Assembly: GCA_963790475.1 (NCBI GenBank)
Contig: CAWBOS010000006.1
Span: 736,001-800,000, forward strand
Source of the DNA: an uncultured delta proteobacterium
GTDB lineage: Bacteria > Desulfobacterota > RBG-13-43-22
Length of the DNA stretch: 64,000 nucleotides
Direction: 5' to 3'
Shown here: positions 1 through 64,000 of the stretch, one piece after another
Position numbering within the stretch: the stretch's first letter is position 1
Layout: each line of letters begins with the position of its first letter
Notes under the pieces: generated by a model
Told to the model about the DNA's origin: nothing
Databases searched by the model: none
Seen by the model: only the letters and a program-made list of their open reading frames with translations
Position numbers and translations under genes: made by a program

Positions 1-2
1 TG

Positions 3-1943
3 GTGGCAGCCGTAAGCCGGGAGATCGCCGAAAAGGCCCTGGACTTCATCAAGGTGGAGTACGAGGTTTTGCCTCCAGTCCTCAATCCCCTGGAGGCCCT
101 GGAACCGACATCGCCTTTAATCCATCCGGATTTATATACCAACGTCATCATCAACCCCCAACCCGGCAAAGATGATCGGCCCAGTAATGTTGCCTATCAC
201 ATGAAAGTGATTAAAGGAGATATTGAAGCCGGATTCCAGGAAGCCGATCTTATTCTGGAAAACACCTATCGGACCCAAAAGGTTCACCATGGATTTATTG
301 AGCCCTTTGCCGCTGTGGCGGCTGTGGAGGTAAACGGGAAGGTGACCATCTGGACCCAAAGCCAAGGCCTGTTCATAGCCCGGCAGATGATCGCCCAGTT
401 CTTGGGCCTGCCCCGCAACCGAGTAAAAATAGTGCCCGTGGAAATCGGTGGCGCCTTCGGGGGTAAGACCTATCAGCCGCTGGCCCCTCTTTGCGCGCTG
501 CTGGCCATAAAATCAAGACGCCCGGTCCGGATGGAAATGACTAGAGAGGAAGTGCTGGCCGACAGTCGCCCGGCCCCCGAATCCAATATTACCGTTAAGA
601 TGGGGGTTACCAGACAAGGTCTCATTACGGCCGCCTCCGTCGACCTGATTTATGATGCCGGGGCCTTTCCGGAAATGTCCCACGGGATGTTTGTCGGCGG
701 CAATGTCTTGGGTCAGTATAAAATCCCCAATGTCCGTCTGGACACCAAAGATGTGCTCACCAATAAGGTGCCCTCGGCTTATTACCGGGCACCGGGAATC
801 CCTCAGGCCCACTTTGCCGTCGAATCCCATCTGGATATCATAGCCCGTACCCTGGGCCTGGACCCCTTGCAAATGCGTATTCAAAATGTGGCCGAGGCGG
901 GGGATACCCAACCCAACGGGGAAGTCTTACCCCGGGTCGGATTTAAGGAAACCCTGGAGAGGATGGGGGAGTATTTGAAGGAGAAAGGTAACTGGACCGG
1001 CAAGAACCGGGGCCGCGGCATTGCCTGCGGGTTCTGGCACGGTGGGGTAGGAAGCTTCGGCGCCTATATTCAGGTTAACAATAACGGCTCGGTCAACCTG
1101 GTGCTCGGGATAACCGACATCTCCGGGAGCCGGACCAGTGTCGCCCAGATTGCGGCCGAAGAACTCGGTCTGCCATTAAATAAAGTAACGGTCGTCATCG
1201 GCGATACGGAAACCGCTCCCTGGGCGACTATGTCGGTGGGCAGTCTGACCGTCTATTCTTTAAGTACCGCGGTTTATCGAGCCTGTCAGGATGTGAAGAC
1301 CCAGATGGGCGCTCTGGCCGCCAAAAGTCTGGGAGTGGACCCCGCCGAACTTGAATTCTTCCAAGGACTTTTTCGGGTCAAAGGCGACAAGGGGAAGTCA
1401 ATCTCCTTTGAGGAAATAGCCCGATCTACGGCCCTGTTCTTCGGCGGGGGACCCGTCATGGGCCGGGGCGCCTTGAACGGGCTCCCCCCGGCCCCGACAT
1501 TATCCGTTCACGCCGCGGACGTGGAGGTGGACGATGAAACCGGCAAGGTCAGGATCAAGGCCTATGCCGCGGCCCAGGATGTGGGTCTGGCCATTAATCC
1601 GCTTTCCGTTGAAGGCCAAATCCAGGGCGCCGTTACTCAGGGTATCGGCTGGGCCTTGATGGAAAACTATATTTTTGAAAAGGGGATGATGCAGAATACC
1701 ACCCTTCTGGATTACAGAATGCCAACCGCCAGCGATGTTCCCATGATAGAGGTCTTGATCGTTGAGGTCGGTTCTTCCCGGGGGGTATACGGCCTGAAAC
1801 ATGTAGGTGAGCCGCCCATGATACCCGTCCTGGCGGCAATAGCCAATGCGGTTCACAGTGCTACGGGGGTGAGATTCAAAGAATTACCCCTGACTTCGGA
1901 GGTCGTATTAAAGGGCATTAGGGAACATCTCGACTCACGATAA
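3..1943 (+). CDS. Xanthine dehydrogenase/CoxL-family molybdopterin-binding large subunit (5' truncated by window edge)
   Basis: Motifs IGGAFGGK, YRAPG, VEGQIQGAVTQGIG, DYRMPT, GEPP; ORF open at window start. Confidence 0.92.
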   Translation: MAAVSREIAEKALDFIKVEYEVLPPVLNPLEALEPTSPLIHPDLYTNVIINPQPGKDDRPSNVAYHMKVIKGDIEAGFQEADLILENTYRTQKVHHGFIEPFAAVAAVEVNGKVTIWTQSQGLFIARQMIAQFLGLPRNRVKIVPVEIGGAFGGKTYQPLAPLCALLAIKSRRPVRMEMTREEVLADSRPAPESNITVKMGVTRQGLITAASVDLIYDAGAFPEMSHGMFVGGNVLGQYKIPNVRLDTKDVLTNKVPSAYYRAPGIPQAHFAVESHLDIIARTLGLDPLQMRIQNVAEAGDTQPNGEVLPRVGFKETLERMGEYLKEKGNWTGKNRGRGIACGFWHGGVGSFGAYIQVNNNGSVNLVLGITDISGSRTSVAQIAAEELGLPLNKVTVVIGDTETAPWATMSVGSLTVYSLSTAVYRACQDVKTQMGALAAKSLGVDPAELEFFQGLFRVKGDKGKSISFEEIARSTALFFGGGPVMGRGALNGLPPAPTLSVHAADVEVDDETGKVRIKAYAAAQDVGLAINPLSVEGQIQGAVTQGIGWALMENYIFEKGMMQNTTLLDYRMPTASDVPMIEVLIVEVGSSRGVYGLKHVGEPPMIPVLAAIANAVHSATGVRFKELPLTSEVVLKGIREHLDSR

Positions 1944-2289
1944 CCGTTTCATTTTTACTCTTGCCCCTTCGCGAACGGCGATTTTTTTGTTTGCGGATTT
2001 TTTCGGCCTGCTGTTGATGAAGACTTATTCCGCTTTGAAGGGCCTCCACTTTCTCGGCCAGAAGCCGCCAGGCCAGAAAGCGGTTTAAGGCCTGGGATCG
2101 CTCCTTCTGCATCTTGACCTCCAGGCCGGTAGGGAGATGCTTTAAATAAACGGCCGAGGAAGTTTTATTGACCTTCTGTCCGCCCGACCCCTGGGAGCGG
2201 ATGAACTGCTCGATCACCTCTTCTTCCCGGATGTTCAATTTTAAAAGGGTTTTCTGTAAGGCTTTTTGTTTTTCGGGACTGACGGCCAT
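1918..2289 (-). CDS. arfB: Peptidyl-tRNA hydrolase / alternative ribosome rescue factor (ArfB/YaeJ-like)
   Basis: GSGGQKVNK (GGQ motif), ERSQALNR, basic C-terminal tail. Confidence 0.88.
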   Translation of the reverse strand: MAVSPEKQKALQKTLLKLNIREEEVIEQFIRSQGSGGQKVNKTSSAVYLKHLPTGLEVKMQKERSQALNRFLAWRLLAEKVEALQSGISLHQQQAEKIRKQKNRRSRRGKSKNETVIVSRDVP

Positions 2290-2294
2290 ATCAC

Positions 2295-3245
2295 CTAAGA
2301 AATCACAGGAAGTTTTTGGGGGAGAATTTGAAACCGGGCCGGAAGGCGGCCCACCAGTTCCCCGTCCAGATCGATGAGGACCTCTTCTTCGGAGGTCAGT
2401 TCAATGGTCCGGGCCTGAAAGGTCTTGACTTTAGGGTGTTCGGCGATATTCCCGCGATAAAGACGGGTGATATTGGTCAACACCTCTGTTTTAGACACAT
2501 CACCGATAACTACCAGATTGAAAAAACCATCATTCACACGAGCTTCCGGGGCTACCCACATCCCTCCACCGAAATATTGTCCATTGGCGATTACGATGGA
2601 ACTGGCCCTTACTTCAAAATCTTCTTTTTCATCAATAGCGATATGAACCTTTTTGTTTTGGTACCGGAACAGGGTTACCAGGACCCCTTTTAAAAAACTG
2701 AGTTTTCCCCCCAGCCTCTTGGAGTGACTGTTTACATAGCGGACCAGATCCCCGCCGAACCCCACATCGGTAACATTGACAAAATACCGTTGGACCGGAC
2801 GGCCCTCCAGATCTGTAAAACTGACTTGTCCGATATCGATAGGATGGGCTGAGCCTTGCCGGGCCTGCCGGGCGGCATCAGAAAGGGAATGGGAAATCCC
2901 CAGGGTGCGAACCAGATCGGCGCCGGTCCCGCTGGGCAAAAGGGCCAAGGGAATCGGCGCGGAAGAGTTGTTTACAATTCCGTTGACCACTTCATTAAAG
3001 GTGCCGTCTCCGCCATGGACGGCTATGGTGGTGACGCCGAGGTCGACGGCTTTTTGGGCCAGTTCACGGGCCTGACCGGGGTGGGTGGTGTGCCAGGCTT
3101 CAAAGGGAGGCAAAAGATTCCGAAATAAGGTTTCGTTCTCGGGCCACTGCCGGCCTGTTCTGCCATCGGCGCTGGCCGGGTTGGCGATCACGATCCAGGA
3201 GGGACTTTTTGACAAGTCTTGACTCAAGGGGGCTCCAAATATCAA
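2295..3245 (-). CDS. Diacylglycerol kinase family lipid kinase (YegS/DgkB-like); start uncertain
   Basis: IANPAS, HGGDGTFNEVVNG, PSGTGADL, NGQYFGGG, DGE motifs. Confidence 0.9.
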   Translation of the reverse strand: MIFGAPLSQDLSKSPSWIVIANPASADGRTGRQWPENETLFRNLLPPFEAWHTTHPGQARELAQKAVDLGVTTIAVHGGDGTFNEVVNGIVNNSSAPIPLALLPSGTGADLVRTLGISHSLSDAARQARQGSAHPIDIGQVSFTDLEGRPVQRYFVNVTDVGFGGDLVRYVNSHSKRLGGKLSFLKGVLVTLFRYQNKKVHIAIDEKEDFEVRASSIVIANGQYFGGGMWVAPEARVNDGFFNLVVIGDVSKTEVLTNITRLYRGNIAEHPKVKTFQARTIELTSEEEVLIDLDGELVGRLPARFQILPQKLPVIS

Positions 3246-3268
3246 AAAATTGGATATTGAATTTTGAA

Positions 3269-4456
3269 TTACAGATTCTGTAAGGCCTGCCCGGCTTTTT
3301 GACCCAGTTGGAAAGCGGCCTCGATCCCCTGGGGTCCGGGAACAAATTGAATCTTCAGGCCCGGATCGATCAATTCAAATTTTGCCTCTTCCAGTTCCTT
3401 GTTGATCAGCTTGACGGCTTCGCCGCTCCAGCCATAAGAGCCGAAGGCGGCAGCGATTTTTTTGACGGGTTTCAGCCCCTTCATATAAGTCAGAAAATCC
3501 ATGACTGTCGGAAAAATACCGTTGTTCATAGTGGGGGATCCCACCAGAACCGCTCCGGCATCCAGAATTTCGGTCATGACCTCGCTCCGATGACAGGTTC
3601 TGAGATGCATGGGCTTGGCCTCCACTCCGGCCTGACATAACCCGTCCACGATGGCCTCGGCCAGTTTTTGGGTACTTTTCCACATGGTGTCGTAAACAAT
3701 TACGGCCTTCTTTTTCGGTTTCTGTTGGCCCCATTCCACATAGGCCTTAATAATCTTGGCCGGGTCCTGCCTCCATATGACTCCGTGGTCGGGACAAATC
3801 GTCTTGAGCGCCAGACCCATTTGATGGACCTTGTCCACCAACTGCAGGACCAGAGGGGCGTACAACAACAAAATATTGGCGAAATAGGATTTAGCCTGAC
3901 CCATGACGGCCTCTCCCCCTTGGTCGTCAAATCTTTCCGGACCGGCATAGTGCTGGCCGAAGGCATCACTGGAAAAGAGCAGTTCCTCTTCTTTCATATA
4001 GGAAAACATACTGTCCGGCCAGTGAAGCATCCGGGTTTCCAAAAAGGTCAAGGTCCTTTTCCCCAAATTCAACACCCCGCCGTTTTCCACCGGTTTATAA
4101 TTCCATTTTTCCGGGAAATGGAGAGAGAGATTCTTTTGCCCCACCTTCGAACAATACAGGGGTTTGTCTTCTCCGATTTTATGCATGACCCGGGGCAGTC
4201 CGCCGGAATGGTCCATCTCCGTATGATTGCTGATCACATAATCTATTTTTTTGGGGTCGATGATCTGAGCAATGCTCTCCAAAAGGTTATCGGCGAATTC
4301 CTTTTTGACCGTGTCGATCAAGGTCACTTTTTCATCCAGGATCAAATAGGCGTTATAGGTGGAACCCTGAGGAGTGGCATGCCCATGAAATTCCCTCAGG
4401 TTCCAATCGACAGCCCCGACCCAAAAAATATCTTTAACAATTTCTATCGGTTTCAT
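3269..4456 (-). CDS. fprA: Flavodiiron protein (FprA / rubredoxin:oxygen or NO oxidoreductase)
   Basis: NHTEMDH, HWPDSM, SSDAFGQH, flavodoxin domain with FGSYGWSGEA. Confidence 0.95.
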   Translation of the reverse strand: MKPIEIVKDIFWVGAVDWNLREFHGHATPQGSTYNAYLILDEKVTLIDTVKKEFADNLLESIAQIIDPKKIDYVISNHTEMDHSGGLPRVMHKIGEDKPLYCSKVGQKNLSLHFPEKWNYKPVENGGVLNLGKRTLTFLETRMLHWPDSMFSYMKEEELLFSSDAFGQHYAGPERFDDQGGEAVMGQAKSYFANILLLYAPLVLQLVDKVHQMGLALKTICPDHGVIWRQDPAKIIKAYVEWGQQKPKKKAVIVYDTMWKSTQKLAEAIVDGLCQAGVEAKPMHLRTCHRSEVMTEILDAGAVLVGSPTMNNGIFPTVMDFLTYMKGLKPVKKIAAAFGSYGWSGEAVKLINKELEEAKFELIDPGLKIQFVPGPQGIEAAFQLGQKAGQALQNL

Positions 4457-4622
4457 AATTTCTACCTCTGCTTATTAATGATGATTAAAGAAAGAAAAGG
4501 CAAAAGGCCGGTTTAGTTCAGAGTGCGAAGTTCGGAGCAAAAACCTAATACTCCGAATATCAACTTGTATTTCAAAAACCTCGAATCCTGTTTGAACGCA
4601 AAAAAGTTTAGGACACCTATTA

Positions 4623-5705
4623 TTATTGTAAAAGAGGCAAAGAAATTTTGACTATAGTCCCTTTCCCTTCTTCACTTTCCAACACCAAGGTGCCTCCGGG
4701 ATGCTCTTCGATAATCTTCTTGGAAACGATAAGTCCCAAACCTGTGCCCTGTTGTTTGGTGGTAAAAAAGGGGGTGAATAGTTTGTCCCGGTCTTTGGGC
4801 TGGATCCCGGGGCCATTGTCGGAAATGCTGATTTCCACCCGGTCAGGTAACCGTCGGGAGCCGATAGTCAGGCTCCCCCCCCTTTCCATGGCCTCCATGG
4901 CGTTTTTGACCAAATTTAAGAAGACCTGTTTCAACTTACCCGGATCACCTTCCACAAACAAAGGATCTTCGTCTGTCTCCAATTGAAGAGATATATCGGA
5001 AACCTTACAATCCTCTTTGGATAAAGAATAAATCTCTTTCAACAGGGTGTTGATATTGACCTTTTCGAAACTCAATTTTTGAGGACGGTACACTTCCTTA
5101 AGTTCCAGAATAAGATTTTCCAAGCGCTGGACCTCATCGGTAATAATTTTGAGCTTGGACTGACTCTTCTCATCCTGGACTGTTCGCGAAAGCTGCCTGG
5201 CGAATCCGCCGATCATGATCAAAGGATTTTTGATCTCATGGGTGATTTCCGCCACCATTTGACCCAAGGCGGCCAGACGTTCGGATTGGGCGACCTGTTC
5301 TTGAAGGGCCTTTGTTTCCGACAGGTCTCTTATGATTCCGGTAAAATAAAGCCGGCCCTCTACTTCCGAAACTGAAAAAGAAATGGAGAGAGGGAACTTC
5401 TCTCCACTCTTTCGTGTCGTCAGAAATTCGGTTTGATGGCCGATGAGTTTGGATTTCCGGGTCTCTAAAAACCGGGATACCGCCTGTTTGTGACCTTGCT
5501 CGCACTCCGGAGAGAGAATCAATCCCAAGTCTTTTCCGATGACCTCCTCCCGGGAATATCCGAATATCTTTTCGGCGGCCTTATTAAAAATGATCACCTG
5601 ATGGTTTTCATCAATGGTAACAAACCCCTCGTTGGTATTTTCGGTTGCTCCCCGAAGGATAACCGCTTCCCGATTAGAAGAGGGGCTCTCCCCATTTTTT
5701 TCCAT
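4623..5705 (-). CDS. PAS-domain sensor histidine kinase (FixL-like PAS), cytoplasmic
   Basis: PAS FNKAAEKIFGYSREEVIG; H-box HEIKNPL; N, G1 (DNGPGI), F and G2 (GTGLGL) boxes. Confidence 0.92.
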   Translation of the reverse strand: MEKNGESPSSNREAVILRGATENTNEGFVTIDENHQVIIFNKAAEKIFGYSREEVIGKDLGLILSPECEQGHKQAVSRFLETRKSKLIGHQTEFLTTRKSGEKFPLSISFSVSEVEGRLYFTGIIRDLSETKALQEQVAQSERLAALGQMVAEITHEIKNPLIMIGGFARQLSRTVQDEKSQSKLKIITDEVQRLENLILELKEVYRPQKLSFEKVNINTLLKEIYSLSKEDCKVSDISLQLETDEDPLFVEGDPGKLKQVFLNLVKNAMEAMERGGSLTIGSRRLPDRVEISISDNGPGIQPKDRDKLFTPFFTTKQQGTGLGLIVSKKIIEEHPGGTLVLESEEGKGTIVKISLPLLQ

Positions 5706-5719
5706 TCAGGGACGGCCTC

Positions 5720-5878
5720 TTATTCCTGTTCAAACTTGTCTTTGGTGGCCCCGCAAACCGGGCAGGTCCAATCCTCGGGCAGGTCTTCAAATCGGGTCCC
5801 TGGTTTAATCCCATTATCGGGATCGCCATTCGCCGGATCGTAAATATAGCCGCATACCGAACAGACATATTTTGCCAT
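5720..5878 (-). CDS. Rubredoxin (52 aa), absent from the ORF track
   Basis: Manual translation [52 protein letters not shown] with two CxxCG motifs; GAGGAG-like RBS upstream. Confidence 0.97.
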
Positions 5879-5904
5879 TTCTTGAATCTCCTCTCGTCTG
5901 GTTA

Positions 5905-6105
5905 TTAATCGACTACCTCATAGCCCGCTTTTTTTATCTTATCTTTAATCAGGGTCTTGTCAACCGGTTTTGTTTCATTAAAGGTAGCCTGGCCTTTTTC
6001 AAGATCGACGGTCACATCCTGAAGTCCTTCGATCTCTTTTAAGGCTTTGGTTGCCGCCATGACACAGTGCTGACAGGACATGCCTTTGATTTTAATCGTC
6101 GTCAT
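5905..6105 (-). CDS. copZ: Copper chaperone (HMA domain)
   Basis: GMSCQHC motif, C-terminal AGY, 66 aa. Confidence 0.93.
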
Positions 6106-6135
6106 TCTGATATTCCTTTCGTCTAATTAAATGGT

Positions 6136-6240
6136 GGACGGTTTAAGGTCCGAGGTTTAAGAAAAAGAATCTTTATGAGAGTTTTTTCCCTCAAGCCTCA
6201 CGCCTTTTTCCTTTAACCTGAACCCTTACACCTTGAACCT
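6136..6240. repeat. Degenerate 7-nt periodic repeats in inverted arrangement
   Basis: ggtttaa-ggtccga-ggtttaa opposite cctttaa-cctgaac-ccttaca-ccttgaa. Confidence 0.6.
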
Positions 6241-7409
6241 CACACCCCCTTCTTATATAAGGGCGACATGGCCCTTAAGGTTTGAACCACATCCTTCAAT
6301 ACCGTCAAAAAGCGGTCGATTTCAGCTTCCGTGTTTTCCTTCCCGAAGGTGATGACCAGGGTCCCCTGGGCATCGGCGAAATCCCGGTTTATGGCCAAAA
6401 GGACGTGAGAGGCCTGGAGGGCGCCCGCGGCGCAGGCCGAGCGGGTGGAGACCAGGATTTTTTCCTCATCCAACATAAGCACAATCCCTTCGCCCTCAAT
6501 GTATCTGATGGATACCGAAACCAGATTAGGCAGGGACAGTTCCGGGTGTCCGTTGATGAAAATGTCTTCGATGTTATCCTTCAGGCCCTGGATCAATTTC
6601 TTTTTAAGGCCGAGGCAATGGTTGATCCGGGAATCCATATCACGAAGAGCCAGGTCGGCCGCCGCCCCCAGACCGATAATGCTGATAAGGTTTTCGGTTC
6701 CGGCCCGTTTGTTGTTTTCCTGGACTCCCCCATCCAATAAAGGCCATAGGCTGGTCCCCGAACGGATATAAAGACCGCCGACACCCGAAGGGCCGTAAAA
6801 CTGATTGGCCGAAAAGCTTAACAGGTCCACCCCTAACTTTTGCACATCCACCGGAACCACACCCACGGAGGTCACGGCATCGCAATGGAAGGGGATTTTT
6901 CTTTCCCGGGTGATCCGGCCGATCTCTTCGATAGGTTGGAGGGTGCCGATCTCATTATTGCTGTGCATGACGGTAACCAGAATGGTTTCTTCGGTGATCG
7001 CTTTGGCAATATCCTCGGGATTCACCCGGCCGTTTTCATCCACCGGCATTGAGCTGACCTTATAATCCATCATCCGCAGCCGGCGCAGGGTCCGAAGGAC
7101 AGCGTTATGTTCGATGTTGGAGGTGATGATATGTTTTCCTTTTTTGGCATTGGCCAGGGCCACTCCTTTGATGGCCTGGTTAATGGACTCGGTCCCACCG
7201 GAGGTAAAAACGATCTCTTGCGGAGAGGGGCTGTTGACTAAACGGGCTGCCGACTCCCGGGCCTTTTCCAGGGCCTCGGCGGCCAGGTCTCCCACCTGGT
7301 GGGGGCTGGAAGGATTACCGTGATTGGCCCGAATGGCCGCAATCATGGCCTCCTGGACTTCCGGCAAAAGGGGATTGGCGGAGAGATAGTCGAGATAGAT
7401 CAGTTCCAT
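6240..7409 (-). CDS. IscS/NifS-like protein with atypical active site (HK replaced by NQ)
   Basis: FTSGGTE, IEH, NNEIGT, SAC loop cysteine; SANQFYGP in place of SxHKxYGP. Confidence 0.9.
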   Translation of the reverse strand: MELIYLDYLSANPLLPEVQEAMIAAIRANHGNPSSPHQVGDLAAEALEKARESAARLVNSPSPQEIVFTSGGTESINQAIKGVALANAKKGKHIITSNIEHNAVLRTLRRLRMMDYKVSSMPVDENGRVNPEDIAKAITEETILVTVMHSNNEIGTLQPIEEIGRITRERKIPFHCDAVTSVGVVPVDVQKLGVDLLSFSANQFYGPSGVGGLYIRSGTSLWPLLDGGVQENNKRAGTENLISIIGLGAAADLALRDMDSRINHCLGLKKKLIQGLKDNIEDIFINGHPELSLPNLVSVSIRYIEGEGIVLMLDEEKILVSTRSACAAGALQASHVLLAINRDFADAQGTLVITFGKENTEAEIDRFLTVLKDVVQTLRAMSPLYKKGV

Positions 7410-7426
7410 CAGTCACCTTCCTTCTA

Positions 7427-7969
7427 TTAAAGCTTCTTCAGCATTTTGCCGCATCCGACACAGAACAGGTCCTCTTCGGTCACTTCCTTACTGCAGTATG
7501 GACAATAGCATTTTCCCCCCTCTTCCTGATCATGATCATGTTCATGTTTATCTTCCCTCTGAGGTTTCGGGCGGACGATTCCGGCCTTTTTGTCTTCATA
7601 ATCCTGGATGGCCAGATGAAGGGCATCGGCTCCCAGATTGGAGCAGTGGAGTTTGTTTTTGGGCAATCCCTCCAGGGCTTCGGCCACGGATTTGTTGCTG
7701 ATTTTTTTGGCCTCGGCCAAGGTCTTGCCTTTGGCCATCTCGGTGAGCATACTGGAAACGGCGATGGCCGCCCCGCAGCCAAAGGTTTTAAACTTGATGT
7801 CTTTAATGGTATCCTCTTCGATCTTCAGGTAGATAGTCATCATGTCGCCGCATAAGGGATTGCCTATCTCGCCTACCCCATCGGGATTTTCGATCTCTCC
7901 TACATTTCGGGGATTCTTAAAATGATCCATTACGGTAGCTGAATACATTGCCTTTTCCTCCTCTTCCAT
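7427..7969 (-). CDS. iscU: Fe-S scaffold IscU/NifU with C-terminal His-rich linker and zinc ribbon
   Basis: DHFKNPRNVG, CGD, FGCGAAIA, KLHCS; C-terminal CPYC...CVGC. Confidence 0.93.
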   Translation of the reverse strand: MEEEEKAMYSATVMDHFKNPRNVGEIENPDGVGEIGNPLCGDMMTIYLKIEEDTIKDIKFKTFGCGAAIAVSSMLTEMAKGKTLAEAKKISNKSVAEALEGLPKNKLHCSNLGADALHLAIQDYEDKKAGIVRPKPQREDKHEHDHDQEEGGKCYCPYCSKEVTEEDLFCVGCGKMLKKL

Positions 7970-8009
7970 CCGTGGTTCATTGCCGGATAGCCATTTTTCG
8001 CAAAATTCC

Positions 8010-8023
8010 TTGATCTAAGTCAA
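8010..8023. promoter_or_regulatory. Putative CRP/FNR-family binding site upstream of iscU
   Basis: TTGATctaaGTCAA, one mismatch from TTGAT-N4-ATCAA. Confidence 0.5.
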
Positions 8024-8167
8024 AGATAATAAAGAAACTATTTCCTTTTTTCAGGAATCCATCGACAATGATACTTATAGATACTAATCATGATGAAAAT
8101 AATTGTAAAGAGGGGCCGGGAAGTTTCCGTTTAATACTCTGAAAAAAGGGAAAGGTCCGGTGCTCCC

Positions 8168-8500
8168 TTAGTAGGGTATCTTGGTCAGGGGTCGCCGTTC
8201 CGGGACATAAGGATGAGGACCTTCGGACTCATTCCAGGCCTTGGAGACATAGAGGTTACAATAACAACTTCCGTAATCCGCCACATCCTGAGTCCGGTAA
8301 ACACAGGGGCAGATGATGTCCTGGTCGAGCGACCGGACTCCGGAGGCCAGACGACAGGGGCAGCACATATAGCCATACCGTTCCTTATTAAGAAGCAGGC
8401 CCGTGAGCAGGTCGTTGACCCTGTCCCGGTCTTTGTTAAAGAAATAACCTTTTGGTTCCTGGGCTTTCTTTAACAATTCATACAGTTCATTTTCATTCAT
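8168..8500 (-). CDS. Ferredoxin:thioredoxin (glutaredoxin) reductase catalytic subunit
   Basis: CPCR, CPC and CYC motifs; overlaps glutaredoxin stop (ATGA). Confidence 0.93.
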   Translation of the reverse strand: MNENELYELLKKAQEPKGYFFNKDRDRVNDLLTGLLLNKERYGYMCCPCRLASGVRSLDQDIICPCVYRTQDVADYGSCYCNLYVSKAWNESEGPHPYVPERRPLTKIPY

Positions 8501-8745
8501 AACCCGAGGGCTCCTTTGATTTCATCTTCTTTAAAACCGACGATACACTTGTCACCGATGAGGATGGTAGGGAAGGAGCAGTTGGGGTTATATTTTTTTA
8601 CCTCTTCAATCATGTCGGCCCGTTCCTGCCCTTGAAGCTGATCCACGTCAATAAAGTCATAGGGGACTCCCAACTCGTCAAGAAATTGTTTGGTGTGTTT
8701 ACAATGGCTGCAGGTACTCAAGGTGTAAATTTTGACCGGCGGCAT
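8497..8745 (-). CDS. Glutaredoxin family protein
   Basis: TCSHC, SFPT cis-Pro, VGF. Confidence 0.92.
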   Translation of the reverse strand: MPPVKIYTLSTCSHCKHTKQFLDELGVPYDFIDVDQLQGQERADMIEEVKKYNPNCSFPTILIGDKCIVGFKEDEIKGALGL

Positions 8746-8780
8746 AATATCCCCCTTAATCGTTTTATTAAAGTGATAAT

Positions 8781-8810
8781 ATTATAGCAATGGTAAGGAA
8801 ATAAAAGCAA
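8781..8810 (-). promoter_or_regulatory. Sigma70-type promoter for grx-ftr
   Basis: TTGCTT-N18-TATAAT with extended TGn. Confidence 0.65.
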
Positions 8811-8828
8811 TTGGTTTCTCAATGGCGA

Positions 8829-10166
8829 TTATTCTCTACCGCCCTTTTTTTGATACCACCGGGCCAAGCGGTTGGGAGATATTCCCGCTAAGTAGCCGGC
8901 TAAGATAAATTGATTTATCAGACTGGTTCGCCAGACCCCATATCGCTGCCACCTTCGGGATGAAGCGATGACCGGAACCGGGGCGATGGCAATACTTCCC
9001 TGGCGTCTTAAGCGACGAATCAGATCCAGATCTTCCAGGATTGGAATATCAGCAAAACCATCCAGTGCTCGGAACCGGTCGGCCCGGAGAAATATCGCCT
9101 GGTCTCCATACGGCCATTGTAAGGTCCTGGCGCGCCAATTAGCCAGTTTTTCAATGAACTGCAGACCAGGCAAGGGTGGATGGAATTTGAGTTGGAAGGC
9201 CCCGGCGGAGACCCCTGGCCTGGAGAGGATAGCGGAGATATAATCGGCAAACCCATCAGGCAGGAGGGTGTCGGCATGGAGGAAAAGGAGGAATTCTCCT
9301 TTGGCCTCCCAGGCCCCGGCATTCATCTGCCGGGCCCTTCCTCTCGGGGAGTCCAAGACCCTTATTCCGGCAGAAAAGGCTGACTCCCGGCTATTATCGA
9401 TACTCCCTCCATCGACCAGGATGACTTCCATCCCCGGTGTCTTGGGGATCCGGGATAGTGTGGTAGATAACCGGGCCGCTTCGTTAAGGGTCGGAATGAT
9501 GATGGAGAGACTGGGGTTGACCGCGGTTTCCAATGGAAGTCCGGTGAATTTTTCCCAGACAGGCAGGTCCTGGGGACGATCAATATCATCAAGAGGTTCT
9601 AATAGGAACTGGTTCAGGCCCAACCTCTGGGCTGTCTCCCGGGTCCGGTTGAAGACTTCTTCTGTTCCCCAGGGAATATCGACAAAAAGCGGGAGTAGAC
9701 AGCGGTTTAATCCAATGAGGTAATATCCTCCGTCCCGAGCCGGACCAATGACCAGATCGTGGTCAACAAGGCCATCAAAGGCCTGTCGCAATATTTCCGG
9801 TGTCAGGCCCGGACAATCGGACCCGACGATAACCACCCGCTTGGCTCCCGATTGAAAGGCCTCTTGAAAGGCCCGCTCCAGGCGGAGGCCCAGATCGCCA
9901 TTGCCCTGGGAAGCAAAAAACAGATTCGATCCCAACCATTGTTTCATGAGGTCCTCGTGGCCTCCCTCATAACGGACCTCAAAAACTTCAGGACAGGCAG
10001 CGGAAAAAATCCTGAGCTGATGTGCGGTATGCTCTGTCATCTTCCGGTGCAGTTCACAGGAACCTCCTGGGCCCAGGGCCGGGATAAGGCGGGTTTTGAC
10101 CTCGCCGGCCACCGGATACCGGGTAAAAAGAATCAATCGGTCCGAATTTGCGGAAAACGGGATCAA
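8829..10166 (-). CDS. Fused arsenosugar-biosynthesis-associated glycosyltransferases (DUF2064/TIGR04282-type plus GT2/TIGR04283-type)
   Basis: N-half VKTRL, GDLGxRL, GSDCP, GPARDGGYYLIG, DIDRPQD; C-half IIPTLNEA, GRARQMNAGA, FLHADT, YGDQ, EDL, SSRRW; next to arsS. Confidence 0.88.
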   Translation of the reverse strand: MIPFSANSDRLILFTRYPVAGEVKTRLIPALGPGGSCELHRKMTEHTAHQLRIFSAACPEVFEVRYEGGHEDLMKQWLGSNLFFASQGNGDLGLRLERAFQEAFQSGAKRVVIVGSDCPGLTPEILRQAFDGLVDHDLVIGPARDGGYYLIGLNRCLLPLFVDIPWGTEEVFNRTRETAQRLGLNQFLLEPLDDIDRPQDLPVWEKFTGLPLETAVNPSLSIIIPTLNEAARLSTTLSRIPKTPGMEVILVDGGSIDNSRESAFSAGIRVLDSPRGRARQMNAGAWEAKGEFLLFLHADTLLPDGFADYISAILSRPGVSAGAFQLKFHPPLPGLQFIEKLANWRARTLQWPYGDQAIFLRADRFRALDGFADIPILEDLDLIRRLRRQGSIAIAPVPVIASSRRWQRYGVWRTSLINQFILAGYLAGISPNRLARWYQKKGGRE

Positions 10167-10190
10167 GGATTTAACCGCCTTTAGCTATGA

Positions 10191-10210
10191 TGTCCTGTAC
10201 CTCAGGGACA
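10191..10210 (-). promoter_or_regulatory. Candidate bacterial SECIS hairpin
   Basis: tgtccctg-aggta-caggaca stem-loop starting 12 nt after in-frame TGA. Confidence 0.6.
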
Positions 10211-11194
10211 AATCGCCCCCGCTCAGGTGAACCCAGCTCCGGCTGTACAAGCATAACAATGGTCGGAAACGGTGATAGGCTGACCCGGGATGAGGGACCC
10301 GGTCATGTCCGAGACATGGATTTTTCGACCTCCCAGGAAAAGATTTTGGGCCAGATTGAAATCACAATCGAAAAGATAACCATCCCAGGAAACAGATACC
10401 GTGGATCGGCACATAACTCCGTCCAGGACGGACGGATTGAAGGACCTGACCAGCTTTTGTCGATAAGATTCCAAGGTGTCGGATTGAACGAGTCCCTGGA
10501 GAAACCGGCCCAGAGGGACATTGGCAAAGGTGTACAGATGATTGAAATCCACACCCCATCCCTTCTTCAGATCGGTGCGAAAACGCTTTTCAGTTTCATC
10601 CTGGAAGGAAGGAAGATCCATCCCTGCCGGATTGACAACCAGATTCAGGTCCAGATCTGATCCCTCCTGACCGTATCCCATAGCATTCAGGGATTGTAAC
10701 ACTTCGATGGATTTTCGAAAAATTCCCGGCCCCCGCTGGGCATCGGTTAGAGTGCTGTTCAAAGAGGGCAAAGAGGCGATGATGGCTACCCGATACTCTT
10801 TTAATAGGGGCATCAAGGAATCCCGGTTTCCGTCGGCTAAGGCCGTCAGATTGGAGCGGAGCATTATCCGGGGAATTGATGAAGAGATTTCTTTAATCAA
10901 AAGGGGCAGGTGGGGATTTAATTCCGGTGCTCCACCGGTGATATCCACGATCTGAAAATTCCCCCTTCGAGCAAAGGCTGCCGCCTCACGAACGGTTTCA
11001 GCGGTCATTAACTCCGAACGATTAGGGCCGGCCTCAAGATGGCAATGGCGGCAGGCCTGATTGCACAGCAGGCCCATATTGATCTGTAAGGTGGTGGTAT
11101 TGAGTCGAGTGAGACTGAGCCGATTTTGAGACAGAGTCCTGGAAAAACGGGGGATGACCTTGTTCAGATTGGTTTCAAAGATTGAACTTTCCAA
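10202..11194 (-). CDS. arsS: Arsenosugar biosynthesis radical SAM (seleno)protein; TGA at 10223-10225 likely Sec
   Basis: CNQACRHCH, DITGGAPE, DCDFN, HCYACTAGAGFT-TGA-AGAICP; hairpin follows the TGA. Confidence 0.85.
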
Positions 11195-11258
11195 AAAACA
11201 CCTCTGGACCTTTTTTTAGAGTCCTATCCGGCTTAGACACCTGGGTGAGACGGCGATA

Positions 11259-11287
11259 ATTATAGCAAGGTAAGCGCGTTGAAGCAA
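11259..11287 (-). promoter_or_regulatory. Sigma70-type promoter for arsS operon
   Basis: TTGCTT-N17-TATAAT with extended TGn. Confidence 0.7.
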
Positions 11288-11324
11288 TGAATAGTTGGAG
11301 CGGATGATTAAGAATCCGAAGGTG

Positions 11325-13994
11325 TTATAAGAACCTCCTTTTATAAAATTTTTCCAGTTCCATGATCCAGAAGAGGATAGTGGATAGGATCAGAGTTAAT
11401 GACAATTCATTGAAGGTCAAGGGCACGGTTCTAAAGACGGGATTCAGGAACGGCAAATAAACGGTGGCCATTTGGAGAACAAAGGTCAAAACAACAGCCC
11501 CTAAAAGAGGCTTATTGGTCCATAAGCCCTGACTGAAAAGGGACTCCCTTTCCGACCGTATGGCCAGCACGTTACCGAGTTGTGTCAGACAGAGCACATT
11601 GAAAACCATGGTCTGCCAGTGGCTGTTTCCGATCTTAATCTGCCAAACCTGAACAAGAAGGACGGTTACCCCCATCAAAAAACCCAGCCAGAGGGCGTGA
11701 AGGCCCAGGCCCCGAGCCAAAATACCTTCTTTGGGATGTCTTGGGGGACGCTTCATCACCTCTCCTTCTGCCGGTTCGAAAGAAAGGGCCAGGGCCGGAA
11801 GCCCGTCAGTGACCAGATTTACCCAAAGGATATGGATAGGCAACAGCGGGATGGGCAGACCCATCAAAGGCGCCAGGAAGAGGGTAAAGATTTCACCGGA
11901 ATTGGTAGTCAATAAATATTTTATGAATTTCCTTAGGTTGTCGAATATCTTCCGGCCTTCTCTGATCGCTTTGACAATGGTGGCAAAGTTATCATCCAGC
12001 AGGATCATGTGGGCGGCTTCTTTGGAGACATCGGTACCGGTGATACCCATGGCGATTCCTATGTCGGCCCTCTTCAACGCCGGGGCATCATTAACCCCGT
12101 CCCCGGTCATGGCCACGAATTGGCCTTTTTCCTGAAGGGCTTTGACAATTTTCAATTTTTGTTCCGGGGCCACCCGGGCATAGACCCGGATTTGTTCGAC
12201 CTGTTTTTCGAATTCTTCCAGAGACAACCCTTCCAGTTCCCTGCCGGTCATAACGGATTCCGAGCCGGCCTCGATGATTTCCAGTCGTTCGGCTATGGCC
12301 CGGGCGGTAACCGGATGATCCCCGGTGATCATAACCGGTATGATCCCTGCTGTCTTGCACAGGCGGATTGCTTCTCGGGCCTCATCCCGGGGTGGATCCA
12401 TCAATCCGGCCAGACCTAAAAAGGTCAATCCTGTTTCTACCGATTCAGGAGATACTTTTTCCGGAAAAGTCTTCCAGCGGCGCATGGCCACAGCGATGAT
12501 CCGTAAACCCTCGGCGCCCATTTTTTCATTGATGGCATTGATGGTGTTTTTGTTGAGGGGGCCAAGACCTTCGGTGGTCAGAATATTCTCCGATTTGTCC
12601 AGCAAAACATCCACGGCCCCTTTGGTAAAGGAGATGGTTTCCGGCCTTTGTCCCTTGACACCGGAAACCCGATGGATGGTGGTCATGCATTTTCTGTCGG
12701 CATCAAAAGGGAGTTCCCCGGTGCGGGGGAAGATTTCTTCCAAATCTTTTTTCCCGAATCCCCTTTCTGCGGCCCAATGGAATAAGGCCAACTCAGTGGA
12801 ATCACCGATCAGATTCGCACCTTGATCCGTCTGGACATCATTGTTCAAGGCCAGGGCGGACAGAAAAGCCGAGGCCGGTAGAAAGCCCTCCTTCAACCAA
12901 TCATGCTTAAAAGGTTGGCCCTCAGGACTCCTAACTCCGAACTCCTTGCCCCGAACTGTTTGCCCGTCCACATACATCTCTTCGACAGTCATCTTATTCA
13001 GCGTCAAAGTCCCGGTTTTATCCGAACAGATGTAGGTCACCGATCCCAGGGTTTCCACAGCCGGAAGTTTTCGGATCAAGGCGTTTTCTTTCACCAGCTT
13101 TTTTGCCCCCAGGGCCAATGATATGGTGACTACTGCCGGGAGTGCTTCCGGAATAGCGGCCACGGCCAAAGAAATGGCCGTAAGTAACATCAGAAGCAGG
13201 GGCTCATTTCTTAGCAATCCAATGGAAAAAATAATGGCGCAAATGGCCAGGGCGGCCAGGGCCAGATTTTTACCTAAAACGGTCAGCCTTTTCTGTAGGG
13301 GGGTCTTGACCTCTTCTTCATCCCGGATCAAAGTGGCGATCCGGCCCAATTCGGTTTCCATGCCGGTGAATACGGCGATCCCGTTACCCCGGCCATGGGT
13401 GACAAAGGTTCCCTTAAAAACCATATTTTTTCTATCACCCAGGGGTAAAGATGGATCTTCAAGGGACTGGGGGTGCTTTTCCACCGGGACCGACTCCCCG
13501 GTCAGGGCCGCCTCTTCAACTTTTAATTGAAACCCTTCGATCAACCTCATGTCGGCCGGCACTACATTCCCGGCATCGAGGAGGATGATATCCCCGGGAA
13601 CAATCCGGGCGGCCGGTATTTGGGTCGCCTGATGATCTCTCAGGACGACTGCATGAGTGGCGGCCATTTTCTTAAGGGCGGCCATGGCTTTTTCAGCCCG
13701 GAATTCCTGGGTAAAGCCGATGACCGCATTGAGGACAACGATGACCATGATGGCTAGGGTATCGGACGGTTCGCCGATGATGCCGGAGATGAGGGCGGCG
13801 GCTATCAGGACCAGGATCATGAAATCCTTAAATTGATCCAGGAAAATCATGAACCCGGTTTTTTTCTTTTTCTCTTTCAATTCATTGGGACCATATTGGT
13901 CAAGACGCTTTTGAGCCTCTGCCGAATCCAGACCCTGAAGGGATGAACTCAGATCCCCGATGACCGTGCTAATTTCCTTTTGATGCCATTCCAT
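11325..13994 (-). CDS. P2A-type cation-transporting P-type ATPase (Ca2+/Mn2+ export, YoaB-like)
   Basis: TGES, IPEAL, DKTGTLT, MITGD, TGDGVNDAPAL; downstream of Mn riboswitch. Confidence 0.93.
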   Translation of the reverse strand: MEWHQKEISTVIGDLSSSLQGLDSAEAQKRLDQYGPNELKEKKKKTGFMIFLDQFKDFMILVLIAAALISGIIGEPSDTLAIMVIVVLNAVIGFTQEFRAEKAMAALKKMAATHAVVLRDHQATQIPAARIVPGDIILLDAGNVVPADMRLIEGFQLKVEEAALTGESVPVEKHPQSLEDPSLPLGDRKNMVFKGTFVTHGRGNGIAVFTGMETELGRIATLIRDEEEVKTPLQKRLTVLGKNLALAALAICAIIFSIGLLRNEPLLLMLLTAISLAVAAIPEALPAVVTISLALGAKKLVKENALIRKLPAVETLGSVTYICSDKTGTLTLNKMTVEEMYVDGQTVRGKEFGVRSPEGQPFKHDWLKEGFLPASAFLSALALNNDVQTDQGANLIGDSTELALFHWAAERGFGKKDLEEIFPRTGELPFDADRKCMTTIHRVSGVKGQRPETISFTKGAVDVLLDKSENILTTEGLGPLNKNTINAINEKMGAEGLRIIAVAMRRWKTFPEKVSPESVETGLTFLGLAGLMDPPRDEAREAIRLCKTAGIIPVMITGDHPVTARAIAERLEIIEAGSESVMTGRELEGLSLEEFEKQVEQIRVYARVAPEQKLKIVKALQEKGQFVAMTGDGVNDAPALKRADIGIAMGITGTDVSKEAAHMILLDDNFATIVKAIREGRKIFDNLRKFIKYLLTTNSGEIFTLFLAPLMGLPIPLLPIHILWVNLVTDGLPALALSFEPAEGEVMKRPPRHPKEGILARGLGLHALWLGFLMGVTVLLVQVWQIKIGNSHWQTMVFNVLCLTQLGNVLAIRSERESLFSQGLWTNKPLLGAVVLTFVLQMATVYLPFLNPVFRTVPLTFNELSLTLILSTILFWIMELEKFYKRRFL

Positions 13995-14063
13995 TCTTAC
14001 TCTCGGATCAATCGAATAATTCCGCTAAAGAGGATACCCCATTGATGTCGTCCATAGGATAAT

Positions 14064-14300
14064 TCATTTTCGGGTCTCCTTACCTTTGCGCAGGGTTGAA
14101 AGTTTGCTCTTAACCTTATTGATCAGGTTTCTTGCCCAGACAAATTCAGTGGCCAGAATGGCCAAGGCCAACGGGATAACCAGTAAGGCCGGACCGGGCA
14201 GAACAACCATCACCAGACCGATGGCCAAGACCGTGAAACCGATGACCGCTATAACCACCCTTCTGACCTGCCTGAGGCCCTTAGAATAATAAGCAGTCAA
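14064..14300 (-). CDS. Small membrane protein, PGPGW-family
   Basis: Hydrophobic hairpin VLPGPALLVIPLALAILATEFVWA. Confidence 0.8.
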   Translation of the reverse strand: MTAYYSKGLRQVRRVVIAVIGFTVLAIGLVMVVLPGPALLVIPLALAILATEFVWARNLINKVKSKLSTLRKGKETRK

Positions 14301-14340
14301 GTCTTTCTCCCCTCGTCATCCCCCAGGTCTGTTTTCACCA

Positions 14341-14384
14341 AAAAAAAACCTTTACCTCGATGTTATTTCATCGCGATAAAGGTC
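14341..14384 (-). terminator. Intrinsic terminator, expression platform of the riboswitch
   Basis: acctttatcgcgatg...catcgaggtaaaggt followed by a T run; overlaps aptamer 3' strand. Confidence 0.85.
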
Positions 14385-14473
14385 TGGCCAATCAGGATCT
14401 CCCCAACCAACGGCACCGGCCTGCTTGAAACAGACGTCTTGACGATTACCGCTGTTAAAGCTACTCCCCTTTA
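14377..14473 (-). ncRNA. yybP-ykoY manganese riboswitch
   Basis: AAAGGGGAGTAGC...CGTCAAGAC...GGCCAGACCTTT consensus elements, upstream of P-type ATPase operon. Confidence 0.9.
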
Positions 14474-14483
14474 ATTAAAGTTT

Positions 14484-14512
14484 AATTTAATAGCGTTATC
14501 GAATTCTGTCAA
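14484..14512 (-). promoter_or_regulatory. Sigma70 promoter driving the riboswitch leader
   Basis: TTGACA-N17-TAAATT ending about 10 nt before the aptamer. Confidence 0.65.
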
Positions 14513-14666
14513 GAGGAATCCAATGGCGTTTCTTTCAAGACCGTCAGGAGTAGACCCCTGAATCGATTCATTGGAGTTCTACACAAATCCCGATGACCTT
14601 ACCGCTAACGGAGGTCTTGTTCTCCCTGTTAATATCCCTGGCTTTCAGTGAGTTCGGTTAATGCCT

Positions 14667-16736
14667 CTAACCGGAAGTTTTCGGGTGCAGGCCGTTTCGG
14701 CCCGATGGAGAAACGGTTTCTTTTTTAAAGGTCAGTAAAATATCTCCGGTTTCTACAGCCTGGCCTGGCTGAACCAAAACCTTTTCCACCTCTCGGTCAC
14801 CGGGAGAGGCCACATAACTTTCCATTTTCATGGATTCGATACTCACCAGGTCTTGTCCGCGATAAACCCGGTCTTCGGGTTTGACCAAAACCGAGACCAC
14901 CAGCCCGGGCATAGGGCAAAGCAGTTCATTCTGGGCCGAGGCCGCTTTGGGCTTGGGCATGTATTGAGATAAAGCCCATTCCCGGGGGGTATAGATTTCA
15001 AAGGTTCGGGTTAACCCGCAATAGGCGACCCCGATAAAGTTGCCCTCATATTGAAGAGCAAACATGGGGGCCAGATGGTCGATCTTCAGTCTCAACCGAC
15101 GGCGGAAAAATTCAAATACCGGCGTTTTGACCTGATACTTGGACCCGTTGACCCAGACCGCCCATTCCCGGGGACCTCCCTTCTTGAGTACGCGTACTTC
15201 AAAACGATCGTCTTCCGCTTTGACCGTATACTCTACCCATTCGGAAAGCAGGTGGGTCAGCCCTACATGGGTGGCCATAGGTTTCAAAGATTCACGGACT
15301 AAGTTGTTGCGATTGTGATAAACCAAGGTGGCGGCAATCACCATAAAATGCAGGACCTCAACCGGCCAGGGGCATTTCCTGCGGCCTTCCTCAAAGTGCT
15401 CGGCGATGAAGTCAGTGGATAATTCTCCGGCGGAATAGGACGGATGGGTCAACACGGCATTAACAAAATTCAGATTGGTGGTCACCCCTTCCAGGTGATA
15501 GCCGTTCAAGGCCTGGACCAAAGTTTCCCGGGCCTCCTCCCGGGTTTCCCCCCAGGCCGATACTTTGGCCAAGAGCGAATCATAATAGACACTGATCAGA
15601 CTGCCGGCCTCGATCCCGCTGTCCAAACGGATGTTTTTCCCCTTGGGAACCGCTGAACGGGTGATCATACCCGTGGCCGGGAGGAACCCTCTGGAAGGAT
15701 CCTCGGCACAAATTCGGGCCTCCATGGCCCAGCCTTTGAATGCTACTTCGTTTTGTTGGAAAGGAAGGGATTGACCGGCGGCGATCCGGAGTTGAAGTTC
15801 CACTAAATCCAGACCGGTGACCCATTCCGTCACCGGATGTTCCACTTGAAGCCGGGTGTTCATCTCTAAAAAATAAAAGTCCCCTTGCTGGTCCAGCAAA
15901 AATTCTACGGTGCCGGCATTGACATAACCGGCTACCTGAGCGAGGCTACAGGCCAATTTCCCGATCCCCCTTCGTTGGGACTCGGACAAAGCCGGGGATG
16001 GGGTTTCCTCAATGATTTTTTGATATCGTCGCTGAACGGAACATTCCCTTTCCCCCAGATGAATCACCCGGCCGAAAGAGTCGGCCAGAATCTGAACTTC
16101 TATGTGCCGGGGTTTTTCCAGGTAGCGCTCTAAAAAAATGTGGTCATCACCAAAGGCTTTACGAGTCTCTTCCTGACAGGTTTTCAAGGCGGTGGCCAAT
16201 TCTTCCCGGCGGCGGACGATCCGCATGCCCTTGCCGCCGCCTCCGGCCGCGGGCTTGAGTAAAAGAGGGAAACCGATGGCATCGGCCAGGTCCTCGATTT
16301 TATGATGGTCGGAAAGGGCCTGGGCCGGCCCGGGGACCACCGGCAACCCGGCTTTGACGGCCAATTTTTTAGAGGCGATTTTATCGCCCAAAAGGGCTAT
16401 GGCCGAGGCCGGAGGACCGATAAAAGTCAATCCGGCCTCCGAAACCAAGCGCGCGAATTCAGGGTTTTCGGAAAGGAAACCGTACCCGGGGTGAATGGCT
16501 TGACACTTTTCCTTTAAAGCCAGGGCAATAATTTTTTCCTTATTCAAATAGGAGTGTTCCGATCGGGCCGGGCCCAACAAAAAGGCCTGGTCGGCTTCCT
16601 GGACATGATGAGATCTGGAATCCATTTCCGAATAAACGGCCACAGTCTCGATATTCAACCGCTTGCAGGTCCGGATTACCCGTATAGCTATTTCTCCTCG
16701 ATTGGCGATGAGGATTTTGTCGAACATAAGAGACAC
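14667..16736 (-). CDS. pccA: Acyl-CoA (propionyl-CoA) carboxylase alpha subunit, biotin carboxylase plus biotin carrier
   Basis: IANRGEIA, HPGYGFLSEN, EMNTRLQVEH, ESMKME. Confidence 0.9.
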   Translation of the reverse strand: MSLMFDKILIANRGEIAIRVIRTCKRLNIETVAVYSEMDSRSHHVQEADQAFLLGPARSEHSYLNKEKIIALALKEKCQAIHPGYGFLSENPEFARLVSEAGLTFIGPPASAIALLGDKIASKKLAVKAGLPVVPGPAQALSDHHKIEDLADAIGFPLLLKPAAGGGGKGMRIVRRREELATALKTCQEETRKAFGDDHIFLERYLEKPRHIEVQILADSFGRVIHLGERECSVQRRYQKIIEETPSPALSESQRRGIGKLACSLAQVAGYVNAGTVEFLLDQQGDFYFLEMNTRLQVEHPVTEWVTGLDLVELQLRIAAGQSLPFQQNEVAFKGWAMEARICAEDPSRGFLPATGMITRSAVPKGKNIRLDSGIEAGSLISVYYDSLLAKVSAWGETREEARETLVQALNGYHLEGVTTNLNFVNAVLTHPSYSAGELSTDFIAEHFEEGRRKCPWPVEVLHFMVIAATLVYHNRNNLVRESLKPMATHVGLTHLLSEWVEYTVKAEDDRFEVRVLKKGGPREWAVWVNGSKYQVKTPVFEFFRRRLRLKIDHLAPMFALQYEGNFIGVAYCGLTRTFEIYTPREWALSQYMPKPKAASAQNELLCPMPGLVVSVLVKPEDRVYRGQDLVSIESMKMESYVASPGDREVEKVLVQPGQAVETGDILLTFKKETVSPSGRNGLHPKTSG

Positions 16737-16737
16737 C

Positions 16738-18366
16738 TCACAAAGGGATATTGCCGTGTTTCCGTAACGGCTTGTTGATTTGCTTGCCTTCCAGAACCTG
16801 CAGTCCTCTAATCAGGCGGTGCCGGGTACTTCGGGGGAAAATGACGTCGTCAATATAACCCCTTTGGGCGGCCAGAAAGGGGTTGGCGAAGGTTTGACGG
16901 TATTCCTCGGTTTTTTGCGACAGAAGGGCTTCCGGATCAGGGGCCTTTTGAATCTCTTTTCGATAAATGACTTCGGCGGCACCTCTGGGGCCCAACACGG
17001 CGATTTCGGCCGTCGGCCAGGCATAATTGATATCGCAGCGAATATGTTTGGAATTCATCACCACGTAGGCCCCCCCATAGGCTTTGCGAACGATAACCGA
17101 AATCCGGGGGACCGTAGCTTCGACAAAGGCATACAGCAGCTTAGCGCCGTGGCGTATGATTCCACCGTGTTCCTGTTCCGGTCCGGGCATGAAACCGGGG
17201 ACATCCACCAGACAAATCAAAGGGATATTGAAGGCGTCACAAAAACGGACAAATCGAGCGGCCTTAGTCGAGGCATTGGAATCCAATACCCCGGCCAGGA
17301 CTGCCGGCTGATTGGCGATCAGACCTATCGTCTGCCCGCCCAGGCGGCCGAACCCGCAAAGGATGTTCCGGGCAAAACGGGCTTGAATTTCCATAAACTC
17401 CGCGCCATCAAGAATGCTGTGAATTAAAACCTTCATATCATAACTCTGATTGGGGTTGATGGGAACCAGGTAGTCCAGGGCCGGATCTTCGCGGTCGGCT
17501 GGGTCCCTTAGATCCAGAATAGGCGCTGTCTGCCGATTATGCGATGGAAGATAATTAATCAGGCGCCTGATTTCCCTCAGGCAAAGAATATCATTCGGAA
17601 AAACAAAATGAGCCACCCCGCTTTTCTGGTTGTGAACCGCAGCCCCACCTAGATCTTCGGAACTGATTTCCTGATGGGTCACGGTCTTAACTACGTTAGG
17701 TCCGGTGACAAACATATTGGAAGTATGTTCCACCATGAAAGTAAAGTCGGTCATGGCCGGACTATAAACCGCCCCGCCGGCACAGGGACCCATAACGCAG
17801 GAGATTTGAGGGACTACCCCGCTGGCCAGGACGTTGCGATTAAATATCTCACCATAAGCGGCCAGGGCGTCCACGCCTTCTTGAATACGCGCCCCTCCGG
17901 AATCGTTAAGTCCTATTATCGGGGCCCCTACCCGGACGGCATGATCCATGACTTTGCAGATTTTTTGGGAATGGGCCTCTCCCAATGATCCGCCGACCAT
18001 GGTAAAGTCCTGGCTGAAGACAAAAACCTCTCGACCGTCAATGGTGCCGTGACCGGTAATCACGCCATCCCCCGGATAGTTGCGCTCTTTTCCAAAAGCA
18101 CCTCCCCGACCGGTTTTCAATAGATCAAATTCTTCCATAGACCCTTCGTCCAACAGCAGATCGAGACGTTCCCGGGCGGAGAGTTTTCCTTTTTTATGCT
18201 GAATGGCTATCTGCTCTGTTCCGCCCCCCTGGATGGCTTCAATACGCATCCCCTGCAGGACACCCAGATTATTTTGGATGGGTGTGGTGTTATCTTCGGG
18301 AGGGGATGCCGGCTTTGTTTTCTTCTTGGACGATAGAGTTTTTCCCGGGATCGTTTTCCGATTCAT
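16738..18366 (-). CDS. pccB: Acyl-CoA (propionyl-CoA) carboxylase carboxyltransferase beta subunit
   Basis: DSGGARIQEG, CAGGAVY, DVPGF, RKAYGGAY, KHGNIPL; ATG 18366 with GGAG RBS. Confidence 0.92.
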   Translation of the reverse strand: MNRKTIPGKTLSSKKKTKPASPPEDNTTPIQNNLGVLQGMRIEAIQGGGTEQIAIQHKKGKLSARERLDLLLDEGSMEEFDLLKTGRGGAFGKERNYPGDGVITGHGTIDGREVFVFSQDFTMVGGSLGEAHSQKICKVMDHAVRVGAPIIGLNDSGGARIQEGVDALAAYGEIFNRNVLASGVVPQISCVMGPCAGGAVYSPAMTDFTFMVEHTSNMFVTGPNVVKTVTHQEISSEDLGGAAVHNQKSGVAHFVFPNDILCLREIRRLINYLPSHNRQTAPILDLRDPADREDPALDYLVPINPNQSYDMKVLIHSILDGAEFMEIQARFARNILCGFGRLGGQTIGLIANQPAVLAGVLDSNASTKAARFVRFCDAFNIPLICLVDVPGFMPGPEQEHGGIIRHGAKLLYAFVEATVPRISVIVRKAYGGAYVVMNSKHIRCDINYAWPTAEIAVLGPRGAAEVIYRKEIQKAPDPEALLSQKTEEYRQTFANPFLAAQRGYIDDVIFPRSTRHRLIRGLQVLEGKQINKPLRKHGNIPL

Positions 18367-18391
18367 GCTTTCTCCATTAATAATGATAAAA

Positions 18392-18423
18392 TCGTAAAAA
18401 GTCGTCACCCCGGCGAAAGCCGG
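18392..18423 (+). repeat. Left part of REP/MITE-like palindromic repeat, truncated
   Basis: tcgtaaaaagtcgtcaccccggcgaaagccgg matches the start of the element at 27093. Confidence 0.8.
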
Positions 18424-18435
18424 TCCCGCCTATAA

Positions 18436-18464
18436 TTGTGCCATATGGCATTGAATGGTAAAAT
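18436..18464 (+). promoter_or_regulatory. Promoter with palindromic operator for DUF1670 pair
   Basis: TTGTGC-N17-TAAAAT with TGn; perfect palindrome TGCCATATGGCA at 18439-18450. Confidence 0.55.
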
Positions 18465-18565
18465 GATGATCATGATTGGTAAAGGAGTTAAGTCTACCCA
18501 GGCGAAGAAATCCAAGCCACGGGTTAGACCGAAATCCGTTTTTCAACCTCAAGGGGAGGACCGGC

Positions 18566-19387
18566 ATGATCAACAACTCAGCACTCCAAAAATGGGATCG
18601 ACTGGCCCAGAAACAATTGGATCGACAGTTCATGAATGAAATCATCCAAGGTCTGCAATGCTCGCCTTTCGAAGCCGGTGCCATCCTGGACACCGTCTAC
18701 AAAGTGTATCGACCTTATTTTGAAACCAGTGGCACGCTTAAGCCAGGGCAATTACTCTTTCAGGTAATTGCGGTGGAAGCGTCCCCGAATAAACCTTTAG
18801 CTCAGGGCCGACAAGTGACCGTAACGCTGACTCTCGATTCCGGTCCGGAGGACCTGAAGATCCGAAAGCAAAAAGGGATCATCGGACTCAGGCAGCACCG
18901 ACTCCAGCGGGTTTGTCACGAAGCCTTCCAACAAGGAGGCTTGTTGACCCTGGAGGACTTGGCCAATCGGTTGTTCAATTGTGGCGAAAGAACCCTGTCT
19001 CGAGATCTGCAGGCCCTCCAAGAAAAAAAGGTTCTCTTGCCCCTTCGTTCCACGATTAAAGATATGGGCCGTTCCATTTCCCATCGTAACCTAATCGTCC
19101 AGGAATGGCTCCAAGGAAAAGAATATACCGAAATCGCTCAGACCACCCATCATAGTATTCCTGCCATAAAAAACTATATCGACAAATTCAAACGGGTCAT
19201 CGCTTTAACCGAGGAAGGATTTGACCGCCATACCATCGCCTTCCTGGTCAAACTTTCGGCTCAACTGGTTGAAGTCTATTATCAGCTTTATCAAACTCTT
19301 ACGATCGTTCCTCATCGGAAAGAAGAATTGTGCCTTTTTCTAAAAAAAAAGAGCCCCTTCCCGACGCCGCCCAGGAGGATCCGATGA
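18566..19387 (+). CDS. DUF1670-family HTH protein (copy 1)
   Basis: EAFQQGGLLTLEDLA, RTLSRD, DMGRSISHR, HSIPAIKNY; ATG 18566 with GGAGG RBS. Confidence 0.8.
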   Translation: MINNSALQKWDRLAQKQLDRQFMNEIIQGLQCSPFEAGAILDTVYKVYRPYFETSGTLKPGQLLFQVIAVEASPNKPLAQGRQVTVTLTLDSGPEDLKIRKQKGIIGLRQHRLQRVCHEAFQQGGLLTLEDLANRLFNCGERTLSRDLQALQEKKVLLPLRSTIKDMGRSISHRNLIVQEWLQGKEYTEIAQTTHHSIPAIKNYIDKFKRVIALTEEGFDRHTIAFLVKLSAQLVEVYYQLYQTLTIVPHRKEELCLFLKKKSPFPTPPRRIR

Positions 19388-20133
19388 TTAAAGCGCCGGA
19401 CAGTCAAAAACGATATAACGCCGCCAGAGATCGCTTCCTCCAGGCGGGAATGATCAACTTTTTCGCCCGTGAATTCCCCAAACTCTTTGGCCCAGTGATG
19501 CGGCAAAAACTGGCCGAAGAAATTGTTGGTCTTTTTGAAAGCCTATCCCCGGAAGTCAAGCGACTGAAACCGGGGCAAATCCTTTGGAATGCCCTGGACC
19601 AGAAAACACGGGGCGATTCACCCCGCCGCAGATATGTTCCGGTCGTGTTATCCATCATTACCCCGGAGGATGTAGAACGACTGGCTCAAGGCCAGCCCCT
19701 GTCCCAGATCGCTGAAAAGGCCATCGCCCGCATAATCTTGGAAGCTCATGACCAAGGCGGCATCCTTTCCATGCGCGATATCGGCTTGCTCCTCTTAAAA
19801 CATCCATCCCAGGTCTCTCGGTTAAGAAAAAATTATGAGAAAGATCAGGGCTGCACTCTGCCGCATACCGGTGCCTTACATGACATGGGATCTTGTCTGT
19901 CCCATAAAACCACCATTCTGCAGAAGGTACTTGTCGAAAAAAAAGATCCGGCCGATGTCGCCAGAGAATGTCGTCATACTCAGCAAGCGGTCGACCGATA
20001 CCTTAAAGACTATCATCGTGTTAAAACGGTTTATGACCAAAATCAAGACCTAAATTATATCCATATCGTAACCGGATTAGCCAAACATGTGGTTAAACAG
20101 TACATTAACATCGTCAATCATGAAAACTTTTAA
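19384..20133 (+). CDS. DUF1670-family HTH protein (copy 2, divergent paralogue)
   Basis: EAHDQGGILSMRDI, DMGSCLSHK, HTQQAVDRY; ATGA overlap and AGGAGG RBS. Confidence 0.8.
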   Translation: MIKAPDSQKRYNAARDRFLQAGMINFFAREFPKLFGPVMRQKLAEEIVGLFESLSPEVKRLKPGQILWNALDQKTRGDSPRRRYVPVVLSIITPEDVERLAQGQPLSQIAEKAIARIILEAHDQGGILSMRDIGLLLLKHPSQVSRLRKNYEKDQGCTLPHTGALHDMGSCLSHKTTILQKVLVEKKDPADVARECRHTQQAVDRYLKDYHRVKTVYDQNQDLNYIHIVTGLAKHVVKQYINIVNHENF

Positions 20134-20154
20134 CTTGACCCGCCTACGGCGGGA

Positions 20155-20249
20155 TTGCCCTCATCCTTCATCATTGCGACGTACTTCTACGTACGTCTCA
20201 TTCCTCAGGATTTCGGGCGCCTTGTATCTGGACCTTTTTGAGCAACCTG
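20155..20249 (-). repeat. Truncated copy of the MITE-like element at 63500-63624
   Basis: Reverse complement aligns closely with 63500-63594; second terminal repeat missing. Confidence 0.9.
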
Positions 20250-20275
20250 TTAATAATGAGTTTTTCTACAAACAG

Positions 20276-21013
20276 TTAACTTATACCCGCGTTTGCTCTT
20301 TTTTGAAGAATCCGCCTGGCCGCCATTCGGACCGCAGCCGGAAGCATCAACCATTCATAAGGCAAGACCACTTCCTGCAGGGCCTTGGCTGCCTGTTTCG
20401 GATCCATCAACCCTTCACAAAAACCCTTTACGATGGTGCCCGGTATCAAAACTGCCTGCCGCAATAACATATCCCCGCCGTCATAATCCAACGTGGCCTT
20501 ATGCACGGTCGGATAGGTATAAAAATTATCCAACACCGTTTTCTTGGCGCGATAAATTAAGTCTTTCACTTCTTCCAGGACATGCTGGTGAACGGCCAGG
20601 GCGTACATCTTATCCCCGCCGTGACGGGCCGGATCGGCCGGATGAATATTATATATGTCCATCCCTTCAATCGGATAGACCTTATGAATACAGCCGACCA
20701 GAAAAATCAAATCCGTAAAGGTCGATTTCAAGATCCTGTTAACTGCGGCATTGAAATGATCCAACCCGGAATATTCTTTGTAATCGATCACCTCGCTGCG
20801 CACTCCATGGCTCCGGGCTTTTTCCAGACAACCGGCCCCTTTCCTGGTGCTGATCAGTATCGGCGGATTAATCTCCGGGATACATCCCGCCTCCCAGGCG
20901 GCCATGATGGAATTGGCATCCGTGCCGGAACCGGAAGCAATTAAGGCCAAATTAATCTTATCCGTGCCTGAGCTGCTTTTTGGCGAATAATCCTGTTTCA
21001 TTCCCTTTTCCAT
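20276..21013 (-). CDS. Divergent formyltransferase (PurN-like)
   Basis: LIASGSGTDA, NIHPA, HGG, TVH, YDGG motifs. Confidence 0.75.
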   Translation of the reverse strand: MEKGMKQDYSPKSSSGTDKINLALIASGSGTDANSIMAAWEAGCIPEINPPILISTRKGAGCLEKARSHGVRSEVIDYKEYSGLDHFNAAVNRILKSTFTDLIFLVGCIHKVYPIEGMDIYNIHPADPARHGGDKMYALAVHQHVLEEVKDLIYRAKKTVLDNFYTYPTVHKATLDYDGGDMLLRQAVLIPGTIVKGFCEGLMDPKQAAKALQEVVLPYEWLMLPAAVRMAARRILQKRANAGIS

Positions 21014-21152
21014 ACTTCTCTCCTTTATTAACCTGACTCACCTCGCCTCACGAGTCTCTTTTTCAGACAAGATTATTTCATTTCCCGAAAGAATCTCAAA
21101 CGGCTTGCAGACCCCCAAATCCCTCAGAATCATATTTTTGATCGAACTCGTT

Positions 21153-24100
21153 TTATTTTGTTGCTTCTTCGACGGTCTTGATCTCCTCCTCTGTCAGCCC
21201 ATATAGATCATAAACCAGTTGGTCGATTTGGAGGTCGGTTGCGTCGATCTGGCGCTGGAGGACGATCTTTTCTTGGTCAGTTTTGGCCTCGGCCACTTGC
21301 TTATGTAAGGACAGCATTTGCTCGACATGGGCGACCATTTGGTCATGATGGGCCGTTTCTGCGGAGTCGCGCTTCATAATAGAAACTATTGGTAATTGCG
21401 CCAGGAATTGACGGTTGGCAGAAAGCCAGCCCCCTCGAAAGGGTGCACTGACAAAAGGAAAATACCAACGCAAAAGTTTTGAATTAAGCAATCCGAGAAG
21501 ATATATCATACCCAGCTCTTGAAATGCAGGCTTTAAAGTAATACCCCCAACGTCCACATTGTCCAGGAAATGACTGCCTTCTTGGTCATAAGCAGCATAT
21601 AATTTATCGACAAGGCGTGGAACGCACAGCTTTGGGAAAGATTGTCGTGCCATGTTTTTAAGGTAAAGATATCCGTACCAATGTGTTCCCTTTGCTTTTC
21701 CTTTTTCGCGTTCTTCTAATCGCTTTCTATTCTTTAGAAGGTATTCTGCGGTTTTTTGATAATTTTTAGAGATCAGATTGAAGTCAATCAATTTTACTAC
21801 TGAGTTTTCAATTCTATAGGGGAAAAGAATATATTGGCGGCGTGGCAAAGCGCGGTACCGGTTTACGTCTGATCCACTCACTAATGGGAACAATATATCT
21901 TTCTCAAATATCCAATCATCCCCAAGGGATTTGGATTTCAACCGCAAGGTGCGCGGTGTCTCTTCGATAAAATCCATAATGAATACATCATCTGCACTTG
22001 TTTGCAATCCAACAAAAACATCGGCTACCAATCCCAATTTTAAAGGTATCTCATTCAATCTCTCAAAAAGTCCAGCACTTTTTCCAATGGTAAAATTCCA
22101 TTCAGAAGGAGTAATTCTTGTTGAAGGAATTATTCTCTCGTTTGCCTTTCTCGTTTTGCTCCAGATATTCAAATCATCTACCTTAATAAATTGGAATTGT
22201 CTTGTACCTACCTTATCCAAGAATAAAAGACATGTATAAGTCGTCGCTCCGTCGAAGACCTGCTGTGCTCCAAAATGAACTATTTGAGAAAGGTGATTTC
22301 CCATTGAGATTGCATTGCGGAGAGGCTGGCCATACTGGGAATTAAAGAACTTGTGCGGCAGAATGAAGCCTAAATGCCCTTTAGGATTCAGAAGGCTCAG
22401 TCCTTTTTCAACAAAAACGACGTAAATGTCGTAATTGCCTTTACCGGCGGAAGCATAACGTTTCTTGTAAAACTCCACTTCAATAGGCGCCCACTCCTTT
22501 AAGGCTTGGATTCGCATGTAGGGTGGATTGCCAATGACTGCATCGAATCCCCCTGATTTCATGGCCTCGGGAAATTCGGTCTTCCAGTCAAAGGCATTGA
22601 TTCGATAAGCCTCATCTTCGTTCAAAAAGCTTAATTGCTGTCCTTGAGAAAAATCCGGCCCAATGAGGGAGTTGCCGCATTTGACATTATTGCCCAAATC
22701 TGGCAGGGCTCGTTCACGGAACAACTTGAGCTGTCTGGAGAAGGTTTGTTCGTTTTCTCCTTCCAGCACTTTTAATAAAAGCGATAGCTTGGTAACCTCC
22801 ACGGCTTGGGAGTCGATGTCCACTCCATAAATATTGTTCAGCAAGATGCGCTTACGCTCGGCAGTGGTTAGCTTCCACTCCCCCCTGTGACCTTGGCATA
22901 AAACAGGAGAACGTCCGGTGGTCCATTTCCGGGGTGTATTTTTCTGGTACCAGTCCAAATGCCAGCCCAGTAAATACTGATAGGCATTGATCAGGAATGA
23001 ACCCGACCCACAGGCCGGGTCCAAAATACGAATTTTAGCCCCCTGTTTGGGCGTCTTTCCGGTTACCAATTTCCCCAGGGTATTTTTAACGATGTAATCC
23101 ACAATATAAGTGGGAGTGTAATATACTCCACCGGCCTTCTTGACCTCCGGCTTGTCCTCTACGACTGCCCGGTGTCCGGCAGTCAGACGAATGACCTTCC
23201 CCAAAAACTGTTCATACACCTGGCCGAGGATATCGGCCGGCAGAACGAAAAATTCATAAGGGCTGTCGGGATAGTAAAGGTCCTTGATGATTTCCTTCAG
23301 CGGCGCATCATCAATAATCAAGTTGGGGGTGAGCCGGTCCGGTTCTTCATTCCGCCCTTTTTCTAAGGAAAAATGAAACAGGCCGGAATTATAACGTTCA
23401 TCGGCCAAACGGAAAAAATGATCAAGGCGGCGGTAAACATTGGTCCCATTGACTAACGATAAAAGCCGGTTGTAGTCTTCAATGCCCCGGTCCTCACAGA
23501 TACGCAGGAAAATGATCCGGTCGATAATTCGTTGGACGGAAAAGTTGAGCTCCCGCTGTGTGAGGTCCGGATTGCGCAGGGCCAGATTGCGGGCCAGGAG
23601 TTCCCGCCAGGATTCGATCTCTTTAAGAAAGGCCGTGTCCACCTCGGCCGTTCCTTTTTTCCCCTTACCCGCTTCGGCATATTTATCAAATGAACCCTTA
23701 AGAACCGCCTCATGAGAAAAGACAGAGACAATTTCTTCCCAATGTTGAACATATTCCTGTACGGTTAGATAAAGGACGCGGGCGGTTGAGGCTTTATCGG
23801 CCTTATCCGGTTTGATCCGGCAGTCATAAACAGCGAATTCTTCGAAATTGGTCAGGATACTCAAGGGAAGTTTAGCCGACCAGGCATAGCGGCGAAGCTG
23901 AAAGGCCGCGCCAATGTCTTCCTTAATCTTGATCGAGGGTTTCTTGGCTTCAATGAAAAATTTTCGGGTGCCGCCGATTCGGAAACAGTAATCCGGGGCT
24001 TTGGTCACTCCCCCCACTTTAATGGCATCTTCATGAATGACATCCTTATAGGACTCGGCATACCCCTGCTTGTTGTTCACGTCCCAGCCCAAGGCCTCAA

Positions 24101-24221
24101 AAAAAGGATCGACAAACTCCCGGCGCAACTGGGTCTCGTTGTAAGGGTCGGAATGATAGGCTTGATGGTTTTGTTCAAACCGGTTGATCAGTTCGGTGAT
24201 AACAGGAGGAAGTGCGATCAT
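21153..24221 (-). CDS. Type IIG (Eco57I-like) fused restriction endonuclease/N6-adenine methyltransferase
   Basis: PD...EAK nuclease, GVYYTP, DPACGSG, GNPPY, C-terminal TRD and LVYDLYGL tail. Confidence 0.92.
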   Translation of the reverse strand: MIALPPVITELINRFEQNHQAYHSDPYNETQLRREFVDPFFEALGWDVNNKQGYAESYKDVIHEDAIKVGGVTKAPDYCFRIGGTRKFFIEAKKPSIKIKEDIGAAFQLRRYAWSAKLPLSILTNFEEFAVYDCRIKPDKADKASTARVLYLTVQEYVQHWEEIVSVFSHEAVLKGSFDKYAEAGKGKKGTAEVDTAFLKEIESWRELLARNLALRNPDLTQRELNFSVQRIIDRIIFLRICEDRGIEDYNRLLSLVNGTNVYRRLDHFFRLADERYNSGLFHFSLEKGRNEEPDRLTPNLIIDDAPLKEIIKDLYYPDSPYEFFVLPADILGQVYEQFLGKVIRLTAGHRAVVEDKPEVKKAGGVYYTPTYIVDYIVKNTLGKLVTGKTPKQGAKIRILDPACGSGSFLINAYQYLLGWHLDWYQKNTPRKWTTGRSPVLCQGHRGEWKLTTAERKRILLNNIYGVDIDSQAVEVTKLSLLLKVLEGENEQTFSRQLKLFRERALPDLGNNVKCGNSLIGPDFSQGQQLSFLNEDEAYRINAFDWKTEFPEAMKSGGFDAVIGNPPYMRIQALKEWAPIEVEFYKKRYASAGKGNYDIYVVFVEKGLSLLNPKGHLGFILPHKFFNSQYGQPLRNAISMGNHLSQIVHFGAQQVFDGATTYTCLLFLDKVGTRQFQFIKVDDLNIWSKTRKANERIIPSTRITPSEWNFTIGKSAGLFERLNEIPLKLGLVADVFVGLQTSADDVFIMDFIEETPRTLRLKSKSLGDDWIFEKDILFPLVSGSDVNRYRALPRRQYILFPYRIENSVVKLIDFNLISKNYQKTAEYLLKNRKRLEEREKGKAKGTHWYGYLYLKNMARQSFPKLCVPRLVDKLYAAYDQEGSHFLDNVDVGGITLKPAFQELGMIYLLGLLNSKLLRWYFPFVSAPFRGGWLSANRQFLAQLPIVSIMKRDSAETAHHDQMVAHVEQMLSLHKQVAEAKTDQEKIVLQRQIDATDLQIDQLVYDLYGLTEEEIKTVEEATK

Positions 24222-25495
24222 TTCTTTTTTTTCGTGTTTCGGTTATGGGCGGGCAGGGATAGTCGCCACAAGGCATCCACCGGCAAAGCCTGCAATCGGG
24301 ATCCAAAGGGAATGGATTCGGTCCCGGTGTAAAAGACCAAACCCCGATGAAATCGTTTTCCGACTTCTTCTGATAAAAATTTTATTGATTTAAAGTCGTG
24401 GATACCCACGGTATTGCTGGCCTTGATCTCGATAGCCGTCAATCGCCCCTGGGCATCCTCCAGAATAATATCTACCTCTTGTCCTGATTGGGTGCGGAAA
24501 TGAAATAATTGCGGCTGTGTCCGACTCCAGGAAATTTGTTTCCGAAGTTCCATGACCACAAAATTTTCAAGAAGAGGTCCGACGTGGGAGGTATAGGCCA
24601 TACCCTGATCCGCCCTTAGTCCTAAAAGATGGGCCAGCAAACCCGTGTCAGTGAAAAAGATTTTGAAGGATTTAACCAGCCTTTTACTTAGGTTTCCTGA
24701 CCATGAGGGAAGCGTTTGAATCAGAAAGGTTATCTCCAACAGACTCATATAACGTTTGAGTGTCGTTTGGGGAATGGTGGTGCTCCGGGAAAGTTCTGAA
24801 AAATTAAGCAGGGAGGTACTTCGAACTGCCAAAAGAGAAAGCAATCTTGGCAGCATGGTAAGGCCTTCGATCTGAGCCAGATCACGCACTTCACGTTGCA
24901 GAATAGTGTTTACATAAGAATTGAACCAAGCTCTGCGTCGGGATTCCTGCGATCGAGCGAGAATCTCCGGGAAACCACCAGGCAAAACAATCTTCGTGAA
25001 AAGATCGGTGCGGGATGCTGGGTCCCCGACCAAGACCGGCAATTTTTCACTGAAGACGGCATCGATAAAATTTTTTTGAATACCTTCTTTTTCACCCTGG
25101 GAAAAAGGCCAAAGGGTAAGGATTTCCATCCTCCCCACGAGGGATTCGGAAAGAGAGGGCAGAAATAAAACATTAGCTGACCCGGTGAGCAAAAATCGGC
25201 CGGGTTGGCGATGGCGATCCACTTCGGCCTTTATAGCCAGGAAAAGATCAGGAACCCTTTGGACTTCATCCAAGACTACCGGTCCTTCCAGACCGGCCAG
25301 AAACCCGGCAGGATCATGTCGGGCGGCTGACAAGATAACCGCATCATCAAAAGTGAGATAACGGGCAGGATGCTCTCCGGAGGCCAACCAGCGGACCAAG
25401 GTGCTTTTCCCTGTTTGACGAGCACCGATCAGCATTACCACCGGGGTATCGTTTAAGGCTTCCAGAAGAAACGGGGTGATATTTCTCCGAATCAT
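24218..25495 (-). CDS. AAA_14 ATPase with DUF4143 domain
   Basis: GARQTGKS, LDEVQ, LTGS, GGFPE, DTGL, EVD...IEIK. Confidence 0.9.
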   Translation of the reverse strand: MIRRNITPFLLEALNDTPVVMLIGARQTGKSTLVRWLASGEHPARYLTFDDAVILSAARHDPAGFLAGLEGPVVLDEVQRVPDLFLAIKAEVDRHRQPGRFLLTGSANVLFLPSLSESLVGRMEILTLWPFSQGEKEGIQKNFIDAVFSEKLPVLVGDPASRTDLFTKIVLPGGFPEILARSQESRRRAWFNSYVNTILQREVRDLAQIEGLTMLPRLLSLLAVRSTSLLNFSELSRSTTIPQTTLKRYMSLLEITFLIQTLPSWSGNLSKRLVKSFKIFFTDTGLLAHLLGLRADQGMAYTSHVGPLLENFVVMELRKQISWSRTQPQLFHFRTQSGQEVDIILEDAQGRLTAIEIKASNTVGIHDFKSIKFLSEEVGKRFHRGLVFYTGTESIPFGSRLQALPVDALWRLSLPAHNRNTKKKK

Positions 25496-25611
25496 GGCTA
25501 AATTTTAACCGAATGCCGGTTAATTTTCAACCAAAAAATTTAAGGATGTCGGGACGGATTATGAGCGACTAAGGTGCATTAAGATAAGAGATTTTCCCTT
25601 CTATTGGGGAA

Positions 25612-27000
25612 TCAGAGGTTGCCTTCCTCTTGCATCTTTCCAATCGATCGTTGGAATACGGCCCTGGCTGTATGGTAATCCCACCCGGCCTCGACCTGGG
25701 TGGCCAGGGCTCGGGCTAAAGCGGTCTGAGAATCCAAGAGATCGGTTACCGTTCCGGCCCCTGCTTCATATCGTTCCTTGGCCAACCGCATACTCTCCTG
25801 GGCATCCTGAACCAAGACTTTGGCGGCTTGCACCGCCTCATAGGCTTCTTTTAATTTAGAATGGGCTGTCCAGACCTCCTGCCGTAACTTTAAAAGAAGC
25901 TGCTTGGTCTCCGCCTCTTCCTTGTAAACCTCGACCTTAGTCCTGGCCAGATGATGCTGCCGGAAAAACCCGGTAAACAGGGGCCATTCAATGGAAACCC
26001 CGGCCAGCCATTCTTCATCTTGGGGGAAAAAATCGGTGTCCCTCCGGCCATAACTTCCTTCGGCCCGAACCTTAGGTCCAAAGGCGCTCTTGGCCGCCTC
26101 CACGCCCTCCTTAAGGGCTTCTATTCTTTTTTTGGCGGCTTTGATCTCCGGGCGATTTCGAATGGCCTGATCCAGGGCCTTCGAAAGATCGGGGAAATCC
26201 GGGGAGATTATATCTTCTTCCTTGATTTCAAGGGCAAGAGGACTTTCTACGGCCAAGCCCATTATGGTGTTTAAACTTCCTTTTGAAATTTGGATCAGAC
26301 TTTTAGCCCTGACCAGGGTCAGCTCGGCGTTGGACGTTTCCACCTGGACCCGGAGCACATCGGCCCGAGAAACCGCCCCGGCCGCATTCCGTTCTTTGGC
26401 CAATCGTAAATGATCGTTGGCCCGGCTCAGATTTTTTTCCGCCACTGAAAACATTTCCATGGCCGCGGTCAATCCGTAAAAACCCTGATAAACACCCAGT
26501 ACCAGATCCTGCGTTATCCTGGCTTTTTCCTCCTCGGCCACCCCCTGTCTGGCCAGGGCCGAACGATATTGGGCCCTCCGTTCGCCGCTGTCGAAAAGGG
26601 TATAACGGACCCGGAATCCGGCCTTCCAGTCGTCAGTTGGCCCAATGATTGTGGGGATGGGATGGCCAATGGAATTGCCAAGGACAGAAAGCCCGCTGGG
26701 CAAAAAGGCATGTTGTTGCCAGCGGGAATACCCGGCCTGGACGCCCAACTCGGGATAATAAGGGGCACGAGATTCTGCAACGGTCTCCCTGGCCGTTTGG
26801 ACACCCTTCCCGGCCGCCTCCTGAAGGGGGCTGGTCTCCAGGGCGATTTTGATACAGTCCTGGAGTGATAAAGGCTTGTTCGATGGGTCCTTACTGAGAG
26901 ACTCGGCCCTGACCGGCGCGATACTCACCATCAGGATGACCACAATTCCCATGAATCGAATTATCAGGTTGTTTCTTTTAGTCCTATTGAAAGGAATCAT
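25612..27000 (-). CDS. TolC-family outer membrane efflux protein
   Basis: Signal peptide, two OEP repeats (ERYEAGAGTVTDLLDSQ); downstream of ABC exporter. Confidence 0.9.
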   Translation of the reverse strand: MIPFNRTKRNNLIIRFMGIVVILMVSIAPVRAESLSKDPSNKPLSLQDCIKIALETSPLQEAAGKGVQTARETVAESRAPYYPELGVQAGYSRWQQHAFLPSGLSVLGNSIGHPIPTIIGPTDDWKAGFRVRYTLFDSGERRAQYRSALARQGVAEEEKARITQDLVLGVYQGFYGLTAAMEMFSVAEKNLSRANDHLRLAKERNAAGAVSRADVLRVQVETSNAELTLVRAKSLIQISKGSLNTIMGLAVESPLALEIKEEDIISPDFPDLSKALDQAIRNRPEIKAAKKRIEALKEGVEAAKSAFGPKVRAEGSYGRRDTDFFPQDEEWLAGVSIEWPLFTGFFRQHHLARTKVEVYKEEAETKQLLLKLRQEVWTAHSKLKEAYEAVQAAKVLVQDAQESMRLAKERYEAGAGTVTDLLDSQTALARALATQVEAGWDYHTARAVFQRSIGKMQEEGNL

Positions 27001-27092
27001 CGCCTTCTCCTTGTTAGCGGGTAACTGTAAAAAGTTCGGAGTATTGAGATTTTTACTCCAAATTATTCATTCTGAACTAAAAACTGCCGGCG

Positions 27093-27260
27093 TCGTAAAA
27101 AGTCGTCACCAAGCCTGCCCCGGAAGATTTCAATCCGGCGGCGAAAGCCGGGGTCCAGGAAATTTTACCTACTTAAGAAAACTGGATTCCGTCTGGAGTC
27201 TATCCCGCACTTGATGCGGGACCGGAATGACTTCCATTTGGAATCCGCGATTTTTTACGA
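27093..27260 (+). repeat. Composite REP/MITE-like palindromic element with nested hairpins
   Basis: Terminal IR tcgtaaaaa/tttttacga; inner gtcacc...gaaagccggggtccag...ctggattcc...ggaatgac; two extra hairpins nested. Confidence 0.8.
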
Positions 27261-27346
27261 GTTCATCAAAACTAATTCCTTGTATCCTGACACCTTGGAT
27301 ACTATTTCAAGTCGCTGCATCCGACACAAGCGGATCCTCTATTTTC

Positions 27347-28477
27347 TTACGACATGGTTTTTCGAAATCGTTTTGAAGCCGTCCAAAGTACGATCAGACC
27401 CATAACGGCCAAGGCCGCCATATGATGCCAGAGAATAGTCACCCCCACCCCTTTGAGAAAGATGCCCCGAATAATGATCAGGAAATAACGCAGCGGATTG
27501 AGATAGGTCAGCCACTGGATGACCTCAGGCATATTGGCGATAGGAAAGACAAAACCGGAAAGCAACACCGCCGGAAATTGAAAAAAGAAGGCGCTCATCA
27601 TGGCCTGCTGCTGGGTTCGGCTGATGGTGGAAATTAAAAGCCCGGCCCCCAGGGTGGTCATGACATATAGGCCAGTGGCCAAAAGGAGCAGCAAGAGATT
27701 CCCGCGGATGGGGACCTCGAACCAAAAAACCCCGACCAGCGTAATCAGGAGCACATCAATAAAACTGATTAAGGCAAAAGGGACGGTTTTCCCCAAGATA
27801 AATTCCATGGGTGTAATAGGAGTGACCATGATTTGTTCCATGGTCCCGATCTCCTTTTCCCTGACAACGGCCATGCTGGTCAATAACAGGGTAATGAGCA
27901 TGACCAGCAGGGCGATCACCCCGGGCACATAAAAGTTCCGACTCTCCAGATTTTCGTTGAACCAGGCCCGCGTCTCGAGTTCCACCTGGCCGGGAAACGG
28001 GTTTCCACCCGACTGACGGAAATATCGATCGGCCAGGATTTCCCGGGCGTATTGGGCCACAATTTTACTGCTGTAGTTCAGAACTATAGCCGCCGTATTG
28101 GAATCGGTCCCATCCACGATCAGTTGTAAAGGAGCCGTTTCTCCGGTATTCAGAGTTTGACCAAACCCTTTGTTGATGCGTACCAAGGCCTGGACCCGGC
28201 CATGATCCAACAGTTCGGGGAGCTGGCTTTCCCTGTTTATATGTTCCGCGATCTTAAAATAACCGGATCGGACCATACGGTCCACCACTTCCCGGCTCTG
28301 AATAGTGTTGTCCTGATCGTATAAGGCCGTAGACACATTCTTGACATCAGTGGTCACCGCATAGCCGAAGATGATCACTTGAAAAACAGGCATCGCAAAA
28401 ACCATACCCCTGGCCCGGGGATCGCGGAAGATCTGAATGAATTCTTTAATCAGGATTTGTTTGATTCTCTCCCACAT
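27347..28477 (-). CDS. ABC-2 transporter permease (YbhR-like)
   Basis: KEFIQIFRD, REKEIGTMEQ, LSGFVFPIANMP. Confidence 0.92.
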   Translation of the reverse strand: MWERIKQILIKEFIQIFRDPRARGMVFAMPVFQVIIFGYAVTTDVKNVSTALYDQDNTIQSREVVDRMVRSGYFKIAEHINRESQLPELLDHGRVQALVRINKGFGQTLNTGETAPLQLIVDGTDSNTAAIVLNYSSKIVAQYAREILADRYFRQSGGNPFPGQVELETRAWFNENLESRNFYVPGVIALLVMLITLLLTSMAVVREKEIGTMEQIMVTPITPMEFILGKTVPFALISFIDVLLITLVGVFWFEVPIRGNLLLLLLATGLYVMTTLGAGLLISTISRTQQQAMMSAFFFQFPAVLLSGFVFPIANMPEVIQWLTYLNPLRYFLIIIRGIFLKGVGVTILWHHMAALAVMGLIVLWTASKRFRKTMS

Positions 28478-28479
28478 GA

Positions 28480-29613
28480 TTAGACCAGTTTCTTTTTAAA
28501 TTTTCTATTAGCCAAGATAAACATCAACAAGGCAAAAAAAATCAGGAAAATCCCTTCCGCTGCCAGAACCCTGGGGCCGACACCTTTTAAGTAAATCCCT
28601 TTTAAGAGGGTGACGAAATATTTGGCCGGGATGAAATAAGTAATTCCCTGCAGCACCTTGGGCATACTGCGGATCGGATAAGCAAAACCGGAAAGTAAGA
28701 AGGCCGGTAAAAAGGTAGCGACCATGGCGATTTGACTGGCTAACAACTGGCTTTTGGCAACGATGCTGATCAGCAGACCCAGGGACAAGGTCCCGACCAA
28801 AAAAACGGCGGCCTGGCCGAAGATCAGGGCCGGGTTACCCCGGAGAGGGACATGGAAAAGAAACTCCCCCATCAGGACGGCCAGAAGGACATCAAACATC
28901 CCGATACAAAAATATGGGAACAGTTTTCCAAGGATCAATTCCGGGGCCTTGACCGGCGTGGAAATCAATTGCTCCATGGTCCCTTGTTCCCATTCCCGGG
29001 CAACGGTCAGAGAGGTCAATAAGGCGGCTATCACCATCATGATGACTGCGATGAGTCCGGGGATAATATAATTCCTGGATTCCAGGTCGGCGTTGAACCA
29101 GACCCGGGGCTGGAAGTCAATGGGAGGGTTAAAGGTACGCCCCCCTTTCCGTTGAATTTCTTTCAGGGCGATGTCCTGATTAAAGCGTATAGTGATTCCT
29201 TCGGCATAGCCCATGGCAATGGTAGCCGTGTTGGAATCGCTTCCGTCCATGATCAACTGGAGAGGGGCCTTGCGCCCCGATGCCAGGCGGCCGGAAAAAT
29301 CCGGCGGGATAATCAGCGCGGCCAAAGCCTGGCGGGAGTCAATAGCTTCTTCAACTTCCCGGTAGTTATTCATAAAACCATGGAGAGAAAAATAGCGAGA
29401 GCCCAAGAAGCGGCTGACTATTTCCCGGCTGACCAGGGATCGGTTTTGGTCCCAAATAACCACAGGCACTTTATCCACGTCCAGGGTCAAGGCATATCCG
29501 AAAAGGATCAGCATGATCATGGGCATGGCAATGCCCATCCCCAGGCTTCTCGGATCCCGGAAGACATGAATGAATTCCTTACGGGCCATAGCCCAGGTGC
29601 GCATAAATTTCAT
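28480..29613 (-). CDS. ABC-2 transporter permease (YbhS-like)
   Basis: KEFIHVFRD, AREWEQGTMEQL. Confidence 0.92.
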   Translation of the reverse strand: MKFMRTWAMARKEFIHVFRDPRSLGMGIAMPMIMLILFGYALTLDVDKVPVVIWDQNRSLVSREIVSRFLGSRYFSLHGFMNNYREVEEAIDSRQALAALIIPPDFSGRLASGRKAPLQLIMDGSDSNTATIAMGYAEGITIRFNQDIALKEIQRKGGRTFNPPIDFQPRVWFNADLESRNYIIPGLIAVIMMVIAALLTSLTVAREWEQGTMEQLISTPVKAPELILGKLFPYFCIGMFDVLLAVLMGEFLFHVPLRGNPALIFGQAAVFLVGTLSLGLLISIVAKSQLLASQIAMVATFLPAFLLSGFAYPIRSMPKVLQGITYFIPAKYFVTLLKGIYLKGVGPRVLAAEGIFLIFFALLMFILANRKFKKKLV

Positions 29614-30584
29614 TTCCGAACCTCTTCTTGAGGCTGCTCGGCTCGGTCCCGGGCCTCGATCAGGGAAACAAAGACGTCTTCCAGGGATGGGAGGATTTTC
29701 TCGATCTGAAAAACCTTGAAACCTCGTTCAACCAAAGTCCTTCGTATGTTCTCAACGGCCTTCTCAGCATCCTCCACCACAATATGAATCCCCTTTCCGA
29801 AAAGGGCGGTCTCCCGGACATAGGATAGGTTTTCAAGAAATTCCATGGCTTCCTGGGGCCGTTCGCACAGACATTCCAGAACATCCTCTTTCATCCATTG
29901 GGTCTTCAGTACTTCCGGAGTCCCCAGGGCAATCAGTTCTCCCCGATAAATCAAGCCGATCCGGTCGCAGTACTCGGCCTCATCCATATAATGGGTGGTC
30001 ACAAAAACCGTCACCCCTTTGCCCGCCAATTCATAAATGAGATCCCAGAAGCGGCGACGGCTGATCGGGTCCACGCCGGAAGTGGGTTCGTCCAAAAAAA
30101 TGATCGGCGGTTCGTGGAGAATAGCACACCCCAAGGCCAGGCGTTGTTTCCAGCCTCCGGAGAGCTCGGCTGTTCGCGAATGGCGATGGTCTTCCAGGTC
30201 GGCCATCCGCAGCACCCAATCTTTCCGTTGTTCTTTTTTCTGCTCGGGAATATTGTAGATGCCGCTGTAGAAGTTGATGTTTTCTTCCACAGTCAGATCT
30301 TCATAGAGGGAAAATTTCTGACTCATATACCCGATGTGGGTCTTGATCTTTTCCGCTTCTCGCAAGATATCAAACCCGGCTACTGTACCCGAGCCGCCGC
30401 TGGGGGCCAAAATCCCGCAGAGGATACGGATAGTGGTGGACTTGCCGGCCCCATTAGGACCCAGAAACCCAAAAATCTCTCCTTTTTTTACCTCAAAACT
30501 GATCCGGTTTACAGCCATGAAACTGCCGAAACGCCTTTCCAGATCCTTTACGACGACCGCATTATTATTTCCGAACCCTTCCAT
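29610..30584 (-). CDS. ABC transporter ATP-binding protein (YbhF C-half-like)
   Basis: GPNGAGKS, LSGGWKQR, LDEPT. Confidence 0.95.
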   Translation of the reverse strand: MEGFGNNNAVVVKDLERRFGSFMAVNRISFEVKKGEIFGFLGPNGAGKSTTIRILCGILAPSGGSGTVAGFDILREAEKIKTHIGYMSQKFSLYEDLTVEENINFYSGIYNIPEQKKEQRKDWVLRMADLEDHRHSRTAELSGGWKQRLALGCAILHEPPIIFLDEPTSGVDPISRRRFWDLIYELAGKGVTVFVTTHYMDEAEYCDRIGLIYRGELIALGTPEVLKTQWMKEDVLECLCERPQEAMEFLENLSYVRETALFGKGIHIVVEDAEKAVENIRRTLVERGFKVFQIEKILPSLEDVFVSLIEARDRAEQPQEEVRK

Positions 30585-30664
30585 AATTAACGGATCATAG
30601 CCCTTTCCTGGTCTTCATGCCGGTGGAATCCGGAATCCGGTGAAAAAAAAGATCTTAGGATTCA

Positions 30665-31645
30665 TCAGGAGTCCCCGCTTTTCTGAGAAAGATCTGTCTG
30701 AGCAAGTCCAATAGGAAGATTATCCATTTGTTGAGATACAACCGATATAAAGACATCTTCAAGAGAAGGTTCAATGGGCCTGATCCCCGCCGAGGAGAAA
30801 CCGGCCTGAGTGATGATCTTTTCAACATTTTGCAAATTTTCATCGGAATTTTCGGTAACCAGGTGGATCCGATCACCTAACAGACCCACCGAATCGCTAG
30901 CATAATGTTCCCTAAGCAGGGCTTTAACCTTCCGTGGCTGGTCGGAACGAATCTCCAGGATCGTTCCCTTCATGAGCTGTTTCATTTCTTCGGGAATCCC
31001 CATGGCCAATATTTTTCCTTTATGAATAAGGCCGATCCTATTACACCTTTCCGCCTCATCCAGATAAGCGGTAGAAATAAAAATAGTCACCTTTTCTTTG
31101 AGCAGTTGATAAAGGATGCGCCAGAAGTCCCTCCGGGAAACCGGGTCCACTCCATTGGTCGGCTCATCGAGGAATAAAACTTCGGGGGTATGGATCAGGG
31201 CACAGACCAGTCCCAATTTCTGTTTCATCCCCCCGGAAAGATTCCCGGCCTGTCTTTTTCTGAAAGCAGTCAGGTTACTGAAACTTAAGAGGCGGTTGAT
31301 TTTTTCTTCCCGCCCCTTTCGGGGGACCCCGTAAATATCGGCATAAAATAAAATATTTTCCATCACCGTAAGATCGGGATAGAGACCGAAACGCTGGCTC
31401 ATGTATCCGATTTTCTCCTTGATGGCTTCCGGGTCTTTGGCAATGGAGTGGCCGGCCACCCAGGCCTCCCCGGAGGTGGGATCGAGGATAGCCGTAAGCA
31501 AACGCATGGTCGTGGTCTTGCCGGCGCCGTCGGGGCCTACCAACCCGAAGATCTCACCCACGGGGATTTCCAGATTAAGGGAGTCCACGGCGGTCAGTTC
31601 CTTGAAGATTTTCGTCAGGTTTTCGGTTTTTATTGCTGCCGACAT
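30665..31645 (-). CDS. ABC transporter ATP-binding protein (YbhF N-half-like)
   Basis: GPDGAGKT, LSGGMKQK, LDEPT; start moved to MSAAIK. Confidence 0.93.
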   Translation of the reverse strand: MSAAIKTENLTKIFKELTAVDSLNLEIPVGEIFGLVGPDGAGKTTTMRLLTAILDPTSGEAWVAGHSIAKDPEAIKEKIGYMSQRFGLYPDLTVMENILFYADIYGVPRKGREEKINRLLSFSNLTAFRKRQAGNLSGGMKQKLGLVCALIHTPEVLFLDEPTNGVDPVSRRDFWRILYQLLKEKVTIFISTAYLDEAERCNRIGLIHKGKILAMGIPEEMKQLMKGTILEIRSDQPRKVKALLREHYASDSVGLLGDRIHLVTENSDENLQNVEKIITQAGFSSAGIRPIEPSLEDVFISVVSQQMDNLPIGLAQTDLSQKSGDS

Positions 31646-31740
31646 TTTAAAGCTTTTCATCACTCTTTTTGAGGGAATAGAGAAAATGTAACAATTTAGG
31701 TTTTGAAACTTTTGCTCTATTAGAAAATCATTAGAACCCA

Positions 31741-31815
31741 AATCCCCTCAATCCCTCTTTTCAAAGGGGGAAGTTTTTCCCCCTCCCTTTGGGAAAGGGA
31801 GGTCGGGAGGGATTT
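31741..31815. repeat. Inverted pair of REP-like C/G-run palindromes
   Basis: aatcccctcaatccctcttttcaaaggggg and ccctccctttgggaaagggaggtcgggagggatt. Confidence 0.85.
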
Positions 31816-31898
31816 ATGAAGGCTTTTTCAATTAAATTAAACTGATGCCGAAGATTTAATATTCGGTATCTATTTTTTTCTTATTCATCGGTCTCTTC

Positions 31899-31933
31899 TT
31901 CCCCCCCTTTGAAAAAGGGGGTAGGGGGGATTT
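31899..31933 (-). repeat. REP-like palindrome, downstream flank of DUF559 gene
   Basis: ttccccccctttgaaaaagggggtaggggggattt, near-perfect inverse of 32319-32354. Confidence 0.9.
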
Positions 31934-31934
31934 T

Positions 31935-32297
31935 TTATTTTGGCTGTTCTGTAATCGTCCGATGAATCACCGACAACACAGCATCTGTTTCAATTAAAAC
32001 AACTCTGCTATTAAACCGTAACACCTTAAGACCTAAGCTGGCTAAATATTCGTCACGATTCTTATCCTTTTGGGAGTGATCATCTTCAATATGTTGAGAT
32101 CCATCCACTTCAATAACCAATTTGACCCTTGGCGCAAAGAAATCTATAATGTATTGACCAATGGGTTTCTGACGGTAACATTGAATCCCCTCAATTTGTT
32201 TCCTCCGAAGGCGAGACCACAGAGTGCTTTCACTATCTGTTTGTTCCTTGCGCAATTGACGCGCATTACCTTTAAGGTTGGTTGAATATTGCAACAT
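31935..32297 (-). CDS. DUF559 / Vsr-like endonuclease
   Basis: ARQLRKEQTDSESTLW, RQKPIG.YIIDF, LVIEVDGSQH, RD.YL...G..VLRF; ATG 32297 with GAGG RBS. Confidence 0.9.
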   Translation of the reverse strand: MLQYSTNLKGNARQLRKEQTDSESTLWSRLRRKQIEGIQCYRQKPIGQYIIDFFAPRVKLVIEVDGSQHIEDDHSQKDKNRDEYLASLGLKVLRFNSRVVLIETDAVLSVIHRTITEQPK

Positions 32298-32318
32298 GCG
32301 TACCTCTTTATAATTTAA

Positions 32319-32354
32319 AAATCCCCCCTTACCCCCCTTTTCCAAAGGGGGGAA
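32319..32354 (+). repeat. REP-like palindrome, upstream flank of DUF559 gene
   Basis: aaatccccccttaccccccttttccaaaggggggaa. Confidence 0.9.
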
Positions 32355-32403
32355 TTTAAATTTAACATTTAAGCCCCACAAATAAAAAACGTTTTCATTT
32401 ACT

Positions 32404-33390
32404 TTATTTCAACAGGATCTCCCCATCAGCCGGCATGCCGGGTTTCAACTCCATATTGAGATTGGGGATCTCCACTTTGATCCGATAGACCAGTTTTACC
32501 CGCTCTTTTTGGGTCTGAACATTTTTGGGAGTGAACTCGGCCTGAGGGGCAATGAAAGAAATCTTACCCTCGTAATTTTTACCGGGGAAAGTATCGGTAA
32601 TTATTTTTACCTGTTGTCCCACCTTGACCCGCCCCAAGTCGGTTTCATTAATATAGGCCCGCAAATAAACCCGGCTCAAATCACCCATGGAAATGACCGG
32701 AGTTCCAGGGGAAACATATTCTCCCGGTTGAACGTTTTCGGAAAGGACCATCCCTGAAATGGGAGAGGTGAGGGTTGCATAATTCATCCTGGTCTCCGCC
32801 AGTCCCAGGGCTTGTTCGGCCTGCCCCAGGGCCGCACGGGCCTGATCGATTTTTTCCTTCCGGGGCCCCTTACGGACCAAGGTCAAGGCCTCCTTGGCCT
32901 CACGGATTCGGGCTTCAGTGCCCTCAAAAGCGGTTTTGGCCTGGTCGAATTCACGAGTGGAGATCACTTCCCTTTCATACAGCCTTTTCTGCCTTTCGAA
33001 TTCATCCCTGGTCCGGCTCCCATCGGCCTGCACTCGTTCCAGAACGGCCTCGGCCTGAGCAATTTCTTCAGGCCGCGATCCGGTTTGCGCTTCTGCCAAA
33101 ACGGACCGGGCGGCTGCCACCTGGTCCCTGCGCTGGGCAATTTCCAACTTCAGGTCTTTGTCGTCCAGGCGGGCCACCAGCTGGCCAACGGTTAGCATAT
33201 CTCCTTCGAATACCGGTCGCTCCTCGACCCGCCCCGGAATCTTGAAACTGACCTCCACATCAGTGATCTCGATGTTACCTGAAACACGAATACGATTCAC
33301 ATCCGGGGTTTGATGATTCTTAAAATAAAAAATTCCGGCAACCGCGGCGGCGATTACCACCAAAGCAAGGATGATGATCTTCTTTCTCAT
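32404..33390 (-). CDS. HlyD-family periplasmic adaptor (YbhG-like)
   Basis: N-terminal TM, SGNIE, AEFTPKNVQT, LKPGMPAD. Confidence 0.92.
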   Translation of the reverse strand: MRKKIIILALVVIAAAVAGIFYFKNHQTPDVNRIRVSGNIEITDVEVSFKIPGRVEERPVFEGDMLTVGQLVARLDDKDLKLEIAQRRDQVAAARSVLAEAQTGSRPEEIAQAEAVLERVQADGSRTRDEFERQKRLYEREVISTREFDQAKTAFEGTEARIREAKEALTLVRKGPRKEKIDQARAALGQAEQALGLAETRMNYATLTSPISGMVLSENVQPGEYVSPGTPVISMGDLSRVYLRAYINETDLGRVKVGQQVKIITDTFPGKNYEGKISFIAPQAEFTPKNVQTQKERVKLVYRIKVEIPNLNMELKPGMPADGEILLK

Positions 33391-33403
33391 TTTTACCCTC
33401 TTT

Positions 33404-33634
33404 TCACCCGCTTTTCTTAACAAAGACATGGAAAGTCCCTCTATCTTCTTCCACGCCCAGACATTCGTGACCGGTCTGCCGGCACCAGCTTGGCATATCC
33501 TGTTCTATGCCTTTGTCATCGGCCAGGATTTCCAGTATCTGTCCCGGTTTCAACGTCTTTATTTTTTTGGCTGTTTCTATAATAGGCATAGGGCAGTAAA
33601 GCCCTACGCAATCCAGAATTTCGTCTGCTTTCAT
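33404..33634 (-). CDS. tusA: Sulfur carrier protein TusA/SirA family
   Basis: LDCVGLYCPMP, ADD, WC...GH. Confidence 0.92.
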   Translation of the reverse strand: MKADEILDCVGLYCPMPIIETAKKIKTLKPGQILEILADDKGIEQDMPSWCRQTGHECLGVEEDRGTFHVFVKKSG

Positions 33635-33645
33635 GGCCTCTCCCC

Positions 33646-33827
33646 CTAAATAAACAGATTGATCTCGCTCTCCCTGGCGGCGGCCATAATAATGGCTACG
33701 CCGGCAAAACTAATCAACCTCCGGGATAGGCCGGCAATTGCCCTCCGAAGGCCGAACTAAAAGTGGCCAAGGCCTTAACCATCTCACCGCTAAAGACGAT
33801 GATGGTTCTTTGTTCCTTCTCAGTCAT
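33646..33827 (-). pseudogene. Internally deleted DsrE2-like (DsrE/DsrF family) sulfurtransferase remnant
   Basis: N-terminal MTEKEQRTIIVFSGEMVKALATF and C-terminal FAGVAIIMAAARESEINLFI* separated by frameshift and stops; adjacent to tusA. Confidence 0.75.
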
Positions 33828-33885
33828 TTCTTCCTCTTTCCCTTTTCCCTGCTTTGGTTCTTCAAGGCAATAAACCGGCATGGTT

Positions 33886-35082
33886 TCAACTCTTTCCTTC
33901 CTTTATAAATTTAGCATATAAGGGAGACATCTGTCGCAGCCGGTCCACGATGGGCGAAAATTTTTCCAGCAGGTAATCGATGTCTTCTTCATGGGTTTCG
34001 AAACCGAGGGTCAGCAACAGGGACCCTTGGGCGATTTCAGGGGGCAATCCCATGGCCAGGAGGACGTGGGAAGCCTTAAGGGCCTTCGAGGTGCAAGCTG
34101 ATCCGCTGGAGACAGCAATGCCATCCAGGCTCATGAACAACAGCATAGCTTCCCCTTCAATGAATTCAACGCAGAAACTGGCATGATGAGGAAGGCGACG
34201 GCTGGGATGACCGGTAAGGACCACGTGGTCGATTTTCTTCATCATCCCTTCAATCAAGCGGTCACGAAGTTTGGAAAAGCGGGCCGAGCGTGGAGCCATA
34301 TCCCTTTTGGCAATCTCGGCCGCCTTGCCCAGACCAACGAAAGCAGGCACATCCTCAGTCCCCGGTCTTCGCCCGTTTTCCTGGATACCGCCATCCATCT
34401 GGGGGATCAGTCGGACCCCTTTTCGCAGCCATAAGGCGCCCGAACCCTTGGGCCCATAAAACTGATTCCCGGCCAGGCTCAGGGCATCAATCTTGAGTTC
34501 CTGGACATCGACCGGTATATTTCCGGTGCTGGCAACTGCATCGGTATGAAAAAGGACTCCAGCCTCTTTCACTTTTTGAGCGATCTCCAAAATCGGTTGA
34601 ATAGTACCGACCTCTCCATTGGAGTGCATAATAGACACCAGGATGGTATCTTTCCGGATTGTCTTACTCACGTCATCGGGATTAATCAAGCCGTACTTAT
34701 CAACCGGCACTAAGCTGAATTCATATCCGGCCTTTTCCATCCTGCGGACGGTATTGAGCACGGAGAAATGCTCTATGGCCGATACTACGATATGTTTCCC
34801 TTTACCAAGTTGCCCTTGAGCCAATCCTTTTATGGCCAGATTATTGGATTCAGTACCGCTGGCGGTAAAGATGATTTCTTCGTCGTTTCCGTTGATAAGG
34901 GAGGCGACCTGTTCGCGGGCGGTATCCAAGGCCTCTCGGCTCTGTTCACCCCAGTCATGAATGGACTGGGGATTGCCGTAGATGTCCCTGAAATAGGGAA
35001 GCATGGCCTCCATCACCTCAGGTAATACCGGTGCCCCGGCAATGTAGTCAAGATAGACTTTACGATCCGTTGTTGTTTCCAA
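33886..35082 (-). CDS. Second IscS/NifS-like protein with atypical active site (HK replaced by NQ)
   Basis: FTASGTE, IEH, SSGSACTS, RLRQMSPLY; AGNQFYGPKG. Confidence 0.9.
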   Translation of the reverse strand: METTTDRKVYLDYIAGAPVLPEVMEAMLPYFRDIYGNPQSIHDWGEQSREALDTAREQVASLINGNDEEIIFTASGTESNNLAIKGLAQGQLGKGKHIVVSAIEHFSVLNTVRRMEKAGYEFSLVPVDKYGLINPDDVSKTIRKDTILVSIMHSNGEVGTIQPILEIAQKVKEAGVLFHTDAVASTGNIPVDVQELKIDALSLAGNQFYGPKGSGALWLRKGVRLIPQMDGGIQENGRRPGTEDVPAFVGLGKAAEIAKRDMAPRSARFSKLRDRLIEGMMKKIDHVVLTGHPSRRLPHHASFCVEFIEGEAMLLFMSLDGIAVSSGSACTSKALKASHVLLAMGLPPEIAQGSLLLTLGFETHEEDIDYLLEKFSPIVDRLRQMSPLYAKFIKEGKS

Positions 35083-35145
35083 GATGGTTTACCTCCTTAC
35101 TGAATTTGGCATTTCCTGTCAGGGTCTAATCCTCTGTCCTTTAAG

Positions 35146-35334
35146 TTATTCCTCCCAATGGATGCAGGAGACCGGACAGGTATCAATGGCCTCATCGATA
35201 CACTCTTTGGATCCTCCTTCAGGCAAAATCACTTCAGCTTTTTCTTTTTCTTCGTTCAGTTGAAAGACTTCCGGGCAGAGTTCCGAACAGCTTCCACAGC
35301 CGATACATTCCTCTTCTTTTATGATTACTTTCAA
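35146..35334 (-). CDS. Single-cluster 4Fe-4S ferredoxin
   Basis: CIGCGSC...CP...CPVSCI. Confidence 0.93.
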   Translation of the reverse strand: MKVIIKEEECIGCGSCSELCPEVFQLNEEKEKAEVILPEGGSKECIDEAIDTCPVSCIHWEE

Positions 35335-35503
35335 TCGGTCCTTCTTTTTATCATTTATGACTTGATTTCTAGAGTATAAGGGAAATGAGTAGAATCAAAG
35401 GGCTTCATTCTCCAACGACCATCGTATCCTCCAGTTGCCTCCCTCTATGCCCGATACAGAGCTCCTGGTTGACCGCGGTAAAACCCCAATCCAGGAAATA
35501 TTT

Positions 35504-36052
35504 TCAGTCACCCTTCAACAATTTTTCCGCTTCACTGATTTTATTTTTGTATATAAGGTGAATCAAGTTTTTATCGAATTCCCATTCTTCCTGCAGCATA
35601 ACTTCTTGCTCCTCCTTGCTGAAGTATTTCATGATGGGCATGAAAAAGTGCCGGTCCTCCTTTTCGATATGCTTAGGATAAAAATCGATCAGGAACTTCA
35701 ACCGGTCGAGCATAATGCTTAAGGCTTCTCGATCTCCTTCCAAATATTGTCTTTTGGCTTTGACCAGATCAGCCACGGTCTTCCTGCCTTGCTGATGTTC
35801 TTCCATCAGTTCATCCATGATCTGTTTTTCTTCGACGGACAGGGCCTTTTTGCTCAAGTCCCGGAAGAGGATATCTTCCTCTTTTCCGTGGTGGCAGCGG
35901 TCGGCATAAACACGGATGAAATCGACGGCCAGATCGATGAATTCAGGGTTTATCTTATTTTGCTGTTCCCCTTGGTTAATTTCCTTTTGAATTACCGCGA
36001 GCATCTTTTCGATCAGTCGGTGTTCGATCATCAGGGGGGCTATGGGTAACAT
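35504..36052 (-). CDS. Hemerythrin/HHE domain protein
   Basis: EH, HHGKEEDILF, EH, HIEKED motifs. Confidence 0.9.
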   Translation of the reverse strand: MLPIAPLMIEHRLIEKMLAVIQKEINQGEQQNKINPEFIDLAVDFIRVYADRCHHGKEEDILFRDLSKKALSVEEKQIMDELMEEHQQGRKTVADLVKAKRQYLEGDREALSIMLDRLKFLIDFYPKHIEKEDRHFFMPIMKYFSKEEQEVMLQEEWEFDKNLIHLIYKNKISEAEKLLKGD

Positions 36053-36064
36053 GGTAAAACCTCC

Positions 36065-36718
36065 TTATAAATTTTTTGCCTTTTTAGAGATCCTGTCCTT
36101 AAAAGGCCCGACCGCCGGGATGTCTATCTTAAGGGCCTTTTCAAAAATCGGCCAAGCCTTTTTTATATGTTTTGAAGCGTCGAACTTGCCCTGGCTCAAA
36201 TACCAGAGTATGGCCGGAGGTTGAATAAGCCCCAAATAAATAACCGAAACCGTAGCGGGGTCGAGGCCAGGCTTGATCTGGCCCATCTGTTGACCCTTTT
36301 GGATGATCTCGGTTACCTGCCCCAGGATTTCCAGGATAATTCTATAGATGGCCGTTCTTCTCAGGGGATGCGAAGCCGATATTTCGTCGGAAAAAACGAT
36401 CCGGGGGATGGCCTGAAATTCTTGAATCATCTGGATATGGCGCATCATGAGTCTTTTAAGCTGATCCAAAGGCCGGGGAGATTCCCGGCGCACCGACCGG
36501 ACATTTTCGGCAATCAGGTCTCGGACCAATTCTATGGTCGATTCCAGGATTTCTTCTTTCCCTTTAAAATGGCGGTAAAGGGCCGAAGGGACCAGCCCGA
36601 CTCTTCGGGCTACCGCGGCAACACTTAACCCTTTCACCCCTTGGCGGGCGATCAAGGACATGGCCGCCCCGGCAATCTGCCTCTTCCGTATTTCGCTGGT
36701 CAGTTTTTCGGCTCTCAT
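36065..36718 (-). CDS. TetR/AcrR family regulator
   Basis: HTH VARRVGLVPSALYRHFKGKEEIL. Confidence 0.93.
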   Translation of the reverse strand: MRAEKLTSEIRKRQIAGAAMSLIARQGVKGLSVAAVARRVGLVPSALYRHFKGKEEILESTIELVRDLIAENVRSVRRESPRPLDQLKRLMMRHIQMIQEFQAIPRIVFSDEISASHPLRRTAIYRIILEILGQVTEIIQKGQQMGQIKPGLDPATVSVIYLGLIQPPAILWYLSQGKFDASKHIKKAWPIFEKALKIDIPAVGPFKDRISKKAKNL

Positions 36719-36728
36719 AATTGGTAAC

Positions 36729-36777
36729 AATAGTGAATTGTGATTCACTATTTTAAAACATTAAACAAACCTGTCAA
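36729..36777 (-). promoter_or_regulatory. Promoter with overlapping TetR-type operator
   Basis: TTGACA-N16-TAAAAT; perfect IR AATAGTGAAT-N4-ATTCACTATT at 36729-36752. Confidence 0.8.
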
Positions 36778-36956
36778 GAAAAATTTTACGGTGCGACGAG
36801 GGGGATAGAAGAATTCTGAAAATCGGCCTTTCAGGGGAGGGATAATGCGGAGTCGTCCTAAAGAGCCCGCCTGAGGTGTTCATGTATTATCTTTGTTCCT
36901 ATCAATAAATTGATTTAATCTGAGAATTCACAAAACTACCGCGATTCCTTGTGTTT

Positions 36957-37802
36957 CTATCCTATCCATTCCCTGAGAGTTGAAATTTCCCCGGCCAGAT
37001 CCTGGGCCTGGGGGTGGACCTCGATGGAAATGCTTCCCTGGTAATCGAGGTCCCGTAAACGTCGAATACAGGTCTTGAGATCCACGTAACCGTTTCTAAG
37101 ACCCTGGTGCTGATCGAAAGTTCCGTCGTTATTATGCAGGTGGACGTTGTTCAAAATATCCAGACAAGCGCTCAGAGCGTCGGCCACGGTGCCGTAACGC
37201 TTATAGGGGGGTTCGGGACCGCGTTTGGTAAGGTTGGCGTGGCCGGTATCAAAGGTCATGGCTACGGGCAGACCATCCTCATTTTTGAGCCTGCGGATCA
37301 AGGCCGCGCACTCTCCTATGTCATGCAGATTCATGGCGTTTTCAATGGAAAGGGTCATGCTGGAACCTTTACATAAACCGGCCAGGCGGGTGAAGGCCAA
37401 ATACTGCCGATGTGGTTCACGCGCCGTCATGATCCCTTCGGTCGTGCCGGTGGCATGGGCCACTGCATAATCAAGGTTCAGCCTTTTGCCAATCTCGATG
37501 GCCAAGCGCATCTGTTCCATGGCATCGTCCCGAACCCGCTCATTGACACTGATCACGTTAAGGGCAAAAAAGGGCAGATGAGCCCCGGTACGCTGAAAAT
37601 GGCTTAAGAAGGCCTCGACCTCCCGAAATTCATTTTCTTCCCATTCCCATGGATAGGGGGCGAATCTCCGCCCGATACCTTCCAGAACCAGTTCGACGCT
37701 GGTCAAATTAAACTGTTCCTGAAGCCTCAGGACCATTTCACGGGCCTCGCTTCGAGTGTGGCGATCATGGTCAATGGCGCTCAAGCAAATACCGATATGC
37801 AT
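36957..37802 (-). CDS. Sugar phosphate isomerase/epimerase (xylose isomerase-like TIM barrel)
   Basis: HLPF, IEN, FDTGHA, VHLHNN, DQH, SIE. Confidence 0.85.
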   Translation of the reverse strand: MHIGICLSAIDHDRHTRSEAREMVLRLQEQFNLTSVELVLEGIGRRFAPYPWEWEENEFREVEAFLSHFQRTGAHLPFFALNVISVNERVRDDAMEQMRLAIEIGKRLNLDYAVAHATGTTEGIMTAREPHRQYLAFTRLAGLCKGSSMTLSIENAMNLHDIGECAALIRRLKNEDGLPVAMTFDTGHANLTKRGPEPPYKRYGTVADALSACLDILNNVHLHNNDGTFDQHQGLRNGYVDLKTCIRRLRDLDYQGSISIEVHPQAQDLAGEISTLREWIG

Positions 37803-38191
37803 GGCGATCTCCTTTCAAAATTCTAGAAAACCTTCAGCCCACGGCTGAATCGTTTTTATAGCTTCCTTATTTTATCAAAAAATACTTCTACTGTCTTCGG
37901 TACCGGGGTTTCTCGACTCCACCTCAATAAAACAACTTGATGGAAGTTTTACACCACATTGAGGGAAGTTAGTCAAGATAGAAAGAGACAATCACCCCGG
38001 ATTTAAGTGAAATAGCTCCATTGGAGGCCAAGGAAAAATAAAATGATCACCCTCATCCTTTCCGAAGGCTCCTATTTCCCCGAGGAGAATTTAGAATTTG
38101 TATTAAGATTCAAGAGTAGATCTAATCCCTTTTCATAAATTTCTTGCTTTAGTGAATAAAAAATGAAATCCTCTATGAAAAGGAGAGGGAA

Positions 38192-38884
38192 ATGGACACT
38201 AAACCATTTGAGATCATTCCCGGAATTTATTGTGTGGGTGGTTCCGAACTCTCCCATCCCCAAGATGCCCTGGTTTATCTGATCAAAGGAGAAGGGAAGA
38301 CCGCGCTCATCGATTCCGGAGCGGGAAAGGGCTCGGCCGTGATCTGGGAAAATATCCGGGAAGCGGGAGTGAATCCGCAGGATCTGACCTATCTTATTCT
38401 AACCCATGGCCATGTAGACCATATTGGCGGGGCCTCCTTTTTCCAGGAACGTACCCGTTGCCTTACGGTTGCCCATGAATTGGATCAGGAGGCCATCGAG
38501 ACCGGGGATCCAGGTTTGACCGCCTCTTCCTGGTATGGCCTGAACCTACCCCGTCTTAAAGTCGATCGGGTATTAAAGGACAAGATCGAGGAACTTCCTA
38601 TGGGCCGAAAAGAAAATCTTATCTGTTTACACACCCCGGGTCACACCCCGGGATCGATTTCCCTTTACCTCGATCGACAGAAACTACGGGTCCTCTTCGG
38701 TCAGGATATCCACGGCCCTTTTTCCAAGGCTTTCGGATCCAACCTCAGTGATTGGAAACTTTCCATGGAGGAACTACTAGCCTTAAAGGCCGACATCCTA
38801 TGCGAAGGACATTTCGGTATCTTTCGACCGGCCCAAAAGGTGCAGAGCTATATCGAACAATACATGAAACAATATTTATCCTGA
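38192..38884 (+). CDS. MBL-fold metallo-hydrolase
   Basis: THGHVDHIGG, HTPGHTPGS, EGH. Confidence 0.92.
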   Translation: MDTKPFEIIPGIYCVGGSELSHPQDALVYLIKGEGKTALIDSGAGKGSAVIWENIREAGVNPQDLTYLILTHGHVDHIGGASFFQERTRCLTVAHELDQEAIETGDPGLTASSWYGLNLPRLKVDRVLKDKIEELPMGRKENLICLHTPGHTPGSISLYLDRQKLRVLFGQDIHGPFSKAFGSNLSDWKLSMEELLALKADILCEGHFGIFRPAQKVQSYIEQYMKQYLS

Positions 38885-39310
38885 AATCCAGTCCCCTTTA
38901 TTTCCTTAAATCTGACCAATGCTAACACAAATCCCCGTTTTAGGTTATTCTTGTAACTGCCGATATTATGGCCTTCTGTGGATTTCTACAGGAACACAAT
39001 TTGTCAATGTTAATATTCCAAATAAAATGTTCACAACGATCCTCCCTTGTCTGGAGCCAAGAGGCTGCTCACAAGGCCCTCATGCAGTGAGTAAAGGGGG
39101 ACGCTGGGACTAAAACAACTTATTTTTTATCTTTTTCTTATTTGTGACCCAGAATAACCGATTGATTCCTTGGTTACTCGGCAATCCGAAATCTAAATTC
39201 TGAAATGGTCTTTGGAAAATAGGGACACATCCGGGATTTTGATATTGCTTTGAAAAAGTCTTTAAACAAATAAGAGAGGGCGTCCTCTACCAAACGTAGG
39301 ATTTTCCCCT

Positions 39311-39440
39311 TTCCCGGTAGCAATGACAAAGGGGCCGCACCCTTTCTCATCCCGAAGAGGTCAGTTAAGTCCTTCTGCGCCGATGGTACTGCCTGGGCAT
39401 TCCCCAGAGGCGGGATGGGAGAGTAGGACGCCACCTGGAA
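39311..39440 (+). rRNA. Degenerate orphan 5S rRNA-like copy A (full length, possibly pseudogene)
   Basis: catcccgaa, gttaag, cgccgatggtactgc, tgggagagtagg; ends pair as helix I; extra segment in helix IV. Confidence 0.8.
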
Positions 39441-39611
39441 TTAAAAAAAGTCCGTTTTCAATCCGCCCTGTTTTTCTTCTCAAAATTTTATCATTGATCC
39501 TGCATTTTTCTTGTTTTATACTTAAATAAAGGGTTGACCTGGTAAATAAAATATGAAGTTATCAAGTACTACCCGGAGAGACTTCCCCCGAACCACCAAA
39601 ATTCGCTAAAA

Positions 39612-39938
39612 GTGAGGAGCCGGCTTATGATAGAGTTCAATCCTTATGAAAAAGGTACTAGGGGATGGGGCTTCAACCCGATAATTTTCGAATTTCCTGA
39701 AACCCCGCCATTTTCAAAAAAGGATAGTCCCCAAAAAATACATATCACCAGAAGAGAAGTAGAAGTGTTGCAATGGTTACAACAGGGGAAGAGTTCCTGG
39801 GAGATATCTAAAATACTCGGTCTTAGTGAGAGGACGGTAAATTTCCATATCTATAATGTCATGGAAAAGATTAAGGCGGTAAATCGACTGCAGATGGTAA
39901 GCATTGCTTTGCGCTTGGGGCTTATTGATCTGAAATAA
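39612..39938 (+). CDS. LuxR-type HTH-only protein (no autoinducer-binding domain); start uncertain
   Basis: ITRREVEVLQWLQQGKSSWEISKILGLSERTVNFH. Confidence 0.75.
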   Translation: MRSRLMIEFNPYEKGTRGWGFNPIIFEFPETPPFSKKDSPQKIHITRREVEVLQWLQQGKSSWEISKILGLSERTVNFHIYNVMEKIKAVNRLQMVSIALRLGLIDLK

Positions 39939-40217
39939 ACCAATCCATCCGGCGCCCTTGCCTTTTTCCCAAACATAGATGGCCCACCTGATGAGACTCC
40001 TGTAATTTCTTACAGGTGTTTTTAAAATAATTAAACGTTAATAATTTACCATTTCTAAAACCGAATGTAATCATGGGGAGGGAACAATTTAGGCGTTGGC
40101 CCATCACTTTCTTTAATGATTTTAATCCTGCATAACCCCTTTTCGGATTTTTTGTGATTGAGATGGGGAGCATTTTCATATTTACGTATTTTTTTAAGAA
40201 GGGAGCCTTAAAAAAGA

Positions 40218-41384
40218 ATGGAAAAGTCAAACCGTGATGCTGTAATCGTCGCTGCTGTTCGGACACCCATTGGCAGGCGTGGCAAATCCCTGAGCCAGAC
40301 GCGGCCTGAAGACCTGGCGGCAGATGTGCTGAATGGAGTAATTCGACGCTCTGGCATTGATCCTGGTGAGGTGGAAGATATTATCATGGGGTGCGGTACG
40401 CCTACGGGTGAGCAGGGGGTGAATATCGGGCGTCTTTCCACCTTGATTGCCGATTTCCCGGTTGAAGTGCCTGCTGTTACGATCAACCGTATGTGTGCCT
40501 CTAGTGATCAGGCAACCCACTTCGCCACACAGGCTATTCTGGCGGGTGATCTGGACGTGGTCATTGCCGCTGGAATCGAGAGCATGAGCCGGGTTCCCAT
40601 GGGTTCCGATAGTGCCCCAAAATTCAGTAGACGGCTGGCCAAGAAATACTGGATCATTCCACAGGGTGAGTCTGCAGAACTTATGGCGGAAAAATGGCAG
40701 ATAAGTCGAGAAGAATTAGATGCCTATTCCCTCGAAAGTCACAGACGTGCTGCCCAGGCCCAGGACGAAGGGCGTTTTGATCGAGAAATCATGCCTCTTG
40801 AGATCGTTGGCCCTGAAGGAACCTCTGTTTTATTTGCTAAGGACGAAGGTCCACGCCGGGATACTTCAATGGACCAACTGGCAGGATTAGCTCCAGCGTT
40901 CAAGGAGGGGGGCAAAATCACTGCCGGGAATTCAAGTCAGATGAGCGATGGGGCGGCTGCTATCCTTTTTATGAAGCGGGAAAAGGCCAAGCGTCTGGGG
41001 TTAAAACCGAGGGCACGCATTATCGGCCGCGTGTCGGTCGGTTCTGATCCCACATTGCAGCTTTCCGGGCCTATCGTCGCTACAAAAAAAGTGCTCCAAA
41101 AGACTGGCCTTACGCTGAAAGACTTGGACGTCATCGAGGTGAACGAGGCCTTTGCCTCAGTGGTACTGGCTTGGGCTCGGGAGTTTAAACCGGATATGGG
41201 GAAAGTAAATCCCAACGGCGGAGCCATCGCCTTGGGTCATCCCCTGGGGGCGACTGGTGCCAGGATCATGACGACGCTACTGAATGAATTGGAGCGACGC
41301 GACGGACGCTACGGTCTCCAGACCATGTGTATCGGCCACGGACTGGCGAATGCCACAATTATTGAGCGAGAAGATGGTTTTTAA
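40218..41384 (+). CDS. Thiolase (acetyl-CoA acyltransferase)
   Basis: NRMCASS, NEAFA, GGAIALGHPLGATG, MCIGHG. Confidence 0.96.
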   Translation: MEKSNRDAVIVAAVRTPIGRRGKSLSQTRPEDLAADVLNGVIRRSGIDPGEVEDIIMGCGTPTGEQGVNIGRLSTLIADFPVEVPAVTINRMCASSDQATHFATQAILAGDLDVVIAAGIESMSRVPMGSDSAPKFSRRLAKKYWIIPQGESAELMAEKWQISREELDAYSLESHRRAAQAQDEGRFDREIMPLEIVGPEGTSVLFAKDEGPRRDTSMDQLAGLAPAFKEGGKITAGNSSQMSDGAAAILFMKREKAKRLGLKPRARIIGRVSVGSDPTLQLSGPIVATKKVLQKTGLTLKDLDVIEVNEAFASVVLAWAREFKPDMGKVNPNGGAIALGHPLGATGARIMTTLLNELERRDGRYGLQTMCIGHGLANATIIEREDGF

Positions 41385-41387
41385 CCT

Positions 41388-41453
41388 AAGTTAGCCCTTC
41401 GGCCCTGATGGTGCTGTTCGGGCAACTGGGCGGGCGAGTAGAACACCACCCGG
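41388..41453 (+). pseudogene. 5S rRNA 3'-half fragment, copy B
   Basis: aagttagcccttcggccctgatggtgctgttcgggcaactgggcgggcgagtagaacaccacccgg is colinear with the 5S 3' half; GCAA loop intact. Confidence 0.7.
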
Positions 41454-41693
41454 TATTTTTTCAGCCCCTTTTCAATCCTCCGTTTCTCGGGATTGAAAAG
41501 GAGCTTTTTATTTTTATCCTATTCAGTAGACCAAAGTTGTCCACTGAATAAAAGGGCTTTCTTGACTGCTGTGAACCGTGCGCTACTGGCGGTGATTGTG
41601 AATGTGGCTGCTGCAAGGCAGTGCCGAAAGAAGACAAGAAACCGAGCTGCTGAGGTGAGGATAGAGGGAGTCTATTAAAGAGACAGGGCCCCT

Positions 41694-41845
41694 CCTGGCT
41701 GGTAGAAAATCATGGAAAAATTAAAATAGCCAAGGGGCCACACCCGTTCCCATCTCGAACTCGTAAGTTCTAATCCCTTCTGCGCCGATGGTACTGCCTG
41801 GGCAGTCCTGCTGAGGCGGGATGGGAGAGTAGGACATCACCGGGC
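41694..41845 (+). rRNA. Degenerate orphan 5S rRNA-like copy C (near full length, with insertions)
   Basis: ccacacccgttcccatctcgaac, cgccgatggtactgcctgggca, tgggagagtagg; AT-rich insert near 5' end and hairpin insert. Confidence 0.8.
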
Positions 41846-42031
41846 TTTTTCTTTTTTGCTGCCCTTTGAACCCTCAGAAAAAAATTTCTCGGCGCTTTTT
41901 TCAAGCAGTATATGGAAACAGCAATTCCCCTTAGCTTCAAAATCAGACTAACCTCCTGAAAGGTAACCCCGCCCTTCCCTTTTTCAACCTTCCTTGCCTT
42001 TAAAATAATTCCGTTTTACAATGAGAACTAC

Positions 42032-45000
42032 ATGACCCCCCACAATTCCAGAGACCCCCTTTCATTCTTCCATCCCCTGATCCGAAAATGGTTCAGGGAA
42101 AGTATCGGGGTTCCTACCAACATACAGTCGCAGGCCTGGCCGGAAATTGCTTTGGGGAAACATGCCCTGATAACAGCTCCCACAGGGAGCGGCAAAACAC
42201 TTACCGCCTTCCTCTGGGCCATCAACCAACTGGTCACCGGAGCTTGGGAACCGGGTCGGACCCGTGTCCTCTATGTCTCCCCCTTAAAGGCTCTCAACAA
42301 TGATGTGCAACGCAACCTCATCAAACCGATTGATGAGCTTAAGGCCTTTTTCCTGAAGTCTGAGGAGAATTTCCCCCTCATCAGTGTGCTGACGCGAAGC
42401 GGCGATACCCCGACCGAAGATCGCCGGCAGATGTTGCGCCGCCCACCGGAAATCCTGATCACCACCCCGGAAAGTCTGAATATTCTCCTGAGTTCCCGAA
42501 ACGGCAGGGGATTACTGGGGGGCCTATCGACTGTCATTCTGGATGAAATTCATGCCGTGGTCGGCACCAAGCGGGGCACCCATCTCATTACCGCTGTGGA
42601 TCGGTTGGTTCTCCTTTCCGGTGAGTTCCAGCGCATCGCGCTGTCGGCTACGGTAAAGCCCCTTCCGATCGTGGCCGAATTTGTCGGCGGCTATAGGCTA
42701 TTGAACGGGGGTAAGACCTGTCATTATGAAAAAAGAAAAGTGGAAATTATCAGGTCAAAAGATAAGAAAGATTATTTGATTGAGGTCCGCTTTCCGCCGG
42801 AGGCCAGGGAACATCTGGTCGATGCCTCCTGGTGGCCGGCCCTGGCCGAATCCTTCAAAGAGGTTATCCTGGCCAATCGTTCCACCCTGCTTTTTGCCAA
42901 CAGCCGCAGGATTGCCGAAAAGGTTACCCGCCTGATCAACGAAGGAGGAGAAGAGGAATTAGCCTATTCACACCACGGCTCCCTTTCTCGCGAGATCCGT
43001 CTGGCCGTAGAACAGAGATTGAAGGCGGGTGAACTGAAAGCCATCGTGGCCACCAGCTCTCTCGAACTGGGCATCGATATCGGCGATCTCGACCGGGTGA
43101 TCCTTATCCAGGCTCCGCCCTCCATTTCATCGGCCATTCAGCGGATCGGACGATCCGGCCACAGGGTCGGCGGGTTGAGCCGCGGTCTTCTCTATCCCAC
43201 CCACGGCCGCGATTTTTTGAATGCCGCAGTCATCGCCGAAGGGGTCATGAGTCAGGATATCGAAGCCGTCAGACCCATCGAAAGCCCCCTGGATGTGCTG
43301 GCCCAGGTGATCATTTCCATGACCGGCCTTGAAGCATGGGATATAAATGAGCTCTTCTTTTTTATCAAGACCAGCACTCCCTATCATCACCTCTCCCGCC
43401 AACAATTCAATCTGGTGCTGGAGATGCTGGCCGGGCGGTATGCCGATACCCGGCTTCGGGAACTCAAGCCCCGTATCTCCATGGATAAGATCGATAACAC
43501 CCTTCAGGGGAAAGAAGGGGTGCTGCGATTGATCTATCTGTCGGGCGGCACCATTCCGGATCGGGGTTACTATGATCTTCGAATAGCCGATTCAAAATCC
43601 AAGATCGGCGAACTGGATGAAGAATTCGTCTGGGAACGGAGTATCGGAGATACCTTCACCCTGGGTGCCCAGGTCTGGCGTATCCAGAAGGTGACCCATA
43701 ACGACGTGGAGGTCAGTCCGGCCGAGGTCAAACCAGGTATTTTCCCTTTCTGGAGGGCCGAGGACCAGAATCGGGATTTCCACTTCTCGGAAAAGATCCT
43801 GCTGTTCCTGGAAAAATTTCATAAGCGGATCGATGCCCTTTCTTTCAAGGAGGAACTGGCCCGGAAATATTGTTTGGATGAAGCCGCCGTTATTGAGCTC
43901 ATCGATTTCTTGAAACGGCAAAAAGAGGCCACCAAAACCGACCTGCCTCATCGGCACCATCTGCTCATCGAGCATTTTCATGATCCGCTGAACACGGCCG
44001 AAGGCCGGCAGGTTATCCTCCATACGATCTGGGGAGGAAAAATCAACCGGCCCTTCAGCCTGGCCCTGCAGGCCGCTTGGGAAGATAAATATCACGCTCA
44101 TCTGGAAGTCATTCAGAATAACGATTGTATCCTATTGATCCTGCCCCATGAATTTTCGATTGGGGAGCTCTTTGCCCTGGTCAAACCGGAAAACCTGGAT
44201 AAGCTGCTTAGGCAGTCCCTGGAACAAAGCGGATTTTTCGGGGCTAAATTCAGGGAAAATGCCGGACGGGCCCTTCTGCTTCCCCGTTCCGATTTCAAGA
44301 GGCGCCTGCCCCTTTGGCTCAACCGGCTTCGATCCAAAAAGCTGATGGACGCGGTTATGGCCTATCCGGATTTTCCCATTCTTCTGGAAACCTGGCGTAC
44401 TTGCCTTCAGGATGAATTCGACCTGGAGAATTTAAAAAAACTATTGGAAGAAATCCGAAACGGTCAGATAAAAATCAGCGAGACCTTCACCTCGGCCGCT
44501 TCTCCTTTTGCCGAAGGCTTGATCTGGAAACAGACCAACACCTATATGTATGCCGATGATTCCCCCCTTTCCGGCAAGACCTCGGAGTTAAGTCAGGAAC
44601 TCTTGAAAGAAGTTGTCTTTTCTCATCGCCTCAGACCGCGGCTTCCCGAGAATCTGGTTCGATCCTTGGAAGCGAAACTTCAGCGTACAGCCCCTGGATA
44701 TGCCCCCAGATCAGCCCAGGATCTTTTGGACTGGATCAAGGAAAGGGTGTTGATCCCGGCCTCCCAGTGGCAGGAGCTGATGAGGACTATAGATCAAGAC
44801 CGTGATATTCCGGCCAGTGATATGGTGGACTTGATACAAGAAAAAATCATCTCCATTAAACTGCCCGCTGCCTCTATCCCTCTGGTCTGCGCCGTGGAAA
44901 ATTTACAACGCATCGTCATGGGGTTTAATCTCCGACAGGAAGAAGTTGATATCCGGGATGCCTGTTCAAATGGACCAATAAACGGACGAACCGTCCTTTT

Positions 45001-46540
45001 AATTGAGACTGTTTTTAAAAAATATTTTACTGAGCTGGAAGGACAGGAGGAAACCACGCCAGCGGACATTTTGCGGCAATGGCTTTCTTTTTATGGCCCA
45101 GTCGGCAAATCCTCTCTGAAAGAAATTCTGGGTCTGGAAGAATCTTATCTGGATGAGATTATCTCCGGCCTGGCGGAATCCCAAGATGTTGTCTTCGACC
45201 GGCTTACGGAAAAGGCCGAAGAAATGGAACTCTGTGACCGGGAAAACCTGGAAATATTGCTTAGAATGGCCAGAAAATCCCGGCAGCCCCTTTTCAAGGC
45301 CCTGGGCATCGATCATCTCCCCTTGTTCCTGGCGGCCTATCAGGGCCTGACCAAGCAGGGCGAATCGACCGAAGACCTGCAGCGGGTCCTGGATCAACTC
45401 TTTGGTTTTCCCTCTGAGGTTGAGGCCTGGGAAAAACACATTCTTCCGGCCCGACTATCCCCCTATTACGGCACCGGGTTGGACAATCTGAACCGGACCA
45501 GCGATCTGCTCTGGTTCGGCTGCGGAAAAAGAAAAATAAGTTTTTCTTTTTCTGATGATCTTGAACTCTTCCTCAATCAATACGGATATGATGACGAGGG
45601 GCAAACATCGGTTGAGCCCCTCCTGCCGGATGAACTGGCCGGTCTGCTGCCTCGAAAAATCGGACGATACAGTTTTTTTGATATAGCCCGATTTTCGAAT
45701 TTGGACAGCCGCGATTTGAGCAAAAAACTCTGGGACCTTTTCTGGAAAGGTTTGATTAGCAATGATACTTTCGCCACCCTTCGCCAGGGGATCTTAACCA
45801 AATTTGCTCCCCTGCCTCTAAAAAGAGAAGAGGGGCGGCCTTCCCGTTCGGCCTTCAACCGCTGGGTCTCCACCCGCCCCCTTTCGGGAAACTGGTATAT
45901 CCTGGACCGCGACTTTATAGAAAAAGATCCCATCGATGAAGCGGAGTTGGTCAAGGATCGGGTCCGTCAGCTTTTCCGACGCTACGGCCTGATCTTTCGT
46001 GAACTGTTGGCTAACGAACTGCCTTTGCTCCAGTGGAATAAAGTATTTAAGGCCCTGAGGCTCATGGAGCTCTCTGGAGAAATTTTATCGGGATATTTTT
46101 TTGAAGGGATTCCCGGTGTTCAATTTATTTCGCCGGAGGCCTTTAGGTTCTTAAACGAGCCTTTGCCGGATGAAGCGGTTTACTGGTTAAATGCCACAGA
46201 TCCGGCTTCCCTTTGCGGCCTCAAGTTGGAAGCCCTCAAGGGTAGGCTTCCCAGCCGCATTCCCTCCACCTATCTGGTCTATCAAGGCCATCGACTGGCC
46301 ATGCTTTCCCGCCGCAACGGCAGACACCTGGAAATTCTGGTTCCCCCTGATGATACCCATTTCCAGGACTACCTGGCTTTTTTCAAAGTTTTGCTGACCA
46401 GGGAATTCAGCCCTGAAAAAATCATCTCCGTTGAGAGGATCAACCAAAAACCCGCACTGGAGAGCGAATATGCCGACCTCCTTAAAGCCTTCGGCTTCAG
46501 CCGCTCGTATAAGGGATTGGAATTGGTCAGAAGGTACTGA
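42032..46540 (+). CDS. lhr: Lhr-family SF2 ATP-dependent helicase, long form
   Basis: APTGSGKT, SPLKAL, TTPES, DEIH, SAT, HHGSLS, LELGID, QRIGRSGH, GTIPD, DPA C-terminal domain. Confidence 0.93.
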   Translation: MTPHNSRDPLSFFHPLIRKWFRESIGVPTNIQSQAWPEIALGKHALITAPTGSGKTLTAFLWAINQLVTGAWEPGRTRVLYVSPLKALNNDVQRNLIKPIDELKAFFLKSEENFPLISVLTRSGDTPTEDRRQMLRRPPEILITTPESLNILLSSRNGRGLLGGLSTVILDEIHAVVGTKRGTHLITAVDRLVLLSGEFQRIALSATVKPLPIVAEFVGGYRLLNGGKTCHYEKRKVEIIRSKDKKDYLIEVRFPPEAREHLVDASWWPALAESFKEVILANRSTLLFANSRRIAEKVTRLINEGGEEELAYSHHGSLSREIRLAVEQRLKAGELKAIVATSSLELGIDIGDLDRVILIQAPPSISSAIQRIGRSGHRVGGLSRGLLYPTHGRDFLNAAVIAEGVMSQDIEAVRPIESPLDVLAQVIISMTGLEAWDINELFFFIKTSTPYHHLSRQQFNLVLEMLAGRYADTRLRELKPRISMDKIDNTLQGKEGVLRLIYLSGGTIPDRGYYDLRIADSKSKIGELDEEFVWERSIGDTFTLGAQVWRIQKVTHNDVEVSPAEVKPGIFPFWRAEDQNRDFHFSEKILLFLEKFHKRIDALSFKEELARKYCLDEAAVIELIDFLKRQKEATKTDLPHRHHLLIEHFHDPLNTAEGRQVILHTIWGGKINRPFSLALQAAWEDKYHAHLEVIQNNDCILLILPHEFSIGELFALVKPENLDKLLRQSLEQSGFFGAKFRENAGRALLLPRSDFKRRLPLWLNRLRSKKLMDAVMAYPDFPILLETWRTCLQDEFDLENLKKLLEEIRNGQIKISETFTSAASPFAEGLIWKQTNTYMYADDSPLSGKTSELSQELLKEVVFSHRLRPRLPENLVRSLEAKLQRTAPGYAPRSAQDLLDWIKERVLIPASQWQELMRTIDQDRDIPASDMVDLIQEKIISIKLPAASIPLVCAVENLQRIVMGFNLRQEEVDIRDACSNGPINGRTVLLIETVFKKYFTELEGQEETTPADILRQWLSFYGPVGKSSLKEILGLEESYLDEIISGLAESQDVVFDRLTEKAEEMELCDRENLEILLRMARKSRQPLFKALGIDHLPLFLAAYQGLTKQGESTEDLQRVLDQLFGFPSEVEAWEKHILPARLSPYYGTGLDNLNRTSDLLWFGCGKRKISFSFSDDLELFLNQYGYDDEGQTSVEPLLPDELAGLLPRKIGRYSFFDIARFSNLDSRDLSKKLWDLFWKGLISNDTFATLRQGILTKFAPLPLKREEGRPSRSAFNRWVSTRPLSGNWYILDRDFIEKDPIDEAELVKDRVRQLFRRYGLIFRELLANELPLLQWNKVFKALRLMELSGEILSGYFFEGIPGVQFISPEAFRFLNEPLPDEAVYWLNATDPASLCGLKLEALKGRLPSRIPSTYLVYQGHRLAMLSRRNGRHLEILVPPDDTHFQDYLAFFKVLLTREFSPEKIISVERINQKPALESEYADLLKAFGFSRSYKGLELVRRY

Positions 46541-46624
46541 TAGGCGGGTGTGGATAAAACTTTTTCAGGCTGAAACAATTTATTTGTTCTACGATCGATA
46601 ACCTGAAAAAATTTGTCTCCTCAT

Positions 46625-46688
46625 AGCCGAGGGTAATGCCTGCGCAGTCCTGCTGAGGCGGGATGGGAGAGTAGGCTGCCACCGTGAA
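46625..46688 (+). pseudogene. 5S rRNA 3'-half fragment, copy D
   Basis: gcagtcctgctgaggcgggatgggagagtagg identical to copy C. Confidence 0.75.
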
Positions 46689-46703
46689 TTTTTATAAAGC
46701 CCC

Positions 46704-47456
46704 TTATTGTGCCAGTAATCCCGTTTCTTCGGAACTGGCCAAAGGGCTGACGGCCGAAGTCGGCTTCCTGGCCGCTCCGAAATAGATGATGGCGGTGTTC
46801 CCCCTGGAAGAGATGATGGCCGGAAAATCGCCCTTCCCAGGCGAATGCCGATTGAACTTAACCCCGGCCAATTCTATATTGGTGAATCCCTGGTTCTCCA
46901 AAAGAACCCTCAAATCGGCAGGAGAGATAAAAAGGGGCCAGTGATGGGTCCCCCGTGGCATGAACCTGATGAGGATTTCCCCGAGCCAGATGATAAACAA
47001 TTTGGACCAGAAGGTTTTATTGAAGGTGTCAAAGAACAACCATCCACCTGGTTTGAGCACCCGGTATATCTCACCAAGGGTAAGACCCTTATCAGGCATA
47101 TGCTCCAACACATCAAAACAGGTGACGGCATCCATTGTCTGGTCGTTGAAGGGAAGCCGTTCGGCGGTGCATAGATTATACTCGATATCCAGATTGTTTT
47201 CCCTGGCATGTTCTCGAGCCTGCTGGAGGGATTCTGCCATGATATCTGTTCCGAAAACCACCGCCCGGCGTTGGGCCAGGAATTCACAGGCATACCCGCC
47301 GCCGCAGCCCACATCAAGCACTTTAACCCCGTCCCACCCATCCAGAAAATGGTCAAAATGGGCAAACCGTACCGGGTTCAGTTTATTTAAAAAGATATGG
47401 TCCCCACTTGGGGGCCACCAATGATAAGATCCGCCATGTAAATCTTTCTGATCCAT
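46704..47456 (-). CDS. UbiG-like SAM-dependent O-methyltransferase
   Basis: LNPVR, VLDVGCGGG, DVLEH, PRGTH.W..FI.P. Confidence 0.85.
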   Translation of the reverse strand: MDQKDLHGGSYHWWPPSGDHIFLNKLNPVRFAHFDHFLDGWDGVKVLDVGCGGGYACEFLAQRRAVVFGTDIMAESLQQAREHARENNLDIEYNLCTAERLPFNDQTMDAVTCFDVLEHMPDKGLTLGEIYRVLKPGGWLFFDTFNKTFWSKLFIIWLGEILIRFMPRGTHHWPLFISPADLRVLLENQGFTNIELAGVKFNRHSPGKGDFPAIISSRGNTAIIYFGAARKPTSAVSPLASSEETGLLAQ

Positions 47457-47460
47457 TAAT

Positions 47461-48021
47461 CTATTTCCTCCCCATTTCCAATGTCTGAACACCTCTCTTG
47501 ATGTCAACTGGGATTTTCCCGTTCCTTCTTATCTTTTCAAAAGCAGTAAAAAACCATTTGAATCTTTTCGTAACATGAAAAATTAGATACACCAACAAGA
47601 CCCAGGTTATTTTGTCGTGTATCTCCATATAAAATCCACGGCTTAAGGCCGGGCCTCCGCTCAACTTGATAAACCATGAGATATACCCGGTGACAGCCAC
47701 TAAAATAAAAATTATCGTCATGATAATCGCTTGCTGGTTTTTAAAGACTAACTTCTTCTTCCGTACTACCGCCTTATACCATTTCCAGTGCAGGATGATA
47801 TGAAAGACCATGCCAATGGATACGAGGACGACTGAAATTAAATGAATGTCCGACCAGTTGAAATAATTTAAACCTAAAACTAAATTGTTTGTATCTATTT
47901 CTCCGTGATGCCCCATGTGGTAGCCGATTTGTATCCAAAGGCCGGAAAAAACCATGGCCGACCCAAACAACAGCAGTCCAAGATTTATTAAAAAACTAGG
48001 TATCGGATTTTTCTTTAACAT
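47461..48021 (-). CDS. DUF4405-like membrane protein (two His-containing repeats, putative cytochrome b)
   Basis: WSDIH...FHIILHWKW and MEIH...FHVTKRFKW. Confidence 0.7.
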   Translation of the reverse strand: MLKKNPIPSFLINLGLLLFGSAMVFSGLWIQIGYHMGHHGEIDTNNLVLGLNYFNWSDIHLISVVLVSIGMVFHIILHWKWYKAVVRKKKLVFKNQQAIIMTIIFILVAVTGYISWFIKLSGGPALSRGFYMEIHDKITWVLLVYLIFHVTKRFKWFFTAFEKIRRNGKIPVDIKRGVQTLEMGRK

Positions 48022-48042
48022 AGAATGGCCCTGTCAACCGGA

Positions 48043-48729
48043 TTAGGTTGTTTGAGCGACCTTTAATCTTGTAAAAACAGCCCCTCTTGCCCAGGCGCGG
48101 ATGGCCTCCCAGTTGCGGAAATCGCCTTCCGGGGACTGGATGATTTTTTTATTCAACCAAGAGAGGTTGCTGTAATGCATCGCTCCGGCAAAGGGTTCAA
48201 TATCGACCGGCTTTACTTGGGGTATGGTTTGAAGAACAGGGTCTAAAAAGGATAATGCTTTACGTCGATTCTCTTCCGTTGGCTGGCGTATGGTCATGCA
48301 GACCATAAAATAAGCCACAGGAATCTGACTCAGTAGGTCAGCGTTGGCCTTGACGAAATTCACCGCTTCCGACATCCAATTGCCCCGATAAATGGCACTG
48401 CCCACAACTGCACCTTGATAGGAACTCAAGCTTCTTACGTTTCTCACTAAACAAACATCCGCCTTCGCCCCCTTACTGCATAATTCTTTCCCGATGGCCT
48501 CGGCCACACCGCCGGTGGAGCCGTACTCGCTGGCGTAGGCGACTAATATTTTTTTGGCCATATTATTATTTTTGTCTCCGCATCTTGATTCAGGGAAGAC
48601 GATTGAAGCAGCATAACCGGATCCTGCCGCCGAGATGCTTCCCAAGGATAGGGTCCCGATGATCCCCCCGGCCAGCGCCAAAAAATCCCGGCGACCCATA
48701 CCTCGTTGTTTGTTGTCCTTCGTTCCCAT
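48043..48729 (-). CDS. Tat-exported flavodoxin-domain (HemG-like) protein
   Basis: GRRDFL signal; YASEYGSTGGVAE, GSAIY, DFRNWEAIRAWA. Confidence 0.85.
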   Translation of the reverse strand: MGTKDNKQRGMGRRDFLALAGGIIGTLSLGSISAAGSGYAASIVFPESRCGDKNNNMAKKILVAYASEYGSTGGVAEAIGKELCSKGAKADVCLVRNVRSLSSYQGAVVGSAIYRGNWMSEAVNFVKANADLLSQIPVAYFMVCMTIRQPTEENRRKALSFLDPVLQTIPQVKPVDIEPFAGAMHYSNLSWLNKKIIQSPEGDFRNWEAIRAWARGAVFTRLKVAQTT

Positions 48730-48814
48730 GAATGCTCCTTTTTTTAAATGTATTTTTGACTACAGAAAAGCCCCTTCTCCACTTCCTTCAGAGGGCTTCA
48801 CTGCTCTATCCGAA

Positions 48815-49330
48815 TCATGACCGGTGATATTTCATTCTTTCCTTGATTTCATCTGTAATCATCCGCTTTTGTTTGCTGTCCAAAGTGTTATAAAAATCCA
48901 GAAAGAGCCCCAGACTTTTATCCAAGAAAGCGGACATCTCATTTATTTTTGACTTCATGGATTCAATCATCAACGGAAGGTTGGGATCTTCCCGGTCCAT
49001 TTCCTCATGGAACTTTTCCCTCATTTTCTGGTGATCGCTCATAGCCGTAGAAAAATGAGCTTTCAAGTTTTCTTTAAGCACCTCATATTTCGCTTTTTGC
49101 TTCTCGGTCAGGTTCAGTTCCTTGGCCTTTTTGTCCATACGCCAGAGGATAAATTCGGCCATATCCTTACCATGGGTCATTGAATGGAAACCCCGGTCAT
49201 GAAAATGGGGGCGAAAGCCTCCGCACCAATAACCCCGCGGCCCGTAGGCGGAAACCAAGCTGTAGCCGGCCAGAATCACTACCAACAAAAAAATACCGCT
49301 CCCCATAAAGACTTTGTTTCTTGTTTTCAT
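48815..49330 (-). CDS. Spy/CpxP-family periplasmic protein
   Basis: Signal/TM, G/H-rich segment, ELNLTEKQ and TLDSKQ (LTxxQ) repeats. Confidence 0.8.
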   Translation of the reverse strand: MKTRNKVFMGSGIFLLVVILAGYSLVSAYGPRGYWCGGFRPHFHDRGFHSMTHGKDMAEFILWRMDKKAKELNLTEKQKAKYEVLKENLKAHFSTAMSDHQKMREKFHEEMDREDPNLPLMIESMKSKINEMSAFLDKSLGLFLDFYNTLDSKQKRMITDEIKERMKYHRS

Positions 49331-49424
49331 TTCAGACTCCTTTCTTTGACTATGTGTTTGATGGTCTATCCTTGAAATTGGTCTTCACGCTACAGGAAAG
49401 ATGTAAAGAATCTTTTTTGCGCTT

Positions 49425-49460
49425 GTAAAAGTTTGTTAAATAAATGTAAAAGAAGGTAAA
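49425..49460 (+). promoter_or_regulatory. Tandem CpxR-type boxes in divergent intergenic region
   Basis: GTAAA-N5-GTTAA (49425) and GTAAA-N5-GTAAA (49446). Confidence 0.65.
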
Positions 49461-49474
49461 AAGAGGTGACAAAC

Positions 49475-50178
49475 ATGGGAAATCTGGTTTTAATTGTCGA
49501 CGACGATGAAAAACTCCAAAAACTCCTCAAGGAGTACCTGGAGAATAACGGATTTCGTGTCCTGGGCCTCGGGACGGATCTCATGTTCTGGAAACCATCC
49601 GAAAGGAATCTCCGGATCTGGTGATTCTGGATATTATGCTGCCGGGAAAGGATGGTTTGGAAATATTGAAGGAGATCAGGCGGGATTTCGACCTGCCGGT
49701 CATGATGCTCACGGCCAAGGGGGAAGATACGGATCGTATTGTGGGTCTGGAATTGGGGGGAGATGACTATCTGGCCAAACCTTTTAATCCCAGGGAACTA
49801 TTGGCCAGGATAAAGGCGATTTTACGACGGGCCGGACCAGGAGTTCCATTTGATTCCGATGCCCGGAAACCTGTTTTCATCAAAGCCGGTGGGTTGACAC
49901 TGAATACGGCCAGGCAGACGGTCTCAACGGAAAAGCGCGAAATAGAACTGTCTTCGGCCGAGTACCGGATACTGGAAGTATTGATGAAAAACCCCAATAC
50001 CGTCTTGAGCCGGGATCAGCTTATGACCTTGGCCCGCGGCAGAGATTTCATGGCCTTTGACCGGAGCATCGATGTCCATATCAGCAAATTACGGGCCAAA
50101 TTGGAGTCGGACCCCCATTCTCCCCGAAGGATAAAAACCATATGGGGGAGCGGTTATATGTTTATAGATGAGCCATGA
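49475..50178 (+). pseudogene. OmpR/CpxR-family response regulator split by a 1-nt frameshift near 49570
   Basis: MGNLVLIVDDDEKL in one frame, DGSHVLETIRKESPDLVILDIMLPG...RSIDVHISKLR in another. Confidence 0.85.
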
Positions 50179-51602
50179 GACCGGGAAAACTTTATATCAA
50201 GATCCTTTTATCCTTTCTGGCTGTCCTGTTCATAACCATGATGGTGGTTTTTGCCCTGTTTCACGCTTTGCCGGTTCAACGTTTCAATGCCCGTTTGGAA
50301 GATTTCGCCCAAACAAAGGCCCTCATCGTCAAAGAGGCGGTTGAAGAAAAAATACGATCGGCACCGAACACAGATTTGTCTAAAAATGAACCGTTAAAAA
50401 ATTTTATTCTGGACTTTGGTAAAATTTTGGGGGCCAAGGTCTGGCTGCAAAATTCGGACAATACCATACCTGTCAAATCGTTCCCGGATGAGATTCCGGA
50501 AATCGTTTTCAAGCTTAAAAGAAAGCATGCTCTGGTATATGGCGATATAACCATTTACCACCACAGACGTTTGGATTTATACGCGGTTATACCCGTTGTC
50601 CTTCTAAGGGGAGAAAGGGGAACTATCCACGTGTTGTTTGACACTACGGAAAGGTCCTCCCATCCGGACCATCCCGAAGGATTTTTTGCCCTGGGATTGA
50701 TCATTATCGGTCTAATGGCCGCTTTGCTCTTCATTCCCTTGTCGTGGATCATCACCGCTCGGCTCAAAAAACTTCGCCAATCGGCTTTGACTATTTCGGA
50801 AGGCAATCTTTCCCATAGGGTGGCCATTCGCGGTCGAGATGAAATCAGTGAGTTGTCCCAATCCTTTAATCAAATGGCCGACAAGCTGGAAGCCATGATT
50901 GTAAATGCCAGGGAGTTGACTGCCAATGTCTCTCATGAGCTTCGCACGCCCCTGACCAGGATCAGGATTTCCGAAGAGATCCTCCGTGAAAAACTGAAAC
51001 CCGGGGATGTTGCCCTTTACGAAAGACACCTCGATGAGATACGTGAAGATATTCAGGAGTTGGATCAACTCATCGGCCGAATCCTGGAATGGTCCAAACT
51101 GGATATGCAGGCATCACCTCTGGTCTTCGCCCCCTTCGACCCAACAGAGCTTATGGGGGAGCTCCTTCGACGGCTTCAACCGGTGACTGACCGCAAGCAT
51201 CTGAAAGTTGTTTCCGACTTGTCATTTTCCCCCCCTTTTTCAGGGGACAAAGAGGCCCTGGCCACGGCCTTTTTAAACATCCTGGATAATGCCGCCAAAT
51301 TCACTTCGGAAAAAGGTCAAATCCATATCCGGATGCAACCGCAATCCGACTTTTTAGAGATCAGTATCACAAACAGCTTCGAGAAAATACCAGAAGAAGA
51401 GCTTTCCAGGATTTTTGTCCCCTTCCATCGGGCCAAACTATCCAAGGCCGGCGGTTCCGGCCTGGGGCTGGCTATTGCCAAAAAGATCATCGACCGGCAT
51501 GGAGGAAATATTGGGGCTTATAATGCAGAAAAGGGGTTCGAGATTAGAATATCCCTGCCCCGTAACGCGCCCGGGGAGGGGTCAAGAAAAAGTCCTGTCT
51601 AA
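50175..51602 (+). CDS. HAMP-domain sensor histidine kinase (CpxA-like)
   Basis: Two TMs, HAMP, SHELRTPL, NAAKF, GSGLGL. Confidence 0.93.
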   Translation: MRPGKLYIKILLSFLAVLFITMMVVFALFHALPVQRFNARLEDFAQTKALIVKEAVEEKIRSAPNTDLSKNEPLKNFILDFGKILGAKVWLQNSDNTIPVKSFPDEIPEIVFKLKRKHALVYGDITIYHHRRLDLYAVIPVVLLRGERGTIHVLFDTTERSSHPDHPEGFFALGLIIIGLMAALLFIPLSWIITARLKKLRQSALTISEGNLSHRVAIRGRDEISELSQSFNQMADKLEAMIVNARELTANVSHELRTPLTRIRISEEILREKLKPGDVALYERHLDEIREDIQELDQLIGRILEWSKLDMQASPLVFAPFDPTELMGELLRRLQPVTDRKHLKVVSDLSFSPPFSGDKEALATAFLNILDNAAKFTSEKGQIHIRMQPQSDFLEISITNSFEKIPEEELSRIFVPFHRAKLSKAGGSGLGLAIAKKIIDRHGGNIGAYNAEKGFEIRISLPRNAPGEGSRKSPV

Positions 51603-51971
51603 AGGACCAGGAGTTAGGCGGCGTTAGGCTCTATTCAAGTCCAATCCTTAGCCAAACAGATATGTGCCCCTACTATTAAAGATAGTGACCAGGACGTTGT
51701 GGTGACCGGGACATCCTATAATGATCCTGTCAAGAAAGAATATAGCCTTCAAAGAAAAATATATCTCCAGGGCACAGATTGGCAGGAAACCTCAACCCGA
51801 AATCAGAAACCCAAAATGGTAATACCTTTTTCAGTTTTGATTGAAAACGGGCTTTTTGTATTTTTATTGACTTGCTTTATTAGATGTATTTTTATACCAA
51901 AGACCCTATAGGGATTAAAAAGGCGTCAAAAAAATATGGGCTTAATCATTTGAAAGGAGATGACCTGAAAG

Positions 51972-53426
51972 ATGCCAGTTATCAATAAACTGCCGGAACA
52001 TAAAACCAAAATCGTTTGCACTATTGGCCCGGCTACTCGATCTCAAGTTGTTTTAAAAGAACTGATCAGGCAGGGGATGAATGTGGCCCGACTCAACTTT
52101 GCCCATGGCTCCCTTGAAGAACACCGGGAGGATATTCGGCTTATACGATCATTATCGGAAAAGATGGATATGGTTTGTCCTATCCTGGTAGACCTCCCGG
52201 GGCCCAAGATCCGTATCGGAAAACTATTTTCGGATCCTTTGATTCTGAAAAAGGGGGAGCTGGTGACCCTGTTTACCGCTGAGTCTACCAACGACCCTTC
52301 TCGAATACCCGTGGATTATCAAAAATTGCTTGAGAGTGTTTCCAGGAGAGGGACGGTCTACCTCAATGATGGCTTTATTCAATTGCGTGTAATGGAGATC
52401 ACAAACAATGACGTGGTATGTAAGGTGATCATGGGCGGCTCTTTACTTTCTCATAAAGGATTAAACCTTCCCAAGGCCAAGACCATGGCCGACCCGGTAA
52501 CCGATGAGGATTTGGATTTGGTCAATTTTGGTCTGAAAGAAGGACTAAAAATATTCAGTCTCTCCTTTGTTGAACAGGCCGAAGACATTGTCAAAGTCAG
52601 AGAATTTGCCAGAAAAAAGGGGAAAAATATTCATCTCATCGCCAAAATCGAACGGGCCGAGGCCGTAAAAAATATCAATTCCATCCTTAAAGCAGCCGAT
52701 GGGATTATGATCGCTCGAGGGGATCTGGGGGTGGAAATCCCCATTGAAAATGTGCCGGCCGTTCAAAAGAGGCTGATTTATCAGGCCAATCTCCTGGGAA
52801 GGCCGGTTATCACCGCCACCCAAATGCTGGAATCCATGACCGAAAATATCCGCCCCACCCGAGCCGAGGTCACCGATGTGGCCAATGCCATTTTGGATGG
52901 CAGCGATGCCGTTATGCTCTCAGAAGAAACGGCCATCGGGCGTTATCCTGTTGAAACGGTGAAAATGATGGTTCGCATCGCCAATTCCATCGAGAAACAA
53001 AGGAAAACGCTCAACCCGGCCACCCATTCTTATGACTATCTTAAAATGGATATAGGGCGGGAAAAGGTATCGGTAAGTAACGCGATCTCCCTGAATGTCA
53101 TGGAGGCCTTGAGGGTATTGAAAATTAAATTGATTCTGGCTCCCACCCATACGGGAACCACACCTCGCCGGATTTCGCGGTTTAAACCCGATTGTTGGGT
53201 CTTGGCTTTTTGCCTGGATAAACCAACCCGGAATTTCTTGTCCTTATCCTATGGAGTTTCTCCCTTTTTATTAGAGGGGAAGGATCCTTTTCAATACGAT
53301 AATCTTCTGGCTTTCCTCAAGGAGCACCATCTGGCCTACAAGGGGGATCGGCTCATTTTGACCGAAATGGTTGCCCCCGGCCAGACGGGAGGAATCAATT
53401 CCCTCAATTTCATCACCTTGACCTAA
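51972..53426 (+). CDS. pyk: Pyruvate kinase
   Basis: TKIVCTIGPA, ARGDLGVE, TATQMLESM, DAVMLSEETA. Confidence 0.97.
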   Translation: MPVINKLPEHKTKIVCTIGPATRSQVVLKELIRQGMNVARLNFAHGSLEEHREDIRLIRSLSEKMDMVCPILVDLPGPKIRIGKLFSDPLILKKGELVTLFTAESTNDPSRIPVDYQKLLESVSRRGTVYLNDGFIQLRVMEITNNDVVCKVIMGGSLLSHKGLNLPKAKTMADPVTDEDLDLVNFGLKEGLKIFSLSFVEQAEDIVKVREFARKKGKNIHLIAKIERAEAVKNINSILKAADGIMIARGDLGVEIPIENVPAVQKRLIYQANLLGRPVITATQMLESMTENIRPTRAEVTDVANAILDGSDAVMLSEETAIGRYPVETVKMMVRIANSIEKQRKTLNPATHSYDYLKMDIGREKVSVSNAISLNVMEALRVLKIKLILAPTHTGTTPRRISRFKPDCWVLAFCLDKPTRNFLSLSYGVSPFLLEGKDPFQYDNLLAFLKEHHLAYKGDRLILTEMVAPGQTGGINSLNFITLT

Positions 53427-53576
53427 TAAGGGGTTTACAAATCTAAGGTTTTGATGTGCCAGTTTTAGATTTTACCAACTTTTCTTCTAAAATTATTTTA
53501 TATACTTTGTGCTAAAAGGTTATCCTTAAATTCATGACCTTCAGAAGATAGCGTCCATGTTTCAGAAAGGTCGCTG

Positions 53577-53652
53577 ATAGCAAGAGTTGGCTTACCCGGC
53601 ATACCTCACAATGTTACACGGCGGGTAGAACGTCGGAGGCAGACTTTTTCTG
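53577..53652 (+). pseudogene. N-terminal remnant of Y1/RAYT-type HUH transposase
   Basis: IARVGLPGIPHNVTRRVERRRQTF resembles ARxxxPGxPHHxTQRGNxRQxxF. Confidence 0.55.
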
Positions 53653-56115
53653 TTAGTCCAGATAAAAATCCGGTCCACTGTCCCCCATGATGATTTCCTT
53701 TTCCTGAAGTTTTCTGACCTCTTCATCACTCAACCCTAGCAGATTCTTAAGCACGTAATCATTATGCTCTCCAAGCAAGGGCGCGTGTCGGTTTGGCTTT
53801 TGCAGTCCGCTGATCTTCCAGGGCGTGTCGATGATTTCCAGCGGACCGATCTCCGGATGCTCGATTTGCAGGAAAGCGTTTCTCTCGCGGAAATGCGGAT
53901 CGGCATAGACATCCCTGGCCTCCCGGGAAGGGGAGGCGGCCAAACCGGCTTTGCAAAATTCATTAACCATCCAGTCGCGGTCCCGCAAGGATGTCCAGGA
54001 TTCGATGAGGCGATCCAGCTCTTTCTCATTTTGTTTGCGCGAGGCTCTGTCCGCAAATCTGGGATCTTCTACTAAGTCGGGTCTGGCAAGTATTTTAGCC
54101 AGTATGGCGAATTCCTGGTCCGAATGAATCTCAAGTGCCAACCATCGATCCACACCCCAGCATCGGTAGACATTATGAGGGCAATAAAAAGGATGCCTGT
54201 TTCCCAGGCGTTCCTGGATTTGGCCGGTCATGGAATACCCGAGCAGAGTTTCACCGATCAGGCTGCTCACCCCTTCACACTGAGAGAAATCGATAAATTG
54301 GCCTTCCCCTGTTTTAGCGCGGTGATTCAGGGCGGCCAGGCAGGCATAGGCCAGGGTGAGTCCGTTCATCAGATCCGCATCTCCCGGTGTCCCATGGGTG
54401 GGATGACTTTCCGGATGTCCGGAGATATAGGCCGCTCCCCCAATGGCCTGGTGAATGGTGGCAAAACCCAGGTAGTCGGTATGAGGCCCGCCATATCCAC
54501 GACTGGAAAGGGTGGCGACAATGATATCCCCTCGGACTTTTTTAAGTTCTTCGTAACCGAGCCCCAGTTTATCCATGGCCCCCGGCCGCATATTATCAAT
54601 AACCAGATCGCTTTTGGCTGCCAGTTGCCTGGCAATCCGAACTCCGTCAGGCTTGCTCAAATCCAGGGTGAGGCTCTTTTTATTCAGGTTGACCGTAATA
54701 TTCCCCAGCCCCTGGTTAGGTCGTACTTTGGTGGGGACCGAATCCGGGAGCGGCCAGACTACGGATCTCCGGGTGAGATCGGACCTTTTATGCCCTTCAA
54801 TCTTAATCACCTCGGCCCCAAGCTCGGCCAAGGCCCGGCAGCCGTAGGGGCCGGCCCAGACCCAGCTAAAGTCGAGGACACGGATACCTTCCAGGGGAAG
54901 ACGTGAACATTCGGAAACACTTGTGTTCGCAACGGTGTGTGTTGCTTTTTTCAGGAGTCCTCCACTTGATCCGAATACCTCATTATTGTGCTGACCCAGT
55001 AACGGGGCCGGGCGTTCAATGCCCGGCGGTGAGGCCGTCATCCGATAGGACCAGCCAGGGTAGGGATATTTCCCGGCGACGGGATGTTCGATCTCGATAA
55101 AATATCCCCGCGCCTTATACTGCTCGTTGACCATCAGATCAGCGGCTGTGTTAAAGGGACCGATAGGGATCTTGGCTTTAGCTGCCCGGTGATGAATATC
55201 CTCCTTTTTCTGTTGCCGCATCCAGTCCTCCATCAGAGGTGCGATATCCATAAGGTGGTTCAGGCGATAGTATCGATCATCCCATCGATCACTGGAAGCC
55301 CAGGCTGGTTTTCCCATCAGTTCCCTGAAGGCGCGGAAATGATGATCGTCTGCCGCCCCTAAAACGATATAACCGTCACTCGTTTCCATCCGACCCATGG
55401 CCGGGGGCCGGTCGGGAACGCGGGACCAGGTAGTACCGTGATAACGTGTGCTGGCCACCACTGGACTCACCAGCGCCAGCATGACCTCTTCCAGCGATAT
55501 TTCGACTATTCTGCCTATTCCGGTTTTCGGCCGTCCGACAAATAAGGCCAGTCCGGCCAGGGCAGCGGAAAGACCACCGTGATATCCGGCAAAGAAGCCG
55601 CCCATTTTTACGGGAGAAAGATTGACATCTGCAGAGCGGGCCGGCAGGAGATTGGCCAGGGCCCCTCCGTGAGAAACGGTCAGTTCACCGCCCTTGACCT
55701 TTGATCTCGGTCCGGTTCGCCCGAAGGGGGTGATAGAGATATATATGAGGCCGGGGTTGAGCTGCTGCAACTGATCCCAGACAAAACCATGTTTCTCCAG
55801 AACCTCGGGAGAATGGTTATCAATAAGTATGTCAGCCCATTGAACCAATTCCCCGAATCGTTTCCTTTGGTCGTCTTTTTTCAGATCAAGAGTGACTCCT
55901 TTCTTATTAGTGTTGAGATAGAGAAACAGGGCGCTTTTTTCAGGGTGGGCCGTATGATCGGGAAACGCCCCATAGGAACGAGAAGGATCACCCTCGGGCG
56001 GTTCTACTTTAATGACCTCGGCCCCCAGATCGGCGAAGAGCTTTCCGCAATAGGGTCCTGAAACTTCCTGCGCGAATTCCAGGACTTTCAGATTGTCCAG
56101 AGCTTTTGGAGCCAT
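53653..56115 (-). CDS. Family III CoA-transferase (CaiB/BaiF), two fused domains
   Basis: Two copies of GP...ADLGAEVIK / N.NKK..TLDL / APLLG.HN. Confidence 0.93.
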   Translation of the reverse strand: MAPKALDNLKVLEFAQEVSGPYCGKLFADLGAEVIKVEPPEGDPSRSYGAFPDHTAHPEKSALFLYLNTNKKGVTLDLKKDDQRKRFGELVQWADILIDNHSPEVLEKHGFVWDQLQQLNPGLIYISITPFGRTGPRSKVKGGELTVSHGGALANLLPARSADVNLSPVKMGGFFAGYHGGLSAALAGLALFVGRPKTGIGRIVEISLEEVMLALVSPVVASTRYHGTTWSRVPDRPPAMGRMETSDGYIVLGAADDHHFRAFRELMGKPAWASSDRWDDRYYRLNHLMDIAPLMEDWMRQQKKEDIHHRAAKAKIPIGPFNTAADLMVNEQYKARGYFIEIEHPVAGKYPYPGWSYRMTASPPGIERPAPLLGQHNNEVFGSSGGLLKKATHTVANTSVSECSRLPLEGIRVLDFSWVWAGPYGCRALAELGAEVIKIEGHKRSDLTRRSVVWPLPDSVPTKVRPNQGLGNITVNLNKKSLTLDLSKPDGVRIARQLAAKSDLVIDNMRPGAMDKLGLGYEELKKVRGDIIVATLSSRGYGGPHTDYLGFATIHQAIGGAAYISGHPESHPTHGTPGDADLMNGLTLAYACLAALNHRAKTGEGQFIDFSQCEGVSSLIGETLLGYSMTGQIQERLGNRHPFYCPHNVYRCWGVDRWLALEIHSDQEFAILAKILARPDLVEDPRFADRASRKQNEKELDRLIESWTSLRDRDWMVNEFCKAGLAASPSREARDVYADPHFRERNAFLQIEHPEIGPLEIIDTPWKISGLQKPNRHAPLLGEHNDYVLKNLLGLSDEEVRKLQEKEIIMGDSGPDFYLD

Positions 56116-56551
56116 ATTTGGTTCTCCTTTTTATAAAAAATTGCCTCCTTGGGTAAAAAATCGATTCCTTGGGTCGTCATCGTTATCCAAATATTGGAGG
56201 TTTATTTGAGAAAATAATTCACAGAGGGTTGTCCTGATTGCGGATGGCTGTTTCCCCGGTCACGGGTTTTTTTAAATTATCCCTGCTGTTAAGCTCAAAA
56301 TATCCGGAAAAAATATTAGGGAAACACGGATTGACCTCTCATACCCCACCAGACTAATCCTACCTCGGGGTCCCAGTTTGCGCTTCTATAGTAGCGCCTC
56401 CCGAAGACTTCGTCAAAAAGAAAATGAGGATGCTTTTCTCCTTGCCCCGGTATTTATCTTGCCTTATACTCTCTCCATCAAACAGGACCTTTATATCCAA
56501 CAAGGCATTATAAAAATAAAAAAGGGTATCGTCGCTAAGGGAGGTTTAAAC

Positions 56552-57541
56552 ATGACCAGAGAATTCACTCCGGAATCCATTTATGGCATTGCTCGAAGTT
56601 TTATGGAATGCCGCCTGCTTTTAACGGGCGTAGAGTTGAACCTCTTCAGCCTGGCTGCTTCAACTCCCCTATCCGCAGAAGAGATCGCAGGGAAATTAAA
56701 AGGTGATCTCAGGGCTACAACCATCCTGCTGGATGCCCTAAGTGCATTAGGGTTCCTGGAAAAGAAAGATAATCATTACCGGACAGTTCCTTCCCTGGTC
56801 CCTCTATTATCTGATTCCGAACCCGCATCCATTCTACCGGGCATTCTGCATACGGCTCACCTCTGGCGGACCTGGTCCCAGCTTACCAATGTCGTACTCA
56901 AGGGGAGCCCGTCCAAAGCAGATGCCTCCGGCTTTACCGATGATCGTCTGACAGCCTTTATCGGGGCTATGCACGTGGGTGCGGCCGCAGCGGCCGATGG
57001 TATCGTCGCGGCTATTACCCCTGGTTCGGCAAAAGCACTCATCGATATCGGGGGTGGTTCCGGCACCTACACCATTGCTTTCCTCAAGGCCTCAACTGAA
57101 TTGGAGGCTACGATCTTCGATTTGCCACCGGTCATTGAAATGGCCCGAAAACGGATTACGGAGGCGGGAATGCAGGATCGTGTTACGCTGGTCCCTGGTG
57201 ATTTCTACAAAGATACTCTTCCCTCGGGTCATGACCTGGCACTTTTATCGGCGATTATTCATCAAAACAGTCCCGAACAAAACCGCGCCTTATATCAAAA
57301 TATATTCCAGGCCCTGGATTCCGGAGGCCGGATCGTCATCCGGGACCATGTTATGGAACCGGATCGTACCAGGCCGGTTTCCGGGGCGATTTTCGCGGTT
57401 AACATGCTGGTGAACACCCCCGGAGGAGGAACCTATACCTTTGAGGAGATTAAAGAGGACTTGATTAAGGCCAAGTTTGATCAGGTAAAACTCATACAAA
57501 CCCAAGGGATGTTTTCCTTGGTTGAGGCCTTTAAACTGTAA
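56552..57541 (+). CDS. SAM-dependent O-methyltransferase with dimerisation domain
   Basis: FIGAMH, IDIGGGSG, FDLP, GDF, IIH; ATG 56552 with GGAGG RBS. Confidence 0.9.
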   Translation: MTREFTPESIYGIARSFMECRLLLTGVELNLFSLAASTPLSAEEIAGKLKGDLRATTILLDALSALGFLEKKDNHYRTVPSLVPLLSDSEPASILPGILHTAHLWRTWSQLTNVVLKGSPSKADASGFTDDRLTAFIGAMHVGAAAAADGIVAAITPGSAKALIDIGGGSGTYTIAFLKASTELEATIFDLPPVIEMARKRITEAGMQDRVTLVPGDFYKDTLPSGHDLALLSAIIHQNSPEQNRALYQNIFQALDSGGRIVIRDHVMEPDRTRPVSGAIFAVNMLVNTPGGGTYTFEEIKEDLIKAKFDQVKLIQTQGMFSLVEAFKL

Positions 57542-57772
57542 TTCGGAAGGACAATCAAGAAAAATCTTTATCTGTTTGGCTTGTTGAACAAAATTTTACT
57601 TGGTCTAGGTTTGAAGGGGACATTTGGCCAGTGGAGATAGACCAGGACAAGCCACCGACATCTTAAAAAGAAGTTGCCAGGGCTTTATCCAAAACCTTTC
57701 AATATTCAAAAACTATCCCACTCTATTAGAAAGGTCTTGGAAGAGTGAATTTTTCTTTTCTGATCGGTTTGT

Positions 57773-57900
57773 TTATCTTTTTCGCCCGCTTCCGAAAGGC
57801 GACCCCAGTACCCCCCGAATAATCTGACGCCCGATCTGACTCGCGATGGCATGGGCGGCGCTTTGGGCCATGGCCCCTAGCAGTTTTGAGGTTTCCGATA
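57773..57900 (-). pseudogene. C-terminal remnant of DUF853/YjgR (HerA-like ATPase)
   Basis: LLGAMAQSAAHAIASQIGRQIIRGVLGSPFGSGRKR* with upstream in-frame stop. Confidence 0.6.
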
Positions 57901-58055
57901 ATTATGATTCAATTGGACCTTGCCCCCCTTCACTTTGAGCTAAGTAATTCTGGCAACCTCCTTTTTAATCAGGGGGGAATTTTGTTCAGGGTTGCCAAGG
58001 TTCAGGGCTGCGAAAAAAAGTTGACGGAAGGCCTTTAAAATATGATATGTCTTAT

Positions 58056-59462
58056 GAGCCTCTTGCAAAAGTCTATTTTTAGGGAATAGACAAGCATAAA
58101 GAGTGAGCCTCAGCGGTGGTTCTGTGTTAAGATGATGTTTAGAAAGAACACAAAAAAACACAGGAGACACCGATGAAGCTCTGGAAAAAAGTATCATGGT
58201 TAAGGGGTAGATTGCAACAAGGTTTATTTTCCGATTTAGAAGAATGTTGGGAACAGCCTTTGACTGAAAAAGAGGAACGGCTGGTGACGATATTGGAACT
58301 GGTTGAGGTTGAAAGATATGTTCCCCGGAGTTCTTTAAATCAGTGGATGGGGAGGAAGATCCTTGAGCGCCAAGCGATAGCGCGGGCTTTTGTGGCCAAG
58401 ACGGTCTATAACCATTCCTTCACCAGATCAACCATTGAACATTTGAAAACGACGTCTAATGTAAGACGCATCTGCGGGTTCGAAAAGGTATCCGACATTC
58501 CCTCTGAGGCCACTTTTTCCAGGGCCTTTGCGGAGTTTGCCGAAGGGGGGCTTGGCGAAAAAGTTCACGAAGCCCTGGTGGAACGTTGTTTAAAGCCGGA
58601 ACTGGTTGGTCATATATCCCGAGACGCAACGGCCATAGAAGGTCGGGAAAAGCCGACTAAGAAGCCTGTAAAAGAAAAGCCTGCGCCGAAGAAGAGAGGA
58701 CGTCCAGTCAAGGGAGAACTCCGTGATTCCAAGGAAGACAAACGCTTGACCAGGCAACGAGAGCAATCAGTTGAAGAGGCCTTAAAAGAATTGCCGGTTT
58801 ACTGCGACGTAGGGACCAAGAAGAACTCCAAAGGGTACAAAGAGACCTGGGTCGGGTATAAACTCCATGCCGATGTTAATGATTGCGGATTGCCGGTGAG
58901 TGTCGTCTTGACCGCAGCATCGCTTCATGACAGCCAGGTCGCTATACCGTTAATGAAGATGACCAGTTCCAAGGTGGATTATCTTTATGATTTGATGGAT
59001 GCCGCTTATGACGCTGGATCTATCTATGCAATCAGCAGAGCTCTGGGACATGTGCCCATTATCGACAAGAACTTCCGCGGTAAGGATGTGATCCCTATGG
59101 CTCCCCACGAGGCCAGAAGATTTAATGGAAGGACAGCATCAGAACGGTTCAATAGCCGGTTAAAAGAAGAGTTCGGTGCCAAGAATGTCATGGTCCGAGG
59201 AGCCTTGAAAGTCAATCTCCATCTCATGTTTGGCGTCCTGGCGCTCTTTGCGGATCAGTTGATAAAGTTGGCTTCCTGAGTAAATTTTCAAAGAACGGGG
59301 TGAAAAGTTCAGGTCAGGAGGAGAACTATGCCTGAAAATTGTTACCAAAGTCTCAAATCTGACTATCGTCGTTAAGAAAGACCCAAAATTTCTAAATCGA
59401 CTGGGATAACTGCCTGCTGATATATTTCATCATGCAGTTTTTATAAGTTTTGCAAAAGGCTC
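58056..59462 (+). mobile_element. Insertion sequence (IS5/IS1182-like DDE), 1407 bp, intact
   Basis: TIR GAGCCTCTTGCAAAA / TTTTGCAAAAGGCTC; TTAT target duplication at 58052-58055 and 59463-59466. Confidence 0.92.
58173..59279 (+). CDS. DDE transposase
   Basis: PSEATFSR, RDATAI, GYKLH, HDS, MDAAYD, ERFNSRLK. Confidence 0.93.
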   Translation: MKLWKKVSWLRGRLQQGLFSDLEECWEQPLTEKEERLVTILELVEVERYVPRSSLNQWMGRKILERQAIARAFVAKTVYNHSFTRSTIEHLKTTSNVRRICGFEKVSDIPSEATFSRAFAEFAEGGLGEKVHEALVERCLKPELVGHISRDATAIEGREKPTKKPVKEKPAPKKRGRPVKGELRDSKEDKRLTRQREQSVEEALKELPVYCDVGTKKNSKGYKETWVGYKLHADVNDCGLPVSVVLTAASLHDSQVAIPLMKMTSSKVDYLYDLMDAAYDAGSIYAISRALGHVPIIDKNFRGKDVIPMAPHEARRFNGRTASERFNSRLKEEFGAKNVMVRGALKVNLHLMFGVLALFADQLIKLAS

Positions 59463-59530
59463 TTATAATTATAATAATGTCTTTTTTGCCTGGCAGTCAC
59501 CGCAAAAAAGATTGATCCCCCCAAAAGGAG

Positions 59531-61207
59531 ATGTTCATGAAAGTTGGAGACAAGTTAGCAGAATTATTGGTTAAGAATGGTGTGAAGTATGTTTATGGAG
59601 TCCCCGGAGGCCAATCGCTTCCCTTGTATGAGGGAATCCGGAAGCTTCAAGACCGAATTCAGCATGTGTTGATGCGTGATGAACGCAGTGCCGGTTATGC
59701 GGCCGATGCCTATGCTCGACTTACGGGACGGACTGGTGTTTGTGACGCTACTGTGGGTCCGGGGGCTACTAACCTGGTTTCCCCCCTGGCGGAAGCCTAC
59801 TGTTCCTCGATTCCGGTTTTGGCGGTTCTATCGGATATCCCAAGGGGCTGGGAGCACAGGCGGATACGGGGAAACGCTTCCCAAGGGGTTCAGCAGGTCG
59901 AAATTTTCCGCACGGTCAGTAAATGGCAGGTAACCGTAACTGATCCCAGGATGCTGGAGGATGTTTTGGATACCGCCTTTCGGATTGCCACCACTGGCAA
60001 ACCGGGCCCGGTGGTTATATCGATTCCGGTTGACATCGGGAGTGCTGACTTTTCCTTTCGGGAGCGTACTCATACCCTGCTGGGATCTGTATTCCCCCGA
60101 TTCAGAACCGCACCGGACCCGAAAGAAGTTGAAAGGGCCACCCAAATGCTTCTGAAGTCCCGGAAGCCTGTTCTGGTGGTAGGAGGTGGAGCGCATATTT
60201 CAGGTGCCGATCAACAGGTCCGGAGATTTACCGAGTTGTTGCAGGCACCGGTCGTCACTACTATCTCGGGTAAAGGTATCATTGAAGAAAACCACCCCCA
60301 GGCCTTTGGGGTGACCGGGGTGTTTGGAAATTCCATCGCCTGTGAAATTATGCAGCAAGCCGATCTGGTTTTTTTCATCGCCAGTAAAGTCGGAGAACTG
60401 ACCACCTTTGGATTTCGGGTTCCCCCAAAAGCCACCCCGGTTATTCATCTGGATACCGATCCGGAGGAAATCGGACGAAATTTTATCGAAAGCGTTCCCC
60501 TAGTGGCTGATGCCTGTTTGGGACTCGATGCGATCATCGCCTCCCTGGACGGCAAGAAATCTGCCGCTGTGTGGGATTTCCAGGCCTACAAGGAAAAACA
60601 GCGGAAGTGGTATGATGAAAAAACATCTCTGACTACAGAATCGGATAAACCACTAAGACCGCAGGCCGTTATGGAAGCGTTGAATCAGGTCTTGACCGAA
60701 AAGGATCTGGTGGTCTGTGACGCCAGCCTGTCCTCCGGTTGGGCCTCCGCTTATCTGAAACTAAACACGACCGGGCACCGGTTCATAGCTCCAAGAGGAT
60801 TGGCCGGAATAGGCTGGGGTGCCCCGGCCGCTGTTGGGGCGGCGCTGGCCGCAAACAAAGAAAATAGAATTCTGACTATCGCCGGGGATGGGGGATTCAG
60901 CTACTCCGTCCAGGAACTCGAAGTCATGAGTCGATTAAAATTGCCGGTGGTCACCATTGTACTCAACAACAACGTGTTGGGCTGGATAAAGCACGCTCAG
61001 AAGTTCGGGTATCAGGAGAATTATATCTCCACCGACTTTTCCCAAGTGGATTTTGCCACCGTAGCCAAAGGTTTCGGAGCAAGAGGGTATACCGTTCGTT
61101 CGCTGGGAGAATTAAAAGATTGCCTGGCCAGGGAGAAATCACCTCAGGGCCCGGCCGTCATTGACGTCATAGTCGATCAATGGGAATCCCCGGTTCATCG
61201 CCTGTAA
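59531..61207 (+). CDS. Thiamine-pyrophosphate enzyme, acetolactate synthase large subunit-like
   Basis: GVPGG, RDERSAGYAADAYAR, GPGATN, GDGG...NN. Confidence 0.92.
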   Translation: MFMKVGDKLAELLVKNGVKYVYGVPGGQSLPLYEGIRKLQDRIQHVLMRDERSAGYAADAYARLTGRTGVCDATVGPGATNLVSPLAEAYCSSIPVLAVLSDIPRGWEHRRIRGNASQGVQQVEIFRTVSKWQVTVTDPRMLEDVLDTAFRIATTGKPGPVVISIPVDIGSADFSFRERTHTLLGSVFPRFRTAPDPKEVERATQMLLKSRKPVLVVGGGAHISGADQQVRRFTELLQAPVVTTISGKGIIEENHPQAFGVTGVFGNSIACEIMQQADLVFFIASKVGELTTFGFRVPPKATPVIHLDTDPEEIGRNFIESVPLVADACLGLDAIIASLDGKKSAAVWDFQAYKEKQRKWYDEKTSLTTESDKPLRPQAVMEALNQVLTEKDLVVCDASLSSGWASAYLKLNTTGHRFIAPRGLAGIGWGAPAAVGAALAANKENRILTIAGDGGFSYSVQELEVMSRLKLPVVTIVLNNNVLGWIKHAQKFGYQENYISTDFSQVDFATVAKGFGARGYTVRSLGELKDCLAREKSPQGPAVIDVIVDQWESPVHRL

Positions 61208-61461
61208 TCAAAATACTTGGCGCGAAAATACCGTTCGTCGTTGAGCGTTCGGCGTTCGGCGAAAAGTTTTTTTTGATAGTTCGTTCGTGCACACTTCAGG
61301 CGGGGATGAGGGCTTAACAAGAAAATAGGATTTGGGTATTCCTTCCCGCTGTAGGCGGAACACAGGTCCAAGTGATTTAAATTCCATGCCTTTCACTCCG
61401 TCCTGCGGTCCTCGACCCCTTGAATCCTATTTTCATATTAATAGATAAGGGAGATTTTTAT

Positions 61462-62319
61462 ATGGGTGAAAAGAAATTAATCGGCAAAGTGGCCATGATC
61501 ACCGGCGGCGCCCGGGGACTTGGGAGGGGCTATGCCCTGCGTTTGGCCGGATTAGGGGCCGATATTGCTATTGTAGATAGGAATCTGCATTCAGCAGATG
61601 TCTATAACTTTGAGAGAAAGCAGATGACGGCCCCTACCGTCATGGAAGAGTGCCGGGCCCTCGGGGTCCGGGCGATCGGCATCGAGGCGGATTTAACGGA
61701 CCGGGCCGCCACAGAAAAGGCGGTGGCCGATATTGTCGACCAGCTGGGAGGTATTGATATCGCCATCTGTAACGCTGGGGGCGGCACAGTGACTTTTGCC
61801 GATGAACGCGAACCGGAAACGGATGCCTCCGGGAAGCTGGTAGGGGGAAAGTTAAAAGATATCGGACTGACGGGAACCCCTGCGGATTGTCCCCAGCATA
61901 TGTTGACCAGAGTGCTGGATATCAACCTGATGACCTGTATGTACACCTGCATGGCCGTGGCCCCCTATATGAAAGCTCAGCGATCGGGGAAAATCGTTAC
62001 CGCGTCTTCCACCGCCGGCATTCAGGCCAGGGGTGCCTACCATCCTTATGGAGTGGCTAAGGCAGCCATTATTCATTACACCCGGTCACTCGCTCAGGAG
62101 CTGGGGCCCTACAACATTAATGTGAACAGTATTGCTCCGGGCATAATACGCACCGGCAGGCTTGGCGACCGAAGCCAGTTGGCTAACCTCATACCGTTAA
62201 GAAGAGAAGGAACGATTGAAGATTGTGCCAAAGTGGTCGAGTTCCTGGTGACCGATCTTTCCGATTATGTGACCGGGAAAACAATTTCGATCGACGGGGG
62301 AGTTTGCGATCAAAGGTAA
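61462..62319 (+). CDS. SDR family oxidoreductase
   Basis: TGGARGLG, NAGG, YGVAK, APG. Confidence 0.93.
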   Translation: MGEKKLIGKVAMITGGARGLGRGYALRLAGLGADIAIVDRNLHSADVYNFERKQMTAPTVMEECRALGVRAIGIEADLTDRAATEKAVADIVDQLGGIDIAICNAGGGTVTFADEREPETDASGKLVGGKLKDIGLTGTPADCPQHMLTRVLDINLMTCMYTCMAVAPYMKAQRSGKIVTASSTAGIQARGAYHPYGVAKAAIIHYTRSLAQELGPYNINVNSIAPGIIRTGRLGDRSQLANLIPLRREGTIEDCAKVVEFLVTDLSDYVTGKTISIDGGVCDQR

Positions 62320-62448
62320 AATGACGGGAATGTATCACTAAATGGCCTTTAAAGTTTCACAATGTGATAGTTGGCTGTTTATTTCCAAAGAGCATTGGTG
62401 CCTCTGAGGATTATTTTTCAACTTGTCTAGTAAAGGAGCTACGTGATT

Positions 62449-63450
62449 ATGGAAGAGATTTTGCCGAGGTTGTACCGAATTGTTGTTCCCCTGCCCGGGA
62501 ACCCACTTAAAGAGATCAACTCTTATGTCCTCACCTCCGATGACCGGAACCTGGTCATCGACACCGGGATGAACCGCCCGGCCTGTAAACAGGTTCTGGA
62601 GCCGGGGCTGGAAGAACTGGGAGTGGATTTGAGGAAGACCGACTTTTTTATCACCCATTTGCACGCCGATCATCAGGGGATGGTGGCCGGTTTGATGAGA
62701 GAGGGATCAAGGGCCTATATGGGAGAAGATGATGCTTATCGATTAAAGGCGGGCACCACCCCTCATGCCCGTCGCTCTCCCATGGGGGATTATGCCGCCC
62801 AAAGCGGTTTCCCTGACGAGGTACTCCAATCCGCCATGGTCAACCATCCCGGTTTCAAGTATGGACCGGAATCTGTGGTCGATTACCAGATTACCCGGGC
62901 TGGAGATATTTTTAAAGTTGGGGATTATACTTTGGAAGTGGTGTCCACACCCGGACATACCTTAAGTCATGTGTGTCTGTATGAGCGGGATAAAAAGATC
63001 TTTTTCTCAGGGGACCATGTGCTGGGTGACATCACCCCCAACATTCAGAACTGGTCCGATGAAAACGATCCTCTGGACTTGTATATCAAGAGTCTGAAAA
63101 AAGTTTATGATATGGAGGTAACCTTGTGTCTTCCGGGTCATCGGAGCTTTATCAAAGACTTCAAAAAAAGGATCTTGGAATTGCTCGAACATCACCGTAT
63201 CCGGGCCAATGAGGTGATTGACATCCTGGAAAAGGAAACCCTGACCGCTTACTGGACAGCCTCGAAAATGACCTGGGATATCGTGGCCAAATCCTGGGAC
63301 GATTTTCCGGTCATGCAAAAATGGTTTGCAACCGCCGAAGCTATCTCCCATTTGATCTATCTGGAGAATAAGGGTCTGATCCAAAGAGAGCACAGGGACG
63401 GGCTGATCTATTTTTACAGCGATGGAAAGAAAAAATTGCAGACCGTATAA
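62449..63450 (+). CDS. MBL-fold metallo-hydrolase with C-terminal winged helix
   Basis: THLHADH, TPGHT, SGDH, PGH, EAISHL. Confidence 0.92.
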   Translation: MEEILPRLYRIVVPLPGNPLKEINSYVLTSDDRNLVIDTGMNRPACKQVLEPGLEELGVDLRKTDFFITHLHADHQGMVAGLMREGSRAYMGEDDAYRLKAGTTPHARRSPMGDYAAQSGFPDEVLQSAMVNHPGFKYGPESVVDYQITRAGDIFKVGDYTLEVVSTPGHTLSHVCLYERDKKIFFSGDHVLGDITPNIQNWSDENDPLDLYIKSLKKVYDMEVTLCLPGHRSFIKDFKKRILELLEHHRIRANEVIDILEKETLTAYWTASKMTWDIVAKSWDDFPVMQKWFATAEAISHLIYLENKGLIQREHRDGLIYFYSDGKKKLQTV

Positions 63451-63499
63451 TGAGATATTCACAACAACAGATTAACAGAACCGAAAAATTCTTTTTTCA

Positions 63500-63624
63500 C
63501 AGATTGCTCAAAAAGGCCCAGATACAAGGCGCCCGAAATCGTGAGGAGTGAGGCGTACAGAGAAGTACGCCGCAATGACGAGGGATGAGGGCAACGAAGT
63601 AGATGTGACTTTTTCAGCAATCTG
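63500..63624 (+). mobile_element. 125-bp MITE-like element with terminal inverted repeats
   Basis: TIR cagattgctcaaaaag / ctttttcagcaatctg; internal hairpin gcgtac...gtacgc; second copy at 20155-20249. Confidence 0.85.
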
Positions 63625-63639
63625 ATAAGGAGTATCGTT

Positions 63640-63972
63640 ATGTTTAGCCATTTAACCTTCTCACAACAGCAGCTTATCTATTTGGGTCTCAAAGCGCTCA
63701 TCGAGAGCAAGGCCGGATACGGCTTTCTTAAAGGGGATTTGGGACACCCGGTTTATCGGGATGGCGCCCTCGGAAAAGATGCTGAAAAGGCGGGCTACAT
63801 TGATTCCCCCCAAAAGAACACTCTCTTTATCATGCTTTCTGAATTGACCGAGGAGTTGAAAAAAAGCGGGATTGAGGATATGGATTACAAGTGGTGGTAT
63901 GATTTCAGTACCTGGGAAAATTTCTGCAAATTTGCCGTTGCCGTGTTTGACGGAGACAGTCCTGTCTCCTGA
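63640..63972 (+). CDS. Hypothetical protein (110 aa)
   Basis: AAGGAG RBS, ATG start, no recognised motif. Confidence 0.65.
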   Translation: MFSHLTFSQQQLIYLGLKALIESKAGYGFLKGDLGHPVYRDGALGKDAEKAGYIDSPQKNTLFIMLSELTEELKKSGIEDMDYKWWYDFSTWENFCKFAVAVFDGDSPVS

Positions 63973-64000
63973 TCACGATAGACAGGTATATCTTTGGAAA

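What the first reader, a model, noticed from the sequence alone, without database searches (positions are those of the whole stretch)
18425..20153. Two-gene DUF1670 cassette looks like an undescribed site-specific mobile element targeting a small hairpin
Seen: two coupled paralogous genes with their own promoter and palindrome, no terminal inverted repeats and no DDE/HUH/serine motif, bounded by CCCGCCTA on both sides. Removing one repeat plus the interior restores the perfect hairpin TCCCGCC-TAC-GGCGGGA. The last stop lies 5 nt from the right repeat. Both proteins share DMG...SH[RK]...H[ST]xxA[IV]xxY, loosely recalling the His...Tyr end of tyrosine recombinases. Known: DUF1670 has no assigned function that I am aware of. 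Inference: a heterodimeric recombinase/transposase that integrates at these hairpins.
Basis: partly seen in the sequence, partly recalled or inferred. Interest (0 to 1): 0.88.

Follow-up and report, generated by a model that had tools for sequence, protein, structure and literature searches.

The report
New hairpin-targeting insertion sequence (DUF1670 pair)
The two DUF1670 genes form a small mobile DNA element, found across many bacterial and some archaeal phyla, that inserts precisely into the loop of GC-rich DNA hairpins and encodes no recognisable transposase, so it may use an undescribed kind of recombination enzyme.

Summary
The cassette is a real mobile element. This genome holds a second, complete copy (99% identical, another contig) and a 525-bp fragment in an efflux gene. 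PF07900 was over its cut-off in none of 13 congeners and matched in 7 of 401 genomes of the phylum.

Across 62 distinct insertion sites the element is 1.72-1.77 kb. It starts with TATA(A/T)T and carries the palindrome GCCAT(A/T)TGGC near both ends. It sits between the C-rich arm and the loop of a palindrome, mostly CCCGCC-N2-4-GGCGGG, with at most 1 nt duplicated.

If the ends abut they form TTGAC(T/A)-17 nt-TATA(A/T)T in all 57 distinct right ends. That points to a circular or tandem intermediate.

The window copy has lost its last 13 nt. Its right-hand CCCGCC is element sequence, not a target duplication. The family does have inverted-repeat ends.

Both proteins are predicted to be mostly helix-turn-helix domains, with no known catalytic fold found. 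One His and one Tyr are invariant family-wide. That these proteins are the recombinase is inference. No paper in the library mentions DUF1670.

The parts
18381..18423 (.). Left flank: part of a dispersed REP-like repeat (..AAAAAGTCGTCACCCCGGCGAAAGCCGG..), with the hairpin CCGGC-GAAA-GCCGG at 18410-18423.
   Evidence: 78 blastn-short hits of the left-flank piece in the own genome. Many short hits to query 1-44.
18424..18430 (.). Left (C-rich) arm of the target palindrome, TCCCGCC. The element starts immediately 3' of it.
   Evidence: Same left junction in the C10 copy. Of the 62 element rows classed, the last four flank bases are CGCC in 42, CTCC in 5..TT in 9 and other in 6. Left flanks are listed.
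18431..20144 (+). The element as present in the window (1,714 bp). It is a copy whose right tip (13 nt) is missing. The complete copy at G000:C10:1634301-1636027 is 1,727 bp.
   Evidence: 3 substitutions between the copies, and both ORFs intact in both.
18431..18450 (+). Left end: TATAAT at the very tip (18431-18436, -10-like), then the subterminal palindrome TGCCATATGGCA (18439-18450).
   Evidence: Left end found in 84 of 110 related loci. There are 18 distinct 20-mers, all beginning TA(T/C)nnT.
18566..19387 (+). orfA, 273 aa, DUF1670. ATG preceded by AAGGGGAGG. In-frame upstream TTG at 18476.
19384..20133 (+). orfB, 249 aa, DUF1670 paralogue. Its start overlaps the orfA stop (ATGA).
20134..20144 (+). 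Remnant of the right end, CTTGACCCGCC (-35-like TTGACC at 20135-20140). The following 13 nt (rest of the palindrome plus the 6-nt tip) present in the C10 copy are absent here.
   Evidence: Alignment of the C6 and C10 right junctions. Right ends of 98 loci.
20145..20154 (.). Target loop TAC (20145-20147) and right (G-rich) arm GGCGGGA (20148-20154).
   Evidence: Unoccupied copies of the same repeat read ..ATCCCGCC-NNN-GGCGGGATTGCC...
20148..20285 (.). Right flank: a ~130-bp dispersed repeat of a different family from the left flank, abundant in the genus. The window copy therefore sits at a junction of two repeat families.

Best explanation
The region is one copy of a previously unrecognised insertion-sequence family. 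The normal length is 1.72-1.77 kb, and its only genes are the two translationally coupled DUF1670 paralogues.

Shown here:
- The element has fixed ends. The left end is TATA(A/T)TTGTGCCATATGGCA. The right end is TTGACnnGCCAT(A/T)TGGC plus a 6-nt tip.
- It occurs at unrelated loci within and between genomes of many phyla.
- It always sits between the C-rich 5' arm and the loop of a GC-rich palindrome, mostly CCCGCC^N2-4 GGCGGG, often inside REP-like repeats.
- It duplicates at most one nucleotide of target.

Inferred:
(a) OrfA and OrfB together are the recombinase. They would probably act as a hetero-oligomer whose helix-turn-helix domains bind the subterminal palindromes and the target arms.
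(b) Transposition passes through a form with abutted ends, a circle or a tandem dimer. That form would create a consensus promoter, TTGAC(T/A)-17 nt-TATA(A/T)T, driving orfA-orfB.
(c) Integration is a conservative, site-specific-like reaction at the 3' side of the 5' arm. It may act on the hairpin folded in single-stranded DNA.
(d) The family-wide invariant His and Tyr (orfB H174 and Y206, orfA H173 and Y204) are the best candidates for catalytic residues.

The window copy itself is probably immobile. Its right tip is deleted exactly from an internal CCCGCC to the tip, and its two flanks come from different repeat families. It therefore marks a rearrangement or a partial-excision event.

My odds: mobile element about 0.95. 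DUF1670 pair is the recombinase about 0.65. Abutted-end intermediate about 0.6. Tyrosine chemistry about 0.3.
For: Copies. The own genome has a 99% identical full copy on C10 and a 100% identical 525-bp left-end fragment in an RND efflux-type gene on C12. The C6 and C10 copies differ at 3 positions, and both have intact ORFs.

Distribution. PF07900 was over its cut-off in none of 13 same-genus genomes; one had a 22-bit fragment below it. It matched in 7 of 401 genomes of the phylum, G000 included. Relatives of 55-85% identity occur in records titled Desulfobacterota, Bacteroidales, Bathyarchaeota, Pseudomonadota, Epsilonproteobacteria, Planctomycetia, Acidobacteria, Thermodesulfovibrionales, Cloacimonadota and Calditrichia. 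Near-identical elements sit in different phyla on the tree.

Repeat signature. For 113 of the 120 best orfB homologue clusters the longest contig is 5 kb or less. Several contigs stop exactly at an element tip.

Gene pair. orfA lies directly upstream of orfB in 20 of 25 genome loci. Four of the others are cut by a contig end and one is a relic.

Ends and target. There are 62 distinct sites with both flanks. Flank complementarity averages 5.5 perfect bp, against 3.41 (sd 0.19, max 4.02) for shuffled flank pairs. 37 of 62 sites have a stem of 5 bp or more with a 2-4 nt loop, and arms reach 14 bp. Unoccupied paralogous sites CCGGTCCCGCC-N2-3-GGCGGGATGGATTCC exist in the same genome and in a metagenome contig (X4 loose end at 18430).

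Junction promoter. The distance from TTGACN to the tip is 17 nt in 57 of 57 distinct right ends. The hexamer is TTGAC[TA] in 48 of 57. The left tip hexamer is TATAAT or TATATT in 12 of 18 distinct left ends. The integrated copy has no complete promoter there.

Element-encoded specificity. The ..CCCTT(T)^ target class is a single clade of the OrfA+OrfB tree (9 rows, SH-aLRT 100). In it the last base of the right tip is T instead of C, matching the last base of the left flank (62 of 62 sites, but one evolutionary event).

Proteins act together. Fused forms exist with two DUF1670 repeats (532 aa) and three repeats (930-952 aa). The complex prediction gives weak support. Score 0.47, best of 3 controls 0.00. 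The mark was reached by 58 of 80 solved complexes and 2 of 110 mismatched pairs, but at 0.60 or under by only 7 of those 80 and by both mismatches that passed. The runs agree in at least 51% of contacts, and the partner's pLDDT is at least 70.

Candidate catalytic residues. In 86 diverse members (22-62% identity, and 19% for orfA) only H174 and Y206 are invariant. R116, Q124, D167, K175, H198 and Y240 are conserved at 90% or more.
Against: No catalytic domain is recognisable. Pfam gives only DUF1670 and weak HTH hints, and NCBIfam gives nothing. Foldseek finds no PDB match at E <= 1e-3 for either model. The wide structural search peaks at Z 6.1-6.6 on HTH, sigma-4, TrpR and winged-helix domains only. 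The N-terminal ~100 residues were barely tested.

The predicted proteins are all-alpha with one beta hairpin, which looks like DNA binders rather than enzymes.

No abutted-end junction was found in Logan contigs of four runs or in metagenome contigs.

No orthologous empty site could be recovered from congeners.

The tyrosine-recombinase comparison is not significant (hhalign probability 1.3%).

The C/T covariation rests on one evolutionary event.

The truncated right junction of the window copy is seen in one assembly only. No laid contig bridges 20144/20145.
Confidence: 0.62

Rival explanations
1. The element is mobile, but OrfA and OrfB are only DNA-binding specificity or regulatory factors. 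Strand cleavage and joining would be done by a widely conserved host enzyme that the pair recruits to the ends and to the hairpin target. Candidates are a Xer-type tyrosine recombinase, a topoisomerase, or replication-linked hairpin processing. XerCD-dependent integrating elements work this way.
For: Both proteins are predicted to be mostly HTH or winged-helix modules, with no catalytic fold found. The own genome carries many tyrosine recombinase genes (15 PF00589 matches).
Against: The same two-gene unit moves among bacterial and archaeal phyla with no other gene. That demands a host partner conserved across all of them. The targets are not dif-like single sites but dispersed hairpins. An invariant Tyr and His across the whole family is unusual for purely sequence-specific binders whose targets differ.
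Confidence: 0.22
2. An RNA-guided element of the IS110/IS1111 type. A structured RNA from the 5' region would select the target, with the proteins as a divergent recombinase.
For: The element shares IS110-like behaviour: insertion into REP-like palindromes, no target duplication, and -35 in the right end with -10 in the left end. In 31 relatives a hairpin in the 5' region shows compensatory changes in 15 of 16 predicted pairs.
Against: No Rfam family matches. The hairpin's conserved apical sequence is the same in lineages with different target classes. It is absent from the window's own lineage. The region is also in frame with orfA and encodes a conserved peptide. No DEDD-type transposase domain is present.
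Confidence: 0.05
3. Not a mobile element: a vertically inherited two-gene regulatory or defence cassette that happens to lie between repeats.
For: The proteins look like transcription factors. PADLOC was not searched.
Against: Identical copies lie at unrelated loci in one genome, with a fragment inside a disrupted gene. 62 distinct flanks share the same precise ends. The family was not found over cut-off in the 13 congeners searched. The flanking genes are not adjacent in congeners.
Confidence: 0.02

Closest known systems
IS110/IS1111 family (bridge-RNA / seekRNA-guided DEDD recombinases, e.g. IS621, ISPpu9, ISPpu10)
   Same: Site-specific insertion into REP-like palindromic repeats. No or minimal target duplication. 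Weak or subterminal inverted repeats. A promoter assembled from a -35 in the right end and a -10 in the left end when the ends abut in a circular intermediate. A sizeable 5' non-coding or leader region. For the family's properties I saw only the search listing and abstract starts of PMC11187229, PMC13626964, 10.1101/2025.01.17.633520 and 10.64898/2026.03.19.712850. The rest is recalled.
   Different: There is no DEDD/RuvC-like transposase. Instead there are two ~250-270-aa DUF1670 HTH proteins. No guide RNA was identified. The target is defined by a hairpin or palindrome with a short C-rich motif, not by a programmable 14-nt match.
IS200/IS605 family (HUH Y1 single-strand transposons, e.g. IS608)
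   Same: No target duplication. Subterminal palindromes at both ends. Insertion immediately 3' of a short specific sequence, which then abuts the left end. The two truncated copies here end right after internal target-like C-runs (..TTGACCCGCC^ and ..TTGACCC^). That is what use of an internal pseudo left-cleavage site during excision would give. The IS608 mechanism is recalled, not read here.
   Different: No HUH/Y1 protein is present, and no beta-sheet-rich fold is predicted. The end palindromes are 10-12 nt with no loop, so they suit dimer binding on duplex DNA better.
IS1397 / ISKpn1 (IS3 family) insertion into the loops of REP/PU palindromes
   Same: The target is the loop of a repeated extragenic palindrome (recalled knowledge).
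   Different: Those are DDE elements with 3-4-bp duplications and typical inverted repeats.
Tyrosine recombinases acting on folded hairpins (integron IntI-attC, XerCD with CTX phage)
   Same: A hairpin-shaped target. A possible single-strand exchange, which would explain why the loop bases always end up on one side. An invariant His...His...Tyr with spacing 24 and 8, against 26 and 9 in the own genome's integrases.
   Different: No significant sequence or profile similarity. No integrase fold among the structural hits. No HxxR arginine at +3. The distance from the candidate Arg to the Tyr is about 90 residues, much shorter than in the aligned integrase domains, where R37 to Y167 is 130 residues.
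Pfam PF07900 (DUF1670)
   Same: Both proteins are clear members.
   Different: The family has no assigned function. Zero papers in the searchable library mention DUF1670 or PF07900.

Membership tests
Pfam DUF1670 (PF07900) | Score above the family's gathering cut-off (25 bits). | tested here: met
   orfA 158.9 bits, orfB 163.4 bits.
Insertion sequence (generic) | Several copies with the same ends at unrelated loci. | tested here: met
   Two full copies and one fragment in the own genome. 62 distinct insertion sites across loci.
Insertion sequence (generic) | Encodes the enzyme that moves it. | not testable with these tools
   Only orfA and orfB are conserved in the element. Activity is inferred, not shown.
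Insertion sequence (generic) | Target-site duplication of fixed length. | tested here: not met
   At most 1 nt is shared between the left flank and the right tip (62 of 62 sites). The loop bases occur once only.
IS110/IS1111 | DEDD-type transposase detectable by sequence. | tested here: not met
   No such Pfam hit at E <= 0.1 for either protein.
IS110/IS1111 | Promoter formed across abutted ends. | tested here: met
   In silico only: TTGACN-17 nt-TATA(A/T)T in 57 of 57 distinct right ends. No junction molecule was observed.
IS110/IS1111 | Bridge or seeker RNA complementary to target and donor. | tested here: inconclusive
   No Rfam hit. The conserved 5' hairpin does not vary with target class.
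IS200/IS605 | HUH Y1 transposase. | tested here: not met
   No Pfam hit.
IS200/IS605 | Insertion 3' of a short specific sequence without duplication. | tested here: met
Tyrosine recombinase | Sequence or profile match to the Phage_integrase catalytic domain. | tested here: not met
   No Pfam hit. hhalign of 86 DUF1670 sequences against 7 own-genome integrase domains gives probability 1.3%.
Tyrosine recombinase | R..K..HxxR..H/W..Y catalytic residues. | tested here: inconclusive
   H174 and Y206 are invariant. H198, K175 and R116 are conserved at 90% or more, with similar H-H-Y spacing, but there is no Arg at +3 of the first His.
Tyrosine recombinase | Integrase catalytic fold. | tested here: inconclusive
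   Not among the listed structural matches. An absence there does not exclude it.
Serine recombinase | Resolvase catalytic domain. | tested here: not met
   No Pfam hit. Only the HTH domain of chain 2r0q_C aligns (Z 5.1-5.5).
DDE transposase | RNase H-like catalytic fold. | tested here: inconclusive
   No sequence hit. The models are all-alpha with one beta hairpin. The fold searches list no RNase H-like chain.

The most novel reading that the evidence does not exclude
The DUF1670 pair is a new class of DNA recombinase or transposase built from helix-turn-helix modules, with an invariant His/Tyr active site and no fold relation to the DDE, DEDD, HUH, serine or classical tyrosine enzymes. It would recognise DNA hairpins by shape plus a 4-6-nt motif and insert a 1.7-kb circle seamlessly at the base of the loop, probably by single-strand exchange. 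Its target preference is heritable and has switched at least once (CCCGCC to CCCTTT), so it may be re-engineerable.
Probability: 0.35. Interest if true: 0.92.

Novelty: new variant of a known kind. Interest (0 to 1): 0.8.

Why it matters
Every well-studied prokaryotic insertion sequence uses one of a handful of enzyme classes.

Here a compact element is abundant in sediment, soil and groundwater metagenomes. More than 1,000 homologue clusters were found for each protein, and 971 clusters at 50% identity matched the orfB profile. It spans bacterial and archaeal phyla and moves with only two small proteins of an uncharacterised family.

If they are the recombinase, DUF1670 gets a function and a new transposition chemistry becomes testable. 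A small, seamless, hairpin-specific integrase would also be of interest as a tool.

It matters for annotation too. These genes are currently named 'hypothetical' or 'DUF1670 domain-containing', and the element breaks metagenome assemblies at its tips.

It may also shed light on how REP-like repeats serve as landing pads, and on genome rearrangement, since the window copy sits at a junction of two repeat families.

Tried and rejected
Abutted-end junctions. Logan contigs of four runs laid on 18100-20500 showed no joints. A degenerate right-end/left-end junction pattern found 0 stretches in metagenome contigs. Contigs drop rare forms, so this is weak.

Expression. No RNA holder was listed for the stretch.

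Orthologous empty sites in congeners. The flanks of all three copies were searched in the 13 other same-genus genomes (14 with G000). The two sides never lie together, and the C12 flanks were not found at all. No direct before/after pair was obtained, so paralogous empty repeat copies were used instead.

Other collections. Plasmids gave no match by tblastn. Viral contigs gave no relative. PHROGs gave only weak regulator hits for orfA. NCBIfam gave none.

Longer fused forms. The word-based search found none. The exhaustive profile search later did find them. The UvrD- and CHC2-zinc-ribbon 'fusions' are probably read-through from disrupted host genes, because the orfA frame stays open to the left tip. 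I did not verify this.

Solved-structure sequence searches found nothing at E below 1. The ESM Atlas gave only HTH_23 clusters at 0.81 or lower.

Target-duplication reading of CCCGCC(TA): rejected.

Reading the flanking CCCGCC/GGCGGG as element inverted repeats: rejected. The 2-4 nt between the tip and the G-arm differ between near-identical elements, the arms differ beyond 7 nt, and empty sites exist.

Guide-RNA idea: no correlation between the hairpin sequence and target class.

The tree is the quick IQ-TREE result, because the careful search did not finish. Rows with stop codons, partial genes or identical proteins were dropped, leaving 62 rows.

Supplementary files of papers were not consulted. 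For the papers I saw only the listing and abstract starts.
Full report
WHAT IS IN THE WINDOW

Between a divergently oriented carboxyltransferase gene and a formyltransferase-like gene lie two + strand genes. The carboxyltransferase gene is on the - strand, with its start near 18366. The formyltransferase-like gene is at 20276-21013, also on the - strand. orfA is 18566-19387 (273 aa) and orfB is 19384-20133 (249 aa), with an ATGA overlap.

Both genes are clear members of Pfam DUF1670, with only weak helix-turn-helix side hits and no NCBIfam model.

The palindrome TGCCATATGGCA, the two CCCGCCTA octamers and the hairpin CCCGCC-TAC-GGCGGG are all at the stated places.

IT IS A MOBILE ELEMENT

The own genome (20 contigs, 6.34 Mb) holds a second copy on contig C10 at 99% identity. 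It also holds a 525-bp left-end fragment at 100% identity inside a gene that reads like an RND efflux pump on C12. The two full copies differ at three positions, and both keep intact ORFs.

Among 13 other genomes of the genus, PF07900 was found only as one fragment below the cut-off. Among 401 genomes of the phylum it was found in 7, G000 included.

In at least three congeners the two genes that flank the window copy lie on different contigs, although the contigs run well past the junction. So the pair is neither syntenic nor vertically inherited.

More than a thousand homologue clusters exist for each protein. For 113 of the 120 best orfB clusters the longest contig is 5 kb or less, which is the signature of a repeat that breaks assemblies.

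A scan of one genome per species returned 25 loci from very different phyla, including an archaeal MAG, at 55-71% identity (one 89-residue relic, L052, at 91%). orfA lies directly upstream of orfB wherever the contig allows (20 of 25). A metagenome scan added 80 loci. No relative was found on plasmids or viral contigs.

ENDS AND TARGET

I located the ends in 110 loci. The left end was found in 84 and the right end in 98.

The left end is TATA(A/T)TTGTGCCATATGGCA. The right end is (C)TTGACnnGCCAT(A/T)TGGC followed by a 6-nt tip such as GATAAC, GATATC, ATTAAC or AATAAC. Near-identical elements at different sites show that whatever follows the tip is target.

So the family does have imperfect inverted-repeat ends, centred on the same 10-nt palindrome.

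The left flank ends in ..CCCGCC in most loci (CGCC 42, CTCC 5..TT 9, other 6 of 62 element rows). After the right tip come 2-4 variable bases and then a G-rich run complementary to the left flank.

In 62 distinct sites the perfect complementarity averages 5.5 bp. For shuffled flank pairs it is 3.41 (sd 0.19), and those already share the core motif. 37 of the 62 sites have 5 bp or more, and arms reach 14 bp.

The element therefore sits between the 5' arm and the loop of a GC-rich palindrome, and the loop bases always stay with the right end. Nothing is duplicated except possibly one base. The last base of the left flank equals the last base of the right tip in 62 of 62 sites (C/C 53, T/T 9).

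Unoccupied targets of the same repeat subfamily (CCGGTCCCGCC-TA/AT/AAA-GG..GGATGGATTCC) exist in the same genome. One also appears as a loose end of a metagenome contig. Unoccupied copies of the window's right-flank repeat read ..ATCCCGCC-NNN-GGCGGGATTGCC...

Many insertions lie in REP-like repeats. The motif [AG]ATGAC occurs within 50 nt in 9 of 74 right flanks, where about 2% per flank is expected by chance.

The ..CCCTT(T) target class is one well-supported clade of the protein tree. Target preference is therefore inherited with the element. The C-to-T covariation, though perfect, counts as a single event.

In the complete C10 copy the right end reads CTTGACCCGCC-ATTTGGCGATAAC, followed by TTT-GGCGGGA. 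In the window copy CTTGACCCGCC is followed directly by TAC-GGCGGGA.

So the window copy lacks its last 13 nt, that is half the palindrome plus the tip. The right-hand CCCGCC is element sequence. The apparent 8-bp direct repeat is a coincidence of the target arm plus the element's TA on the left, and element CCCGCC plus loop TA on the right.

The C12 fragment likewise ends after an internal ..GTTGACCC, joined to CAG-GGGCGGGG. Both truncations run from an internal target-like C-run exactly to the position of the right tip. Use of an internal pseudo-site in an excision-type reaction would produce this. Recombination at the short identity would too.

The window copy's left and right flanks belong to two different repeat families. 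The locus is therefore also a rearrangement junction.

Caveat: this junction is seen in one assembly only. No laid contig bridges it.

HOW IT PROBABLY MOVES

The most conserved features of the ends are TTGAC in the right end and TATA(A/T)T at the very left tip. With the tip defined independently from flank comparison, the spacing between them when the ends abut is exactly 17 nt in all 57 distinct right ends. That is a consensus sigma-70 promoter that exists only in a circle or a head-to-tail dimer.

The integrated window copy has no complete promoter upstream of orfA.

This arrangement is known from IS families that transpose through circles, namely IS3, IS30, IS256 and IS110. For this I rely on the listing and abstract starts and on recalled knowledge.

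The lack of duplication, and the one-sided fate of the loop bases, argue against a staggered DDE-type cut. They favour a conservative or single-strand exchange at the 3' side of the 5' arm. That exchange might occur on the hairpin folded in single-stranded DNA, as with IS200/IS605, integron attC sites or XerCD on CTX phage (recalled).

I found no junction molecule, so this step is inferred.

THE PROTEINS

The AlphaFold models have mean pLDDT 79.7 (orfB) and 75.7 (orfA). Each shows N-terminal helices, one beta hairpin, a winged helix (about residues 100-165) and a C-terminal TrpR/sigma-4-like helical domain.

Foldseek finds nothing at E <= 1e-3. The wide search gives only DNA-binding domains at Z 6.6 or less, which is within the noise for helical models. 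It barely tests the N-terminal third. Profile searches of PDB sequences find nothing.

The exhaustive profile search counts 971 clusters at E <= 1e-3. It reveals single-chain relatives with two repeats (532 aa) or three repeats (930-952 aa). This supports the idea that the paralogues work as one assembly.

The complex prediction for OrfA with OrfB gives weak support only. The score is 0.47 and the best of 3 controls is 0.00. The mark was reached by 58 of 80 solved complexes and 2 of 110 mismatches, but at 0.60 or under by only 7 of the 80 and by both passing mismatches. The runs agree in at least 51% of contacts, and the partner's pLDDT is at least 70.

In an alignment of 86 diverse members the only invariant residues are H174 and Y206 (orfB numbering). 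R116, Q124, D167, K175, H198 and Y240 are conserved at 90% or more.

The spacing H-24-H-8-Y recalls the H-26-H-9-Y of the own genome's tyrosine recombinases. hhalign's only local alignment pairs H198 with their second His. The probability is 1.3%, so homology is not supported. The segment is also a textbook helix-turn-helix pattern.

I therefore treat the His/Tyr pair as candidate catalytic residues, not as evidence of membership.

OTHER OBSERVATIONS

In most relatives the region between the left end and the orfA ATG contains a hairpin with compensatory changes in 15 of 16 pairs (31 sequences). The hairpin surrounds a conserved core that is also translated in the orfA frame as ..KEGVARLEF... 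In about 40 of 52 distinct sequences that frame stays open up to the left tip. The window's lineage has a different hairpin there. No Rfam family matches.

WHAT IS KNOWN

No paper in the searchable library contains 'DUF1670' or 'PF07900'. Sources name these proteins 'hypothetical' or 'DUF1670 domain-containing'. I could not consult ISfinder, so an unpublished database entry cannot be excluded.

In behaviour the closest systems are IS110/IS1111 and IS200/IS605. The defining enzymes of both were tested for and not found.

VERDICT

This is a genuine new insertion-sequence family that targets hairpin loops.

That the DUF1670 pair is the recombinase, and what chemistry it uses, remain inference. 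Overall confidence is 0.62.

Noticed in passing
window 18381-18423 and 20148-20285; own genome generally: There are two dispersed repeat families. One is a REP/MITE-like unit (..AAAAAGTCGTCACCCCGGCGAAAGCCGGGGTCCAG...CTGGATTCCGGCTTTCGCCGGAATGAC..) with 78 short hits in the genome. The other is a ~130-bp repeat beginning ..GGCCCATCTATCCCGCC-NNN-GGCGGGATTGCCC.., with very many copies in all 14 genomes of the genus.
   Followed up: partly
L069 (G310:C223), about locus 1160-2600: A solitary orfA-like DUF1670 gene (52% identical) has no orfB. It is flanked by inverted repeats of about 70-100 bp instead of the usual ends. This may be a different element type or a domesticated copy.
   Followed up: no
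L030-L149, region 25-100 nt upstream of the orfA ATG: A conserved hairpin shows compensatory changes in 15 of 16 pairs. Its core also encodes ..KEGVARLEF.. in the orfA frame, and the frame is open to the element's left tip in most lineages. This may mean a longer OrfA isoform or a translational control element. It is absent from the window's lineage.
   Followed up: partly
P0256, P0282, P0295, P0299 (930-952 aa); P0335 (532 aa): These are single proteins with three or two DUF1670 repeats. Forms of 414-437 aa carry an extra N-terminal half-repeat.
   Followed up: partly
L014 = G019:C23 (same family as the window's genome), identical to L052: A relic holds only the last 89 codons of orfB (91% identical) plus an intact right end, next to AAG-GGCGGGA.
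   Followed up: no
window 21153-24221, - strand: A 1,022-aa ORF carries an NPPY-type N6-adenine methyltransferase motif (..GNPPYMRIQ..). It looks like a fused restriction-modification enzyme and lies just downstream of the element. I ran no domain search on it.
   Followed up: no
G000:C10:824463-825813, C13:166503-167853, C13:40171-41522: There are three copies of a pair of adjacent tyrosine-recombinase genes with identical or near-identical scores. This is probably another multi-copy mobile element in the genome.
   Followed up: no
L044 and L045; L032, L033, L034 and L035: Nearly identical elements (tree branch lengths 0-0.04) lie in records titled as different phyla: Acidobacteria and Thermodesulfovibrionales; Bathyarchaeota, Pseudomonadota and Epsilonproteobacteria. 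This means either very recent transfer or mis-binned repeat contigs.
   Followed up: no

Follow-up and report, generated by a model that had tools for sequence, protein, structure and literature searches.

Results

The window analysed here is a 64,000-nt stretch of contig C6 (CAWBOS010000006.1), and between its positions 39313 and 46688 lie four 5S rRNA-derived sequences, all in one orientation (copies A, B, C and D, in that order) and interspersed with ordinary genes. The features, numbered by window position, are as follows.

39210-39312, +, leader of about 105 nt, of the type found before many extra 5S copies, a family termed 5S-L below (leader-profile nhmmer E 2.5e-21)
39313-39439, +, copy A, full-length 5S-derived pseudogene of 127 nt with a remodelled helix IV and an inserted hairpin
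39627-39938, +, LuxR/GerE-type HTH regulator gene, 103 aa from the conserved ATG (Pfam GerE 1.2e-21)
40218-41384, +, thiolase gene, acetyl-CoA acetyltransferase family (Pfam Thiolase_N 4.5e-72, Thiolase_C 1.3e-45)
41387-41453, +, copy B, 3' half of a hairpin-less 5S copy (nhmmer E 3.5e-07, profile 49-126)
41463-41516, +, rrn-type intrinsic terminator behind B, a hairpin homologous to the operon-5S terminator followed by a T-run
41716-41845, +, copy C, 5S-derived pseudogene without the 5' strand of helix I, with a hairpin insertion (loop UGAG)
41975-46625, +, lhr unit, comprising its own promoter, the Lhr helicase gene and about 85 nt of 3' UTR (bounds from alignments of the G011 and G012 flanks)
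41994-42022, +, lhr promoter (TTGCCT, 17 nt, TACAAT)
42032-46540, +, Lhr helicase gene, 1502 aa (Pfam DEAD, Helicase_C, DEAD_assoc, WH_Lhr)
46613-46688, +, copy D, 3' half of a 5S-L copy with hairpin, ending in a T-run
58173-59279, DDE transposase gene, the only mobile-element gene found in the window by a Pfam scan

The initial annotation had called four co-oriented 5S-derived sequences from the letters alone, and all four were recovered, although not by a single method. The Rfam 5S_rRNA model (gathering threshold 38), which had been proposed as a check, detected A (54.0 bits, E 1.7e-08, model 1-120) and C (41726-41835, +; 40.1 bits, E 8e-05, model 11-110), while B and D, both short, remained below detection even at E<=10 and were recovered by nhmmer with a 5S profile (for D, 46613-46685, profile 54-125, E 3.6e-12). 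A repeat search aligned A, B, C and D in register, with an identity of 85% over 67 nt for C and D and of 66-69% for A and B. With blastn-short, D is 94% identical to C over 50 nt and agrees with A at 21/21 positions. Copy B is the most diverged of the four, matching only itself by blastn-short; its homology starts about 3 nt past the thiolase stop codon (41382-41384), just as first reported. A methyltransferase gene (46704-47507, -) converges on copy D, its 3' end towards the copy. An opposite-strand open reading frame across copy A (39174-39434, 86 aa) was rejected as a gene, as it belongs to no Pfam family and its frames are interrupted or shifted among the homologous leaders.

No SSU or LSU match to Rfam was found inside the window, so that the reported lack of 16S and 23S genes holds there; it does not hold for the contig, which carries a complete 16S-23S-5S operon at C6:835349-841042 (-), 52.7 kb from copy D and on the strand opposite to the copies. 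Its 5S gene (C6:835349-835465, -) scores 99.8 bits with Rfam. Measured against this gene, A and C are each 86% identical, B 68% and D 64%, which bears out the statement that all copies are mutated. A fifth relic, comprising the 5' two-thirds of a 5S (31.8 bits), lies outside the window at C6:694923-695009.

Base pairing was scored against 34 consensus pairs, of which the operon 5S keeps 33, copy A 28, copy C 27, copy B 22 and copy D 17, with helix I (5' strand), helix II and helix III missing from both B and D. None of the four has intact helices I to V, and none sits in an rrn unit or in an equivalent promoter and processing context, the sequence upstream being different from the 23S-5S spacer. 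A working 5S rRNA cannot come from any of the four: the fold of A is damaged, the 5' strand of helix I is missing from C, and only halves remain of B and D. Single-sequence folds of the four copies and of the operon 5S were uninformative (z-scores -1.2 to +0.5).

Among the genes between the copies, the LuxR-type regulator is about 80% identical to its G008 and G010 orthologues, which occupy the equivalent site behind a 5S-type copy, and the thiolase is 92-94% identical to its orthologues in the same two genomes. (The list of open reading frames starts the LuxR-type gene at GTG 39612 instead of at the conserved ATG.) A stable GC hairpin followed by a T-run was found after B and was absent after A, C and D; the region 3' of copy A folds at only -0.8 kcal/mol, its terminator hairpin having been lost. 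The hairpin after B (-21.4 kcal/mol, z -5.5, none of 200 shuffles as good; operon terminator -22.7 kcal/mol, z -8.4) is homologous in sequence to the flanks of other copies, and its predicted role is probably to end the LuxR-thiolase transcript. The suggestion that the copies had been co-opted as a structural 3'-UTR repeat is weakly supported, by B, which keeps the rrn-type terminator hairpin, and not by A, C and D, which do not. Of all the pieces, only the terminator of B is likely to have a present-day role, the rest being passengers in intergenic or 3'-UTR space. A promoter and terminator scan of positions 38800-47000 gave counts no higher than those of shuffled sequence and flagged neither the leader nor the terminator of B, whose loop exceeds 8 nt.

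The comparison was extended to 21 genomes of the uncultured class (relatives of "Deltaproteobacteria bacterium RBG_13_43_22"; the present genome is G000). A 5S match was found in 15 of these and more than one match in 10; of the 12 genomes examined in other families of the phylum, none had more than one. The arrangement relative to rrn is of two kinds: (i) in G007, G008, G009 and G016 the extra copies follow immediately after the operon 5S and share its strand, and (ii) in G000 and G010 the operon and the 5S-L copies are inverted with respect to each other on the same contig, about 49-53 kb apart. In most extra copies of G004, G007, G008, G010, G011 and G016, as well as in A, C and D, helix IV is remodelled, a GUCCCGC-N4-GCGGGAU hairpin taking the place of its 3' strand. 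A change in helix III, ACAGGTCAGT, is common to copies across genera, and the rrn terminator, GCCCGTTTTCAA...TTGAAAACGGGC plus a T-run, stands behind the operon and most extra copies alike. The 5S-L type, the leader and the terminator persist across at least two genera (g1 and g4). When genome contigs were searched for the strict 5S-L hairpin pattern, it was found in the G008 and G010 records and otherwise in one Gemmataceae contig, where it falls within the 23S-5S spacer on the opposite strand and was dismissed as chance. One extra copy of G010 is nearly intact (86.5 bits, 31/34 pairs) and, judged by its pairing, could be functional; in G004 the best 5S match of the assembly is a 5S-L copy.

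The hairpin stem (TCCCGC, GCGGGA) is intact in about 10-11 of 16 copies, and its 4-nt loop takes about 11 forms. The palindrome TCCCGC-N4-GCGGGA has 21 further occurrences in this genome, most of them within a REP-like repeat, and conservation of the hairpin may therefore reflect a DNA-level process. A conserved stem with a variable loop can, on the other hand, mean selection on the hairpin or palindrome.

Searched against the genome and 11 loci, the leader yielded 12 hits, 10 of them immediately next to a 5S-like copy; many extra 5S copies of the relatives have it, and operon 5S genes do not. Descent from the 23S-5S spacer was considered and rejected, the leader profile having no match upstream of any operon 5S among the loci examined. 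As read from the alignment, it may represent a former promoter together with a 5' leader: promoter-like hexamers are present here (-35 TTGATA, 17 nt, TTAAAC), those of the relatives matching a promoter better, and a solitary leader in G011 precedes a higBA operon. A plausible -35/-10 pair together with this solitary leader suggests that leader-bearing copies may be transcribed.

Constraint on the extra copies is relaxed. All 7 operon copies keep 33 of the 34 consensus pairs, in contrast to 15-31 in the 28 extra copies and fragments, and nearest-neighbour identity is 72-93% among extra copies as compared with 95-99% between species for the operon 5S. In the clearest orthologous pair (the copy at 694.9k of G000 and its counterpart in G004), the 5S body is 73% identical, the leader 86% and the flank 85%. 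Deletions have removed sequence from either end: across 12 stretches, 5 fragments retain the 3' part only and 6 the 5' part only, a balance that fits random deletion and does not fit att-site duplication. Orthologous sites are found in different states. Behind the thiolase, G010 and a contig of another public run (X2) hold a full-length copy about 101-105 nt past the stop codon, which shows that the truncation of B is secondary, the product of a 5' deletion; at the position of A, G010 holds 38 nt; and at the position of C, contigs of X2 and of a further public run (X4), both about 94-95% identical to the present one, join 41727 to 41822, so that just the last ~25 nt of C are retained. Some copies resemble each other within a genome, in line with conversion or recent duplication: all three copies of G016 have genome-specific 3' ends and terminators in common, and copies 8073 and 12584 of G008 are mutual nearest neighbours.

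Discussion

The description of the locus as degenerate 5S relics bracketing protein-coding genes holds. We consider it likely that the 5S-L sequences form a birth-and-death family of 5S pseudogenes derived from the distal end of rrn. Such a family would have arisen, in this lineage specifically, from the 5S gene and its intrinsic terminator; an early duplicate would have gained the remodelled helix IV, in which the hairpin replaces the 3' strand, and one sub-lineage would also have gained the ~105-nt leader upstream. Duplication, homologous recombination among paralogs and rearrangement would then have raised the number of copies and spread them about the rrn region, with gene conversion partly homogenising the 5S-L copies, which would at present be decaying through uncompensated point mutations and deletions from either end. 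To have lasted through two or more genera is a long time for junk, unless 5S-L is renewed by conversion.

A different reading takes the copies as scars or anchors of cassette exchange, effected either by integrative elements at 5S or by integrase-free homologous recombination, with the copies marking the borders of the cargo (LuxR-thiolase; lhr). The cargo between copies does vary among genomes. What stands in front of the LuxR-thiolase pair differs, being copy A in G000, the genuine rrn 5S in G008 and, in G010, a 5S-L fragment beside an HxlR cluster, and these three different predecessors amount to three left-hand synteny breaks exactly at a 5S-type copy. In G008, G010 and G016 a molybdopterin-oxidoreductase cassette is bracketed by 5S-type copies (no close orthologue of it was found near any 5S copy in G000), and lhr lies between C and D, the most similar pair, only in G000 and the X2 and X4 strains. 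The orientation of rrn relative to 5S-L, inverted in two genomes and co-directional in four, points the same way, and it is possible that 5S paralogs serve as substrates of homologous recombination.

We nevertheless regard exchange as unlikely to explain the locus. Integration at 5S leaving a full gene and a 3' fragment, as first proposed, is not supported, on several counts. No tRNA is present near the copies, nor did a Pfam scan that covered window ORFs of at least 80 aa show an integrase or recombinase there (the initial annotation had itself seen no integrase). Neither a recombinase gene at one end nor near-identical attL/attR repeats were found, exact att-like repeats being absent and A and B as dissimilar as stated above. 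5'-only fragments are no rarer than 3'-only ones, and the half-copy state of B is secondary. Nor did the genomes examined yield an empty site, including an unoccupied C/D site. The LuxR-thiolase pair is flanked by 5S-type copies in three genomes (G000, G008 and G010), and partly so in an X2 contig; since it lies beside a 5S-type gene in all three genomes, this is conserved synteny, and the pair is no island. The lhr unit, for its part, is conserved whole, yet its neighbourhood differs in every relative, and a 5S-like flank is absent at all 8 orthologous lhr loci of relatives, where the gene lies elsewhere. Synteny in the clade is in fact broken everywhere, also where there is no 5S (at TetR, AP-endonuclease and MBL boundaries, and at the lhr flanks in 8/8 relatives), and because breaks also occur at such 5S-free boundaries, the coincidence of copies with breakpoints is weak evidence.

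Somewhat more doubtful still is the proposal that 5S-L copies are functional RNA genes, either an alternative, helix-IV-expanded 5S or an exapted extraribosomal small RNA, and that G000 holds a mixture of working (A) and dead copies. In its fullest and equally doubtful form, the leader, 5S-L and terminator would constitute an independently transcribed family exapted as an extraribosomal small RNA with the helix-IV hairpin as its functional module, the copies doubling as homology for cassette shuffling near rrn and those of G000 being its decaying fringe. The leader-body-hairpin-terminator architecture is conserved across genera, the hairpin stem is conserved with its loop free to vary, and the leader has a candidate promoter and, where solitary, precedes a higBA operon. 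Other bacteria are known to have expanded 5S rRNAs alongside normal ones, as well as an expanded 5S gene that stands alone (PMC7812874). Against this, helix damage is uncompensated in every extra copy (15-31 of 34 pairs kept; 20-30 in leader-bearing copies), the extra copies evolve several-fold faster than the operon 5S, truncated copies stand at orthologous positions in one genome or another, and the promoter-like hexamers and terminator of A are degraded. The 21 occurrences of the palindrome elsewhere in the genome also mean that conservation of the stem may be at the DNA level. An alternative conserved fold for leader plus 5S-L was likewise rejected, as RNAalifold on 8 leader-bearing units found no covariation (a double change in 1 of 29 pairs; covariation term +0.31).

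That 5S fragments were mis-joined into a metagenome-assembled contig is next to inconceivable, and the locus is no assembly artefact (an outcome that had been named as a possible refutation), for although the assembly comprises 20 contigs with an estimated contamination of 9.68% and a second rrn operon is seemingly collapsed (contig C15 ends in a partial 16S that matches the C6 16S at 99.9% identity), X2 and X4 contigs independently span the C-lhr junction, the X2 contig continues through lhr and copy D, another X2 contig has the thiolase followed by a 5S-L copy, and a similar arrangement occurs on long contigs in seven other clade genomes.

The pseudogene family favoured here can be set beside several known systems. 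It resembles elements that target tRNA or tmRNA genes in that a stable-RNA gene and a co-oriented 3' partial copy bracket genes (A...B, C...D), and differs from them in lacking an integrase and near-identical repeats, in having 5' fragments as often as 3' ones, and in that B became partial only secondarily. In eukaryotes, dispersed 5S pseudogene families undergo birth-and-death evolution, with truncated or mutated copies beside functional ones and a mixture of concerted evolution and decay; these Pol III genes number in the tens to hundreds, unlike the handful of bacterial copies seen here, which are tied to the neighbourhood of rrn.

A literature search under the clade name 'RBG-13-43-22' returned nothing, and one on truncated 5S, rrn, recombination and genomic islands returned nothing closer than the work of Stepanov and Fox (2021, RNA, PMC7812874), to which the following comparison refers as far as the accessible portions of that paper describe it. 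They report multi-copy 5S remnants downstream of rrn operons in Peptococcaceae and Pseudoalteromonadaceae, which lack one or both termini, have shared insertions and terminators, and are read as pseudogenes and possible recombination donors. The sequences described here are like those remnants in combining 5S homology with missing ends or core insertions, in lying distal to the rrn 5S in relatives and in their relaxed constraint. They differ in that (i) a small insertion, of net ~10 nt, takes the place of the 3' strand of helix IV, as against expansions of 13-109 nt, (ii) the copies lie 0.3-5 kb apart among protein genes, over about 140 kb, and in this genome are inverted and some 53 kb from the operon, (iii) many have the ~105-nt leader, which is not described for the remnants in those portions of the paper, and (iv) the taxon, an uncultured class labelled Deltaproteobacteria RBG_13_43_22, is new with respect to those it treats. 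The stand-alone expanded 5S gene of Desulfallas gibsoniae DSM 7213, whose transcription and function are given there as uncertain, likewise lies outside rrn between unrelated protein genes; it has a normal upstream region and a foreign terminator, whereas the copies here have a foreign leader and the rrn terminator.

The family matters first for annotation, in that rRNA finders will report A as a 5S gene, and at times C too, giving these genomes an inflated rRNA copy number and suggesting a phantom operon. It also extends 5S remnants, known from Firmicutes and Pseudoalteromonas, to an uncultured deltaproteobacterial class, and offers a time series of the death of a stable-RNA gene, in which orthologous sites hold anything from a full copy through 5'- or 3'-truncated ones to a 25-nt stub. 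Behind copy B, the rrn terminator would have been inherited by the adjoining protein operon. Should the reading as an exapted RNA nonetheless be true, the 5S-L family would be a rare bacterial case of a ribosomal RNA paralog in a new role.

Four 5S rRNA-derived copies and the rrn operon of the same genome

The initial annotation had described four co-oriented 5S-derived sequences around cargo genes, and this description of the locus proved accurate: Rfam, nhmmer and an independent repeat search agreed on four copies (A to D), in mutual register and all on the plus strand. An Rfam scan of the whole 64-kb window returned two 5S_rRNA matches above threshold, A and C, and neither 16S nor 23S, while the half copies B and D were found by an nhmmer profile instead. 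A permissive Rfam scan of 38500-47500 gave no 5S match beyond A and C.

Features of the 5S-bearing locus (window coordinates)
39313-39439, plus strand, copy A (Rfam 5S_rRNA, 54 bits, full model)
39627 (conserved ATG), LuxR/GerE regulator, 103 aa, between 5S copies
40218-41384, thiolase, between 5S copies
41387-41453, plus strand, copy B, half copy (nhmmer 5S profile 49-126, E 3.5e-07)
41726-41835, plus strand, copy C (Rfam 5S_rRNA, 40.1 bits, model 11-110)
42032-46540, helicase Lhr, 1502 aa, between 5S copies
46613-46685, plus strand, copy D, half copy (nhmmer 5S profile 54-125, E 3.6e-12)

Copy B begins, as had been claimed, about 3 nt past the thiolase stop (41382-41384), and copy D is followed by a convergent methyltransferase gene. 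An opposite-strand ORF over copy A was rejected, as it matched no family and its reading frame is not conserved. Elsewhere in the window we noted, at 21153-25495 (minus strand), a fused Eco57I/MmeI-like restriction-methylase (1022 aa) adjoining an AAA_14/DUF4143 ATPase, and two tandem DUF1670 genes (18476-20133).

The reported lack of 16S and 23S is true of the window, which corresponds to C6:736001-800000; a complete rrn operon lies on the minus strand of the same contig, C6, of this 6.34-Mb, 20-contig assembly, its 5S gene 52.7 kb from copy D.

rRNA features outside the window (contig C6)
839484-841042, minus strand, operon 16S
835590-838748, minus strand, operon 23S
835349-835465, minus strand, operon 5S (99.8 bits, 117 nt)
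694923-695009, fifth 5S relic, 5' two-thirds (31.8 bits)

Because contig C15 terminates in a partial 16S (C15:641063-642367) that is 99.9% identical to that of the C6 operon, the genome probably holds a second operon, collapsed in the assembly and with its 23S-5S end unassembled. Two small ORFs directly after the operon 5S (C6:834696-835228) abut, in the relative G007, the 3' end of lhr (locus L056:2169-2704 = G007:C9), a further indication that blocks have been shuffled around rrn and lhr.

A clade-wide family of extra 5S copies

Within the GTDB class, sampled as 21 species genomes of one family, 15 genomes gave a 5S match and 10 more than one; among 12 genomes belonging to the phylum's other families, eight gave one match, four none and none more than one. 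Across 11 loci from relatives and 155 kb of contig C6, nhmmer identified 35 5S-type sequences: 7 in operons, 17 extra copies of roughly full length, and fragments of nearly balanced polarity (5 3'-only and 6 5'-only). We refer to the extra copies as 5S-L. They lie immediately downstream of the operon 5S and co-directional with it in four relatives (G008, G016, G007 and G009), whereas in G010, as in the present genome (G000), they are inverted, 49 kb from the operon 5S in G010. The order in G008 is 23S, operon 5S, LuxR, thiolase, two CoA-transferase subunits and then three extra copies interspersed with other genes. Between two 5S-L copies of that genome, a penicillin-amidase gene is broken into four consecutive ORFs (L038:8385-11028, minus strand; G008:C65), either a pseudogene or the product of assembly frameshift errors. 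Directly 5' of one extra copy of G010 lies a group II intron D1-D4 Rfam match (L039:15974-16151, minus strand; G010:C16; 46.5 bits, gathering score 49).

Copies A, C and D are united by a derived character, found in most extra copies of the clade: where the operon 5S has the 3' strand of helix IV (CUGGGUGG), they carry a hairpin and linker (GUCCYGC-N4-GCGGGAUGG), giving a copy length of about 127 nt; copy B is of the type without hairpin. Many copies also have in common an uncompensated change in helix III, ACAGGTCAGT for the ACACGGAAGT of the operon 5S. Downstream of both operon and extra copies come a U-run and then a terminator, GCCCGTTTTCAA...TTGAAAACGGGC with a T-run. A homologous leader of about 105 nt, which a leader profile search did not find upstream of operon 5S genes, directly precedes ten of the extra copies, among them A and the 694.9k relic. 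It holds a candidate promoter (TTGATT, 17 nt, CTTAAT or CATAAT), read from the alignment and not flagged by a consensus scan. In G011, at L045:4412-5118 (G011:C299), a solitary leader without 5S body lies about 45 nt ahead of a HigB-like toxin and HTH antitoxin pair (higBA).

Both strands of the hairpin stem, TCCCGC and GCGGGA, are unaltered in about 10-11 of 16 copies, whereas the 4-nt loop is variable, with about 11 forms; two G008 loops are mutually reverse complementary. Base composition predicts roughly 0.3 occurrences of TCCCGC-N4-GCGGGA, yet elsewhere in G000 there are 21, mostly in a dispersed REP-like palindromic repeat, (GTCGTC)ATTCCCGC-N4-GCGGGAAT(CCAGG). This repeat, present about 14 times outside the window (for example at C10:519317, C10:1086294 and C12:1548438), has variable loops and invariant stems, like the 5S-L hairpin. 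Given the conservation of the palindrome and its recurrence, we retain a small probability that the hairpin has a functional or DNA-level role.

Decay and relaxed constraint

At the site of B, a complete copy (86.5 bits) is present in G010 about 105 nt past the thiolase stop, and a contig of a related strain (X2, about 94% identical) has the thiolase, 101 nt and a hairpin-bearing copy; full copies at this position indicate that B arose by secondary 5' deletion. At the site of C, another X2 contig and one from a further sequencing run, X4, have 41727 linked to 41822 through an interposed GG, which leaves no more than the final ~25 nt of the copy and the T-run in front of lhr. The site of A is occupied in G008 by the true operon 5S, and in G010 by the leader with 38 nt of 5S, which is fused to the region upstream of the orthologous LuxR gene.

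When Rfam consensus pairs were mapped onto each sequence, all 7 operon copies kept 33 of 34, and the 28 extra sequences 15-31 (A 28, C 27, B 22, D 17). Nearest-neighbour identity was 0.95-0.99 between species for operon copies and 0.72-0.93 for extra copies. The clearest orthologous pair consists of the 694.9k relic and a copy from G004; here identity is 73% for the 5S body, 86% for the leader and 85% for the neighbouring flank. When eight leader-bearing units were analysed with RNAalifold, no covariation emerged for any fold, with a double change in one of 29 pairs. Pair loss, low identity and lack of covariation together indicate that the extra copies evolve much like unconstrained DNA, except in the hairpin stem.

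Proposed recombination, co-option and integration

Homologous recombination between 5S paralogs is the most economical explanation for two findings. One is that the left neighbour of the LuxR block varies between A, the operon 5S and an HxlR-linked fragment; the other is the inversion of the rrn operon relative to the extra copies in both G000 and G010. Synteny in the clade is also broken at many boundaries without a 5S copy, which makes the coincidence of copies with breakpoints only suggestive. G011 and G012 retain the lhr unit of promoter, gene and 3'UTR (about 41975-46625) between unrelated flanks, and at E<=1 no 5S-like sequence turned up at any of 8 lhr orthologue loci.

Co-option as a structural repeat, also proposed in the initial annotation, is supported for one terminator only. 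Folding energies are -22.7 kcal/mol (z -8.4) for the operon terminator and -21.4 kcal/mol (z -5.5) for its homologue, the hairpin after B (41463-41516), while the regions after A, C and D fold no better than shuffles. Since only the hairpin after B approaches the operon terminator in stability, it is probably the working terminator of LuxR-thiolase, as predicted for the intact units of G008 and G010; A, C and D have no evident role.

The proposal that 5S served as an integration site found no support. The window lacks tRNAs, and neither an integrase nor a recombinase is situated close to the copies (the sole mobile-element gene seen, a DDE_Tnp_1/DUF772 transposase at 58173-59279, plus strand, is ~11.5 kb from D). 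The repeats on either side of the cargo have diverged, with 66-69% identity between A and B and 85% between C and D. LuxR-thiolase, adjoining a 5S-type copy in three genomes and an X2 contig, is conserved synteny and not an island.

Relation to known 5S remnants

A literature search for the clade returned no paper. Stepanov and Fox (RNA 2021, PMC7812874) describe 5S-like sequences in Peptococcaceae and Pseudoalteromonadaceae that lack termini, carry insertions and lie downstream of the normal 5S at rrn operon ends, at times in several copies with a terminator each; the authors regard them as pseudogenes and possible recombination donors, and report an expanded stand-alone 5S gene in Desulfallas gibsoniae. 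The 5S-L copies belong to the same kind of remnant, but differ in taxon, in the small helix-IV replacement, in their common leader, in the protein-coding genes interspersed among them, and in their distance and inversion from the operon. 5S-L is best read as an ordinary but well-documented pseudogene family.
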